From assembly GCA_019828565.1 (NCBI GenBank), contig JAHDYR010000038.1, positions 1-64,000 on the forward strand: 64,000 nt of DNA, given 5' to 3'. Of this stretch, positions 1 to 64,000 are shown one piece after another; the first letter of the stretch is position 1, and each line of letters begins with the position of its first letter. The notes beneath the pieces were generated by a model. It saw only the letters and a program-made list of their open reading frames with translations, ran no database searches and had not been told where the DNA came from. The stretch comes from Carpediemonas membranifera BICM (lineage: Eukaryota > Protista > Fornicata). Both the position numbers and the translations under genes were made by a program.

Positions 1-3000
1 GTATGCTGTGGCGCATACTTCCTACCCGGGGGCCGACTATGCCCATGCCCGACTAACAGCCGTGACCCAGCCCAGGACAAGAATGACCTAGACCACATTC
101 TAACCCACTCAGTCGACGCAATGGGCCCCGAGATCAAAGAAAATATGCGACAACTATCAACACAGCAGTTCCGCCGCCTCAACCAAGTGCTGGCATTCGC
201 CACGGTCATGACTGATGTCCAAGCATCGGACGGCATGTTCCTACGGTTTAGAGGCGCTACATTCGCGTTCGGCAAGGACCTTCATAACGCCAGAGTCATC
301 ACAGGGGAGGACGACGACACCCTACCAGCAGAGCTCATCGCGCGAGTGAGAGACTGGCTGAATGATCATTCCCAGACATACAGAGAGCTAGCAAGCGACC
401 TCGCCGCAGCAGCAGACATACCAGGCAGCTCAAGGTGCTGCGTCACATTCTCATTCACCCATGGCAATCAGAATGCAGCCCCAATTGCATTTACCCCGAA
501 CCCACTGATGACAGCAATCGTCAACGCGGACGTCGTAATCCCCCGTGCAAACAGGACAAGCTACGTTCAGTATGACAGCCCGATCGCAGCATTGGCAACA
601 TTCCCTCTCGTGTTCTGCGACGAGCGAGGATTCTCTCCAGAGTACAGCGCCAAGTTCAAGACTCTCAAGAACTGGGTCAAACACGTCCTGCACGCCAGCC
701 AATGTCGTTTTGTGCGCGCCAACCCCACGACACCAATGTTCCTGTCCATGATTCACACAGGACTCGAGCGCATCCAGGCGAGAGGATACTCAGTTACCTT
801 GAACAACGCCCAAGAAGCTGCTGGCGACGATGGCGTACTCAGCGCGAACGCTGACGGGTCGGCCCATCTCATCGCGCCGCCCACAATGCCACTATCTTAC
901 GCGTTCATGAACAACATGAGAGAGCACCTCACTGCCCTCCTTGCTCGTTTCGGCTCCCCCCATTTCTTCTGGACCTTTACCATTGACCCGTCCTACGTCA
1001 TGGATTATCTGGAAGAGCTGATCGCAGACGAAGAGTACCCACTCGACCCACCTCTAGTCATCGATGGCAGGCGCTACACGCCCAGAGACGCGCCGGTCGA
1101 CTCAGCTCGCACATGCATCGAGTACTTCTACACTATCTTCCAAAAGCTGGTAGAAGCTCTGGCCGGAACCGAATACCCAATCTGCGAATACGCCACGCGT
1201 GTTGAAGAGCAGGAGAACTCGATGCTACACGTACACACAGTCACGTGGCACAAGGGGATTGGTCAGCACACCCCAGAAGGTAACCGTCTTGACGCCAACC
1301 TCGTATCAGCAATCAACTCGATCATCTCAACTGACAGTTCAATACTGTCTGGTCGAGCCACGGTGTTCCAGACTCACACATGTAACGAACACTGCAGGAA
1401 CAACCACCACACCTGCAAACAGGGCTTCCCTGCCAAGGCTGCTACGGAATCATTCATCTCTGGAGACGGTCAGTTCGTGCCCAAGCGATCCGAGGTAGAC
1501 TCATACACCAACACGTTCTGTCCGATGGTTGCTGCACATCTTCACGGCTCAATGCACGTCTCCCCAGTCGTCTCCACCGAAATGATCATGTACATCGTCA
1601 AGTATATGACCAAGCAGCCAACGGAGGTCATTGAACAGATATCCCACGAGGTAGCATCAGTCGAACAACACCATCTCATCTACCAACAGAGGCGTCGGGT
1701 CATCGGCCCCCTCATGCTCGCCACTCTGCTCGACGGTGTATCCATATTCTCTACATCACGGGCGTTCATCAAGATTGACACAAACGTTCTACCACAGAAC
1801 AGAGTATTTGGCCCGCGGAACAACTGCATCAAGAATAAGGTCGGAGGTTGGCTCAAGTACTGCAAGCGCCCAGAAGCACTGGAGCACATCACTTACCTGA
1901 TTTACCTGACGCACTACGACACAAGGTCTGTCAAACTACCAGCATTTGAGAAGCTGCCCGATCACGAGAGAATATCCCACACTGGCGAGGACGGCACCGA
2001 ATACTTCTGGCGGATACATAAGCGCAAAGTTCCATACGCTGCATTTATTCCGATGACTACTCCACACGACGGTGACAGCCACTACTTCAACCTCCTCACA
2101 CTGTCATTCCCATGGAGAAGTGACGCTGAAATGACACATGGTTTCCACCGCCATGGAGGCCTAGCACTTACCGGCGTCGAACGCTGCTCTTACGCTGAAA
2201 AGTGTTTCGAGCTCGGACTGATTGACTCAGAAGAAGCCGACGACGACCAGATCTTCGATGTCGCTTGGCACATTCGTTTCGGGTCACTCTCAAAAGAAGG
2301 ATGCTTCGCAGTCGTCAGAGCATCCCTGGAGAAGAACGGAACAACACCAACGCTCCAAATGGTGTCAACCGTCAGAAACCCGACCCTCCGTGAAGACCTG
2401 ATCAAACATGTGCTGAAGAACACGGACAGAGCTTACATCATCAACCACGACGTTGTCAGCAGGTGGAAACAGCCAGTCGATATGGACACATCCATCGTCC
2501 TCGACGAGACACAAGAGAAGGTTTTCAAGCACTACCGAGAGAACCTCATCGCCAAGAAGCAGACTATTCTCCTACTATGTGGCCGTGCTGGCTCTGGAAA
2601 GTCTGTACTCGTGCGACACATCGCCAAGTTTACTGCAGCGAGAGGCAACCTAGTCCTCGTAACCGCATCGACTGGTGCAGCGGCTGTCAACATCGGGGGT
2701 ACAACCATCCACTCGCTCTTCAGATGGGCTGCCGAGAACCGATTCGCGGCTCCAGTCAAGGACACAGTGCCGTGGATTCTGCTCAACAACGCGACAACGC
2801 TGATCATCGATGAGGCATTCATGCTTTCCGCACCAGATATTCACGATCTCAACGAGGCGCTGTGTGTCGCGCGCAACAACACACTATCATTCGGTGGCAT
2901 CAACATGATCATCGTGGGAGACCCATACCAGCTCCCCCAGTCAACAAGCTCAAGTTTCCCGACTATCAGAGCGCGGCATTCTACCAATGGGGAGCGCACA

Positions 3001-5437
3001 GTACCAGCAAGATCACTTTAAGCGCTAACCACCGACAATCGACCGACAAGACGTTCGCGAGTATCCTCAACAGCCTTAAAACGAACAAGCTACGCGAGAA
3101 ACAGAAGGCAGCCCTTGCAAGCCGAGCAACGACTGACTGTCTCCAGTCACTCATTCAAGAGGCACTTCTCGGCGCAACCATTATCTGTGGCACACGCAAG
3201 AGACAGGCACACCTCAACTCGCTATGCATCGAAGCTCTCACCAGCTACACCAAGAGGCCAATACGCACATATGCCAACGCGGTTCTCTTCCCGCTGGCCA
3301 AGCACGAGGACATGATCGATGAACTCCCCGGCCAAGCCTCGCGCCTTTATGTACGACGCCACAGCCGAACTAGCTGTCACAGAGCATGTCCGCGACTTCG
3401 AGACACGACTCGTCGACCTCAAGATCTGCATCGGCGCCAAGGTCATGCTGACTGTGAATGACTATTACGATAAGGGCGTCGCCAACGGCTCGATCGGGGC
3501 TGTTGTGGGACTCAACAACCGTTCGGTCGACGTGAAATTCGAGCTGCCTTACAGCAACCCAGACCACCGGTTCGTACGCATCCGAGAGCAGACAGTCCCC
3601 GTCGGACCAACTGTACACCGCTACTTACCTCTCACTCTCGCATATGCCATCACTGTCCACAAGACCCAGGGTCGAACGATCCCCAACATCATCGTTGACC
3701 TGACTGACGACCGTCATCCACACGAGACACCGTTCTGGGAAACTGGTCAGCTGTACACGGCAGTATCACGCGCTCCATCGCTCGATGACGTCAGATTCTA
3801 TGGACTCCTCATGATGTCCAAAGAGCTCCAAGGCGGCGAAGAAGGCGCGACATACAGAGTCTTCGACCTGTTCATTCATAAGCTGAGATCGCCCACATTC
3901 AAGCTTCCAAGAATGTTCGACGGCAAGCAGAGCTTTTTCGCACAAAGGCTCCCACAACAAGCAGGTCACGCTGCATCAGTTCCAGTCATCGTACCCAGTT
4001 CCGTCTGATCAGCACGACACCATTGCCATATCAGGATATGCAGGCGACTACAAGCCCCCAGAATCGGTGATGAACGATCCAAAACTTGAGCCATTAGACC
4101 CACCGACCATCGATGACTTCATCCCACTCAGCGTCATTACCGAAGGCTCGGAGGTCACAGCCAATTTCGTCATCATTGACGGCATCAAGGCCGCACGAGT
4201 TCACCACGGACGCACAGCCAAGGGCGACGACACCACATCCAAGCTTAAGTTCTGGACAGCCAACACAAAGGACTGTTACCGGGTCGTCACGTCCACTCAC
4301 GTTAGCCACAAGATCACAGCACCCGCCATGAGAGAGCGTGTCATTAACCTCGACATGATACCCGATCGCGTCCATCCACGGACACTGAGACGCAAAGCAC
4401 CCCCGCCACCTCCAAGCCCTCGCAAGAGGAACAAGACGAAGCCACGCAAAGTCAGAGCCAAACCTCGCCCGGTGGCTAAGCTGCCAAAGCGGAAGCCGAA
4501 ACCATCCACCGCAAAGGTTCACACAATCCTCGACGAAAAGACGTCCTCATGCACGACTCCCGCCCGCCAACGTCAACCGCCCAATACTCACGTCTTTGCT
4601 CACTACAACATGCGGGCCACCGACAATCCAGGCGGAGGGAGTTGCGCGATATACACTGCTCGCAATCTTGATGACAGGTGGGCAGATCTCGACATACAAG
4701 ACATTCGCGATGAGGCCATCAATTTCATCGAGGAGCGGAGCGCTAATATTTTCTCCGCTGGCTGGGCGTTCGAAAGAAGTATAGCTGAGACAATCCGGAC
4801 TGGCAGAGACAGCCGGACATGGCTCAACTGCAGCCTTGTCTGGCGAGTGCTCATGAAGGCGTCAGGAATCAACTCGGGCAGTGTACTCGAATACCGCGCC
4901 AACGAGTACGATGGTCTCAGTGTCATAAGACACTCATTCGACAATGACGGCCCGATCAGATCTCAGTTCGTACACACAGTCACCCACGTATACGAACGCG
5001 GGATATACTTCATTGACGGAGACTGCGCTCACTACATGATGGCTGACCCGATCAACCCTGAACACCCCACCCTACTGCGCCGCAACAACCTCCCCGAGCA
5101 TATCGATCTCACCGGCGATGCCGAGCCAGCCGCCGAGCCTCAACATGGATCACAGATCGCCAACATAACAGCTGCATCCATAGTCACAGGAAGAACGATC
5201 TCAGCCAGACGCAACGCTGCCAGAGAGGCGCGAGCGAATCTCGAGACAGTCATCGAAATTGAGTCGCAACCCACAGCGCTACCCCACGAGTTAAGTTACG
5301 CACCTCCCAGGCATACACACCGGATCACTTCAATCGCAAGACCCAAAAGATTGGAACCCGCACCATCTGTCGACAAGCAAGGGAATCCCGTCCGAAGATC
5401 ATCAAGGCTGAAGGAGAAGGCCGAGAGAATGACATAA
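1..5437 (+). pseudogene. RepHel polyprotein A (Zn finger - HUH Rep - Pif1 helicase - OTU-like), broken by 3 single-base frameshifts (~2935, ~3332, ~3936)
   Basis: Frame 1 is open from base 1 (VCCGAYFLPGGRLCPCP). Rep motifs: HFFWTFT, EEQENSMLHVH, YIVKYMTK. Pif1 motifs: GRAGSGKS, DEAFML, GDPYQLP, HRQ, TVHKTQGRT, GQLYTAVSRA. ORFs 121-3021, 2862-3461, 3319-4008 and 4067-5437 are colinear with copy B. OTU-like NPGGGSCA...HY lies in the last piece. Confidence 0.85.
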
Positions 5438-5471
5438 TAAATAGAGAAGAGTTGCCCATTGGTTTGTCAGA

Positions 5472-5613
5472 CGGGGGGCTCGGTCGCTCCTCCGGCTTCG
5501 TTCGGCTTCGCTTCGCTCCGGGCGCTCGTCGCTACGCTCCTCCCGCCCTCCGCTACGCTACGCCTCTCTACGCCTCCGTCACTCCCTCTGCCCCCCTGCG
5601 ACCCCCCGCGGAC
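5472..5613. repeat. Conserved GC-rich structured 3' block of Helitron A
   Basis: Matches 14774-14917 with only 3 differences (2 indels, 1 substitution). Closed by CGGGGGG...CCCCCCG. Confidence 0.9.
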
Positions 5614-6426
5614 TCCGCTTCCGTCATCAAGAGTGTGTTCGGCCACATATTGGTTTTGACCTCACCTGCTGTACGCCGGACTCGAACCCAGGCCTCGTGA
5701 ATCAAAATTCAGTTCTCGACAAAGGGGAATTTCCGATCGAAACGAAAGTCCATTCCCCAGAGATACAGGCCCGCAAACGCGATTCGCGATACTCATTTCA
5801 CTTAAAGCCAAAAAAAAATCCATTTATCAATTACGCGCGAACTAAGCTCGAATAAGAACCGCCCGACAAATGCAAGGTAGCTATGGCTATGGCACTTAGA
5901 TAGCCAGAGTTTCAGCCCGATCGGTCGAATTCGCACTTTTAGTGCAAGCCAAAAAGTGCCACTCAATTCCCCAGCCGTCCACCGATCGCCCACAAAGACA
6001 GTGGTATCACACTCCCCAAAGACTCTAGCATGCATGCTATATGCCCGCTTTCATCGGGCTACCTCCGGTATATGCGGACTCGAACCTCGGAACATGGTAT
6101 GATTCCGTTTTGAATTTAAGCACACCCAGGAATTTAGCGAAATATCTAAGTGGCGTGGGAGGTCCCAGGTAACCACTGATCAAGACCGGGCAGTGCTGGA
6201 GCTCTAGCTCAACTGGAAGATATAGCACTGGGGTCAAAGTTCTCGCGTACTGACCTTTTTTGGGCACCCCAGATCTCTAGATTCGGAAGATCGAATCTCG
6301 GGTCCGATGATGGCGATCATACTGGCCCGGCCGGTAGGTAAGGGGCAGGTGTAGAGCGTAGTGTCAGAGTGCACACAGCGGTCAGGGACCAGCGTTGAAA
6401 AAAAGTCCACTTATATATATACTGTT

Positions 6427-7297
6427 TATGCTCCATCTCCGCCCCATCACCGCCAAATTCCGAGGATCGAATTCCGCGACTCAAACCCAGAGTTGCAGAC
6501 CTCAGCGTTCACAACCACCCCCGGCTAGACACGTTCTAGGCCCCATAGAGCACATTTCACTCTTCACCTCGCTGAAACCATGGTCAAGTTGATCCAGCCA
6601 CGTCGCTCAGCTTCAATCACGCAAGGCGAGCGGACAACGAGTAGACCACACCCAGATGAAGGCTGAATCGCGACATGTGCGCTCTACAGCTGTCTATAGG
6701 CCCGCACGCATACATGGGTGCGAAGTCCCAGCCCTCCAATGTCACGTATTGACGAGGTCGTAAAAGCATATCTTTACTCAATCTTTTTGACCTCAAGTCG
6801 TGGACTGCCCGGGGGTAGTTCGGGGCGCTGAACACGCTGGTGAAGTCCCCTATGCTCCATCTCTGCTCAATCACCGCCAAATTCCGAGGATCGAATTCCG
6901 CGACTCAAACCCAGAGTTGCAGACCTCAGCGTTCACAACCACCCCCGGCTAGACACGTTCTAGGCCCCATAGAGCACATTTCACTCTTCACCTCGCTGAA
7001 ACCATGGTCAAGTTGATCCAGCCACGTCGCTCAGCTTCAATCACGCAAGGCGAGCGGACAACGAGTAGACCACACCCAGATGGAGGCTGAATCGCGACAT
7101 GTGCGCTCTACAGCTGTCTATAGGCCCGCACGCATACATGGGTGCGAAGTCCCAGCCCTCAAATGTCACGTATTGACGAGGTCGTCAAAGCATATCTTTA
7201 CTCAATCTTTTGACCTCAAGTCGTGGACTGCCCGGGGGTAGTTCGGGGCGCTGAACACGCTGGTGAAGTCCCCTATGCTCCATCTCCGCCCAATCAC
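6427..7297. repeat. Tandem repeat, ~424-bp unit x2 plus the start of a third
   Basis: Unit start TATGCTCCATCTC at 6427, 6851 and 7274; copies nearly identical. Confidence 0.95.
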
Positions 7298-7451
7298 CCA
7301 CACTCAACGCCGACACCCCAATGTGTGTCCAATGGACACACGAAAATCCAAACTCCAGACCAAGAGCACGCCAGGCGCTGTCACTGCACACACGCACAGC
7401 ACTGGCCCCCCACTCCTCACAAGAGCACGCACCAGGCTCAACGCCGACACC

Positions 7452-8500
7452 AAAATGCGGACTCAGAGTCATCATTTTGGCAGGCGCTTTAAGACACATC
7501 ACCAGAACTCGACTCGCAAGCGCACGAGCGCGCTACGAAGCTCAGAAGTACTAGATAAACACCAACTGCGTCACTACAGCGAGTTTCGTCGTTGCAAAAA
7601 TGCGGACTCAGAGTCATCATTTTGGCAGGCGCTTTAAGACACATCACCAGAACTCGACTCGCAAGCGCACGAGCGCGCTACGAAGCTCAGAAGTACTAGA
7701 TAAACACCAACTGCGTCACTACAGCGAGTTTCGTCGTTGCAAAAATGCGGACTCAGAGTCATCATTTTGGCAGGCGCTTTAAGACACATCACCAGAACTC
7801 GACTCGCAAGCGCACGAGCGCGCTACGAAGCTCAGAAGTACTAGATAAACACCAACTGCGTCACTACAGCGAGTTTCGTCGTTGCAAAAATGCGGACTCA
7901 GAGTCATCATTTTGGCAGGCGCTTTAAGACACATCACCAGAACTCGACTCGCAAGCGCACGAGCGCGCTACGAAGCTCAGAAGTACTAGATAAACACCAA
8001 CTGCGTCACTACAGCGAGTTTCGTCGTTGCAAAAATGCGGACTCAGAGTCATCATTTTGGCAGGCGCTTTAAGACACATCACCAGAACTCGACTCGCAAG
8101 CGCACGAGCGCGCTACGAAGCTCAGAAGTACTAGATAAACACCAACTGCGTCACTACAGCGAGTTTCGTCGTTGCAAAAATGCGGACTCAGAGTCATCAT
8201 TTTGGCAGGCGCTTTAAGACACATCGCCAGAACTCGACTCGCAAGCGCACGAGCGCGCTACGAAGCTCAGAAGTACTAGATAAACACCAACTGCGTCACT
8301 ACAGCGAGTTTCGTCGTTGCAAAAATGCGGACTCAGAGTCATCATTTTGGCAGGCGCTTTAAGACACATCACCAGAACTCGACTCGCAAGCGCACGAGCG
8401 CGCTACGAAGCTCAGAAGTACTAGATAAACACCAACTGCGTCACTACAGCGAGTTTCGTCGTTGCAAAAATGCGGACTCAGAGTCATCATTTTGGCAGGC
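7452..8500. repeat. Tandem repeat, 145-bp unit x7 plus a partial 8th
   Basis: ATGCGGACTCAGAGTC at 7455, 7600, 7745, 7890, 8035, 8180, 8325 and 8470. One substitution seen (~8226). Confidence 0.97.
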
Positions 8501-8521
8501 ACTTTTAGGATCACGAGATTC

Positions 8522-11500
8522 ATGCCGGACTACGATATAATCAACAGTACCGATTTGGGCATTCCTATTGATGCAGGCGGCTCGGATGGCTGGTCTTCAG
8601 ACGAGCTGACCCCATCGTCTGACTTATCGGACATCTCTGATCTGATTGACGACGACTTTGTCCCAAGCGATGACGATCTTGCCATTTATCGTGTCATCGA
8701 CAGGGATTACGCACCCCCAGAGCGCCCACGGTTGATCCGCCCACCGTCCCCGCCACCGGCATCCGAGATCGATCTATTTGAGGTATCACTGACACCAATT
8801 CGCCCGAAGGTTCTGGAAAGAACCATCTGCGCCGTGTGCAAGCACATCCGCCTGCCTGGGTGCAAGCAGTGTCCATGTCCAGCCGACGACGGCGGCAGAC
8901 TAACCGACCTACAGGACGAACTCAGCTCTATGCTGACGAGGAGCATCGGTGCATTCGACGCAGAAACGGCCCAACACATCAAGGCGCTATCACACCGAGA
9001 GTTCCGCGCACTCAACCACGCACTTGCACTTGCTACGACATGGACATCCGTCCAGGCATCCAAGGGATTGTTTGTCGTGTTTAAGGGCGTCACGACCGCG
9101 TTTGGCAAGACAGACCAATATGCACAAACAATTTGTGGCGACAGTATCGCAACTGTGCCACAAAGAGCTCTCGACCTGACTCGCGAGTGGCTGACTGCCA
9201 ACTCGGCCACATTCCGAGCGATGAGATCAACTATCCAAGAAGCAACGAATGACGGAATCGAGGGACAGATCTCGTTCAGTTTCACCAACCAACGAGACCA
9301 GGGAAATCACATAGCGTTTACCCCGAACGCAGCAATGTCAAATGTTGCCAACGCAGACGCTGTCGCTACATGGTTAGACGAAGATAACGTGCGGAGAACG
9401 AAGTATGTGCAGTTTGAGTCAGACATTGCCGCTTTTGCTACATTCCCGCTCCTATTTCCAGATGGTCGCGGGTTTTCAGACCAATATCGCGCCCGATACA
9501 AGCACCTAAAGACTTGGGTACGCCACACCATCAACGCAGCACAGACTTCTTTTGTGCGCACGAACCCAGCAACAGCCACATTCCTCTCACTCGCACACAC
9601 ATCATACGAGCGCATTACCGCGAGGCGCTACACCGGAATTGTCGACGAGGCACAAACAGAGGCGGCGAATAACGGCGTACTCAGCGTGAACGCCAACGGC
9701 AACACACACAGCATCGCGCCACCGACACTACAGCTGTCACTGGGCCACATGCATGCAATTGAAGACCACCTCAAGGCAATGCTGGCACGATATGGATGTC
9801 CACACTTTTTCTGGACCTTTACAATTGACCCAGACAGTGTCATTCAATGCCTACACGAGATGGCAGCAGACCCAAGCGACCCGTTGCCACCGCCACTGTT
9901 CGAACGCCGCCACACTCCTCGCCACGCTCCTGTGGATGCCGCACACGTCTGCCTCGAGTACTTTACTACTATATTCGAAGAGCTGAAGTCAAAATTGACA
10001 GGCACAACGGAGAACCCAGGCGACTTTCCTATTTGTGAGTTTGCCACGCGAATTGAGGAGCAAGAGAACTCAATGCTTCACATCCACACAGTAACGTGGC
10101 ACAAGGGTATTGGCCAGAAGCTACCAACCGGTGATATCTTCACTGAGCGCCTCGCAAAGGCAGTAGACGCAATTGTTTCCACAGATTCATCGGTGATGTC
10201 CCCGAAATCCACTTTCTATCAGACCCACAGGTGCAACGAACACTGCAAGCGCCGCGGAACGCAGTGCAAGCAAGGTTACCCAGCCCCCGCATGCAATATC
10301 AGCCACATCAATCAGAACGGCGAATTCCTAGCCAAGCGCACTCAGTCAGACGCATTCATAACACCATTCTGTCCCCTCATCGCCGAAAACATTCTGGGCT
10401 CTATGCACGTGACTCCAGTCACATCAGCTGAGGTAATCATGTATCTGACAAAGTATATCACGAAGCCACCGGCCGAAGTGATTGAGGAAGTGTCGGCACG
10501 AGACACTCGCGACATCGAACCGCACCATCTCATCTTCCAGCAGAGGCGCCGCATCATAGGACCTCCGATGCTTGCAATCTTGCTCGAGGGGACTTCAATC
10601 TTTTCTGCATCCACGCCACACGAGAAGATTGACACCGACGTACTCCCCGAGAAGCGAATATACGGCCCTAGGAACCGATGCACCACCAACAAGGTCGGGG
10701 AGTGGACCAAGTACTACAATCGCCCCGTGGAGCTAGAACACCTCACATACGTCCAATTCAGGACGTTCTACGACACCAGGTCGAAGAAAGCGTCTGAAAT
10801 CTCGAAGTTCAAGGACGAGGAACAGATCAGATACAGTGGCGCCGATGGCACCAAATACTTCTGGCGAATATGGAAGCGCCGACGCCCAGTCACTGCATGT
10901 ATCCCCATGACGATCCCAAGTGATGGAGACAGACATTACTTCAACCTCCTAGCACTTCACAAGCCATGGAGAAGCGACGAAGAGATGCGGTCAATTGGGA
11001 CAACGAGATGCTCATATTCAGAGAAGTGTTTCGATCTCGGACTTATCGACGACGACGAGTTAGACGACGATCAGGCGTTTGACATCGCTTGGCACTTGCA
11101 TTTCAACACGAACCTGGACAACCACGGCTACATGGCTATTGTTCGAGCAGCATTAGAGAAGAACGGCGCAGAAACGACCATGCAGATGATCAACGCTGTA
11201 CAAGACGTGTCCCGCAAGTACATGTTGATGAAGCACGTGCTCAACAACACGAAACAGGCATACGTCACCAACCACGACGTTATCGCGAGGTGGGAAGCCC
11301 CAAGAAAGCTCGACACGTCGATCAATCTCGACTCAAACCAGGCCACGATCCTCAACCACTATGTGTCAAAGCTCAGATCCAAGACTCAGACAATCCTCCT
11401 TCTCATGGGACGCGCTGGTACTGGTAAGTCAGTTGTCCTCCGACACATCGCAAAGCACACCTCCGACCAGGGTCTTCTGGTGCTAGTCACTGCCGCAACA

Positions 11501-13234
11501 GGTGCAGCAGCCGTCAATATCGACGGCACAACCATTCACTCACTATTTCAGTGGACCGAGGGCCGTTTCACAGCTCCAGTGAAGGGAACCGTTCCATGGA
11601 TACTACTTAATAACGCCACTACGATCACAATAGACGAGGCGTTCACACTGTCCGCGGCTGATATTCAGGATCTCAACGATGCGCTATGCATTGCACGGAG
11701 AAACCAAGACCCATTCGGAGGAGTGAACCTCATACTCGTCGGGGACCCATATCAGCTCCCACCGGTCAACTCCCGCAGTTTCAGCAGCTATAAGAGCGCA
11801 TACCACTTCGGCTGGAGCAACTATAAGTACAGCGCCGTCATCCTATCGAACGTCCACCGCCAAGCTTCCGACCCGGCGTTCACGTACGCACTGAACGGAC
11901 TACAGAGAGGCGACATGTCCGCCAAACACGTCACGTTGTTCGCTGGCCGTGCGACGATCGACCGTTTCGACGCACTCATTCATGCAGCACTGGACGGCGC
12001 CACCATCATCTGCGGCACTCGATCCCGACAAGCGTTCCTGAACGACCAGTGTGTCCAGGCTCTCGCTCACTATGGGGGCAGAGACATGCGCGTGTACAAG
12101 AACGTCGTTCTGTTACCACTATCAATCGAAGACAGACCAATCGACGTCATTCCAGGTACCCCCGAACAGTTTACATATGACGCTGCCACTGAGCTTGCCG
12201 TGACAGAGCACATATACGACTTTGAGACCCGCCTCGTCGACACAAAGCTCTGTATTGGGGCGAGAGTAATGCTGACATCGAACGACTACTACGACAAGGG
12301 AGTCGCGAACGGATCTATCGGCACGGTCACCGCAATGGGTGCAAGGTCCGTCACCGTCGTGTTCAACCCAGAAAGTGAATCACGTCGCCGAGCACTCATC
12401 ATCCGTGATAGAACCGTCCCAGTCGGTCCAGCAATCCACAAGTACCTCCCTCTACGGTCTGCATACGCAATCACTGTCCACAAGACTCAAGGGAGAACGA
12501 TCAAGAACATCGTTGTCGATTTGTCGAACGACATATCACCCAGCGACTCCCCGTTCTGGGAGGCGGGTCAGCTATACTCAGCAATTTCGAGAGCGCCATC
12601 GTCGGATGACGTCAGGTTATACGGCCTTCTCCGTATGTCAGAGATCATACCGACACAGATATCCGTGCGCAAAGCGTGCGACCTTTACATTGAGAAGCTC
12701 CACACTCAGCGGGTGATCCTTAACCCATTGACAAACAAGCGAGGAAAGAGCAAGTTCACCTCAGTCGGCCAACCAAATCCACAGGTGTCCCTTGAGACGT
12801 TCAAGTCCCGTTGTAACTTTGTTGCGCGCACCGAAGTCGACCACATCGACATCCGGTCCTATGCCACCAGGGCAGACGCGCGCCTGAAAGCGAGCCCGAT
12901 CATTCCGCCAGATGTCAAGATCACAGACTTCGTTGAGCTTAAGCTTCTCATGGACGGGTCTAACGCTATGCAGGACGAAATGTCCCTCCCAGACGGCACT
13001 AAGGGCATCAGACCGAAGTCTCGCACTTTCGTTAACGGACGAGAAGAAAACACGAAGGCACCATGGTATGTTTCCACCACTGACGACAGGTACAGGATCA
13101 TCGGCGAGACTGTCAGCGACTCATTGCCGATAGAGCCGCCGCAAGCACGATTCATGTGGGTTGATAGCGAGTCGGAACCCGAGTCGCCCACCCAAGACGT
13201 CACAGCTTCACTGATTGTCCCAACCAGCCCCTGA
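8522..13234 (+). CDS. Helitron RepHel protein B (Zn finger, HUH Y2 Rep, Pif1 helicase)
   Basis: First ATG at 8522 (MPDYD). Motifs CAVC...CKQCPC, HFFWTFT, EEQENSMLHIH, YLTKYITK, GRAGTGKS, DEAF, GDPYQLPPV, TVHKTQG, GQLYSAISRA. Confidence 0.92.
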   Translation: MPDYDIINSTDLGIPIDAGGSDGWSSDELTPSSDLSDISDLIDDDFVPSDDDLAIYRVIDRDYAPPERPRLIRPPSPPPASEIDLFEVSLTPIRPKVLERTICAVCKHIRLPGCKQCPCPADDGGRLTDLQDELSSMLTRSIGAFDAETAQHIKALSHREFRALNHALALATTWTSVQASKGLFVVFKGVTTAFGKTDQYAQTICGDSIATVPQRALDLTREWLTANSATFRAMRSTIQEATNDGIEGQISFSFTNQRDQGNHIAFTPNAAMSNVANADAVATWLDEDNVRRTKYVQFESDIAAFATFPLLFPDGRGFSDQYRARYKHLKTWVRHTINAAQTSFVRTNPATATFLSLAHTSYERITARRYTGIVDEAQTEAANNGVLSVNANGNTHSIAPPTLQLSLGHMHAIEDHLKAMLARYGCPHFFWTFTIDPDSVIQCLHEMAADPSDPLPPPLFERRHTPRHAPVDAAHVCLEYFTTIFEELKSKLTGTTENPGDFPICEFATRIEEQENSMLHIHTVTWHKGIGQKLPTGDIFTERLAKAVDAIVSTDSSVMSPKSTFYQTHRCNEHCKRRGTQCKQGYPAPACNISHINQNGEFLAKRTQSDAFITPFCPLIAENILGSMHVTPVTSAEVIMYLTKYITKPPAEVIEEVSARDTRDIEPHHLIFQQRRRIIGPPMLAILLEGTSIFSASTPHEKIDTDVLPEKRIYGPRNRCTTNKVGEWTKYYNRPVELEHLTYVQFRTFYDTRSKKASEISKFKDEEQIRYSGADGTKYFWRIWKRRRPVTACIPMTIPSDGDRHYFNLLALHKPWRSDEEMRSIGTTRCSYSEKCFDLGLIDDDELDDDQAFDIAWHLHFNTNLDNHGYMAIVRAALEKNGAETTMQMINAVQDVSRKYMLMKHVLNNTKQAYVTNHDVIARWEAPRKLDTSINLDSNQATILNHYVSKLRSKTQTILLLMGRAGTGKSVVLRHIAKHTSDQGLLVLVTAATGAAAVNIDGTTIHSLFQWTEGRFTAPVKGTVPWILLNNATTITIDEAFTLSAADIQDLNDALCIARRNQDPFGGVNLILVGDPYQLPPVNSRSFSSYKSAYHFGWSNYKYSAVILSNVHRQASDPAFTYALNGLQRGDMSAKHVTLFAGRATIDRFDALIHAALDGATIICGTRSRQAFLNDQCVQALAHYGGRDMRVYKNVVLLPLSIEDRPIDVIPGTPEQFTYDAATELAVTEHIYDFETRLVDTKLCIGARVMLTSNDYYDKGVANGSIGTVTAMGARSVTVVFNPESESRRRALIIRDRTVPVGPAIHKYLPLRSAYAITVHKTQGRTIKNIVVDLSNDISPSDSPFWEAGQLYSAISRAPSSDDVRLYGLLRMSEIIPTQISVRKACDLYIEKLHTQRVILNPLTNKRGKSKFTSVGQPNPQVSLETFKSRCNFVARTEVDHIDIRSYATRADARLKASPIIPPDVKITDFVELKLLMDGSNAMQDEMSLPDGTKGIRPKSRTFVNGREENTKAPWYVSTTDDRYRIIGETVSDSLPIEPPQARFMWVDSESEPESPTQDVTASLIVPTSP

Positions 13235-14297
13235 CACGCCCGAGCCAGAGCATCATTCACAGACAACTGCCCCACAAGATAAGCTTCTGCAACCCACCTC
13301 CACATGTGGGCGAAGATCTACAAGGCGGACAATCATCGACGACGACGAGGAGGAATTCGCAGAACCAGCAAAGCTGTCATACAAGCAACCGAGTAAGCGA
13401 TCATCTACACGCTCTGGGACACGTTGGTCTAACCGACTAGTCACCGACGAGTCAGGAACGCGAGACATTGTCCCATGGAACATGAGGATCATTGAGTCAG
13501 CCCCAGACGGCGACTGTGCCATCCACTCGGTCAAGCAAGTATCAAAGGCATGGGGAAGTCTCTCCACTTCCCTCGTCCGTCTGCTAGTTGCGAGATTAAT
13601 CGAGGAGAATCCTCATATGTGTCCACGTGCGTGGAACAAGGCCGATAGAGACGATATGCTCGCTCGTGCACGCGACGGTAGGTTTCTGAACGATGGAATC
13701 GTCTGGCGCGCACTGATGCACGAGATGACCGAGGAATCGTCGTCCAGATTATATCAGTACACTCCAGTACTGGACGACGATCACGGTCCGAAGGCGCTAT
13801 CAGTGACTGAGTACACATTTGAGAGACAAGGTCCGCTAAGAATCTCGAACACCGGCGTTGTGACCGGAGTATTCGCTCCGGGTACATATTTCCGAAGCCA
13901 ACACTACGACTTCTGCAGGCCCATCCGCGACCAAGGTCGACAGGCATTTAGAGAGAATGACCCCATCAGAGCGATTGAGATAGATGCGCCGCCACCAGCC
14001 CAGCCAAGAAGGTCTTCTCGCACAAGCAAGCAGGTCACCAAACCCATGGAACCCCCACCAAAGCCGCGCAGAGGACGCCCACGGAAGGCACCCGCATCGC
14101 CAGTTGAAGTCGACCCAGCATTGGACTCGGATACCGCATGGAGCACGCGTAGAAGAGGTAAGAAGAAGAAGCCAGCAACCAAGACGCCACCCAAACACAA
14201 TACACCGACGGCTGAAAAGTCGTTTGACGCTCGACGCCCTCACAAGGACTCCCCACCGAACAAGTCAACACGGACCAAGCGTGCGAAATCGGATTAA
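13215..14297 (+). CDS. OTU-like cysteine protease + AT-hook; probably the frameshifted C-terminus of RepHel B
   Basis: Motifs SAPDGDCAIHS...QHYDF and PRRGRPRK. Homologous to 4067-5437. Junction falls at a C run (~13228-13231). Confidence 0.7.
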   Translation: MSQPAPDTPEPEHHSQTTAPQDKLLQPTSTCGRRSTRRTIIDDDEEEFAEPAKLSYKQPSKRSSTRSGTRWSNRLVTDESGTRDIVPWNMRIIESAPDGDCAIHSVKQVSKAWGSLSTSLVRLLVARLIEENPHMCPRAWNKADRDDMLARARDGRFLNDGIVWRALMHEMTEESSSRLYQYTPVLDDDHGPKALSVTEYTFERQGPLRISNTGVVTGVFAPGTYFRSQHYDFCRPIRDQGRQAFRENDPIRAIEIDAPPPAQPRRSSRTSKQVTKPMEPPPKPRRGRPRKAPASPVEVDPALDSDTAWSTRRRGKKKKPATKTPPKHNTPTAEKSFDARRPHKDSPPNKSTRTKRAKSD

Positions 14298-14351
14298 TGT
14301 TAAATACATACGGTTCAAGTAAAGCTCTGCGAATGCGATCACACGCCTATA

Positions 14352-14717
14352 ATGGAACAAAGTGTCCAGCATTGCAAACGACATCATACGCAACTTTCTC
14401 CACTCGATTCGAGAAGCACAAATACGATGGGACAGCATCAGCCTATCGCAAAACGGCCTCGTGGCCGTCCTAAAAAGCAAGCATTACCTGAAATCCCACC
14501 TGATGTTGGAACACAAACAGTTCCGACAGAACACGTTCCAATACGAGAAAGACGGCGCACATTGGCCACGAAATATAACAAGATCACGCTTATCCCCGAC
14601 ACTTCCTCAAGCGCTTTCAAGCCACCAACCACGATCATCCCGAAGCCCCCCAAACCAACGCCACGCAAGGAAACCGACTCGGAGCCCGTCGAACTGAGCA
14701 TAAAACTCGAGCAATAG
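14352..14717 (+). CDS. Small basic/proline-rich ORF with AT-hook
   Basis: KRPRGRPKK; stops 57 bp before the conserved 3' block. Confidence 0.35.
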   Translation: MEQSVQHCKRHHTQLSPLDSRSTNTMGQHQPIAKRPRGRPKKQALPEIPPDVGTQTVPTEHVPIRERRRTLATKYNKITLIPDTSSSAFKPPTTIIPKPPKPTPRKETDSEPVELSIKLEQ

Positions 14718-14773
14718 AACGCAGCCAATCGCCGCCCTTAATCGCCGCACGTAATCGCGCCTCCTTATCATTT

Positions 14774-14917
14774 CGGGGGGGCTCCGGTCGCTCCTCCGGC
14801 TTCGTTCGGCTTCGCTTCGCTCCGGGCGCTCGTCGCTACGCTCCTCCCGCCCTCCGCTACGCTACGCCTCTCTACGCCTCCGTCACTCTCTCTGCCCCCC
14901 TGCGACCCCCCGCGGAC
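14774..14917. repeat. Conserved GC-rich structured 3' block of Helitron B
   Basis: Near-identical to 5472-5613. Confidence 0.9.
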
Positions 14918-15966
14918 CTCCCAGCCACACACAACCAGTCACTCACCTTCAAAGCAGCATAAATACTCACCGTCGTCTCATTTCGTCATCGCACTTTATG
15001 GCTTCCCATGCAGAACTCACAATGCATCATCTGACCAAGCATAGTATGACGCCATAACGCGTTCCAGTATCACAACGTAGCATTTCGTGATCATGACGTT
15101 CATTTCAGATGAAGTCGTCATTTTTCAGAATTGCACTATCGATTACTCGATGGCCATAACTCGGATCGAAAAACGAAATAGCAAACCTTCATCTACATCT
15201 AAAACTACGTCGTTCTATACCTACACATTCTTTCCATCATTCGTTTGAGAGGGTTTTTTTTGGTGTCAAAAAATCTTGTATTTAGCGAAAAATTAGTAGC
15301 TGCCTCGACCGCACCCTATGCCACTAAGAAGCGTGGCCAGTTGCTAAGAGAACGCATGGCCCAGTCCCGAGTTCTGCGCCCCCGACCATGAGCTTCCCGA
15401 CACCCACACCCAACCCGTCGTTAATTAATTTTCGCCATCAACCCCCGCCATCAAGCCCACATAGGTTGGTGCATGCGTGTATGAGCCGGCTTGCGCTAGT
15501 CTCCTCCACGTCGTCTGGTCGGGTCCCCCCCGGAGTATGACTCTTACCGACTGTCATAAATAACGGAGATTTAAGAATTATAAAAAGTTAGCTCGGAATT
15601 GATATGTCGAAGGGTAGGGACATATCGTGGTGTATTTGCGTGGCTCTGCGTACTCTCCTCGTCGCGTGAGTCGCCCAAGGAGGTCGGGCAGACCCCCCAA
15701 AACGGCTACTCAGAACTTTACGACGAATAGAGATAGCCCAGGTCTGACAAATGACTCCGGGGGGTATTCTGGGGTAAGTAAGGAGAATCTGGAATTACAT
15801 CTGATATCCACTAAATATTCGGCGAGATATGAAGGTCGAGTCGAAATGTTCACTTGCTGTATAGTTAATTACCTTACCTTACCTTACGCTAATCCGTCGG
15901 CCCAGGCTACACCGACGGGCGGCGAGCCGGGTCATCCCAGAGGACGTCCGTGACATCCTCACCACG

Positions 15967-17741
15967 GTGGCGGACGCTGTCGTTGACCCGTCTAAGGTCC
16001 CTCCCCCGGCCCCGAACGTGGCCACCAGCGCCAAGGCTGTGGCGAGGCGAGTCCGCACACGCGACACGGTGGCGGAGTTCTCCGCTGGCCAGGCCATGGT
16101 GGGCCGCGCAGATGCTCTCACACTGCTAGGTTTCCCACAGGGCTGGGTCGAGCGGATCGAAGCGGAGGGGGGCCTTCCCCTCAATACCCCCACCCCCCCA
16201 CCAGCTCCTCCCTTACCGGCGACTCCTCGGGATCCCGATCGACCGAGAGTGGCCGCCCTCAACGCGGAGCTCCTCCAGCAGGGTGCGGCTTCGCTGCGTG
16301 AGGTGCCAAAGGGTCACCTGGTCAAGCTCTTCCCGGTGGCCAAGTCCTCGGGAAAGGACCGCGCGGTGCCGACTTCACCGAGGCAAACCTCCACATGCCT
16401 CTGGAGCCGTTCGCCTATGAACGCTTTCCAGCTCTGCTGGCGGCTTCATATTCGTGGGGCGCCACGGTGGACGCGAAGTCTGGCTACTTCCAGCTGCCGA
16501 TTGCCCTGCGGGACCGGGACTTTGTCTACTGGTTGGCGACCAACGCGGAGGGTGAGACGGTTCACTTGGGCCTGGACGTCCTCGCCATGGGGCTGACCTC
16601 CGCTACGAAGGAATATAGCCGCATCTCCCACTACCTGGCCGGGGCCATGAGGCGCCTCGGCTTCCCAGCGGCCCCCTACTTAGACGACGGCGCTTGCCTG
16701 GGCAGGACGAAGGCAGAGGCGGCCCTATGCGTGGCGGTGTGGGTGTCCCTCCTGGAGGCGGTCGGCATATTCGTGTCTTGGGACAAGTCTGACCTTACCC
16801 CCTCTCGGTCGATCGTCTTCCGTGGTCTCCTGCTGGATCTCCAACAGCACCAGGTGCGACTGCCGGAGGACAAGTGCCACGACATCAGCGGAGCCCTCAG
16901 CCAGTGGGCGCAGACGGGCGCTACCAGCACCAGGAGGGCCCTATCATACGTGGGCAAGGTCGAGTTTGCGTACAACGCGGTTGTGCAGGCTCGTTGGCTC
17001 ATAAGCAAGGCGCGCCGTAATGTGCTGGCGACCGAGAAGGCCGGCCGGGACACCGTCCACTTCACCACCGAGGCCAGGCAGGACCTCAGGCGGCTGGCGG
17101 CGTTCGTGAAGGCGAACCGGGGTCGCCCAATGGTGGCGAGACCAACGTCACTCACGATTGTCACCGACGCCTGCACGACGGGTATGGGAGCAGCAACGCT
17201 CGATGAGAACGGCGACGTGGTCGGTACAATTGCTGAGGACATTCTCCCGGATGAACTCATTGCCCAGAGTGAAATCCGGGCCGTGCACACCGCTCTCCAG
17301 ACGTTTGATCCCCCAAGGTCGACATCGGTCGTCATCCTGACGGATAACGCGGTAACGTACTCCGTCCTGCGGAACTTCAAATGCGCACCCTCGGTGGCGG
17401 AGATGAGCTCACCAATATTCGATCTAGTCACAGATCGGGACTGGGATGTGTTACCCCTATACATCCAGACCGACCTGAATACGGTCGCGGATGAGCTCTC
17501 GCGCGACACGTCAATCCAGGGTCACCTCCTGGAGGGAGTGAGAGCGTGGGTGCCGAGGAGTGCGGAGTCGCTCCAGATTGATCACCGGACTCCATTCTCA
17601 TTCTCTGATCCGTTCGCCACCCCCGTCTTCGACCGCCCAGAGGTTGCGGACAGAGGCCCAAAACCATGGGCTGGTTGGTCCAGAAAGCTCCTGATGGGCT
17701 GGACGGGCTGCCTCCCTCCACGACGTGGAGTGCCCGAGTGA
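15967..17741 (+). pseudogene. DIRS-type reverse transcriptase-RNase H (frameshift ~16365)
   Basis: LFPVAKSSGKDRAV/ADF, DAKSGYFQLP, LAMGL, YLDD; RNase H TDAC, SEIRAV, TDN, NTVADELSR. Confidence 0.9.
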
Positions 17742-19164
17742 TCCCAGGGCTCTTTCAGACGAGGGCGACAGGGCGGAGGACGATGTCGTCGTCCGCGCAT
17801 ACGCCGGGCTGGCTGATCAGGCACAGGCCAGAGCGCCCATCGCGGTGGTCACCGTCCCGGGTCTGGGTAAGAAGGGTATCCCCAACGGTTCCGTCGATGA
17901 CCAGGTCCACCACTGGCTGGCGTCCCCAGGCCCGATGAGGCCCAAGTCGATCACTTTCAGCATGCCCACTACGACATCATACCTGCCGGTCTGGTGGCCG
18001 CTGCTCCGGGACCTACAGGTGACGGTTGACGGAGACCGAGTCACCCTCCATTCCCCTACGCCAGAGAGTGACACGCTGATTGCTCGATCCCTTGTCCAAG
18101 AGGCGGCCGCGACTCGTCAGACACAGGACATCACCAGCCTGCCGGCACTTGTAGGCGAGCAGGGGGCGCAGGAGGCCGACACCAGGAACTCTGTTCGGTC
18201 GGCCCTCGAAGTTCTTCGGAATGGTAGAGCCGCGGGCGCGTCCCAGGTCGAGCGCTTGGCCGCAGAAGCTGTGGAGCAGACACTCTCCAGCCGGAAGGAG
18301 GCGATCACAACGGCCTGGAACAAGTGGTACGCCTTCTGTATCGCGATGTCTCACCCTGCCACAGTGTTCGACCAGACAGCAGCAATCGCCTTCCACCGCT
18401 GGGTGACACGAGACTGCCCGACACGGCGAGTCAATAGCGCCACGGCGAAGACATACGCAGGAACCCTGTCATCTCTACTCTGCACCGACCGGGAGGCCCT
18501 GGCGAACAATGTCACGAGAGCGGTGATTCGCAACTTTCATCGTGAGGCCAATAGGATGGCGGCTACGGCCAAGCGACACGCGGTGCCGGTGAGTGGGCAG
18601 CAGCTGACGTTCTTGTGCACGGAGCTGGCGAATGCTTCCGCCATGAACGCAAGAGTACGCGCCATGGGTGTTGTGCTGCTTTGCTTCCTCACTGGTGCAC
18701 GGGCCAACGAAGCTAACGTGACGTTCAGGCAGATTTCCACACTGGCACGAGAAGAAGTCATCTCCATCAAGATACACCAGTACAAGACAGACGGATCCGC
18801 AAACGCAAGACCTGGCAACCCGGCACCACTTGCTGTTCGCCCAGTGGACATCTATCTGAGGACATATCCTCAATTGGTGAAGACTGCTTTCACCAACCTC
18901 CTCAGACGCTCAGTGGAGCACTATTCCGCGATCGGACAACCAGCTTGCGCTGTTACACCAGTTTTCCCTTTCCTTCCCGGAAGATTCACGCCCATTCGGT
19001 CATCGCTTTATCGCTCCCACGATCACGACTGAACTGAGTCGAATCCCCGAACTCGCCGGCCTGACGGGACACAGCGGCAGGATCGGACAGGTTGCCTGTC
19101 AACTCTCGCAGGCGAGAACCACAGCCGAGATTAACGAGTGGTTTGGCTGGCTAGGACATGATAC
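17725..19164 (+). pseudogene. Tyrosine recombinase, 5' part (with a degenerate MT-like N-terminal segment)
   Basis: WWPLL (DIRS MT-like) and LTGARANE (catalytic R). After a frameshift at ~18970-19020: LTGHSGRIG (HxxR) and EWFGWLGHD. Confidence 0.85.
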
Positions 19165-19283
19165 TGTGCTTGGTTTGGCCTTGAATGGAACTTTCCAATT
19201 AATGGATGAGAACTGATTTACTCCTGGAAACCGCAGTGGTGAAAATGGTCAAAAACCAAAACCTTAAACTGCGCCTCACCACA
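19165..19283 (-). repeat. 3' LTR
   Basis: TGTGCTTGG...CTCACCACA; matches 23108-23226. Confidence 0.96.
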
Positions 19284-19295
19284 CTACCCTCTCTA

Positions 19296-22200
19296 TTACA
19301 GCTGAATGCCGGTCTTCGACAAGTACCGGTCGAGGGCTTCGAGGTCACGGACCTCGGCATAGGGAAGCCAGGTGTCGTCATCGGGACCGTAGCCGGCCCA
19401 GCGGACACGGAAACGGAAACGGGTCTTGGTACGACCAGAGCGGTGGTCGATGATGTCTTCGACGGTGTATTCTTGCTCACCGGCGGCAGCGAAGGCGGTG
19501 AGGTCGTCGGGGGTGTAGTCGCCGAGGAAGGGAACGAGGCGGCGGAGATCATACGTCTCTTCGGCACGAGTTCGAAGATTCGTGAGGGTGGCGAGTGTGC
19601 CGTCGAGGGAGGCTACGGTGTAGGGGCCCATATAGATGGGGCTCAGACGAGAGGGGCCACGGGCATTGTCGGGCCTGGTGACCACAACAGCTTGGCCGAC
19701 AGTGAAAGTGGTCTGGGTGACCGGACGTGGCTTAGGAACTGGCACGGCCTTGACAAGCTGTCTCTGTGCCTCAAGCAGGTTGTCGTAGTACAATGCGACG
19801 TCGCCCACCCCCTCCACCGGGTTGTGTAGCAGTACTCGGTCCGTGTCGGTGAGGTTACCGAACATGATGTTGGCCGGGGGTATGTTGCCGGTGGCTGCAC
19901 ACGGCGTGCAGTTCAGAGTGCGCTGTACAAGCGGGAGACAGGCAACCCAGTCGGCTAAATCATCGGTCAGCTCGTTCATGGCGGCGCGGAGGTGGCGGTT
20001 CACTTCCTTGTTGCGGCGCTCGATGATGCCGTTATACTGGTGATGGTACGGGAGCGTAAAGTCGTGCTGAATGTTCAGGATGCGCGAGAGCTGAGCAAAC
20101 AGGTGGGCGGTAAAGTGGGGGCCCTGATCAGAGCGAATGTGTGCCGGGCATCCGTAGCGGCCCACCAGTTGCATGATGGCCGTGACCGCTGACTGCGCGG
20201 TGCAATCGGGCGTGGGAACTAGCTCCACGAACCGGGAGAAGCAGTCAACGGCGGCTAGGATGTGACGGAAACCGTGTTCTTCCGGGAACGGGCCAATAAA
20301 GTCCACGGCCCAGGTGTGCATGGGGTACGGTGCCATTGTGGGCTGGCGAGGGAGGTCTACACTGACCTTGGCGCGCTGTCGCGTGAGCTGGCACACCGGG
20401 CATGTACGGACTAGGGGCTTGACGTGTTTCTCGATCGCCTTGCGGGCAAACGAAGGTAGCTGGGCGGCGATCCGATCCGTCGTGATGCGGGTGCCCATGT
20501 GTCCAACACGGGCGTTGTGGCACTTGCCAAAAAGCTGCCGTACCTGGTGGGTAATGTCCACCGGGGATGCCACGCGCTGTGAGCGAATCGTCAGGCATCT
20601 GGAAAGGCAATCGGCCACCTCGTTGTTGACTCCGGCGATGTGACGGACCGTGAAGTCGTATTCGGAGAGGCGAAGGCGCCAGCGGACGAGCTTAGGCGTA
20701 GTGGTGGACTCAAGATAGGTCAAATTCCGATGGTCCGTCTCGACAACGAAGGGGTGCCCTAGGATGAAATGCTCGAAGCTGATGATGGCATGGAACACGC
20801 CAAAGAGCTCCTGTTCGATGGTGCTCCAGCGTTGCTCGGCCTCAGTGAAACGGTGGGAGGTGTAGGCGATGACTTGTTCCTCACCGTCCTTCTCCTGCAG
20901 GAGAACACCGCCGCAACCGGCGGTGGAGGCGTCGGTACGCACGATGAGCGTCCGGGAGTAGTCGGGGTACGCGAGGATCGGTCGGCGCATGATGAGGCGC
21001 TTCACTTCCTCGAAGGCCTGCTGTTGGGCTTTGCCCCAGACGAACGGCACTTTTGCCTTGGTGAGGTCGACGATGGGCGCCAGGACCGATGCGTAGTTCG
21101 GAATAAATTCCCGCAGGTAGTTAGTCATACCCGTGAATGAGCGCACCGCCGCGACCGACGAAGGGGGCTTCATCGCGACGATAGCAGCGACGCGCTCCGG
21201 TGATGTGCGGATGCCTTTCTTCGAGATGAGGTGTCCCACGTACTCTACCTCGGTCTTCGCGAACTGGCACTTGTCACGACCCAGACGGAACTGGTGTTGC
21301 TGGAGGCGGTCGAATACGGCGCGCGTGTTGCGATCCAGCTCTTCCTGGGTGTCCCCATGGATGATCACGTCGTCTAGGTATACCTCACAGATGCGACCGA
21401 CGAGTCCGTTGAGCACAGACATCATCATACGTTGGAAAAAGGAAGGGGCACAACGTAGACCGAAAGGGAGACGGCAGAACTCAAACAGGCCAGCGGGCGT
21501 CGCGAATGCCGTGAGAGGACGGGAGGCCGGGTCCACCGGAACCTGGTGATATCCGCTGACCAGGTCAATCGTCGTGTAGTAGTTATGGCCGGCGAGCCTA
21601 CGATGCAGCTCAGCCGGGTTGCTTAGCGGGTACTGCAGGGGGACCGTTTTCTCGTTCAGGCGCCGGTAGTCAATTACCATGCGACGCTTGCCCCCGCGCT
21701 TCGGCACTGTGAAGGCGGGGGAGGCGAAAGGCGAGGTCGAGGGTTGGATAATGCCTCTGGCGAGGAGCCCATCTACCTCTGCCTTGACGGCCTCAGCTAG
21801 GGCGGGCGACATACGGCGCGGTGGAAACGGGGCGACGTCGGTGTCGGATAGGTCAATGTGGAAAGGCTCAACACCGATGACACCAGGCAGTTCAGAAGCG
21901 AACAGGTCCGGGTAGTCCTGGATCAGCGGATGAGCGATCTCGGCTGGTGCACGATCGTCAGGCAGGGGCACCGGGGTGGCCTCAACGAACTCTGCCTCGG
22001 CGCGCGGGGCGAGCAGGTCGGGCAACAAACCCACGGCGCGTATCGTGGGCACGCCGATGATTAGCTCTCCGGCGGAAGGGAGGACGAAGAACTCCGCCGT
22101 GACCTCCACTGGACGCTCGAGCTGCAGTGTGATAGTCACGGGACGGGTCGTATACTCCGCGGTAATAGTGCCGTTGGCCGTCTCGAGCGGGACGTGGGCC

Positions 22201-22544
22201 TCGAAGAGACGCAGGTGCATCTCCTCGGCAAGCGCTGGAGGGATGAAGTTAAGGCTGGCACCGGTATCAAGCAAGGCGGTGCGAGGGACGTGGTCAGAGA
22301 AATGGAGGCTCACATGAGGGCTGCTGTTGTTGGTGTGGGCGGCCAACTTAGCAGTGAGGTTGAGCGCTTGGCGACGGATGCCATGCGCGAAGAAGCCGGG
22401 GTGATCCCGGTGAGGGCACTCGGGCCGTACATGACCTGTGAGGCCACAACCGTGGCAGATGAGCTCCGACTTCGGCCGGCGATCGACGGTAGGGGCGGTC
22501 GGCTCAGCCTTGGCCTTGATGGGCGGAGGGCGCCGGGGCGGCAT
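19296..22544 (-). CDS. pol: Gypsy pol: CCHC knuckle, protease, RT, RNase H, integrase, chromodomain
   Basis: CHGCGLTGHVRPEC, LLDTGA, YLDD, TDAS, H-H-CPVC, DFIGP/SDQG/IERRN, EYTVEDIIDHR...VRWAGYGPDDDTWLP. Confidence 0.96.
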   Translation of the reverse strand: MPPRRPPPIKAKAEPTAPTVDRRPKSELICHGCGLTGHVRPECPHRDHPGFFAHGIRRQALNLTAKLAAHTNNSSPHVSLHFSDHVPRTALLDTGASLNFIPPALAEEMHLRLFEAHVPLETANGTITAEYTTRPVTITLQLERPVEVTAEFFVLPSAGELIIGVPTIRAVGLLPDLLAPRAEAEFVEATPVPLPDDRAPAEIAHPLIQDYPDLFASELPGVIGVEPFHIDLSDTDVAPFPPRRMSPALAEAVKAEVDGLLARGIIQPSTSPFASPAFTVPKRGGKRRMVIDYRRLNEKTVPLQYPLSNPAELHRRLAGHNYYTTIDLVSGYHQVPVDPASRPLTAFATPAGLFEFCRLPFGLRCAPSFFQRMMMSVLNGLVGRICEVYLDDVIIHGDTQEELDRNTRAVFDRLQQHQFRLGRDKCQFAKTEVEYVGHLISKKGIRTSPERVAAIVAMKPPSSVAAVRSFTGMTNYLREFIPNYASVLAPIVDLTKAKVPFVWGKAQQQAFEEVKRLIMRRPILAYPDYSRTLIVRTDASTAGCGGVLLQEKDGEEQVIAYTSHRFTEAEQRWSTIEQELFGVFHAIISFEHFILGHPFVVETDHRNLTYLESTTTPKLVRWRLRLSEYDFTVRHIAGVNNEVADCLSRCLTIRSQRVASPVDITHQVRQLFGKCHNARVGHMGTRITTDRIAAQLPSFARKAIEKHVKPLVRTCPVCQLTRQRAKVSVDLPRQPTMAPYPMHTWAVDFIGPFPEEHGFRHILAAVDCFSRFVELVPTPDCTAQSAVTAIMQLVGRYGCPAHIRSDQGPHFTAHLFAQLSRILNIQHDFTLPYHHQYNGIIERRNKEVNRHLRAAMNELTDDLADWVACLPLVQRTLNCTPCAATGNIPPANIMFGNLTDTDRVLLHNPVEGVGDVALYYDNLLEAQRQLVKAVPVPKPRPVTQTTFTVGQAVVVTRPDNARGPSRLSPIYMGPYTVASLDGTLATLTNLRTRAEETYDLRRLVPFLGDYTPDDLTAFAAAGEQEYTVEDIIDHRSGRTKTRFRFRVRWAGYGPDDDTWLPYAEVRDLEALDRYLSKTGIQL

Positions 22545-23094
22545 GTCGAGGCGGGGCTCGTCGCGGAAAAGATTCGCTCTGCGCGCGGATGGAGACTATG
22601 TCATCGAGCTCTGTGATGGCCGCCTCACAGGCCTCAGCGAAGGTCTCGGGGCTAACGATCTTGAGGCGAGTCTTGAGGGCCGAGGGGAGCGAGGCAGTGA
22701 AGAGCTTCCGCGTCTGTTGATCGATGGGGCGAGTGTTATCATCACATAGCGCGAGGGTCTTATGGTAAGTGTCTATGTGGGCTAAGAGGGCCGGCGGCTC
22801 GAGGGAGCGCAGGCGGAGGCGCTGGATAGACTGGTAAGCTTCAACTTGTGTATGAAACTTGAAGAACTCGGTCGCGATAGTGTCGAAGAGGTCGCCGTCG
22901 GGGATATCGTCGATAGGGACGCGGAGGCGCACGAGGCGCGTGACAGATGGGCTAAGGAAGGTTGCAAGGGGAGGTAGTTGGAGATTGAGGGCTCTCGCTT
23001 GAACTTGGTAGTGATCGACGTCGTCCTGGAAGGTGAAGAAGGCAGAACGCGTAAGCGATCGCAAATACGGGATGGTGATGCCAAAAGACTGCAT
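22504..23094 (-). CDS. gag: Gypsy gag (capsid part)
   Basis: Starts 14 nt after the 5' LTR and overlaps pol in another frame. Confidence 0.8.
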   Translation of the reverse strand: MQSFGITIPYLRSLTRSAFFTFQDDVDHYQVQARALNLQLPPLATFLSPSVTRLVRLRVPIDDIPDGDLFDTIATEFFKFHTQVEAYQSIQRLRLRSLEPPALLAHIDTYHKTLALCDDNTRPIDQQTRKLFTASLPSALKTRLKIVSPETFAEACEAAITELDDIVSIRAQSESFPRRAPPRHAAPAPSAHQGQG

Positions 23095-23107
23095 GTAGTA
23101 TCGATAC

Positions 23108-23226
23108 TGTGCTTGGTTTGGCCTTGAAGGGAACTTTCCAATTAATGGATGAGAACTGATTTACTCCTGGAAACCGCAGTGGTGAAAATGGTCAAAAACC
23201 AAAACCTTAAACTGCGCCTCACCACA
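23108..23226 (-). repeat. 5' LTR
   Basis: 118/119 identical to 19165-19283. Confidence 0.96.
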
Positions 23227-23230
23227 ATAC

Positions 23231-23420
23231 AGTCCAAGGCTACATAGCGGCGGCGCAGGCCGGCCAGCAAGGTGGCGCTCCCCGGGCGATCCAATCGTCT
23301 GGGAGCACTACTGTCGTAGTGGAGGGATCATCGGGAAGTCGCTTGGAGTGCGTCCACGCCCCAACCCAGCCGGCGGGCGTCGGACGCAGTCCCGATGAGA
23401 TCCCCTCCCTACGACAGTAA
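23231..23420 (+). pseudogene. Tyrosine recombinase, 3' part with the catalytic Tyr
   Basis: Removing the gypsy element and one TSD restores GWLGHDTVQGYIAAAQ..., ending at TAA 23418-23420. Confidence 0.85.
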
Positions 23421-23853
23421 ATGGCGCGAGCCGAGTCATCCGACTCAATCATGCGACCCAATTCGCTGAAAAACGACTCGGCCGGCCATGGCCACCAGGG
23501 CGCCAACAGCCTGTCCAAACGAGTCTATACGGGCTAAAAGGGGCGTAAGAGGTCTCATTTCGGCCTGGATGGTTGGAGAGCTTGGAGGCCAGACCAGCAT
23601 GGATGCCAGCGGATGGGGCAGCAGCAGAGCGCCAAACCGGAACCATGGGTCAAAATGAGGTGTTAAATGGCCGTAATGTACATGAATATGACTGCAGAAC
23701 TCACCAGAATTGCCCTATCCTGTGGCTGGTCGACCTGCTACGAGGCCGGCTTGACTGGAGTTGCCTGGACTGAGTCAGACGCCCACAGCGATACTTCGTT
23801 AGAAATGCTTGAGAGGTGGAGGGACGTTTATCGTACAGGGCTATTGCCATATG

Positions 23854-25197
23854 TCACACGCCGACGCTCATCCACGCGCCAGCCTTCAGTTTCGGACCCG
23901 TGTTAGTCTGCATTGCCAGGCGCGCTGCACGCATCATGTCATGACTTTGCGACTCATTCAAATACTTCTGGGTAATCCCCTTAAACTGCGCTTCCCCGAG
24001 CTCCGAGTGTAGAACCATGAGACATGCCCGGCCGTTGGTCCTGGTGGCCGAGCTCTGGTCCGTGACGAGCGAGTAGACGCCCTTCACGATGTCCCCGAGC
24101 TGGTAGGACGCCGGCACCGACGGCAGCCGGGGAATGGTCTGGCCGAGCGCCTCAGCCACGTGGGCGCGGTACGACGCGTTCCGGTTGCGGACCCCGGCGA
24201 GGAGCCCGCTGATGACGAGATCGGGCCGGGCGGACGAGGCGACTGCGAGCAGACACTCGTGGGCCCGGTCTGTGAGGAAGGCGTTGGAGACGCACGCCCG
24301 CTTGAGGGCGACGTTGAGGGTGGAGACAATGGTGTTCTTGTCCCGGACAAAGAGATTGGCCCGTCCGGCCTCAGTGGCCGAGGCTACATAGATGTCCCGG
24401 AGCGTCTCAAGGGCGACCTTGGCGACCCCAGACCGCAGAGAGTCGACCGTTGCCAGGATAAGCTTGAACATGCGGGGCAGCTCGGGGAACTCGAGCAGCA
24501 CGCCTATCGAGTGCTGGGCCGCCCGCTGCACCGTGACCAGGGCGTCCTTCTGAACCTCCCAGCCGTCCGCCTCCAGCCCCGCCACTGCAGTCTGAAGCTC
24601 CCGTACAGGGTCTGTGAGGGGCACCAGGGAGCGCTCCTCACGAACGACAGAGCGGGGACGGGTTGGCTGCGATGGCCGCGAGGGCAGGGGCAACGCCGGG
24701 GAGGGCAGATCAGTGCCGATACTGACTGTCGATGGTTGTCGCACAAGAGCCTTCGGCCTATCGCTGTCGGACGGGCCGCGGGTCATAGTGCGCCCTGGGG
24801 CGGGGGGCCGCACGAGCCTTGGCCTGTCTGGTGGAAGCGTCGGCTGAGACGGTATCACAGTGCTAACTTCAGCCCTCTGCGGCATTGGCGGCGCCGTCAT
24901 ATTCAGCAGCGAGCGTCTGACAGATGGCTTGCGACTGTCGGCTGGAACTGTATTCCGCATACTTAAAGGATAGCGGCCGTTATCAACCACATCGGGCTGT
25001 AAACTAGTACCATGATTTGCTACAGGCGTACTGGGCGCCGAAATTGGTGCTTTGCTTCGTAACATTGCTAATATTTCATTTCTTCTTGAAGCACTCGATT
25101 GCGACGATGATGCTGACATGGCTTCTCTTCGCCCAGAAGCCAACAACGACACACTTGTCCTCCGAGTCCTCAGCTGCGCGGACTCTACTCGATTCAT
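23854..25197 (-). CDS. TOG/CLASP-N HEAT-domain microtubule protein (TOGARAM/CLASP-like)
   Basis: Disordered P/S/R-rich N-half, then WEVQKDAL...DSLRSGVAKVAL...SNAFL...DQSSATRTNGR HEAT/TOG pattern. Confidence 0.8.
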   Translation of the reverse strand: MNRVESAQLRTRRTSVSLLASGRREAMSASSSQSSASRRNEILAMLRSKAPISAPSTPVANHGTSLQPDVVDNGRYPLSMRNTVPADSRKPSVRRSLLNMTAPPMPQRAEVSTVIPSQPTLPPDRPRLVRPPAPGRTMTRGPSDSDRPKALVRQPSTVSIGTDLPSPALPLPSRPSQPTRPRSVVREERSLVPLTDPVRELQTAVAGLEADGWEVQKDALVTVQRAAQHSIGVLLEFPELPRMFKLILATVDSLRSGVAKVALETLRDIYVASATEAGRANLFVRDKNTIVSTLNVALKRACVSNAFLTDRAHECLLAVASSARPDLVISGLLAGVRNRNASYRAHVAEALGQTIPRLPSVPASYQLGDIVKGVYSLVTDQSSATRTNGRACLMVLHSELGEAQFKGITQKYLNESQSHDMMRAARLAMQTNTGPKLKAGAWMSVGV

Positions 25198-25295
25198 GGA
25201 GTTTCTCAGGCTAAAATGCACTCGAAGATCTGCCCGCAGATGAAGAGGTTCAAACGCCGACCCAGGTAACTGCGAGAGTTTATCTATCTACAGAT

Positions 25296-26708
25296 TCACT
25301 GGGCGCGCGTCCCCGCATATACGAACATGTTTGTGGCCGTGGCAACAGCGATGATGTCCTCGGTCGGGTGCCACCCCATGTGGAGGATCTTCCGGGCTGT
25401 GTCCACGTTCCCAATGAGGCCCTGCCCTCTGGCCCGAGTCTTGGTCAGGCGCGGCGTCTTGGTCGCCCCGCGCTTCCTGGTCGCACGCTCACGGGAGGCC
25501 TCGATGCATATGCCGCCCCGACCCATCCTATCGTAAATGTGGAAGTTGTTGTTGTAACTACCGGTCAGGACGTGCGAACCACTCGGGGAGACGGCGCACT
25601 CGAACTTGTCGAAGATGACGTCCTGCTCGAACAGATGGGGCAAATGGGGCTTAAGGCTGTCGTGAATCGGGATGGTGTGCAGTGGCCGCGACTCCATGGC
25701 GACGTCCCACACCTTGAGCGTGAGGAAGTCCCGGGAGAACATGTACTTGCCGTCCTTGGAGAAGTGCAAGTCGGAGATGGACGAGGCGATCTCCTGGTAG
25801 AAAGACTTGGGTGGCTGGCCGGCAGTGGACTCGTTGAAGCTCTTGGAGCCGAAGTCACAGAGGGCTGAGGCGCGCAGGTCGCAGAGGCGGATGACGCCCT
25901 TGGACGTGCCGTAAGCGAAGGTCGCGGCCTCGCCTGGGTGGCACTCGGCGGCAGTGATGACTTCAACCAGGTTGTCGAGGTTCGGGGGGCGGATGTCGAC
26001 GACGTTGAAGGCGGTCTCAGGCCGTTCCGTGCTCCACATGTTGATGCGGAGGTCGTCGGCAGAGAGGAACGTCACGCCGTCGCTGCTGAGGGAGAGGCTG
26101 TTGATGTGGTAGGCGTGGGCGTTGTTGAACACACGCTTGGGGGCCGCACTGAGGACGCTCTTCGACCCCACGAGCCGTGGGATCTGCACGGTGCCGGCAG
26201 GCCTGGGCGCAGCGCTCATTGACGCAAGCTGCTTACTCTTGCGCTCATAAACCTTCCAGAGCTTGACTGTCTTGTCATTGGTTGTCAAAAGGAAGTGGGC
26301 TCCCGCCTGTGGGTGGCACCATCGGATCTGATTGATCTTCTCGTCGATCTCGAGGCTACGAAGATAGTCGAACTCTGTGTGAGGCGTCATACGCGGACAA
26401 ACCCTGTTCGTGGGACTGGAATTCGGTGAAGAAGCGGTATTGTGCGCTGTGACGGTGCCGGGTCCCAGAGGGCGATTTAGGGGTCTTTTCAACCCTTTCA
26501 AAGAGAACAACGCGCCCACCGTGATCTCCAGCAGCCAGAAAATCGCCTGTAGTGTTGAACTCGATGGAAGAGATCAGGTCCTCTTGGTAAGGTCAACAGG
26601 AAAATGCAACGAACCTTCTTTCACGTCCTCAATCGCCGCCACATCCCCAAACACCTGGCAGAACTTCCAAGAAGAGTCTTGGTTGAATTTGAAGGATTCT
26701 GCGGCCAT
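25296..26708 (-). CDS. PPP2R2: PP2A regulatory subunit B55 (WD40); introns 26614-26583 (32 nt) and 26402-26375 (28 nt)
   Basis: Spliced product MAAES...WKFCQVFG...EDLISSIEF...[10 protein letters not shown]...[21 protein letters not shown]; also [26 protein letters not shown]. Confidence 0.95.
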
Positions 26709-26951
26709 TTCAACGAAAGGACTCGAGCCGCGTTTTTTCTTGCACGATGTCCAAAATGTCGTTCTTCATCGAGGGTCAGACTCCCCAAGGGCGGCTTGTG
26801 CATTCAGCACTATTCGTAGGGCACATTTTAATTTCTTCATCAATGACAACGCAAGGCAAAAAGCAAAAAAAGTGACAACAGACGACATATTGGATACCAC
26901 TCGAGCGATTCGCAGCTGCGAGGCGACCGACAAGGCTGCTACTTCTTGAAA

Positions 26952-29900
26952 ATGAACATCTGGCAAAATTTCTGGAAAACCAGCTCGATGCCAGAGAGGC
27001 TAGCGATAAAGCAGAACCGTGCTTTTGAGCATGCCTGTGATACATTATGGAAGATAATAAGTTCGGAAGCGATCCAGCCCCTCTCCGGGACTCCTCTTCC
27101 AAGAGAGAACGTAATCACTGCCCTTGAGCGCATAACCAAGGCTATTTGGCCCGCCAAGACAGCGATAGAATGCAAGGAGATTGCTATTTCCGCATGGACA
27201 GACCACATGTCCGCTCCCATCCGCAAGTCCGGTTCAGCAATCATGGTACGAGAGCACTTCATCGAGTTCGTCCTCGACATGTGCGGACTGTGGCTCCCCG
27301 ACAAGCCAGTGGAGCATTACATCAAGTTCATGAAGGGTCTCTCCCAGTCTGTGGCGGTTGTAACCATCAACGGCACGCCCTTTACACCTCAGGACTTCCA
27401 GGCTCAGCAGGCCGATGGCGCGGAGGTCATCCCGTTTGAGTTCATCAAGACACTGCAGAACTATTGGGAGGGCAAGGAGGCGGACGTCACATTCGCCCTG
27501 TCCGAGGATCCAGCGCACTTCGATGTTGTCAAGAATCAGCTGACGCCGCCACCCCAGACAATGCCAGGCCCGCCGACCGGGACCAGGGTCACGCCAGAGC
27601 CCATGGAGTTCAACGATATGGCATCGATGCCGACCCAGTGTTCCGGGGTGGATCACGATGCGGAGCTGCGGCGTGTGGTCTCCACCGACCTCAGCGACGC
27701 CCCCGTCACGGCGGTCATCATCGCACCGTACTTCTCTGCCACAGTTCAGAGGGCGGGTGAGGTGTTGGCCGGTCAGCTTGGCAGGCCGCTGCTGACCCCC
27801 GACATTGTCGCGGCGAAGCTCATTGCCTGGTTCCCTGCAGAGACCCACCCCAAGATCGCCGAGTCCGGCACTCTCTTCCGTAAGGAGGTTGAGGACGAGG
27901 AGGAGCCCGAGCCCGAGGAGGAGCAAGAGGAGCAAGAGGACGAACCCGCCGAGCCCGTCGGCCCCTGGGACTTCGCCCGCACAGACGCCCCGGCCCCGGA
28001 CCTCATCCAGCTGCGGACCATCCTGGATGAGTACGTCGAGCGGCGGGGCGGGGAGAGGGGTGCCCTGTCGGCGGCGGCACACATCTCCGCCCCGGACTTC
28101 TCCCACATGCTGACCGTCTTCACGGCGATTGCCCAGGCGGTCCGGGTGGCGGATGGATTTACGGCGCCGCTGTCAGAGACAGGCGTAGTGCTGTGTGGCA
28201 TGCCATACTCGATGCCGAACGCCCCCGCACCAGGGTTTGTCGGGCGTGTGAGCGACATCATGGACCTCCGGCCGGCCGCGGTTTTGTCATTCATGCCCGA
28301 AACGACGGCTGCGGTGTACACCCGCGACTACCAGGGCGCGCTACGGCCCGCGACGGGGGCCCTGCATCCTGATACAGCCGCCGTGACCGCGGCGTACAAG
28401 GACCTCGTCGACGCTGTCAAGGATGCGTGGCAGTGCCCCATCGTGAAGGTGCCGATGCTGGCAGAACCCGAGGCTGCGGCTGCCATGGCGGTGCGTGCGA
28501 TGCCCTTCGAAGTACAGGTCGGGCTGAGGTGGGCCCGGCGAGCGACACCTGCCGCCACACTGGATCCCAGCGAGGACGGCGAGGAAGGAGATGAGGCCCC
28601 AACTCCCGCCAGCTGGGATGACCAGGTGCGTGCCCTCGTCGCCCCCCCGCTGCCCCCGCGCCCCACTGACGAGGCTGATGACGATGCCGAGGAGGAGGAG
28701 GCTGATCCCATCGAGGGCCTCGATATCGGCGAGCTGGAGCCGCCTGCCCGACCAACTCTGGCCACATGGCCGACTGGCGGTCTGTCGGGTTGGCTTGAGC
28801 CGACGACACTCAGCGAGATCGGGCCATTGTGCCCCGTGGCAACCGTTCGGGACGGACACGCGGTGTGCGGGTCGCCTCAGTTCGCGGTTCTGTCACTCGG
28901 CCGGTTATGGCTGTGCGCTGGTGCCGACGAGCGGGAGGCCTTTGTCTCCAGCCCGAAAGATACGATCCGGGCCGCCCTCCAGTGGGCCTCGAAGCCTGAC
29001 GCCATCACCGGCCCTGTCCTCGTGCTTGTGCCGGACGATCCGCACTTTAGGGTGACCATGGCGACTGTGCTGGAGTCGACTGCCCTTGACATGCATGTCG
29101 AGCCCGTGTGGCCGGGGTCGGTCGAGGAGGCGACCTTAGCGCTTTGCAGCGAGAGTCCCGCCTTCGTTATGACAACGGAGCCGATGCTCCGCGCCGTTGT
29201 CGACCTCATCGACCCCAAGCCGGAGCCTCAGCCGGACGATGCGGCCGAGAGCAAGGAGGACGAGGAGGCCATTGAGCCGGAGATGCAGCCAGAAGACGAG
29301 CCCGAGCAGGACCAGCCTGAGACCGAGGCTGAAGAGATCGCCGAAGCAGACCAGGACGCAGCCGACGAGGGGGAGGAGAAGCCGGAAGAAGAGGCTGAAC
29401 CTGAAGCCGAGCCCGAGCCTCAGAGACATCTGCAGGTTCAACGTGTCGTTTTGCTCAATGGCGAACTTGCGAACAAGCGCATGCCTGTCGCGCCCAAGCC
29501 GGACCCGGACGACGGCGACGAGGCTGAGGAGGAAGACGAAGAGGCGGAGCCCACTGTGGCCCCCAGGTTCTCCGTGTCCGGGGAGACGCGGGCACTGCTG
29601 CGGGCCCGATGCCCCCAGGCGCCGCACGTCAGCCTGCCCCTCGGCCTGATGTGGTGCGAGGACTGGGCCGCGATCGCCCAGAAAGCGCTGGACGAGACTG
29701 CTGACAACGACGCCGAGGCCGCGTTTGAGAAACGAAAGGCCGAGTTGGAAGCCAGGGTAGCCGAGCAGCAACAAGCGATCTCTGCCCTCGAGGCCGAGAC
29801 CAAGGAGCTTGCCTCCGAGAAGGAAGGCATGCTTCACCCTCCCGAACCAGAGCCCGCCGGGGAGGGTGACGATGAGGCGGCTGAAGGGCAAGAGGACTCC

Positions 29901-32900
29901 GCTGATGCCGACAAGTCCGGGGGGCCAGAGGATGTGTCTGCTGAAGCCGATAACCCCGAGCCCACGGAGCCCCAGCCGGTCGAGCTGACCGAGGAGCAGC
30001 AGACGAGGGTAGCCGAGATCGACGCACGTGTCGCTGCCATTGACGAAGAGCTCCCAGTGGTCAAGGCTGCGCTGGAGGAGGTCTCAGCTGCCCTCTCTGG
30101 CTTGACCGCGGCCCAGTTCAGGCAGCCGCCCTACACTCTGGTGACGGACGACAGCCGCACCACGGTCCCACTCGACACGGTGCATGCCGCCGTCCGCAAG
30201 GCCCTATCCTGGTGGGTTGCTCCCACAGTGGAGCCGGTGGTTGCCCCGCCCGGGGTCTGCGGCGTGTTCGACCCCATCCACCTCGAGGCCAACCGGCTCA
30301 TCCGGGGTCACGCCGACTGCCACTGTCTTTACCGGGGACGCAGCTACTACTTCTCTTCAGAACCCCATCGCGCGGCCTTCAGACTTGACCCGGACCGCTT
30401 TATGTCGCCAGCCGTCCCGCGGTCAGTGGTTGTGCACGTTGCCGATAACGACCGCGCCATCCCATTCCTCAAGGACACCCTGCTGCACCGTGTCGACGTG
30501 TTCGGCCTGGGCGACGACGACACTGTCTTCACCGCTCTGGCGGCCGTGGAGCAGTCACCGGTGCATGCCCAGCTCGTGCTCACGCCGGGCCTCGTGCGCC
30601 GGACGGTGGAAGGGATGGAGGAAGCCCGCCTGGAGAAGGAGAGGGCCGAGCGGAAGGCCGCGAAGGAGGCCGCCCGGGCTGCCCGCGAGGAGGCGGGTGA
30701 GGAGGACGAAGAAGAAGAAGAAGAAGACGAGGAAGAGGAGCCGGAGGAGTACGAGACAGTATTCGAGCGTCACCAGCCCGCCCTCGCTGACGCCATTCGA
30801 GAGACTCTGGGCCGCTGCGGCGCACATGTGATTGTGACACACCAGGCGCCTGAACCCGACGAAGATACGGACATGGCAACGTCGATGCTGGACTTCATCC
30901 GATATGTCTGCATCGCCCAGTGCGCTTCGGTGATCGCCCACACGTACGTGCCGCCCAGTGACCCTGACGAGGACGAGGACGAGGACGAGGACCGCGTCAT
31001 GCCGACGGACCCCGAGGCAACTAGGGCAGCAGTGGCCGCACAGACCCTTGATTCCCGCCGCACGAGACTCGAACCGGCATACATTTGCACGCCAGACGAC
31101 GCAGCCACGCTTGAACACGCCATTGCAGTCGGTTCGGTCGCACTGACCCGGTTTGGGATGGTGTGCCCCGCTACATTCCGCCAGGATGGATCCACCACCG
31201 CGCCCTGCAGGCTGCCCTCCCAGCCCGACGGACCTGGCCCCACGGCACTCGAGCTGTCAGGCCCCTCGCGGGCCGCTGTGGTCCACCGCAGCCTGGCAAT
31301 GTTCCCCACGCCGGAGAATACGGCCCGGGTTGCCGCAGACCCAGTGGCATTCGCAGGCCGCATGCCCAATGCCCTGACGACGCCCTCGCTGTGCTTTGAA
31401 GGCCGCCCCATGTTTGCTCCCGCTTCCATCGACGGACTCGTACCCCAGAACCTCGGCCGCACTGCCCTGTGCATCACAGGCCCCCCGCAGTCCGGCAAGA
31501 CTACCACGGCGAAGTCGCTGGCGGAGTCGGCCGGTCTCGTCTACGTGGCCCTCGCTGACATAATCCGGGACTTCATGGACATGCCCGACGACAACGCCCT
31601 TGCAGCCATCATCAAGACGACGCTATTGGACGGCCAGGCGCTGTCCGATGATCTCGTGGCAGACGTCGCCTCCTGGGCGATTGCCCGGGCCGGTGACTGT
31701 GTGCTTGACGGATTCCCGGCCACACCCGCACAGCTTGAGGCGCTGCGGGCCCGGGGTCTCTCCCTGCCCGTGTATTACTTGGAGCACACGCTGCCCTTCT
31801 TGGAGTCTAGCGCCACGGCCGATGCGCAACCGCACCACGTGCTGCCGCTTCCACCCCTGCCCCGCGCCCAGGAAGAGGAGGAGGACGAGGAAGAGGAGGC
31901 CGAGGAGGAGGACGAGGAAGAGGAGGCCGAGGAGGATGAGGATGCGCCCAAGCCCCGTATCCACGTCGAAGACACCACCGTCACTGGCGCCAATCCGGCC
32001 GCAGGGCTGGTTGGCATGGACGGCGTGATATCAATCGCCCAGCAGGACTCCCCATGGATGGCCGCCGACACAATCAGAGCCACACTGCGCCAGACCAACA
32101 GGGCACGCGTGGCCCACCTCATGGCCGAAGCGGACCGGCCGACCCCCTTCACCGGGACCCCTGAGGAACTGCGGGCCATGGCAGCGCCATCGATGCCGTA
32201 CTGCGCGGTCCACCTCTCTGGACGATGGCGTCTGGATGCCGACGACGGCATCAGCCTTGGATCAAGGATATCCGATCTGGCATGCGGTCGCTATGTCACT
32301 GAGGAGCCTGACCAGGACGCCATCCGCCTTGTTGACCTCGGTATGGATCCCGCCAGGGCCATAGTTTTCCGCGGCAAGGCGTATGCGGTGAGTGGGACAC
32401 CGGCCGTGCGGGCCTTCATGGTCCGCCCGACCCTGTTCACAGACGCCCCCGAGGTCGTGAACCGGACGTCTGAGGCTGCGTCACTTGATGCGATAGACGA
32501 CACGCCTCAGGCTGTCAAGCGCGCTGCCGACTCAGCCGAGGTGTCTCTTGGCGGTCTTTGCCCCGTAACCCTCAACCCGGTCAGCGCCGCCCGCTTTGTT
32601 CTGGGCCGCCCTGATGCGGTGGCTGAGTACGCTGGATCGAAGTTTATGTTCGTGTCCGACCTGGCTCGCCACACCTTCATGCGGTCGCCCTGGCGCTTCG
32701 TCAACCTACCTCTCCCGAACCCACTACCAAATCCCGCCATGCCCCACACTGTCCAGGGCCTCACTGACCGCGGCTATCTCGAGGCTGAGTTCGCGGAGTT
32801 GCTAACAGAGGCTCTGGCTCAGTTGGGCGAATTCCAACCTGTTTCTGTCGGATCTGTGTCGGCCGAGTCGATGGCACACCTCTTCCTGGGCCTATGGGTC

Positions 32901-33098
32901 AAGGCGCACAACCCAAATTCCACCAATACTGAGCAGGCTGAGTGGCAGGCCCGCCTGGATGTTGTTACAGCGTGTGGCGGTGCGACGTATGCTGCACAGA
33001 AGGGCGAAAGTGGGCCTTACATGCTGCGACTCGAGGAGGATGTCCGACGGGTGTGGGGCGAGACGGACCGGCTTCTGCGACTCCCTCAATGTGAATAA
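26952..33098 (+). CDS. AK9: Adenylate kinase 9-like protein (P-loop, several YHS-like motifs, acidic linkers); possible upstream exon from ATG 26747 via intron 26816-26855
   Basis: GPPQSGKTT, LDGFP, repeated CPV...G...Y.F...F...P motifs, and C-terminal GYLE...LWVKAHNP as in AK9. Confidence 0.8.
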   Translation: MNIWQNFWKTSSMPERLAIKQNRAFEHACDTLWKIISSEAIQPLSGTPLPRENVITALERITKAIWPAKTAIECKEIAISAWTDHMSAPIRKSGSAIMVREHFIEFVLDMCGLWLPDKPVEHYIKFMKGLSQSVAVVTINGTPFTPQDFQAQQADGAEVIPFEFIKTLQNYWEGKEADVTFALSEDPAHFDVVKNQLTPPPQTMPGPPTGTRVTPEPMEFNDMASMPTQCSGVDHDAELRRVVSTDLSDAPVTAVIIAPYFSATVQRAGEVLAGQLGRPLLTPDIVAAKLIAWFPAETHPKIAESGTLFRKEVEDEEEPEPEEEQEEQEDEPAEPVGPWDFARTDAPAPDLIQLRTILDEYVERRGGERGALSAAAHISAPDFSHMLTVFTAIAQAVRVADGFTAPLSETGVVLCGMPYSMPNAPAPGFVGRVSDIMDLRPAAVLSFMPETTAAVYTRDYQGALRPATGALHPDTAAVTAAYKDLVDAVKDAWQCPIVKVPMLAEPEAAAAMAVRAMPFEVQVGLRWARRATPAATLDPSEDGEEGDEAPTPASWDDQVRALVAPPLPPRPTDEADDDAEEEEADPIEGLDIGELEPPARPTLATWPTGGLSGWLEPTTLSEIGPLCPVATVRDGHAVCGSPQFAVLSLGRLWLCAGADEREAFVSSPKDTIRAALQWASKPDAITGPVLVLVPDDPHFRVTMATVLESTALDMHVEPVWPGSVEEATLALCSESPAFVMTTEPMLRAVVDLIDPKPEPQPDDAAESKEDEEAIEPEMQPEDEPEQDQPETEAEEIAEADQDAADEGEEKPEEEAEPEAEPEPQRHLQVQRVVLLNGELANKRMPVAPKPDPDDGDEAEEEDEEAEPTVAPRFSVSGETRALLRARCPQAPHVSLPLGLMWCEDWAAIAQKALDETADNDAEAAFEKRKAELEARVAEQQQAISALEAETKELASEKEGMLHPPEPEPAGEGDDEAAEGQEDSADADKSGGPEDVSAEADNPEPTEPQPVELTEEQQTRVAEIDARVAAIDEELPVVKAALEEVSAALSGLTAAQFRQPPYTLVTDDSRTTVPLDTVHAAVRKALSWWVAPTVEPVVAPPGVCGVFDPIHLEANRLIRGHADCHCLYRGRSYYFSSEPHRAAFRLDPDRFMSPAVPRSVVVHVADNDRAIPFLKDTLLHRVDVFGLGDDDTVFTALAAVEQSPVHAQLVLTPGLVRRTVEGMEEARLEKERAERKAAKEAARAAREEAGEEDEEEEEEDEEEEPEEYETVFERHQPALADAIRETLGRCGAHVIVTHQAPEPDEDTDMATSMLDFIRYVCIAQCASVIAHTYVPPSDPDEDEDEDEDRVMPTDPEATRAAVAAQTLDSRRTRLEPAYICTPDDAATLEHAIAVGSVALTRFGMVCPATFRQDGSTTAPCRLPSQPDGPGPTALELSGPSRAAVVHRSLAMFPTPENTARVAADPVAFAGRMPNALTTPSLCFEGRPMFAPASIDGLVPQNLGRTALCITGPPQSGKTTTAKSLAESAGLVYVALADIIRDFMDMPDDNALAAIIKTTLLDGQALSDDLVADVASWAIARAGDCVLDGFPATPAQLEALRARGLSLPVYYLEHTLPFLESSATADAQPHHVLPLPPLPRAQEEEEDEEEEAEEEDEEEEAEEDEDAPKPRIHVEDTTVTGANPAAGLVGMDGVISIAQQDSPWMAADTIRATLRQTNRARVAHLMAEADRPTPFTGTPEELRAMAAPSMPYCAVHLSGRWRLDADDGISLGSRISDLACGRYVTEEPDQDAIRLVDLGMDPARAIVFRGKAYAVSGTPAVRAFMVRPTLFTDAPEVVNRTSEAASLDAIDDTPQAVKRAADSAEVSLGGLCPVTLNPVSAARFVLGRPDAVAEYAGSKFMFVSDLARHTFMRSPWRFVNLPLPNPLPNPAMPHTVQGLTDRGYLEAEFAELLTEALAQLGEFQPVSVGSVSAESMAHLFLGLWVKAHNPNSTNTEQAEWQARLDVVTACGGATYAAQKGESGPYMLRLEEDVRRVWGETDRLLRLPQCE

Positions 33099-33165
33099 AG
33101 CAACAAATAATGGTATTAATATGAATAATTTACGTGTTACTTCGCTAATAAAATAAATGGAGGAA

Positions 33166-36100
33166 TCACGAGCTAAAGTTGAAGTCGCCGCTGCGGCTTC
33201 GTTTGAGCACAGATTCCATTCCTGTGTGGTCGTGGGGGAAGGGGGAGCTGACATGCTTGGGATCAAGCTTAGCAAGTGCCGTGTCGCGGTGACGCAGCTT
33301 CCGCTCGAGCACCTCGACCCGTTTCATCAGGTAATCAGTGTTGTCCGTCGAACCGCCAGCCCTTAGGCGCTTAACCTCACGCTCGGCAGCCACCTTCGCG
33401 CGAACATTGTCTGCATGATCTCGGTAGCTTAATACAACCACGTCAATAGCATCCCCGTCCGCAACACCACGAGCGCGCTCCTGTTGGCGGATTGTCTCAA
33501 CCTGCACAACCAACGACCTCAGCCACTTCTTTTGCCGCAACTGGGCATCCAACGCTCGGATCTGGGACGATGCGGCGGCTACATGACTGGCCGCATGTCC
33601 GCTGTGCTGGGCAGAGATCAGGGCCATGTTCTCATCCCTCAGCTGGGCGATCGTCGTCACGAGCTCCTCGCGGCCACTGGCCAGGAGCTCTTCGAGCTCC
33701 TCGACGTGGCTTGCCTGCCGTTCAACAATGCGCTCGAGCTCCTTGACCCTCTCTGTCTCAGCGGCGAGGTCCTTGGCCCGGGTCGCCTCGAGTTCAGTCA
33801 CGGCATTGAGCCTAGCTGTGAGGTCAGCGATGACCTCAGCACTCTCCTCGCCCTGGCGTTGATTAATCAAGCTCACAGCTTGAAGGTCTGCTGATATGGC
33901 CTCGAGATCGGCTACCTTCTGCACGACTTCGTTCTTGCGCGCCTCGAGCTCGCTCTTGAGGCCCTCGACCTCGCGGCGCAGGGCGTTGCGCTCCTGGTCG
34001 ACAAGCTCAGCGTCGTCCTCGCGCTGCAGGATCGTCTGCTCCAGGTCGAAGGTGCGGTCTTGGAACTGGCGCTTCAACTCGCGGACCTCTTCCTGAAGCT
34101 GCTTGCGTTCTTCCTCGAACTCGGCAGCCTTCGCGGCGGCAGTCTCCTGCATCCGGATGATCTGCGACTTGAGGTCGGCGATCTCACGCGTCTTCTCGGG
34201 CAGGGTCTTGCTCTCGAGGTTCTTGGCCTTGCCGCGCAGAGCCTCCATCTCGGTGACCTGCTCAGCGAGCGTCTCAGCGCGGGAGCTGACAGCCTCGCGC
34301 TGCTCTTCTGCTTCGCGCAGGCGGCGCTTCGTGTCGTCGATCTCGTCGCGGAGGTGCGCGATCACGTTCTCGTGCTCGGCCTGCTGCTGCTCGATGTTGG
34401 CCTGGGCGACGTGGAGGCTCGCCAGGAGGTCCGCGCTCTTCTCGCGCGTAGTCTCGTTCGCGGCGGCCTGGCGCTTGACCTCAGCCTGGCTCGCCTCGAG
34501 ATCGGCGACCTTCTGCACGACTTCGTTCTTGCGCGCCTCGAGCTCGCTCTTGAGGCCCTCGACCTCGCGGCGCAGGGCGTTGCGCTCCTGTGCGACAAGC
34601 TCAGCGTCGCCATCACGCTGCAGGATCGTCTGCTCCAGGTCGAAGGTGCGGTCTTGGAACTGGCACTTTAACTCGCGGACCTCTTCCTGAAGCTGCTTGC
34701 GTTCTTCCTCGAACTCGGCAGCCTTCGCGGCGGCAGTCTCCTGCATCCGGATGATCTGCGACTTGAGGTCGGCGATCTCACGCGTCTTCTCGGGCAGGGT
34801 CTTGCTCTCGAGGTTCTTGGCCTTGCCGCGCAGAGCCTCCATCTCGGTGACCTGCTCAGCGAGCGTCTCAGCGCGGGAGCTGACAGCCTCGCGCTGCTCT
34901 TCTGCTTCGCGCAGGCGGCGCTTCGTGTCGTCGATCTCGTCGCGGAGGTGCGCGATCACGTTCTCGTGCTCGGCCTGCTGCTGCTCGATGTTGGCCTGGG
35001 CGACGTGGAGGCTCGCCAGGAGGTCCGCGTTCTTCTCGCGCGTAGTCTCGTTCGCGGCGGCCTGGCGCTTGACCTCAGCCTGGCTCGCCTCGAGATCGGC
35101 GACCTTCTGCACGACTTCGTTCTTGCGCGCCTCGAGCTCGCTCTTGAGGCCCTCGACCTCGCGGCGCAGGGCGTTGCGCTCCTGGTCGACAAGCTCAGCG
35201 TCGTCCTCGCGCTGCAGGATCGTCTGCTCCAGGTCGAAGGTGCGGTCTTGGAACTGGCGCTTCAACTCGCGGACCTCTTCCTGAAGCTGCTTGCGTTCTT
35301 CCTCGAACTCGGCAGCCTTCGCGGCGGCAGTCTCCTGCATCCGGATGATCTGCGACTTGAGGTCGGCGATCTCACGCGTCTTCTCGGGCAGGGTCTTGCT
35401 CTCGAGGTTCTTGGCCTTGCCGCGCAGAGCCTCCATCTCGGTGACCTGCTCAGCGAGCGTCTCAGCGCGGGAGCTGACGGCCTCGCGCTGCTCTTCTGCT
35501 TCGCGCAGGCGGCGCTTCGTGTCGTCGATCTCGTCGCGGAGGTGCGCGATCACGTCCTCGTGCTCGGCCTGCTGCTGCTCGATGTTGGCCTGGGCGACGT
35601 GGAGGCTCGCCAGGAGGTCCGCGTTCTTCTCGCGCGTAGTCTCGTTCGCGGCGGCCTGGCGCTTGACCTCAGCCTGGCTCGCCTCGAGATCGGCGACCTT
35701 CTGCACGACTTCGTTCTTGCGCGCCTCGAGCTCGCTCTTGAGGCCCTCGACCTCGCGGCGCAGGGCGTTGCGCTCCTGGTCGACAAGCTCAGCGTCGTCC
35801 TCGCGCTGCAGGATCGTCTGCTCCAGGTCGAAGGTGCGGTCTTGGAACTGGCGCTTCAACTCGCGGACCTCTTCCTGAAGCTGCTTGCGTTCTTCCTCGA
35901 ACTCGGCAGCCTTCGCGGCGGCAGTCTCCTGCATCCGGATGATCTGCGACTTGAGGTCGGCGATCTCACGCGTCTTCTCGGGCAGGGTCTTGCTCTCGAG
36001 GTTCTTGGCCTTGCCGCGCAGAGCCTCCATCTCGGTGACCTGCTCAGCGAGCGTCTCAGCGCGGGAGCTGACAGCCTCGCGCTGCTCTTCTGCTTCGCGC

Positions 36101-39100
36101 AGGCGGCGCTTCGTGTCGTCGATCTCGTCGCGGAGGTGCGCGATCACGTCCTCGTGCTCGGCCTGCTGCTGCTCGATGTTGGCCTGGGCGACGTGGAGGC
36201 TCGCCAGGAGGTCCGCGTTCTTCTCGCGCGTAGTCTCGTTCGCGGCGGCCTGGCGCTTGACCTCAGCCTGGCTCGCCTCGAGATCGGCGACCTTCTGCAC
36301 GACTTCGTTCTTGCGCGCCTCGAGCTCGCTCTTGAGGCCCTCGACCTCGCGGCGCAGGGCGTTGCGCTCCTGGTCGACAAGCTCAGCGTCGTCCTCGCGC
36401 TGCAGGATCGTCTGCTCCAGGTCGAAGGTGCGGTCTTGGAACTGGCGCTTCAACTCGCGGACCTCTTCCTGAAGCTGCTTGCGTTCTTCCTCGAACTCGG
36501 CAGCCTTCGCGGCGGCAGTCTCCTGCATCCGGATGATCTGCGACTTGAGGTCGGCGATCTCACGCGTCTTCTCGGGCAGGGTCTTGCTCTCGAGGTTCTT
36601 GGCCTTGCCGCGCAGAGCCTCCATCTCGGTGACCTGCTCAGCGAGCGTCTCAGCGCGGGAGCTGACGGCCTCGCGCTGCTCTTCTGCTTCGCGCAGGCGG
36701 CGCTTCGTGTCGTCGATCTCGTCGCGGAGGTGCGCGATCACGTCCTCGTGCTCGGCCTGCTGCTGCTCGATGTTGGCCTGGGCGACGTGGAGGCTCGCCA
36801 GGAGGTCCGCGTTCTTCTCGCGCGTAGTCTCGTTCGCGGCGGCCTGGCGCTTGACCTCAGCCTGGCTCGCCTCGAGATCGGCGACCTTCTGCACGACTTC
36901 GTTCTTGCGCGCCTCGAGCTCGCTCTTGAGGCCCTCGACCTCGCGGCGCAGGGCGTTGCGCTCCTGGTCGACAAGCTCAGCGTCGTCCTCGCGCTGCAGG
37001 ATCGTCTGCTCCAGGTCGAAGGTGCGGTCTTGGAACTGGCGCTTCAACTCGCGGACCTCTTCCTGAAGCTGCTTGCGTTCTTCCTCGAACTCGGCAGCCT
37101 TCGCGGCGGCAGTCTCCTGCATCCGGATGATCTGCGACTTGAGGTCGGCGATCTCACGCGTCTTCTCGGGCAGGGTCTTGCTCTCGAGGTTCTTGGCCTT
37201 GCCGCGCAGAGCCTCCATCTCGGTGACCTGCTCAGCGAGCGTCTCAGCGCGGGAGCTGACAGCCTCGCGCTGCTCTTCTGCTTCGCGCAGGCGGCGCTTC
37301 GTGTCGTCGATCTCGTCGCGGAGGTGCGCGATCACGTTCTCGTGCTCGGCCTGCTGCTGCTCGATGTTGGCCTGGGCGACGTGGAGGCTCGCCAGGAGGT
37401 CCGCGTTCTTCTCGCGCGTAGTCTCGTTCGCGGCGGCCTGGCGCTTGACCTCAGCCTGGCTCGCCTCGAGATCGGCGACCTTCTGCACGACTTCGTTCTT
37501 GCGCGCCTCGAGCTCGCCCTTGAGGCCCTCGACCTCGCGGCGCAGGGCGTTGCGCTCCTGGTCGACAAGCTCAGCGTCGTCCTCGCGCTGCAGGATCGTC
37601 TGCTCCAGGTCGAAGGTGCAGTCTTGGAACTGGCGCTTCAACTCGCGGACCTCTTCCTGAAGCTGCTTGCGTTCTTCCTCGAACTCGGCAGCCTTCGCGG
37701 CGGCAGTCTCCTGCATCCGGATGATCTGCGACTTGAGGTCGGCGATCTCACGCGTCTTCTCGGGCAGGGTCTTGCTCTCGAGGTTCTTGGCCTTGCCGCG
37801 CAGAGCCTCCATCTCGGTGACCTGCTCAGCGAGCGTCTCAGCGCGGGAGCTGACGGCCTCGCGCTGCTCTTCTGCTTCGCGCAGGCGGCGCTTCGTGTCG
37901 TCGATCTCGTCGCGGAGGTGCGCGATCACGTCCTCGTGCTCGGCCTGCTGCTGCTCGATGTTGGCCTGGGCGACGTGGAGGCTCGCCAGGAGGTCCGCGT
38001 TCTTCTCGCGCGTAGTCTCGTTCGCGGCGGCCTGGCGCTTGACCTCAGCCTGGCTCGCCTCGAGATCGGCGACCTTCTGCACGACTTCGTTCTTGCGCGC
38101 CTCGAGCTCGCTCTTGAGGCCCTCGACCTCGCGGCGCAGGGCGTTGCGCTCCTGGTCGACAAGCTCAGCGTCGTCCTCGCGCTGCAGGATCGTCTGCTCC
38201 AGGTCGAAGGTGCGGTCTTGGAACTGGCGCTTCAACTCGCGGACCTCTTCCTGAAGCTGCTTGCGTTCTTCCTCGAACTCGGCAGCCTTCGCGGCGGCAG
38301 TCTCCTGCATCCGGATGATCTGCGACTTGAGGTCGGCGATCTCACGCGTCTTCTCGGGCAGGGTCTTGCTCTCGAGGTTCTTGGCCTTGCCGCGCAGAGC
38401 CTCCATCTCGGTGACCTGCTCAGCGAGCGTCTCAGCGCGGGAGCTGACAGCCTCGCGCTGCTCTTCTGCTTCGCGCAGGCGGCGCTTCGTGTCGTCGATC
38501 TCGTCGCGGAGGTGCGCGATCACGTCCTCGTGCTCGGCCTGCTGCTGCTCGATGTTGGCCTGGGCGACGTGGAGGCTCGCCAGGAGGTCCGCGTTCTTCT
38601 CGCGCGTAGTCTCGTTCGCGGCGGCCTGGCGCTTGACCTCAGCCTGGCTCGCCTCGAGATCGGCGACCTTCTGCACGACTTCGTTCTTGCGCGCCTCGAG
38701 CTCGCTCTTGAGGCCCTCGACCTCGCGGCGCAGGGCGTTGCGCTCCTGGTCGACAAGCTCAGCGTCGTCCTCGCGCTGCAGGATCGTCTGCTCCAGGTCG
38801 AAGGTGCAGTCTTGGAACTGGCGCTTCAACTCGCGGACCTCTTCCTGAAGCTGCTTGCGTTCTTCCTCGAACTCGGCAGCCTTCGCGGCGGCAGTCTCCT
38901 GCATCCGGATGATCTGCGACTTGAGGTCGGCGATCTCACGCGTCTTCTCGGGCAGGGTCTTGCTCTCGAGGTTCTTGGCCTTGCCGCGCAGAGCCTCCAT
39001 CTCGGTGACCTGCTCAGCGAGCGTCTCAGCGCGGGAGCTGACAGCCTCGCGCTGCTCTTCTGCTTCGCGCAGGCGGCGCTTCGTGTCGTCGATCTCGTCG

Positions 39101-42100
39101 CGGAGGTGCGCGATCACGTCCTCGTGCTCGGCCTGCTGCTGCTCGATGTTGGCCTGGGCGACGTGGAGGCTCGCCAGGAGGTCCGCGTTCTTCTCGCGCG
39201 TAGTCTCGTTCGCGGCGGCCTGGCGCTTGACCTCAGCCTGGCTCGCCTCGAGATCGGCGACCTTCTGCACGACTTCGTTCTTGCGCGCCTCGAGCTCGCT
39301 CTTGAGGCCCTCGACCTCGCGGCGCAGGGCGTTGCGCTCCTGTGCGACAAGCTCAGCGTCGCCATCACGCTGCAGGATCGTCTGCTCCAGGTCGAAGGTG
39401 CGGTCTTGGAACTGGCACTTTAACTCGCGAACCTCTTCCTGAAGCTGCTTGCGTTCTTCATCGAACTCGGCAGCCTTCGCGGCGGCAGTTTCCTGTATCT
39501 CGATGATCTGCGACTTGAGGTCGGCGATCTCACGCGTCTTCTCGGGCAGGGTCTTGCTCTCGAGGTTCTTGGCCTTGCCGCGCAGAGCCTCCATCTCGGT
39601 GACCTGCTCAGCGAGCGTCTCAGCGCGGGAGCTGACGGCCTCGCGCTGCTCTTCTGCTTCGCGCAGGCGGCGCTTCGTGTCGTCGATCTCGTCGCGGAGG
39701 TGCGCGATCACGTCCTCGTGCTCGGCCTGCTGCTGCTCGATGTTGGCCTGGGCGACGTGGAGGCTCGCCAGGAGGTCCGCGTTCTTCTCGCGCGTAGTCT
39801 CGTTCGCGGCGGCCTGGCGCTTGACCTCAGCCTGGCTCGCCTCGAGATCGGCGACCTTCTGCACGACTTCGTTCTTGCGCGCCTCGAGCTCGCTCTTGAG
39901 GCCCTCGACCTCGCGGCGCAGGGCGTTGCGCTCCTGGTCGACAAGCTCAGCGTCGTCCTCGCGCTGCAGGATCGTCTGCTCCAGGTCGAAGGTGCGGTCT
40001 TGGAACTGGCGCTTCAACTCGCGGACCTCTTCCTGAAGCTGCTTGCGTTCTTCCTCGAACTCGGCAGCCTTCGCGGCGGCAGTCTCCTGCATCCGGATGA
40101 TCTGCGACTTGAGGTCGGCGATCTCACGCGTCTTCTCGGGCAGGGTCTTGCTCTCGAGGTTCTTGGCCTTGCCGCGCAGAGCCTCCATCTCGGTGACCTG
40201 CTCAGCGAGCGTCTCAGCGCGGGAGCTGACAGCCTCGCGCTGCTCTTCTGCTTCGCGCAGGCGGCGCTTCGTGTCGTCGATCTCGTCGCGGAGGTGCGCG
40301 ATCACGTCCTCGTGCTCGGCCTGCTGCTGCTCGATGTTGGCCTGGGCGACGTGGAGGCTCGCCAGGAGGTCCGCGTTCTTCTCGCGCGTAGTCTCGTTTG
40401 CGGCGGCCTGGCGCTTGACCTCAGCCTGGCTCGCCTCGAGATCGGCGACCTTCTGCACGACTTCGTTCTTGCGCGCCTCGAGCTCGCTCTTGAGGCCCTC
40501 GACCTCGCGGCGCAGGGCGTTGCGCTCCTGGTCGACAAGCTCAGCGTCGTCCTCGCGCTGCAGGATCGTCTGCTCCAGGTCGAAGGTGCGGTCTTGGAAC
40601 TGGCGCTTCAACTCGCGGACCTCTTCCTGAAGCTGCTTGCGTTCTTCCTCGAACTCGGCAGCCTTCGCGGCGGCAGTCTCCTGCATCCGGATGATCTGCG
40701 ACTTGAGGTCGGCGATCTCACGCGTCTTCTCGGGCAGGGTCTTGCTCTCGAGGTTCTTGGCCTTGCCGCGCAGAGCCTCCATCTCGGTGACCTGCTCAGC
40801 GAGCGTCTCAGCGCGGGAGCTGACAGCCTCGCGCTGCTCTTCTGCTTCGCGCAGGCGGCGCTTCGTGTCGTCGATCTCGTCGCGGAGGTGCGCGATCACG
40901 TCCTCGTGCTCGGCCTGCTGCTGCTCGATGTTGGCCTGGGCGACGTGGAGGCTCGCCAGGAGGTCCGCGTTCTTCTCGCGCGTAGTCTCGTTCGCGGCGG
41001 CCTGGCGCTTGACCTCAGCCTGGCTCGCCTCGAGATCGGCGACCTTCTGCACGACTTCGTTCTTGCGCGCCTCGAGCTCGCTCTTGAGGCCCTCGACCTC
41101 GCGGCGCAGGGCGTTGCGCTCCTGGTCGACAAGCTCAGCGTCGTCCTCGCGCTGCAGGATCGTCTGCTCCAGGTCGAAGGTGCGGTCTTGGAACTGGCGC
41201 TTCAACTCGCGGACCTCTTCCTGAAGCTGCTTGCGTTCTTCCTCGAACTCGGCAGCCTTCGCGGCGGCAGTCTCCTGCATCCGGATGATCTGCGACTTGA
41301 GGTCGGCGATCTCACGCGTCTTCTCGGGCAGGGTCTTGCTCTCGGGGTTCTTGGCCTTGCCGCGCAGAGCCTCCATCTCGGTGACCTGCTCAGCGAGCGT
41401 CTCAGCGCGGGAGCTGACAGCCTCGCGCTGCTCTTCTGCTTCGCGCAGGCGGCGCTTCGTGTCGTCGATCTCGTCGCGGAGGTGCGCGATCACGTCCTCG
41501 TGCTCGGCCTGCTGCTGCTCGATGTTGGCCTGGGCGACGTGGAGGCTCGCCAGGAGGTCCGCGTTCTTCTCGCGCGTAGTCTCGTTCGCGGCGGCCTGGC
41601 GCTTGACCTCAGCCTGGCTCGCCTCGAGATCGGCGACCTTCTGCACGACTTCGTTCTTGCGCGCCTCGAGCTCGCCCTTGAGGCCCTCGACCTCGCGGCG
41701 CAGGGCGTTGCGCTCCTGGTCGACAATCCCGTCTCGGCCCGACTTTTCTGCACGGGTGCTCTCAAGTCGCCGCTTCAACTCACGGATTTCCCCCTCGCGT
41801 TCGGCCAAAATCTTCTCATTTGACCGAGAAGCTGTCTTGAGATCAGCGATTTCACGTCTAAGATCCTCGTTCAGGTCCAGTGTCTTGACGAGCTCTTCGC
41901 CATAGAGCTTCGTCGTCAGGCCTCGGTGCTGGTCCCGCTCATGTTTCATGTCCTTCAATTGACGCTGTAGCACTGAAATCTTGGCAGTGGTGTGGGTGTC
42001 GGCAGACTCTGTGATGTCTGGCGATGGCGCACTTCCGTCAGTCATCAGTCCCACCTCCACAGTCGCTGGCCGGTCCTGGTCGCCGAGATTCAACCGATAG

Positions 42101-42300
42101 TAATCTAGTTCAGTCTTGAGAGTTGCATTCTCCTCGGACAGGGTTCTGTTCTGTGCGGAGATCTTCTTCAGGAGCTCATGGTCTGTTTCGAACCTCCGGT
42201 TCAGCTTAGCGTACTCCCCATTGGCAATTGACAACCGCTTCCTTGTTTTTTCCAGCTGCTGCCGCAAATTCGGGGTCTCTGTGGACCCGTTGCGGCTCAT
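33166..42300 (-). CDS. Giant coiled-coil protein (3044 aa) with ~13 near-identical 198-aa repeats
   Basis: Uninterrupted E/A/R/K/L/Q-rich ORF with unique N- and C-termini. Confidence 0.85.
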   Translation of the reverse strand: MSRNGSTETPNLRQQLEKTRKRLSIANGEYAKLNRRFETDHELLKKISAQNRTLSEENATLKTELDYYRLNLGDQDRPATVEVGLMTDGSAPSPDITESADTHTTAKISVLQRQLKDMKHERDQHRGLTTKLYGEELVKTLDLNEDLRREIADLKTASRSNEKILAEREGEIRELKRRLESTRAEKSGRDGIVDQERNALRREVEGLKGELEARKNEVVQKVADLEASQAEVKRQAAANETTREKNADLLASLHVAQANIEQQQAEHEDVIAHLRDEIDDTKRRLREAEEQREAVSSRAETLAEQVTEMEALRGKAKNPESKTLPEKTREIADLKSQIIRMQETAAAKAAEFEEERKQLQEEVRELKRQFQDRTFDLEQTILQREDDAELVDQERNALRREVEGLKSELEARKNEVVQKVADLEASQAEVKRQAAANETTREKNADLLASLHVAQANIEQQQAEHEDVIAHLRDEIDDTKRRLREAEEQREAVSSRAETLAEQVTEMEALRGKAKNLESKTLPEKTREIADLKSQIIRMQETAAAKAAEFEEERKQLQEEVRELKRQFQDRTFDLEQTILQREDDAELVDQERNALRREVEGLKSELEARKNEVVQKVADLEASQAEVKRQAAANETTREKNADLLASLHVAQANIEQQQAEHEDVIAHLRDEIDDTKRRLREAEEQREAVSSRAETLAEQVTEMEALRGKAKNLESKTLPEKTREIADLKSQIIRMQETAAAKAAEFEEERKQLQEEVRELKRQFQDRTFDLEQTILQREDDAELVDQERNALRREVEGLKSELEARKNEVVQKVADLEASQAEVKRQAAANETTREKNADLLASLHVAQANIEQQQAEHEDVIAHLRDEIDDTKRRLREAEEQREAVSSRAETLAEQVTEMEALRGKAKNLESKTLPEKTREIADLKSQIIEIQETAAAKAAEFDEERKQLQEEVRELKCQFQDRTFDLEQTILQRDGDAELVAQERNALRREVEGLKSELEARKNEVVQKVADLEASQAEVKRQAAANETTREKNADLLASLHVAQANIEQQQAEHEDVIAHLRDEIDDTKRRLREAEEQREAVSSRAETLAEQVTEMEALRGKAKNLESKTLPEKTREIADLKSQIIRMQETAAAKAAEFEEERKQLQEEVRELKRQFQDCTFDLEQTILQREDDAELVDQERNALRREVEGLKSELEARKNEVVQKVADLEASQAEVKRQAAANETTREKNADLLASLHVAQANIEQQQAEHEDVIAHLRDEIDDTKRRLREAEEQREAVSSRAETLAEQVTEMEALRGKAKNLESKTLPEKTREIADLKSQIIRMQETAAAKAAEFEEERKQLQEEVRELKRQFQDRTFDLEQTILQREDDAELVDQERNALRREVEGLKSELEARKNEVVQKVADLEASQAEVKRQAAANETTREKNADLLASLHVAQANIEQQQAEHEDVIAHLRDEIDDTKRRLREAEEQREAVSSRAETLAEQVTEMEALRGKAKNLESKTLPEKTREIADLKSQIIRMQETAAAKAAEFEEERKQLQEEVRELKRQFQDCTFDLEQTILQREDDAELVDQERNALRREVEGLKGELEARKNEVVQKVADLEASQAEVKRQAAANETTREKNADLLASLHVAQANIEQQQAEHENVIAHLRDEIDDTKRRLREAEEQREAVSSRAETLAEQVTEMEALRGKAKNLESKTLPEKTREIADLKSQIIRMQETAAAKAAEFEEERKQLQEEVRELKRQFQDRTFDLEQTILQREDDAELVDQERNALRREVEGLKSELEARKNEVVQKVADLEASQAEVKRQAAANETTREKNADLLASLHVAQANIEQQQAEHEDVIAHLRDEIDDTKRRLREAEEQREAVSSRAETLAEQVTEMEALRGKAKNLESKTLPEKTREIADLKSQIIRMQETAAAKAAEFEEERKQLQEEVRELKRQFQDRTFDLEQTILQREDDAELVDQERNALRREVEGLKSELEARKNEVVQKVADLEASQAEVKRQAAANETTREKNADLLASLHVAQANIEQQQAEHEDVIAHLRDEIDDTKRRLREAEEQREAVSSRAETLAEQVTEMEALRGKAKNLESKTLPEKTREIADLKSQIIRMQETAAAKAAEFEEERKQLQEEVRELKRQFQDRTFDLEQTILQREDDAELVDQERNALRREVEGLKSELEARKNEVVQKVADLEASQAEVKRQAAANETTREKNADLLASLHVAQANIEQQQAEHEDVIAHLRDEIDDTKRRLREAEEQREAVSSRAETLAEQVTEMEALRGKAKNLESKTLPEKTREIADLKSQIIRMQETAAAKAAEFEEERKQLQEEVRELKRQFQDRTFDLEQTILQREDDAELVDQERNALRREVEGLKSELEARKNEVVQKVADLEASQAEVKRQAAANETTREKNADLLASLHVAQANIEQQQAEHENVIAHLRDEIDDTKRRLREAEEQREAVSSRAETLAEQVTEMEALRGKAKNLESKTLPEKTREIADLKSQIIRMQETAAAKAAEFEEERKQLQEEVRELKCQFQDRTFDLEQTILQRDGDAELVAQERNALRREVEGLKSELEARKNEVVQKVADLEASQAEVKRQAAANETTREKSADLLASLHVAQANIEQQQAEHENVIAHLRDEIDDTKRRLREAEEQREAVSSRAETLAEQVTEMEALRGKAKNLESKTLPEKTREIADLKSQIIRMQETAAAKAAEFEEERKQLQEEVRELKRQFQDRTFDLEQTILQREDDAELVDQERNALRREVEGLKSELEARKNEVVQKVADLEAISADLQAVSLINQRQGEESAEVIADLTARLNAVTELEATRAKDLAAETERVKELERIVERQASHVEELEELLASGREELVTTIAQLRDENMALISAQHSGHAASHVAAASSQIRALDAQLRQKKWLRSLVVQVETIRQQERARGVADGDAIDVVVLSYRDHADNVRAKVAAEREVKRLRAGGSTDNTDYLMKRVEVLERKLRHRDTALAKLDPKHVSSPFPHDHTGMESVLKRSRSGDFNFSS
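33898..41726. repeat. Coding tandem repeat, 594-bp unit x ~13.2
   Basis: Shadow ORFs recur every 594 bp from 34103 to 41231. Confidence 0.97.
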
Positions 42301-42401
42301 GGCGTCAAGTGTCGTGGTGCACTTTTAGAAATTCTGCGGCGACAAAGGCATACTACGCGCCATGCAGACAGCAGAGACGCATGGGACTCTATTTATCACA
42401 C

Positions 42402-43805
42402 TCACTTGCCAAGACGGGACACCAAATAGCGGTTGATGTCGGCCGTCACGGAGTCGTCCACGCGACTCTCGCCCCCACCAGCCGCCGCCCGCTCCACCGC
42501 GGCCTGCATCTCACGTTCGGATGGCAGCCGCACGGTTCGTCCGCTCCTGTTGTCGGCAGACAGGGATCCGTACCTTGTCACGAGCTCCGCGGCGAGGAGC
42601 TCCGCCGCTCCCATAGGAAGGGCTGCCAGCGCGCCCAAGATCGTGTCGCATGTCTCAGCGGCTTGTGGGTGGTTTGTGCCAACGGCCTTGAGGGCTGGGG
42701 CGAAGACCTCCTTCATCACGGCTGAGGAGGAGTCGGCCTCCCCGTCACTGGTCTCGTCCCGCTCGGAATTCACAATGGCAGACGGACGAACGGCGACCGT
42801 GCCCATGGCAGGGATGGACGGCAGCGGTGCAGTGGGGCGTTGGGCGACCGTGCCAGCTGGCTCGAGGCCGTCGTCGTCGGACGAGTCGAAGTCCCACGCC
42901 ACCTCGGGCTTTACCGCATCAGCAGATGCCGGTAAGGGTGTCGCCTTGGTCGTGGCAGAGCTCTTGACCTGGCCCCGCTCCACGAGGTCCTGCAGGGTCG
43001 CCAGCCGGCCGGCGTTCCTGATGAACTTGTGCTTGAGCAGCTCTGCCGCGCTAGATCTCCGCTCGGGGTCCTTGACCAGGCACTGGGCGAGGAAGTCGTG
43101 GAATGACCGGTCCCAGCGCTTCTCGTCCTCGAGGCGGGGCGGGTCGACGTTGGGCTTGGGGATGATCATCAGGGCCTTCATCGGGTGCATCTCAGAGAAC
43201 GGCGGGGCGCCCTCGGCCATTTCTATGGCAGTGATCCCCAGACTCCAGATGTCGGCCTTGACGTCATGTCCGGCCTGACTGATCACCTCTGGGGCCATCC
43301 AGTAGGGCGTCCCGATGAACGTGTTCCGCTTGGACATGGTATCCGTAATCTGCCCAGAGACACCAAAGTCGGCGAGCTTGACCTTCCCGCCCTCGGACAG
43401 CAGCAGATTGGCCGCTTTGATGTCGCGGTGGATCTTATTCGACGAGTGAAGGTATTTCAACGCTGAAAGGACCTCGCGCATGATGATGGCGATGTATGCT
43501 TCTGAGATATCGGTCTGTTGCATTATGTCGAAAACAGATCCACCGCCAAGGTACTCCATGACGATCGAGAGGCGTGTCCCCTCAATGAAGGAGCCGTAAT
43601 AGCGTGTAACATAGTCTGATTCAAGCTCAGACAGGATAGAGATCTCCTTCCTAATGTCCTCAATGTCGTCGTCTGCCTCTTCAAGGTCAATGTTCTTAAT
43701 TGCAACGATTTCTTGCGTTCGTTTGTTCATAGCTTTCCAAACTTCACCGAACGACCCTTTACCCACCATTTCTAGATAGGAAAAGTCGGCACTGTTCAGA
43801 TTCAT
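42402..43805 (-). CDS. STE20-family GCK-III (MST3/STK24/STK25-like) kinase
   Basis: [56 protein letters not shown]. Likely start MNLNS at 43805. Confidence 0.92.
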
Positions 43806-43881
43806 CTGCAGGTGGCGTTCGGTTTTGATGTTCCCGTTTTTGCATAAAAAAAAGAGCACCAAAAAGCTGAATAAACCTCGC

Positions 43882-44691
43882 CTAGCGCCGGTGTTTACGT
43901 AATATTTGCCAGGCCAATGGATCTCTAGGCTCCTCATCTCCATACATGACGCGCCTGATGCCGTCTGCCTCGCTCATAAGCCCGCTGTCTGCGGCAACAG
44001 GGTCGACTGCCCCGATCGACAGCAGACCAGACTCAAGCGACTCCGCCAGCTCAAAGAGCGCCGTGTCCCTGGTGGCATCCTTCCACGCGGGAATGACTAT
44101 GTTCTGCGTGGGCACGAACCAGCCTGACCCCCGAGAAGCTGAGAGAAGCGTAACGTCATCACGCCCATTCAGGAATTTTGGTGAAACCACCTTGCGAGAC
44201 CACCACCGGCCACGCTTGAGGCTGGGGTGCTTATCAATTGTGCGGGTAACAACCTTCCCCGCCGGGTCGATGCCTGTGACGATATTCTTCGCCATGGCGG
44301 CCGGGTATGAGGTGTACAACACAACGTCATACCTTCCAGTCAATGCATCGATGAACTCGGCGGCTCCTGGGCGCAGTCCGAGGGTTTTGACGCCTCTCTG
44401 AAGGTGTTTGCCGATCAAGACAGAATCCATGTCAATAATGAGCGTCGGGAGCGTCGCTGGAGCTAGTTGTGATCTCGATTCAGTGAGAATAGATGCAAGA
44501 CGATGCAATGAAGATGGTGTGAGAAACTGCTTTGCTGTGTTACTGGCGAATGGTTGTCACGAACCTTCACGGATGCCACGGACGTGATCCTTAAGTACTT
44601 CTCGCTTATCCGGGTGATATGCATTAAAACTAAAGTATCCAGCTGCAACACCGATTGCTACGGCCGTTGTGACGTGCCCACGAGTGACCAT
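43882..44691 (-). CDS. N-terminal TM + FCP1/NIF-like HAD domain protein (Tim50-like architecture); intron 44564-44535 (30 nt)
   Basis: Spliced product [22 protein letters not shown]...[11 protein letters not shown]...LRPGAAEFI...YDVVLYTS...NIVIPAW...DTALFEL. Confidence 0.7.
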
Positions 44692-45086
44692 TGGGGATGT
44701 GCAGTTTAAGACGTGGGCCCTGAAGGTCGAACAATGTGTTTATACTGCGCAAAAAAACTGCCCTGTCTCCCTCCTACTCACGTCTTAAGTCGGTAGGGAG
44801 ATCGTCTTCTCCAGGGCTTCCACAAAGCGTCTTCTTCGTGGACGTCAGTACAGCTGCAAACGTCACAATCGCTCACACGTCGTCTCATTGTATTCAGAAT
44901 CGAATAAATGGGGGGGGGGGCTGAAGAGGCCTCAATATTGAGTATGCCGCGCAGGATAAGAATACTTGAGTCCAAAACACACAGTGATCCAAGCAGCATC
45001 AGGATCGCAGTGTGGTTCATCATACTCTATCAACCGTGCGCAGCATATCACGCGCGCTGCAGCGCGTGCTTGCTCAACTTAGCAAG

Positions 45087-45896
45087 TTAATGATAGCGAG
45101 GAAGAGCACCTCTCTGGGAGTCGTAGTGGAAAGGAGATTGCTCTATCTGATCTGAAGTTGCATCGAAGGTGCACCAAAGGATGTTCTCGCTGGCGCTCTT
45201 ATCTCGGTGAGAGAAATCCACGGTACCAGTGCGACCCACCCGCTGCTCCTCGGGCAATGCATGCATTTGAGGATGATACCTGCCATGATCGACGGATATG
45301 GCGGCAACCTCAGTGTCGAGCTCGCCTAGTGTGTCGAGAAAATCCTGTTGAACACCCGGCCGATCATGGAGGAGCGGACGCACCCGTTCTAATCCAGCAC
45401 GAAGACGGGTCAGGTACCTGGGTGACGCGCGCGAGAGCCAGACCCGGGTGGCTGTGGAGTACTCACCCAACCAGCGCTGAAATGGCTTTGCCAAACCGAC
45501 GTACCCGTAGGCAGCCACGAAGTCCTGGACGAGTGGGGTTATGTCAGGGTCCCTCCACATCGCCAGGTCGCCAATCCACCTGCACCGATCCGCTGCCTTT
45601 GCCTTGCACTCTCTTCCCTTGGCAATGCTGACGATCTGCTTGAGGACCTCCTGGTCGAACAGGTTGACCGTCCTCGGTGGGGTCAACGCGTGCGCAGATG
45701 CAGAGACGCACGCAAGCAGGCAAGTGAATGTGTACTTAGCCTGCGTGAAAGAACGCATGCCCGGTTCAAGATTTCCTCGCCGCGGCGCGTTGTTATCGCC
45801 TCCGCCGTTAATCTCGCCAATGGCCTTGTTAACGGAAGCCTTCGCCGTGTATATCTTGGAAGGCATGCAGTCTATTGAGCTGCCTGCATCGATCAT
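45087..45896 (-). CDS. Hypothetical protein
   Basis: 269-aa ORF, no recognised motif. Confidence 0.4.
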   Translation of the reverse strand: MIDAGSSIDCMPSKIYTAKASVNKAIGEINGGGDNNAPRRGNLEPGMRSFTQAKYTFTCLLACVSASAHALTPPRTVNLFDQEVLKQIVSIAKGRECKAKAADRCRWIGDLAMWRDPDITPLVQDFVAAYGYVGLAKPFQRWLGEYSTATRVWLSRASPRYLTRLRAGLERVRPLLHDRPGVQQDFLDTLGELDTEVAAISVDHGRYHPQMHALPEEQRVGRTGTVDFSHRDKSASENILWCTFDATSDQIEQSPFHYDSQRGALPRYH

Positions 45897-46372
45897 TTCT
45901 TTTCAGGGTTCATCAGCTAGCAGCATACCTCAAAACACAAGAAACCAGCATCATACAACACAAAGCGTCTTTACTACTAGCTACAACCGCTTTCCACCAC
46001 TAGTGTCTCTCACAGCAGACTAAGATGACGAAGACGACGACGACATGAGCTTCAGACGCCGGCAATGGACGACAGATGAGCGCGTAACAGACGAGCACAG
46101 ACGCGAAAGAAGACAGCAGCGTTCGACACAGACGATGGACGACAGACGACGCATCTTTTCGTGCAGACCGACGACTGAAAGCACGACAGACCGATGGCAC
46201 AGACGAGGGCTGAAGTGGGTGAGTGGAGGTAGTGTGCCGCGCAGGATAAGAATACTTGAGTCTAATCATGAACCCCCAGTAAACACCTCTAAACGCTACA
46301 TTGAGTCGGTCCCTAAGCTGCGAGAAAATTTTGCACCTTCTGCAGTCAGCCAAACTCAAGAACTGGCTGATA

Positions 46373-48358
46373 ATGGCCGATGAAAGCGAGCAACGCTTAA
46401 AGATCAGGCGTCTTCTCAACGATGCGTCCGATAGCAAGGAGATTAGCCTTCTCATTCAGAAGATCGTGGGTGAGGAGATGGATAGCAGCAAGCCCGTGGA
46501 CCGAGACAGGATAGGGAGCTTAATTCTTCAGAATAGCACGTTTAGACAATACATTGAGAATATGGGGCTTGTGGAGGAGGCGCATGCGGCCCAAGACATC
46601 CCCCCGCCCTCAGTGATAGCCCCCCCTCTCCCCCCTGGTGTCCCAGGACTCCGCGTGAGAATCACACGCATGATTGTTAAGACAGCTGGGTCCCTGGATA
46701 AGGGCACAGCTCTGGAACTGCACCTCCAATTTGGCAGCGATCGGGCTGAAGTGGCGCCCCTTTCCCTGTCGCGCGACATCGCCTTGCGCAATACTTTCTT
46801 CTTCCCACTTGGGGCCGCTGGGGAGGAGCTTGCCGCCACGCCGTTCTTTGACACCCCCTTCACGCTCCACGTCGTCCTTGTGGCGTCCCACCCCAACGGA
46901 AACCGGGCAACCCTCGGCGTCCGAGCCGTCAAGTGGCGGCAGGTGCTGCACACGCCGAGTTGTGAGATCGCGTTGGATCTGTGCAGCACTTATTCCCCGA
47001 CTACAGTTGTGGCGACAGTTTTCATGGAGCTGAGTGGCGTTCACACTCCGGAACTCTCCCGATCGCACTTCGACGTCCTCAACCAGAACAGCAACGCCTT
47101 GGTTGAGACCTCGTACAAGAACTTTATCGAGGCCACTGAGCGATGGTGGGCGGCCTTCCGTGCGGCGTGGACTGCCCGCCACACCGCCAGCACCGCCCTC
47201 GACCTTCGCCGAGTGCCGTTGTCAGAGCCAGGCGAGTTCGGCCACACCGTCCCAGTCCTGGCGATTGTTCAGCCCATCCCGCACCACTTGCAGTATCCCG
47301 CCGTGACGGACCCCGAGGCCGCTCACCGCTTCGTCTCGCTGCTGCCCTACACGACGACATCCATCCCGGGCGGTGGGAGGCACCGTGTGTGGCACAACTT
47401 GCACACAATTGTGGCCCGCGGGGCTGGGGACGTGGAGGACCACGCGGCCCTGCTCTGCTCGCTACTACTGGGACAAGGTCTCGACGCGTTCATTGCCATC
47501 GGATCATCGTACCCCGAGAAGGCGGACACGTCCGCGTGGGTGGTCACTTTCACACGAGACGACCCAGGGGCCCCCACTTTCTGGCACCCGTGCTTCTGCC
47601 AGCGCCTAAGCTGGGCTGAGATCGCGGCCAACCCGTCCGTCTTGCCCTTGAGTACCATCGACTGCATGTTCAACCACGAGAGCGTGTTCGTCAACTTCTC
47701 GCTGCAGGCCATGATTCATCCCGGTATCGACTTCAACATCCGAGACCCGGGCCAGACCCAGTGGCGTGAAATATCCCTTGACACTCTGGCCCCATTCGCG
47801 CCAGGGCCGCTGGCCCTCTTCAGGGACCGGCCGCCCCGCATACTCCCAATGCAGCTGCACCATGCAGTCCCGCTCGTACCGGGGCCCCTCTCTGTCCGAC
47901 CTTGGGCGGGATTCAAGGGCGTCCATGAGACCATGCGCGACCTCGAGGTTCAGCTGATGGATCGCATCCGAGAGCGACGGCTAGGTGCTGGGCAGGAGTT
48001 GACGGTTGAATCTGCTGCCCTCAAGGCGGTGCTGGGGGCGATGCCCGGCCGTATGGAGGCAGAGAAGGTGCATAATATGACCTGCCAGCTTCCAGAGATC
48101 ACGGATCTGACGCAGGATCAGCTTCGCCGCGTGTCGAGACCAGGGCAGCGGCTGATCGCGGTGCCCCTCGTATGCTCCCATATCGCTGGCGGTCGGGTGT
48201 TCAGTCAGTTCCTCCAGTCCGCCCAGGGCATGGATGTGGTCGACTGCAAGGCCCACGATCCCCAGTTTGCTGTGGCGGCTGGCGTGTTTCCGTATGCTGA
48301 GAGGGCTGTGGCGACGTGGGTTGTCATCGGTGTGGTCTTCACGCCATTCACTTCATAG
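46373..48358 (+). CDS. CEP76: Centrosomal protein CEP76 (C2 + transglutaminase-like)
   Basis: GDVEDHAALLCSLLLGQGLDAFIAIG, IDCMFNHES, C-terminal FAVAAGVFPYAERAVATWV. Confidence 0.9.
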   Translation: MADESEQRLKIRRLLNDASDSKEISLLIQKIVGEEMDSSKPVDRDRIGSLILQNSTFRQYIENMGLVEEAHAAQDIPPPSVIAPPLPPGVPGLRVRITRMIVKTAGSLDKGTALELHLQFGSDRAEVAPLSLSRDIALRNTFFFPLGAAGEELAATPFFDTPFTLHVVLVASHPNGNRATLGVRAVKWRQVLHTPSCEIALDLCSTYSPTTVVATVFMELSGVHTPELSRSHFDVLNQNSNALVETSYKNFIEATERWWAAFRAAWTARHTASTALDLRRVPLSEPGEFGHTVPVLAIVQPIPHHLQYPAVTDPEAAHRFVSLLPYTTTSIPGGGRHRVWHNLHTIVARGAGDVEDHAALLCSLLLGQGLDAFIAIGSSYPEKADTSAWVVTFTRDDPGAPTFWHPCFCQRLSWAEIAANPSVLPLSTIDCMFNHESVFVNFSLQAMIHPGIDFNIRDPGQTQWREISLDTLAPFAPGPLALFRDRPPRILPMQLHHAVPLVPGPLSVRPWAGFKGVHETMRDLEVQLMDRIRERRLGAGQELTVESAALKAVLGAMPGRMEAEKVHNMTCQLPEITDLTQDQLRRVSRPGQRLIAVPLVCSHIAGGRVFSQFLQSAQGMDVVDCKAHDPQFAVAAGVFPYAERAVATWVVIGVVFTPFTS

Positions 48359-49526
48359 AACATTGTGTCACATATGCGCATAAAATATCCGTGCTCCGCT
48401 CTCTGCTTCCTTCCACATTGCTGTCGTTCCCAGGGTCACGGGAGTGATCCAAGTCGCCCCCTACTTCACGATCAAGGTGGACGACAAGATGGTACCAGCT
48501 GTCTACGACTTCGGTATTGACGACAAAGGGGCCCTGTAGTGCAGCAGGTGTGCGAGACAGGCCTGGAGAGTCGACCTATCGCGGGTCTGTTCTCGAAGCA
48601 CTTTTACGTCGCCGTGCCGGACAAGCGTCTGCCATTCGGGCTGAAGCAGCTCAGTCAGAAGACGCTAGACTCTGTTTTGTAACGCGATTCAGAAGGGGAG
48701 CTTCCCATCCCCCCGACGGACCATTTATTGGACCCAAGTGTCAGATCCCACCCCCGCCCAACACACGATTGTTATGTCTTTGTCTAGCACGCGTTCCCAT
48801 GTCTGTCCCCCTCGCCGTTCGATAAATATGATGCTGGGTCGGGTCCATTTTCGAAGATGGGCGCCCCTTGAGAACACGAGTTGGGATGCTCCGGACTAAT
48901 GTCTGGCCGAATCGTTAGGGCTCATAGTGAGCTATATGCACAGGCGCGGAGTACCCCTAAATGCATCAACTGATTGAGTTCTGAAAATGTCAGTTTTGAC
49001 TTTTGCCATACGTCTGAAGAGCTACAGCCGGCACATCTCCTTGATCGTTAGTGCCTGGGTATCCATGGCACTCCTTTCGAAAGCATGCTGCGTTTTCCGG
49101 TACTCTAACCGGGACTTAAAGTCCCAGAATCAAGTCCCGGAATCCTTGATTGATTTTGATCGATGTCGTCGGATCATCCCCAAAGTGGGTGACAGTCTTC
49201 TACTAGCCTAGTTCTACCTCTGGAAACATTATTAGCGCATGTCGATGTCACAAAAAATATTTATGATCGTTTTCCGTATCGTCAGTGCAGGATAAGGTCG
49301 CATGACTTGGCCAAAGTCGCTCTTCAGAACTCGATCGTCTGACACATACAAACGCTAAAAGTGGTTGGCAAAGATGCATTAGACCTTGTATATGACGTGT
49401 ATAGACAAAATTTCGGGTGTTGCACTGTCACCTCTGAGGGGTATCCTCTCAAAAAGTGTAGGACACGGAGCCGGCGGTAGAGCTGGTGTCAGAGCTGACG
49501 ACAGAACCGGCGACAGAGCTGGTAAC

Positions 49527-50111
49527 ATGAACAGGACCTCGGATCGTAACCACGGAGGAGACGACAGGGAGAGACAGGACAACACGGGAACGCAGATGAG
49601 AGGCTCGTTCAGCGGGAACACCTGGGCCGGTAGAGGCTCAGAGGGAGGCATGGACAACAGCAAGGATCACTCTTCCTCCACGACGCTCAAGCGCAAGGAG
49701 GGCAGCACGAGTAGGATCATGGACTCGGACAGCGGAAAGAGAAGCAGGCACGAAGAGGACATGGACTGGGAGTCTGGAAGCAGACAGGCAACCGGCATGG
49801 ACTCGGAGAAGCTGCGGCTCCGAAAGCAGTTGGCAGAGGCGCAACAAGAGATCTCAGCGCTCAAGGCTGCCCGACTCATGCAAGAGCAAGGCCACGGAAG
49901 GTTGGTGCTCTCCGGCGTCGCGACTAAGCCCAGCAAGGAGAAGCCCACGATCCCCCGGCACAAGCACAAGAAGGCTAAGAAGGCCAAGCAGATCTCACCC
50001 ATGGACCTGATGACCCAGTTCATCACGGTAATGCAGAGTCTACAAGGACAGCAAGTGAGTCAGGCCGAGGACAGCTGCAGCGGCAGTGGGGAGTCCACGG
50101 AGGAGGAGTAA
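49527..50111 (+). CDS. LINE ORF1 (basic, short coiled coil)
   Basis: First ATG inside the element; EKLRLRKQLAEAQQEISALK; KHKKAKKAK. Confidence 0.75.
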   Translation: MNRTSDRNHGGDDRERQDNTGTQMRGSFSGNTWAGRGSEGGMDNSKDHSSSTTLKRKEGSTSRIMDSDSGKRSRHEEDMDWESGSRQATGMDSEKLRLRKQLAEAQQEISALKAARLMQEQGHGRLVLSGVATKPSKEKPTIPRHKHKKAKKAKQISPMDLMTQFITVMQSLQGQQVSQAEDSCSGSGESTEEE

Positions 50112-50442
50112 GGACATGGTAAAGCAGTATTCTTTCAAGGAACAAGCAACATTTTCTTTATAATTCACAAGCCCTGGCTCCCACCCAGGGCCCGGCATTA
50201 GCTGAAATGCACTGCCGGTAGGCTGTAGCGGCAGCCAAAGGGGGGTCACGTCATATCGTCCCCCTCCTAAGTACCCTGCCCGAAGAATGGAAGGTCACCA
50301 GGTGGTAACAAGGTTGGCCTGACAAGGGTCACCGAGACCGGCATCTAGGCCCCTTGTTAGGACAAGGATAGCAGGAGAGGAGCGGGAAGCTGGGGCTCCC
50401 AAATTCTGGGAATTCGCAGGATAAGGAAACAGGACAAAGGCA

Positions 50443-53400
50443 ATGGTAACCTACAAGATACTTAGTCTGAACACAGAGGGACACATAGGAAGAGGAAAGG
50501 ACTTCACGGCGTCTATGGCAACGGCGATTCAGCTAAGGTTGAAGGACATAGAGGCAGTACTCATACAAGAGACATGGAGAACGGCGAATACGAGGGTTCA
50601 TTGCTTCATGGACCTTGACTACGCACTAGCAGGGAGGGAGACGGAAGAGGACCTGGTCTTAGCCAACGAAAAACGAAAGGCGGATGTCAAAAAGTCAGCA
50701 CCGCATCAACCGACAACTAGGCATAGCAGGCAATGACGAACCTGCGCCAAGATGGAAGGGAACAAGGGAAGGCATCGGCACGATAGTGAGCCCACACGCA
50801 ACTGCAAAGTGGGACATCGGCATAACGGACAGCCTATCGGGAAGAGTGCAAGCCAGCATAATGAGAACCGGCAGGGACATACTAGTCATCAACGTGTATG
50901 GCCCTCCATCCGGCCACAGCAAGCAGGAGAAGGATGGATTCAGGGACACTATACAGAAGATCATGGACATGAAAGGGAGCATGGAGGCCATAATTATGGG
51001 AGACTGGAACATCGACCCAGGCCAGATGGAAAGATCCACCCGGTGGAAGGATATGATGGAGAAGCACAGGCTCAAAGCCATCATACCCAAGTCTGGGACG
51101 CTCACATCAGGAACATCAACCCCGGACTTTGCAGTGACAACACCAGGAATCCAGGGGGCGGAGATTGAGGTGGTAGAGTCTCAGAAGGTCGGGGTATGGG
51201 GCTCAGCACACAATGGAATCACACTAGCATGGAAGGAACAACGGTACTATGGCAGAAGTGAGCGAGACGTGGCTCTGGCCATACCCGAGGTGCACACCTG
51301 GCCCATGAAAAAGAAGGAGGGGCCAGTCACAGTCTCAAAGCTGAACAGGATCAAGAGCTCGGACCAATGGGAAGAGACTATAAGAGCATGCATGGGCGAC
51401 CCAGTGAACAACAGGGGAGCAAAGGCAAGGGACAAAGTGTTCGGGAACGGAGTGTGGAGCGAACTCCAGCGAACCCCATGGACAGAAATAGGCAACAGGA
51501 CCAGGAAGGAAAGGATGAAAGAGGAGCTGGAGAAATACTGGGGAGAGCGCAGGGCCAAATGGGTGGCCGACATCAGCAGAAGTGCAAAAAGGGGGTATAG
51601 GGCCTCAAGGGCCTCAGTGGAAGCTGCCATCAGAAGGTGGTGGTGTGACAACCAATACAAGGGAATGCCGGAGAGCCTCCTCAAGGACGGAGTGGTAACC
51701 ACGGACAAGGCGGCCATCAGCGAGATCCTCTTGCAACAGTATGCTAGAGTCAGCAGAGGCAGGGAACCCACCTGGAAGACATGGAGGGGCAGGGACGGAA
51801 ATGAGTTCAAGGAAAGCGAGGTCAAAGCCGCAATCAAAAGGATCAGGAGGGACACCGCACCAGGGCCTGACCTCACATCTGGAGACATGCTGAGAGAGCT
51901 GGATGAGAAAGGCCTTAGGGAAGTGACGAGGCTCATCAACAGGGTCTACAGGGAGGGCGACGTACCCAAAGCATGGAAGTATGCCACAGTGTCGGCCATA
52001 CACAAGACAGGGAAGCCAAGGGTCAAGCCGGAATCATATAGACCAATATCCTTGACACCACTGCTGTACAGGGTCTATGGTAGATTGCTCAAGATACGTC
52101 TGGAAGCAGCAACGAAAAGGTTCATACCAAGAGAACAGGCTGGTTTCCAGTCAGACAGGGACGTCATCCAGCAGATACAGTACATTGTGCAGCGGCACCA
52201 GGAGGGGGTGAGACCACGTCAATCTTTCTGGACATCGAGAAGGCATATGACACGGTACCAAGGGACATTCTCATGGATAAGCTACAGGGTATGGGGGTGG
52301 AGGAGCACTTGATCAGGGCAATTCAAGGCACAATAAAGGAAACCTGGATATCAGTCAAGGGGGCAAAGGCATGGGAAAGAACCAACAGGGGAGTTAAGCA
52401 AGGGTGCGTCCTGGCACCGACACTGTTTGTGCTGTTCATGGCTAACTGGCCCCACCTGGCCAGAAAGAAAATCAAGGGAGAACGGTACGACATCAGAGAA
52501 CCGCCAAGGACCACGAGCCACCTCAGCGACCGACTACCGGCAGCACTTACCATGTTTGTGGATGACACTGCGGTCACAGGGAGCAAACCGGAGCATAGCC
52601 AGATGGTCGCCAACATAATGGTGGACATAATCAGAGAGCATGAAATGAGGGTGAACGCCCAGAAGAATGTAATGATTAGCGTGGACAGAACAGCCCTAGT
52701 CAGGATCGAGGGGGTAACACTACTGCCAGAGAAGGAGGCGAGATACCTGGGATTATGGATCGCAAGTGGGAAGGACCCTATGTCGGCCTGCATAAGGCGG
52801 AAACAGGAGCAGAGCGAAAGGTACAAGAGACTGGTGAGATGGGCAGGGTGGACCAGGGCAAACATGCCAGCACTAGCGAGCAGGCTACTACTGGAAATAT
52901 ATATATGGCCCAGGATCCTCTTCGGAGTCGAGGTGTGGGGGAACGCACCGGGAGGTAGAAGGATCTGGAATGACTGGCAGGGAATCATGGCAGGAACAGG
53001 ACCGGGAGGGGGCGCAGCCATGAGGCTGATGAATGGATGGGTGGACCTCCAGGCACACATGGAATGGCTGGCAGTCAAAAGGATAGTCAACTACAGGGAC
53101 CAGGATATACCAGTCAGAAACAGAGAATGGGGGCGGGGCACGGTTATGTGGGAAGCTAGGGAGAGAGTGCAGCATCTACTGGAGGGCACCAGAGAAGGAG
53201 CCCCTAAACCAGCGCTACTGGATTATGGCATGGAAACGATCAGGAGGGGGTGGATGAAGCGGTGCAAAAGCCGTACGGCACTAGGACTAATGGAAATCAT
53301 GGGGACAAGGAAATTAAGCAAGTGTCTGCAAGGTAAGCCTACGGTAGACCGAAAGGCTGGGAAGGGGCAAAAGCAGGGCGGAATGGAAGAGAATTGTATC

Positions 53401-53889
53401 CATTGCAGCCAATGTCAGCCCATCCCCATCGTCGGCAGAGAGAGGGGAGGGCCCTATGAGAGCCATCACAGAGCTGGCCCAAGGCGCTGACCTGAAGAGA
53501 GAAATTAGCAGACTATGCCCCCTATGCTCGGAGGAGTCGGAGGTGAGCCTGTTCTACAGGATCATTAGGGAAAAGCCAGGACCAGCAAGGGAAGCAGGAA
53601 ATGATCAGGGGAGTGGGCAGAGGGCCAGAGGCTAGGATCGGCAGCGCACATAATCTGTGAATGCCCGGCAGTAGACAGGGGAGAAGCTTGGACAAAGCTG
53701 TGGACAGCAGCGAAGCACAAAACTAAGGACTTGGAAGTAAGGCAGGGCCCCCAGGGCGAATGGTACCAGGAAAGACCCATCCTAGAATTACAGCAACTAA
53801 TAATATGGGGCTCGGAGGACATTTGGGAAGGCCTCACGGCAGGACTACGGGAACTGGCAAAGGTTTACAACAGCTTCAAGGTGGAATAG
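50443..53889 (+). pseudogene. LINE ORF2: AP endonuclease + reverse transcriptase + CCHC-like knuckle, about 4 frameshifts
   Basis: APE motifs LSLNTEG, IQETW, NVYGP, MGDWN, PDF, SAH. RT motifs APGPD, YRPISL, QAGF, LDIEKAYD, GVKQGCVLAPTLF, FVDD, YLG. CPLC...HIICECP. Confidence 0.92.
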
Positions 53890-54940
53890 AAGCATGTCAT
53901 GAACCCCTGACTCCAGGACCGGGAAGGGATGGACAAGGAATCAGCCATGGACCACCCTCGCTGGGTGCTAAGCTCCTGGGATCAGTGAGGAAAGGCCCCA
54001 CGTATCCCGGTAGCCAGGAACCAAAGCAAGGGAAGGAACGACTGCAAGGAAAGAACAGGAAGGACAGACCAGAAATAAGAAAGAAAGGACATGCGACAAG
54101 GACAGAGCAAGGATAAGGTCAAGGAAATCCATATCCATATGGTTGCACCACTCGTTGGGACCCCAAGGAAACTGCAGGGACTGGCCACGGGGGTCGGAGG
54201 GGCACAGGTGCCCCTGCCGCCCTTGTTAACGACATGGGAAACCAAGGACATGTAGTGCAAGCGAAATGTTGTAAGGGGTAACAGGACAACCAGGCCTAGT
54301 GCCTGGGGCTGCCGCTGACCCACGCCACCTAACCGGGGTAGACAGCATGGACTTAGTCACTTTCCCCGCCTTCGGGTAGGCTTCTTAACAGAGTCGAGGG
54401 GGCATGGAATTGGGGAACCGGACAGACGAGAGGGTGCCGTGGCTGAACGGCTCTACAAGGACTGCAGGGAAGCAAGGAGTGTCATAGTCAAGGTTCTGCA
54501 GGACGATCCTGCCTGTCAATGCCCCGAGGACAGACCCCCAGGCTCCCCGGATAGTTGCCGGACTTTCAGGGAGACAGGAAAGCATATTTGCACGGAGATG
54601 GCCGCAGGGCCTCTGGGGCGATTGGAATCGGCTTTCCGCGGAGACAGTAGCACCGAAAGCCCAAGGCAAACGCTGCTGACCAGTTTGCCACGGGAAATAG
54701 GCAGTACCCCGGGGCACTCAGCTCCAAGACAACGGGAAACAAGCTCAGTCCGGGGTCAGAATCCAAGCACCATAAATTTCTTTCTTTCTTTCTCAAAAAG
54801 TGTTGAAACTCCTACTGTAACATCCCCTTGCTGTCCTAGCAACGGAATAGTACTTTATTTACTTCAACTTTATCCCATTCGATAAAGAAAAGTCAAATTG
54901 TGTGAGCAATCTTCAACCTTAAAGTGCACATACAGGCATC

Positions 54941-56083
54941 ATGGAAAAGACCCAAAAACGAGAAATCCTGATTGCAATTGCAAAAGAAGTATTCTACTTT
55001 CAACGCGATTGTGCTCAAGCCATGCCTGTTGCGGTTTCAGAGGTGTGCTGGGCTATTCTGCCAGATGATATCCGAGCTCTCTACAAGAAGAAGCAAGCGA
55101 TGGCTTGTTCTCTTCGTCATGCCCTTATCCACGCTCTGGATGGACTCGCCCCCTCGTCTTACCAGATCAACACCGAGGGTAAGGTCAAGGGTGTGTTCCT
55201 CAAGGACTTCGGCGAGATCAACCTATCAAGGCTGCAGGACAACCTGCAGGCAGCATCAGGTACCACTAGCACTGTGGTATGGCAGCCTCCGGTTTCGCGC
55301 TACATCAGCATCCCCTTCCAGACCTATTCGAAGAAGAAGGACAAGAGGGCTCGGAAACAGTCTCAACCCGCCCCTCAGTCGGTCGTAACTGTTCGTGACA
55401 ATCTGGCCAGTGAACACAGACAGCGGGAAGCAGCGCACATCGACCAAGTCGCTTCCCAATTTTCCACATGTGTGGCGCAGGCAACGGCACTTATCCAGAC
55501 AGGAATGAACCGGCGCCACGCACTCGACAACTTCACTTATCAGCAGCTACGAAACTCATTGCGCATGTGTTGTGGGGTCTGTCACGATCCGATGAATCTG
55601 CTGCTGAAGATTGAGGACGACAACTCCCTGCAGTGCCAACAATGCGAGAGGTACTTCCATTATAGCTGTGTCAGTGGCTACTTGGAGGAGCGAATGGCAT
55701 ACCCGGCATCTAACAGGGCCGATAAGCAGAAGATATCCATCTGCGATGACTGTAAGGCAATCAATGGTAACGACGAGTGCTTTCATCGTACACCTCCAAC
55801 CGAGACCACCCAAGCAGCGGACTGTGGTAGAAGTATTAAGGATGGACCCAGCATGCTCTGCTACTTTTGTTCCAACTGGTTCTGTCCGGATCATATCGCG
55901 GACACCGTTTTTGACACTGGAACTGACATGTTGAAGCGTCCTTCTCGTCGTGTTCCGGTGTGCGTGAATTGCTTTCCTCGCATTCAGAGAGGCCAGCGAC
56001 AGTTCAACGGTGAGTATACCAACGCTGCCCGCGCTATCATACTGTTAGAATGGCCAGTTAATCCGGGGATATACGGAGGATAA
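54941..56083 (+). CDS. PHD-finger protein with a second Zn finger
   Basis: CGVC...CQQCERYFHYSC...CDDC (C4HC3), then C...CYFC...CPDH...CVNC. Confidence 0.8.
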   Translation: MEKTQKREILIAIAKEVFYFQRDCAQAMPVAVSEVCWAILPDDIRALYKKKQAMACSLRHALIHALDGLAPSSYQINTEGKVKGVFLKDFGEINLSRLQDNLQAASGTTSTVVWQPPVSRYISIPFQTYSKKKDKRARKQSQPAPQSVVTVRDNLASEHRQREAAHIDQVASQFSTCVAQATALIQTGMNRRHALDNFTYQQLRNSLRMCCGVCHDPMNLLLKIEDDNSLQCQQCERYFHYSCVSGYLEERMAYPASNRADKQKISICDDCKAINGNDECFHRTPPTETTQAADCGRSIKDGPSMLCYFCSNWFCPDHIADTVFDTGTDMLKRPSRRVPVCVNCFPRIQRGQRQFNGEYTNAARAIILLEWPVNPGIYGG

Positions 56084-57122
56084 ACGCAAATTCCTTATTC
56101 GTGCTTCAGGGCGTTCGAAGTCCTAAGAAGCAGCTGAAATGATAGATGCGAGTGCATTAATGACATATCCATGCTTGATGTAACATGTGCGAGATTGGTG
56201 GTCGAGCAAATTGCCTCTCGCATTTTAAGGTCGAAGGCAAAAGTGGTCGTACGACCAAGTGGCCTTGTCAGCAAAGTCTGTGTGTTCTAAAGAGTATCCT
56301 CTGTTGTTTTTATGCGTCAACTCCTTCTCAGTCGCCGGGAACTAATGACTGAATCAACCAATCAAAAGAATGAAGCTGTCCCCCAGAAAGCAGGCCATAC
56401 TACGGTGGTATATAGTCAGTATACATCATCGGAGTATGTTCGGTTTTCTGGGGGACAGATTCAATCTTCTGTATCTCAAAATTTGCATTTTTTTATCGGC
56501 GATAAGATGGAATCAGAAGACTTGGCTCAGAGCTCAAGTGCACTTAGCTCCATAGAGCTGAGATCGGCAATTGGCATGATCCACCGCCGCAGAAGGTGCC
56601 CAAAGAGGCGCTGACGTTGAGCGGTCGATCATGGCCGTTTAACACATCAACGGGGGCCTCATCCCATGCAGTATCCATAACTTTTTACCATTTTCTTCTA
56701 GCTGCACTGGTTGGCAAATGAGCATTTTGTGTCGCCTTCATCATGGCAATATTCGAGATCAAATCCAGATTTGCTTTTTTTGTGCACAAGGAGCACAACA
56801 GCAAATTCGCAAGTAATGCAGATGAAAATCAGATGAATCTTAATCAGGCACTCTCATATACACACTGCTTTAGTTTCGGAGCCAACGTCCATAAACTGAA
56901 GGAGTTCTGAACATTGTTTCACCAATTGTGTGAAACTGGTGAAATTAATGAAATAGTGTTGAAACGGCCAGAGAAGAAGAAGGAACCCCGGCAGCGCAGT
57001 TGTAGCTGCTCTTATAGAGCTATAGCAACAGCCAAATTGTCTGATTTATCTCACAGACCGTTGCGCATGTACCTGCCTAGTTTTTGTACAAAAATCTTGT
57101 TTTTTTAAACTCTACAGAAATC

Positions 57123-59660
57123 ATGGTTGCTCATATTGTGTTCGAGAGCCACATCGGTACAATATATGATGACCAGCCACGCTCAGTTGAGCGCATGAAT
57201 TACCTTCTTGGCTGTACCTACTTCGCCATGGTCGGAATTGGCCTCAACTCCGCCAGGACAAGACCTCAGCGCGAGCAATTCTGCCAGCTCGTCCGCGAGA
57301 TGGAGGAGGCTGACCTGATCTCCCAGCGCATTCACGACGCAAGGTTCTTCCGCCCTCCAGCAGACTCCCGTCCCTTCCAACGTGCCGCAACCGCACACGG
57401 AAATCAACACCCTCCTCACCCTGTCTTCGTACGGGACGATTACCGCACCCACGCCATCCAGGAGCGTGCTTTGCAGGACTACAACGACTCAGAGGAGCGC
57501 TCCGCCAACTTTTCTGAGATCATGGAGCTCACATCGATCCTGATGTACGTCCGCAATGGCTTCAACTCGACCCAAGAGCTCTTTAAGCTCATCAACAACA
57601 TCTCCCGCCGGCTTGGAAAGCCGATCTCGAAGAACAAGACCGCGGAGGTGCTCATTAAGGACCTTGGCATTGACATGACCAGAATATCTGGTGTCTCAGA
57701 GGCCCTCACTGAGGAGGAGCGCGCCTTCGTCAAGCATCTCGTGCCGTGCAGGTCGGTCTCAGGCAATACAACATGGCGGCGTACCATGTCCGGCACGCAG
57801 TCGCGACTTGAGCTCACGAACCGTTTGACTGTAGCCGACGGAGCCGAGCCGACTCCGTTTTTTCGACCACGACCTCGTCGCCGACCACACTTGGGAGCGA
57901 CCGACGCTCACCCTCCACTATGACAGCGAATCCGACGCTGTCCAGCACTACCAGTCCCTCAAAGGCAGTGTAGGTATCGCCCATCTGGGCAAGCGACTGA
58001 ACAGCTCGACCTGGGACAAGGTGGAAACGGTGTGGTTCGATGGCGTGTACTATCTGCAGCAGGCAGTGCTTCACCCGGAGTGGCTCGAGTCTGACCAGAC
58101 GAACTTCGAGCGTTGCTCTCGTGCCCTTCAGGACCCAGGCCATGTCGAGTTCCAACCACTAAAACTACTCCTGTGGCTCGACGCATGGAAGGGACATACC
58201 GCAACGTTCAAGATCCGCATCTACGACCCGTCAGGCTTCACGTTCCCTAACCGCATCACTCCCCCTTCCGACTCGTTGAGTGTCTTGCCGGTGAGAAGGA
58301 GCTGACGGAGGAGGGAAACCTTCAACTCGTTGAGGAAGAAGTCGAGCGGATCTATCAAGCCCTCATACCGATCAGAGGAACTGACCAGGTCACCACCTTC
58401 GACCAAGTCATCGTCATGGGCGATCACGCGGCCATCAGGAAGCTGTCATCCGGCATCGAGGGTAATGGAGGGCACTATCCCCAGCCCTTCAACAGCATCC
58501 GTCGAGACCACAAGGCGCTGCACCCCATTCCGGCGCACTCTCGGGTCACCTTGCATGATTTGCTCGAGCAGAAGGCAGCGTTCCACGCCGTGCAGGCCGA
58601 CCCCGACCGTGTGCAGGACCCGAAAGAGGAGTATGGCAACTTCTCCGACAAGAGGGCCATCTTCGAGAACCGGCCAGAGCCCCGAGTCATCCACACGGAG
58701 CGAGTTGTCTTTTGTCCTCCGATCATGCACAACTCGCACCGCCTGCTCGAGCAAGTGGCACGGCTATGCGCCAGCTTCCCCGCTGATCGGAACGCAACTG
58801 CCGTAGACAAGCGCAAGCTCCAGCGCATGTCATCCAACCGCAGTATTGACCGCACTGTCGGGTGCAACGAGCAGTCTGCTGCCAGAGTTCGCATGGCGAA
58901 CACCACGAACGAGGATTACGAGGCTCTTCCTGAGTCCGTCCAAGATATTGTGCGACTCATTGGCTATCTCCAGGCTCTTTACTACTCAACCGAGCCTGTC
59001 ACCGACAGCAAAGTCGCATTCCACTTCTTGGCCGCGTCCATGTGCCACCTGTTCCACGTCATGCTCAGTCTGCAGGCACACCAGACAAAGCTGGCGTTGC
59101 TCCCTCCTGGGCAAGCAGACAAGGCGGAGAAGCCATGTGCCCAGACACTCTATGTCAACAGCAGGCTCACTGCCCAGCCTCTTCTTCACGATCATCTCCG
59201 CATTCCTCTTTTTTTACCTCCTCGAGGAGTTCTTTGAGAGAGAGTTCATCAAGAACCAGGAGGTCCGAGCCGAGTTGCACAGGTCGGCCATGATCGAGAA
59301 GCTGTGTTTGACCGAGCAGACCACCCTCATCTGCACGTTCTTAACGGGTATTCGCTCGTTCGGTCGCCAGGACTACTCAGTCCCCCGCTGAACAGGCTTC
59401 GTCGTGTCCGAGTCCACCAATGCTGCAGACAAGCTCGCTCATGGTTCGCCATTCGCAGCCACATGGAGGCAAGGCACCAATTCCATGCCACGGCGGCGGT
59501 GGTGCGCCTCTTCCAGGAGCTCGTTGACGAGATGTGGCAGTACGTCAACGATTATACGGCTTTGGCATGGGACGAAGAGTCTGGGGTGATGGTTTGCGAG
59601 TTGGCAGACATGGGTGAGGAGCTTGTTTGCTGCATTTGCGGTCATGCACGCGCTGAGTAG
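57123..59660 (+). pseudogene. Putative CMC (CACTA/Mirage/Chapaev)/Transib-type DDE transposase, frameshifted
   Basis: Pieces join at homopolymer runs (~57860 T6, ~58262 C run, ~59210 T run). Motifs LWLDAW; MGDHAAIRKLSSG...GHYP; PPIMH; TLYV...P...PLFYLLEEFFERE. Confidence 0.6.
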
Positions 59661-59783
59661 TGAGTAAAGGAGTTTTATTGGTCAGTACATCCCATTTGGT
59701 GTGTTTCCCCAACTACCAATTTTTTTTTTCAACATTGGTAGTTTCACAATTTTCACATTACGTCACTTGTTTGGTGAAAAACA

Positions 59784-60708
59784 ATGGAAACGCCACTTCC
59801 GACATGGCTGACGATGAATTTATCGCAACACAAGGCCTATATTCAATATGTCAAGCTTTCAGACAAGTCTGAGCTCTTGCCGTCTGTCAGGGCCTTCTTC
59901 AACAGAGATCTGGCGACTTCGAACCTCGACTGTCTGAACTACTCATTCGTCATGTATGTCAGACCCACTACACTTCTTGTTAACACAGTCTCATCGCAAT
60001 TCGTGGGGTTGAGATGGACAACATCAAGGCTGCATGCCTTCTCTTCCGCGAGTCGTACAGGGAGGGGCAGACCCTGAGCGGACAACTGCACCAGGAGCGG
60101 TTTGTCATCGGCTTACGGACAGCCGTCTCCTGCAGAGGTCTTGGGTTCGCGAGGGTGCTTCTTAGCATAGCATCTGCCGAAGAACTCGTCCGACTGCAGT
60201 GCGACAAGCGACTCCAGGACATGTATGCGTCCTTTGGCCTCAAGGAGTCATCGGACCCGTCGCAGGTCGAGCAGCTGGTGGACACGGGGGCAACCCACTT
60301 GCCATTGTCACGATGGAGGGCACGATGGGTCCCAACAAGTGGACCAACCTCGGCAAGAGCCTGACAGAGTGCTGTGGGATGATAATGCAAGGCTCTACGT
60401 TGATCCGCGTGACCAACCATGGTAATAGACTTGATCAGCACGCTCATGGGATGCCTGCTTCCGACAAGAGGAGTGTTGACTCGTTCGTGGAACGCACCCG
60501 TGTGTCCGTGCGCCGTGAACGTGCGGCAAAACGGCCTAACGTCACCCGAATCAGGCAGAAGTTGATGATTATCCGCCATTACAACCTTCGTTCTTTCACG
60601 CTGGTCAAAGAGATCAAGGAAACGAGGACCGAGATGCGTAAGGAGAAGAAAGCCAACTTCTGGGACAGTGAATGGAATATTTCCGTTGAGGATGACGAAG
60701 AAGTGTAA
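59784..60708 (+). pseudogene. Hypothetical gene with an intron (~59954-59988) and frameshift(s)
   Basis: GTATGT...ACACAG intron; protein-like ORF pieces 60014-60364 and 60199-60708. Confidence 0.4.
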
Positions 60709-60733
60709 AATGAAATGAAAATAAAACAAGAAT

Positions 60734-61497
60734 TTATAGCTCCTGTGCCGAACACTCTAAGTAGTAATTCATGATGGCTTGGTATACCTTGCGACGCAGC
60801 ACATCACGCGATTCAGCCTCAGCACGTTCCGCATTCCGCTTGGCAATGACAGAAGTGAGCTGACTGAGTGTCTTAGCCTCCTTCTTCAGAACTCTGGTGG
60901 GTCTGGCGAAGATGAGATCCGCGTCGCGGTCACGGCAAGGCTTGCTCAGGACGAGCTTGACGTCATCGACCGTCACACCGCACGATGAAGCAGCGAAGGC
61001 ATGGACCTTAGCCCGGTAGGCGATGGGAATGCGGTGAAAGGCATCATCCATCTCGCGGACAGTCGCGATGAGTGGGTCGTCCGTGTCCAGCTCATCTGTC
61101 TGGGCGTCAAGACTGAGGAGAGCCTTGAAGCGGTGACGCTTGTCCTCATCACCGCCTCCCCTGCCACTTGCGGCTGATCTCTTCGACCGACTGGAGATTG
61201 CCGTAGAGCTTGTCCTTCTTCAAGGAGGCTACTTTCATCTTAGGGACCTCGGCGGCAAACTTCTGGCTGAAGTCGACAACCCATCCGTTTGCGCGGGTAA
61301 TATCGTCATTATTAAGGAGGAAATTGCTGATAAAGGTCTGAACGATCTCGATGGGCGTCTTGTGAGCTTTTTCGGGCTGTTTTCGTGGACTTGTTGGACT
61401 TGCTCTGGCTCTTTTGCTGCGCTTTCTTGCCAAGAGCCATTCTCCTCTCCTTTTGAGCTTCAGTGGCCTGTATATTGCCTTGTTTACTTCTTGCCAT
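60734..61497 (-). pseudogene. Hypothetical basic/helical protein, frameshifted
   Basis: Overlapping ORF pieces 61312-61497, 61149-61433 and 60734-61051 read as one protein. Confidence 0.4.
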
Positions 61498-61822
61498 CGT
61501 TGTTTCCTTAAAATGCGTGTGAAAATGTGAAATGAACTGTGACTCTCGACATTGCTGCGCAGCTATGGTATTCCAACGGCACAGAACGGGTTTATAGCAT
61601 GCATATGATCCATTCTGATGCCTTTATCCTCTATAACCAACATCAGTCCATCAAAATGAATCTTGCAACAGAATACTCATCCACACGCATCGAGAACGAA
61701 AAAGAAGCATATAACCAACATCAACAACCTAATAGAAGGCTGCATGCAAGCGTAGAGCTCTCCTAGTCAATTCTTCATTTTCACCACCATCGATCTCCAC
61801 GTCAGGATGAAACCGTGCGCCC

Positions 61823-61873
61823 AAAAGCTCAGAGATGCCGTTATAGATGATATAACGACGTCTCTGAGCTTTT
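61823..61873. repeat. Inverted repeat, 23-bp arms (2 mismatches), 5-nt loop
   Basis: AAAAGCTCAGAGATGCCGTTATA / TATAACGACGTCTCTGAGCTTTT. Confidence 0.9.
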
Positions 61874-61913
61874 CAGCGATTTCAGTTTCTGGCCATGGAT
61901 AAGCTACAAATCC

Positions 61914-61978
61914 TGTCAATGTTGTCCTCAGAGGACACTGAAAAATTTAATCTGTGTCCTCTGAGGACCAAATTGACA
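61914..61978. repeat. Inverted repeat, 25-bp arms (2 mismatches), 15-nt AT-rich spacer
   Basis: TGTCAATGTTGTCCTCAGAGGACAC / GTGTCCTCTGAGGACCAAATTGACA. Part of the right arm recurs at ~62160-62179. Confidence 0.9.
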
Positions 61979-62177
61979 AAATCGAAAATGGAGCGATGAG
62001 ATGTCCATCGAAAAACGGCCAAAAACAGCGCAGGTGCAGAATGAGCTGAAAATCGGCCAAGGGGTAGCTCTTGGGTCTTTATGGCTGATCGGAGGTATTT
62101 ACATGACAGCTGGCAATATTTATTGAGATAAAACGTATTTCATTTTTCGAGAAAGTCTTCTGAGGACCAAATTGACA

Positions 62178-64000
62178 ATGGTTAACGAAGACATCATCTC
62201 TCTCGGCAAACTGAAGGAGACAATGCTTGCTCCTGACGATTCTGGTATGTCACTTTCATTTTCACGGTCCAATTTACACAGATGATTCATTCCGTGCATA
62301 CGACGCCCTTTCGTCCACAAAGAGCCGTATAACCTGGCTGCAAGATCACGGCATCGTCTCTGATGACCCTCTGTTCTTCGTTTGCGTCCGTCTGATCAGC
62401 ATTCGTACGATCAACGTTGTTTTTCGGGTTCCCGTTGAAGCGCACTTTAAGCCAGCACGTTCACGACTATGGAGTTGCCAAACTACGCGCGATATGTGAC
62501 GCAACTAACCGCAACTACCTCTGCGAGGTCGACTTTGACTCTCCCGACACAATTGAGGCATTCCGACGGAAGTTTTGTGACCACTTCACCGCCAAATCTG
62601 TTCATAAGGCTCTAGTCGGCGTCGACTCGCTCCCCTGTTGAGAAGCAGGTTGAGATTTACCGCGCATTCCACCTTGTGTTGCGCCACAAGGACTCGAAGA
62701 AACTCGATTCTCGTGTTCCGGCAGGCCAATTTGGCCAGTTTATCGCCCACGCCCAGCTCAGCAAGAAGCTGTCCTTCGCTGGCTCAGAGAAGCTGGCCGA
62801 GGAGTTGGCTAAGATCGGTTCGCTCGATCCGTCAGCTCCTCTGAAGAGGAAGATCGCTCGTCTTGAGAAGGAGCTCGCCTCATCGACTGCTGCTCTGATG
62901 AAGGTCCAAGAGGAGTTAGTCCGGGCCCAGGATCGCTCAGCAGCAGCCACCAAGCCTTCTTCCGTCGTTGCTGCCCCTCAGCCGCTTCCGGTTGTCGACG
63001 CAGAGTCCACGACACACGATGAATTTTCCGACACTGACGAGTCCGAGTCCGATGGCCACTCTGAACCGGCCGCCATGCAGGGTGACGGCGTTCCTTTGCC
63101 ACAGTCTGATCAAGACGTCGACGTAGAGTCCGATGTGGACGACACAGACACCGTTGGTTCTCTCCTTCAGCAGCTAGACGACACCATTGCAGGCCTTGAT
63201 GATGTCCCTGAGTCTGTGCGCTTGTTGGAGCAGTACGAGCCCTTGATAAAACGGCTTGCTGAGGAGAGGGAGGCGAGGGAGGCGCTTGAACAGGCTAACA
63301 GAGAGTCTGAGGAGTCCCAGAAGAGACTTGAAGCTGAGTTAGGTCAGCAGAAGGCCGAGGATCAGGCGATCCATCAGTTTACTCAAGCAGAGTTGGCACG
63401 CGCGAGTGAGGCTGGGCTTGAAGCGCTCGCCGATGAACTCGAGGACAACTGGGCTGAGCTTGTCAGGCGCGCCGAGGAGGCAACAGTGGAGCTTGACCGC
63501 TACGTTCCTCTCGCTGCCTTGATGGTACTGTTCCAGAGGAACAATGTGACTGGAGCCTTATGGACTCGGATCAATAGCACCATGATGAGGTACGGGGGCC
63601 AGAAGTTCATAACGGTCCCACCCCTCGACCTCGGTCTGTCGCCAGAGATGAAGGCTATCATCAAACAGCACTCTCCGACGCCTGCCAATGTTCCCCCTAT
63701 GCAGATATACTTACGGAGCGACGTTGATAGGCAGAAGTACATCGACGTGGAGTACGACAAGGTAGGCGAGCGAGTTCTCAAAGATCGTAAGAGTTGGCGG
63801 AAGATTGCAGTCAACCCGGATGGATTGTGCATCGGCTACTGCCTGCAGAAGGTTGAGAATGGCGAGTTCGACAAGAAGTTTGCGGCAGAGGAAGTGGCAG
63901 CAGTGAGGGAGGAGGTGCGCGCCTGGGGATTCTCCGATGCTGGCGAGAGGCTGAGGCTTGAGACGTCTAACGTGTTCGTGCCCACCCTGATGTTCGACGA
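62178..64000 (+). CDS. Spliced coiled-coil/acidic protein with an OTU-like motif, truncated by the window end
   Basis: MVNEDII..., intron GTATGT...ACACAG (~62246-62281). Long open frame from ~62690 to the end with RKIAVNPDGLCIGYCL...AVREEV. Confidence 0.55.

Follow-up and report, generated by a model that had tools for sequence, protein, structure and literature searches.

The window considered here, a continuous stretch of 64,000 nucleotides from the genome of Carpediemonas membranifera, contains two mobile elements, A and B, that both encode proteins combining Helitron_like_N and PIF1 (RepHel) and that share a short noncoding block downstream of their coding DNA. In element A, the last open reading frame (ORF) of the plus strand (4067-5437; 456 aa), for which a protein homologue search found no homologues, stops 34 nt before the block; this first copy spans 5469-5618 on the plus strand with shared edges included and has a core of 142 nt at 5472-5613. 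Element B carries its RepHel ORF (Helitron_like_N and PIF1) at 8462-13234 of the plus strand; the encoded protein is 100% identical to an NCBI entry from Carpediemonas membranifera. The stop codon of a further ORF, 14352-14717, lies 57 nt before the second copy, which sequence comparison places at 14774-14917 of the same strand (144 nt). The two copies differ in three places: a run of G6 or G7, CTC versus CTCC, and a single C/T substitution. Their flanks cannot be aligned with each other, and even the best-matching segments of RepHel coding DNA in elements A and B reach no more than 72-85% identity. The first-pass annotation had described a block set shortly after the last stop codon and shared, with three differences, by two diverged elements; its coordinates, its count of differences, and this placement are all borne out.

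Each copy is followed by a noncoding plus-strand tail, at 5619-6428 in element A, where it ends ...ACTGTTTA at 6428, and at 14918-15868 in element B, where it ends ...GTATAGTTAA. Directly after this true 3′ end of element B stands an interstitial telomere tract, (TTACC)3 TTAC, at 15869-15887 of the plus strand. The tract gives way (15888-19000) to a retroelement with ORFs at 16395-17741 and 17725-19032, so that the innermost member of the stack adjoins another mobile element. On the 5′ side of element B lie two plus-strand units of a 424-bp repeat (6427-7298), 98% identical to arrays in the non-autonomous elements of a further family, C, and a 145-bp repeat array (7452-8505, plus strand) that stops just before the RepHel start.

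Several other features of the window may be recorded. Minus-strand fragments of the element A tail, at 5660-5730 and 6070-6100, resemble the T-arm and acceptor of a tRNA (GGTTCGAGTCCGGC-type); ARAGORN finds no tRNA in the window or in 18 loci, and Rfam gives no match to a known RNA family in 1-16500 at E values up to 1. A 128-nt direct repeat (19160-19287 and 23103-23230; 98% identical) flanks a minus-strand ORF of 1082 aa at 19296-22544, and its two copies may be the terminal repeats of another element. Farther on, a minus-strand ORF of 3044 aa (33166-42300) contains fourteen nearly identical tandem units of 594 bp, with the repeats at 33899-41726 showing a strongly negative AT skew (-0.38 to -0.40), and looks like the gene of a giant repeat protein.

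Anatomy and folding of the block

At its left boundary, the block opens with a C and a run of six or seven G (5472-5478, plus strand), the length of which varies among copies. Toward its right end stands a C6-N5-C6 motif (5583-5607, plus strand), read on the minus strand as G6-N5-G6-N4-G3, after which the block closes with GCGGAC(TCCGC). Bracketing by CGGGGGG and CCCCCCG, as originally reported, is present. In families C, D, and E, the C6-N5-C6 motif is duplicated just upstream of the block, and the immediate edges of copy 1, AGAC in the 4 nt before it and TCCGC in the 5 nt after it, recur in the same three families. The body that follows the G run is made up of about 13 degenerate repeats of 10-11 nt, with autocorrelation peaks at 10 nt (z 3.5) and 21 nt (z 3.6), an array with a period of about 10.5 bp in which Tandem Repeats Finder reports three short period-10 arrays. 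Within it, four octamers of the form CGCTWCGC begin at 5509, 5530, 5551, and 5556 (5509-5563, plus strand), with spacings of 21, 21, and 5 nt; the distance separating three of them thus corresponds to two helical turns. The octamer occurs eight times in the 64-kb window, all within the two block copies, which have four each.

The block has a GC content of 73% and contains 23 CpG, in elements of about 53% GC. Its sense strand consists of 5% A and 70% pyrimidine, a strand asymmetry in the top 0.2% of the window, and the 25-mer of the C6-N5-C6 motif has the highest absolute G4Hunter score (2.24) of the 25-mers in 1-16000. A canonical G-quadruplex was rejected, there being only three short-looped runs of three or more G, with the next G3 run some 35 nt away. 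Coding potential was likewise rejected: homopolymer indels shift the frame between copies, and the three sense frames are open because A is rare.

According to the initial proposal, the block would act as a folded single strand, with inner CCGG/CCGG and GGGCG/CGCCC stems inside the outer G and C runs and with GNA mini-hairpins on the minus strand. The energy models lend it no support. Measured against dinucleotide-preserving shuffles, both the minus-strand DNA (z = +2.31) and the plus-strand DNA (z = +2.10) fold more weakly than the controls, with 198-199 of 200 shuffles folding at least as well as the block on either DNA strand, and the sense RNA gives z = +1.75. Because both strands fold worse than shuffles, the inner and the long-range stems amount to no more than chance. 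The GNA mini-hairpins lie outside the reach of the model, which scores GCGAAGC at +0.2 kcal/mol and is unable to judge such hairpins either way; the high stability of d(GCGNAGC) mini-hairpins is itself established. No conserved stem-loop is predicted in the block, and the junctions of the elements lie elsewhere.

The five minus-strand heptamers were found as initially counted (GCGAAGC twice, GCGTAGC three times); these GCG(A/T)AGC heptamers are the octamers read on the opposite strand, as GCGWAGCG. Five per block compares with an expected mean of 0.2, a count reached by none of 5000 dinucleotide-preserving shuffles. Among the 42 copies of the block found in the genome, the five sites are intact in 41, 39, 28, 42, and 29, one heptamer being destroyed in 14 copies and another weakened in 13. 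Of five substitution events in the 127-nt core, three lie inside heptamers, which occupy about a quarter of it; one heptamer reads GCGAAGC or GCGGAGC because a common T/C polymorphism affects its free N. The heptamers are a by-product of the 10-bp repeat unit.

Distribution, families, and true ends

The Carpediemonas membranifera genome searched comprises 24,237,836 bases in 69 contigs. A 22-mer of the block that is invariant, being kept in all 42 copies, occurs 42 times genome-wide, on 9 contigs. All of the copies lie within stacks of RepHel elements arranged head to tail, with a single polarity, at chromosome ends; there are no solo copies among the 42. Their strand follows the stacks, plus at contig starts and minus at contig ends, with a single exception on contig C1. 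In the genome search, RepHel homologues are confined to contigs with the block; the stacks on contigs C1, C6, C11, and C3 were examined as 3-kb loci only. The view that a discrete, noncoding, orientation-fixed block is common, almost without change, to otherwise diverged RepHel families stands, with 42 of 42 copies accompanying RepHel elements. An independent SINE or MITE is ruled out since the block never occurs apart from RepHel elements (0 of 42 copies outside their architecture).

On contig C1, family-D blocks face away from each other, at 898649, 914374, and 919315 on the minus strand and at 939123 on the plus strand. RepHel fragments lie between the opposed blocks, at 916787-930945, and the arrangement could be due to two chromosome ends having fused head to head long ago or to an assembly misjoin.

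The boundaries of the block coincide or nest in three unrelated upstream and five downstream contexts. The only odd upstream context is produced by a Ty3/gypsy insertion into the G run of a copy on contig C31. This element, a chromovirus on the minus strand at about 2205-8152 of locus L043 (contig C31:40001-50000), encodes a gag zinc knuckle, reverse transcriptase, integrase, and a chromodomain, and GGGG is present on either side of the insertion in the left-edge G run.

Telomere repeats in this genome are of the form (TTACC)n. Among the runs listed, those of at least 30 nt are found at contig termini only (n = 4) and always with C-strand polarity, and about 500 bp of (TTACC)n opens contigs C37 and C31. 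These terminal arrays (L036, 1-530, on contig C37; L039, 90-540, on contig C31) mix perfect (TTACC)n with TTTACC, TTTTACC, and CTTTAC, and their outermost irregular repeats may represent long-read noise or true repeat heterogeneity. With RepHel, one polarity, a constant right end followed by telomere repeats, and a variable left end, the host elements match telomere-capping Helitron-like elements. In published RNA-seq, expression of the RepHel genes was not found (PMC8516963).

Comparison of the copies distinguishes five families, A-E, by the sequence that follows the block. The block lies directly downstream of a stop codon in all coding families, 34-97 nt from the last stop to its start. In all 42 copies, a family-specific tail without sizeable ORFs then leads over 497-1090 bp to a constant end. 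The tail measures 815 bp in family A, 951 bp in family B, 796-803 bp in family C (ending ...CCGCAATACCTTACCATAAC), about 1090 bp in family D, with an end identical to that of family C, and 497 bp in family E (ending ...ATATCTTC). The family-A tail is present in three copies genome-wide, each behind a block. Of the family-C termini (n = 34), 33 lie at 796-803 bp from a block, and TTA, TTAC, or (TTACC)n comes after all 34, with varied sequence beyond it. The ends of families B, C, and E adjoin TTA, TTAC, or (TTACC)2-5; those of family A have no clear telomere tract. Beyond the tract, copies differ, continuing into another position of the 424-bp repeat, the interior of a RepHel gene (e.g. residue ~1040), or unrelated DNA. 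The sequence GGTTCGAATCCCTCCTGGCACA follows several family-C junctions.

The block is therefore internal and not an end of the element. Its first description as an end block fails because same-family homology runs on beyond it, for 815 bp in element A (to 6428) and for 951 bp in element B (to 15868), and a role as terminus, nick site, or termination site fares no better, since every family continues for another 0.5-1.1 kb before reaching the constant end that adjoins telomere repeats. The features of a Helitron right terminal sequence are likewise missing: the block is not at the 3′ end, and there is no hairpin 10-12 nt before a CTRR. That no hairpin with CTRR follows the block had been correctly observed. 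Continuation of the elements far past the block to ordinary CTRR ends had been named as an outcome that would speak against a signal at this site; the continuation is real, but the ends reached are telomere-like and not of the CTRR type. A strong hairpin near the real end is found in family C only (9 bp, 27 nt from the terminus ...CCATAAC; z = -2.46). A similarity between the right edge of the block and the family-C terminus was dismissed as not significant (P = 0.42), and an asymmetric-repeat search of one full-length non-autonomous element found no terminal inverted repeats of at least 14 nt.

Small non-autonomous derivatives retain the block, and in family E the copies are only about 1 kb apart. 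Fragments without the block also persist in the stacks, namely a 350-bp piece of the B tail, 822-bp units, and a 24-nt fragment of C. The 822-bp units, on contig C38 (28700-31181; L034/L035), are the last 822 bp of the family-B tail (15052-15873 in the window) repeated three times in tandem without the block, with TTAATTACC joined to ATAACGCG at their junction. A suspected loss of block-less truncated family-C copies (a gap from 43 bp to 1449 bp) was set aside as not significant, with about 14 independent junction types and with block-less B and C fragments in existence.

Relatives outside this genome are distant. Two conserved patterns of the block gave no matches in metagenomes, and the nearest RepHel relatives are only 24% identical. 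One of these, a 1365-aa RepHel 24% identical to that of element B, is encoded by L047, an ENA metagenome contig of 6609 bp and 30% GC. A GGGGGAC-GAA-GTCCCCC hairpin followed by CTAG, some 90-120 nt after its stop codon, gives this contig a textbook Helitron 3′ end; a JGI contig of similar size (6588 bp) encodes a related protein.

Exchange between families and competing readings

Of all noncoding sequence, only the block, at 94-98% identity, is similar in every pair of families A-E. Identity between RepHel proteins is 55% for A and B and 33-37% for B and C or D. The same block haplotype can occur in two families (B and E, B and C), three distinct haplotypes are present among B copies whose remaining sequence is 97-99% alike, and all four gametes are seen at two pairs of sites in the block, whose uniformity is ascribed to exchange between families at this point. 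Upstream of the block, families C, D, and E have their sequence in common, and they diverge 5-8 nt after it, so that the block behaves as a recombination joint. These patterns show the elements to be mosaics, with the block as the fixed joint of between-family exchange. Such exchange does not by itself explain why place and orientation have been retained in every lineage. Direct signs of purifying selection are absent, since the family-C block, with a nucleotide diversity of 0.04-0.05, is at least as variable as its flanks, and the motifs show no depletion of substitutions.

How much function should be attributed to such a block is the point on which the readings divide. It may be a neutral, leftover island of homology that arose from a 10-bp minisatellite, has no function, and is kept uniform only as the single place at which diverged subtelomeric elements, clustered physically, are still capable of gene conversion, possibly GC-biased. 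Cross-family haplotypes and four-gamete site pairs are what such a process would leave behind, family-C diversity is as high in the block as around it, the 73% GC and 23 CpG of the block stand out from elements of about 53% GC, and other modules cross families as well, among them the 424-bp repeat at 98%. Harder to reconcile with neutrality are the constant position and orientation of the block, which no lineage lacks, boundaries that are the same or nested in all contexts, a 22-mer unchanged in 42 of 42 copies, and the retention of the block by small non-autonomous derivatives, including the family-E copies; a functionless island is accordingly possible but on the whole doubtful. A different history would see in the block a right-terminal signal, ancestral or auxiliary: an expanded form of the GC hairpin found some 100 nt past the RepHel stop codon in canonical Helitrons, to which read-through (3′ transduction) later added the family tails that now supply the telomere-like ends. 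In its favor, the families have unrelated tails, the position after the stop codon matches that of the canonical relative on L047, and the block is framed by G-run and C-run arms; four of the five families have an 11-nt palindrome, GCGGACTCCGC, at its right edge, and the B tail contains an internal GACCCCCCAAAA motif at -182, like the family-C terminus. With none of the 42 copies ending at or near the block, a right edge not significantly similar to the real terminus (P = 0.42), and a closing stem that spans about 125 nt in a fold no better than chance, this history is unlikely.

Two further readings place function in the minus strand or in the host. Were the minus strand to fold as single-stranded DNA, GNA mini-hairpins and long-range G/C closure might constitute an origin, a terminator, or a second-strand priming signal. 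This would agree with the enrichment of GCGWAGC (5 against 0.2 expected; 0 of 5000 shuffles), with two heptamer sites kept in 41 and 42 of the 42 copies, and with the common T/C polymorphism falling on the free N, and d(GCGNAGC) hairpins are invisible to the energy model. The block is not terminal, however, its heptamers are a by-product of the 10-bp unit, one site is lost in 14 of 42 copies and another weakened in 13, three of five substitution events fall in heptamers, and Watson-Crick folding is worse than in shuffles, all of which leave such a folded signal quite improbable. Very little probability is likewise given to a host-facing element acting on transcription or replication, either a 3′-end, terminator, or insulator signal close behind the ORF or a G-rich structure (G4 or R-loop) in the way of helicases or polymerases heading for the telomere. 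Against it stand the AT-rich character of promoters and poly(A) signals in better-studied metamonads and the three short-looped runs of G3 or longer, which do not make a canonical G4. A host-facing role would nevertheless suit the position of the block immediately 3′ of the stop codon in all coding families, its extreme strand asymmetry (top 0.2% of the window), and the top-scoring G4Hunter 25-mer within it. For the telomeric Helitrons of Paramecium, G4-rich repeats have been considered alongside the Pif1 helicase (PMC13085455).

A candidate recognition module

As the block lies 0.5-1.1 kb inside each element, the likeliest reading is of a shared recognition module rather than a site of cutting or termination. 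Tentatively, and at somewhat less than an even chance, we favor a protein-recognition module akin to a viral common region and kept uniform by recombination between families, a function that we infer. It would be a cis module beside the 3′ end of the coding region in telomere-stacking Helitron-like elements. Recombination or gene conversion between families, partly shown by the exchanges described above, would keep the block uniform and swap the sequences on either side, and a protein that every family shares would bind to the block or be loaded there. This protein could be RepHel itself, the accessory part at the C-terminus of RepHel, or a host factor. The block would thereby mark DNA as the element's own, with joining to telomere repeats occurring at the distant terminus and nicking or termination occurring away from the block.

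The poor base-paired structure of the block makes it a better fit to a protein-binding site than to a hairpin. Also counting for a recognition module are the confinement of all 42 copies to RepHel stacks, the fixed boundaries, the phasing at 10 and 21 nt, and the restriction of the octamer to the block within the 64-kb window. Counting against it are the distance from the junction, the published RNA-seq result on the RepHel genes, the persistence of block-less truncated copies, motif substitutions that are not depleted, and the diversity within family C; moreover, one site common to three deeply diverged RepHel lineages would be unusual for HUH Rep/iteron systems. A more far-reaching version can be imagined, although the chances are well against it: the block may be the specificity determinant, an origin-like common region, of a telomere-capping rolling-circle guild, in which all RepHel lineages and their ORF-less derivatives would be recognized via one phased-repeat platform, and recombination at this platform would reshuffle coding modules and telomere-targeting tails.

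Comparison with known systems illustrates what is shared and what is particular. In geminiviruses and nanoviruses, the common region is noncoding, measures about 150-200 nt, and combines Rep-binding iterons with the origin stem-loop. Like it, the block is a near-identical noncoding segment with sharp boundaries and short repeats, kept uniform by recombination among otherwise unrelated DNAs that depend on an HUH Rep. Unlike it, the block lacks an origin stem-loop and a nick site resembling the nonanucleotide, is shared by three diverged RepHel lineages, and resides in linear chromosomal elements. The sso cassettes of rolling-circle plasmids and the complementary-strand origins of single-stranded DNA phages are orientation-dependent, are exchanged between replicons, and have been reported to contain GNA-type hairpin motifs. 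The block resembles them as an orientation-dependent noncoding cassette exchanged between replicons, but sso are strongly folded and the block folds worse than shuffles. A canonical Helitron right terminus likewise follows soon after the RepHel stop codon and has complementary G and C runs, but the block is not terminal, lacks CTRR, and would enclose a "loop" of 125 nt, and the real ends, 0.5-1.1 kb further on, are telomere-like. The earlier impression that the block is closer to a replicon cassette than to a Helitron end looks right.

The closest parallel for the elements themselves is provided by the telomere-capping Helitrons of Paramecium aurelia (Arnaiz et al., BMC Biol 2026, PMC13085455). 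The portions of that account used here describe RepHel elements stacked with a single polarity at chromosome ends, short telomere tracts invariably coming after the right end, satellites within the elements, and more ORF-less derivatives than autonomous copies, all as in Carpediemonas. In Carpediemonas, by contrast, the termini differ by family and the shared piece is internal; the same portions describe no near-identical internal module shared across families for Paramecium (PMC13085455).

How a telomere-capping RepHel recognizes element DNA and attaches it to telomeres is the question on which the block bears. To date, telomere-capping Helitrons have been described in print from a single organism, Paramecium (2026; PMC13085455). 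Because the termini in Carpediemonas differ by family and one internal module is common to all, the block is the obvious first candidate for a cis-acting recognition site. If the more far-reaching version given above holds, recognition and joining would, for the first time in a Helitron-type system, be about 1 kb apart, and the block would offer a way to test how chromosome ends are built by DNA transposons. If the block is only a gene-conversion island, it would still provide a clean case of concerted evolution within about 150 bp, between subtelomeric elements that are otherwise unalignable. The block also shows the telomere-stacking elements of Carpediemonas to evolve as mosaics with a fixed point of joining.
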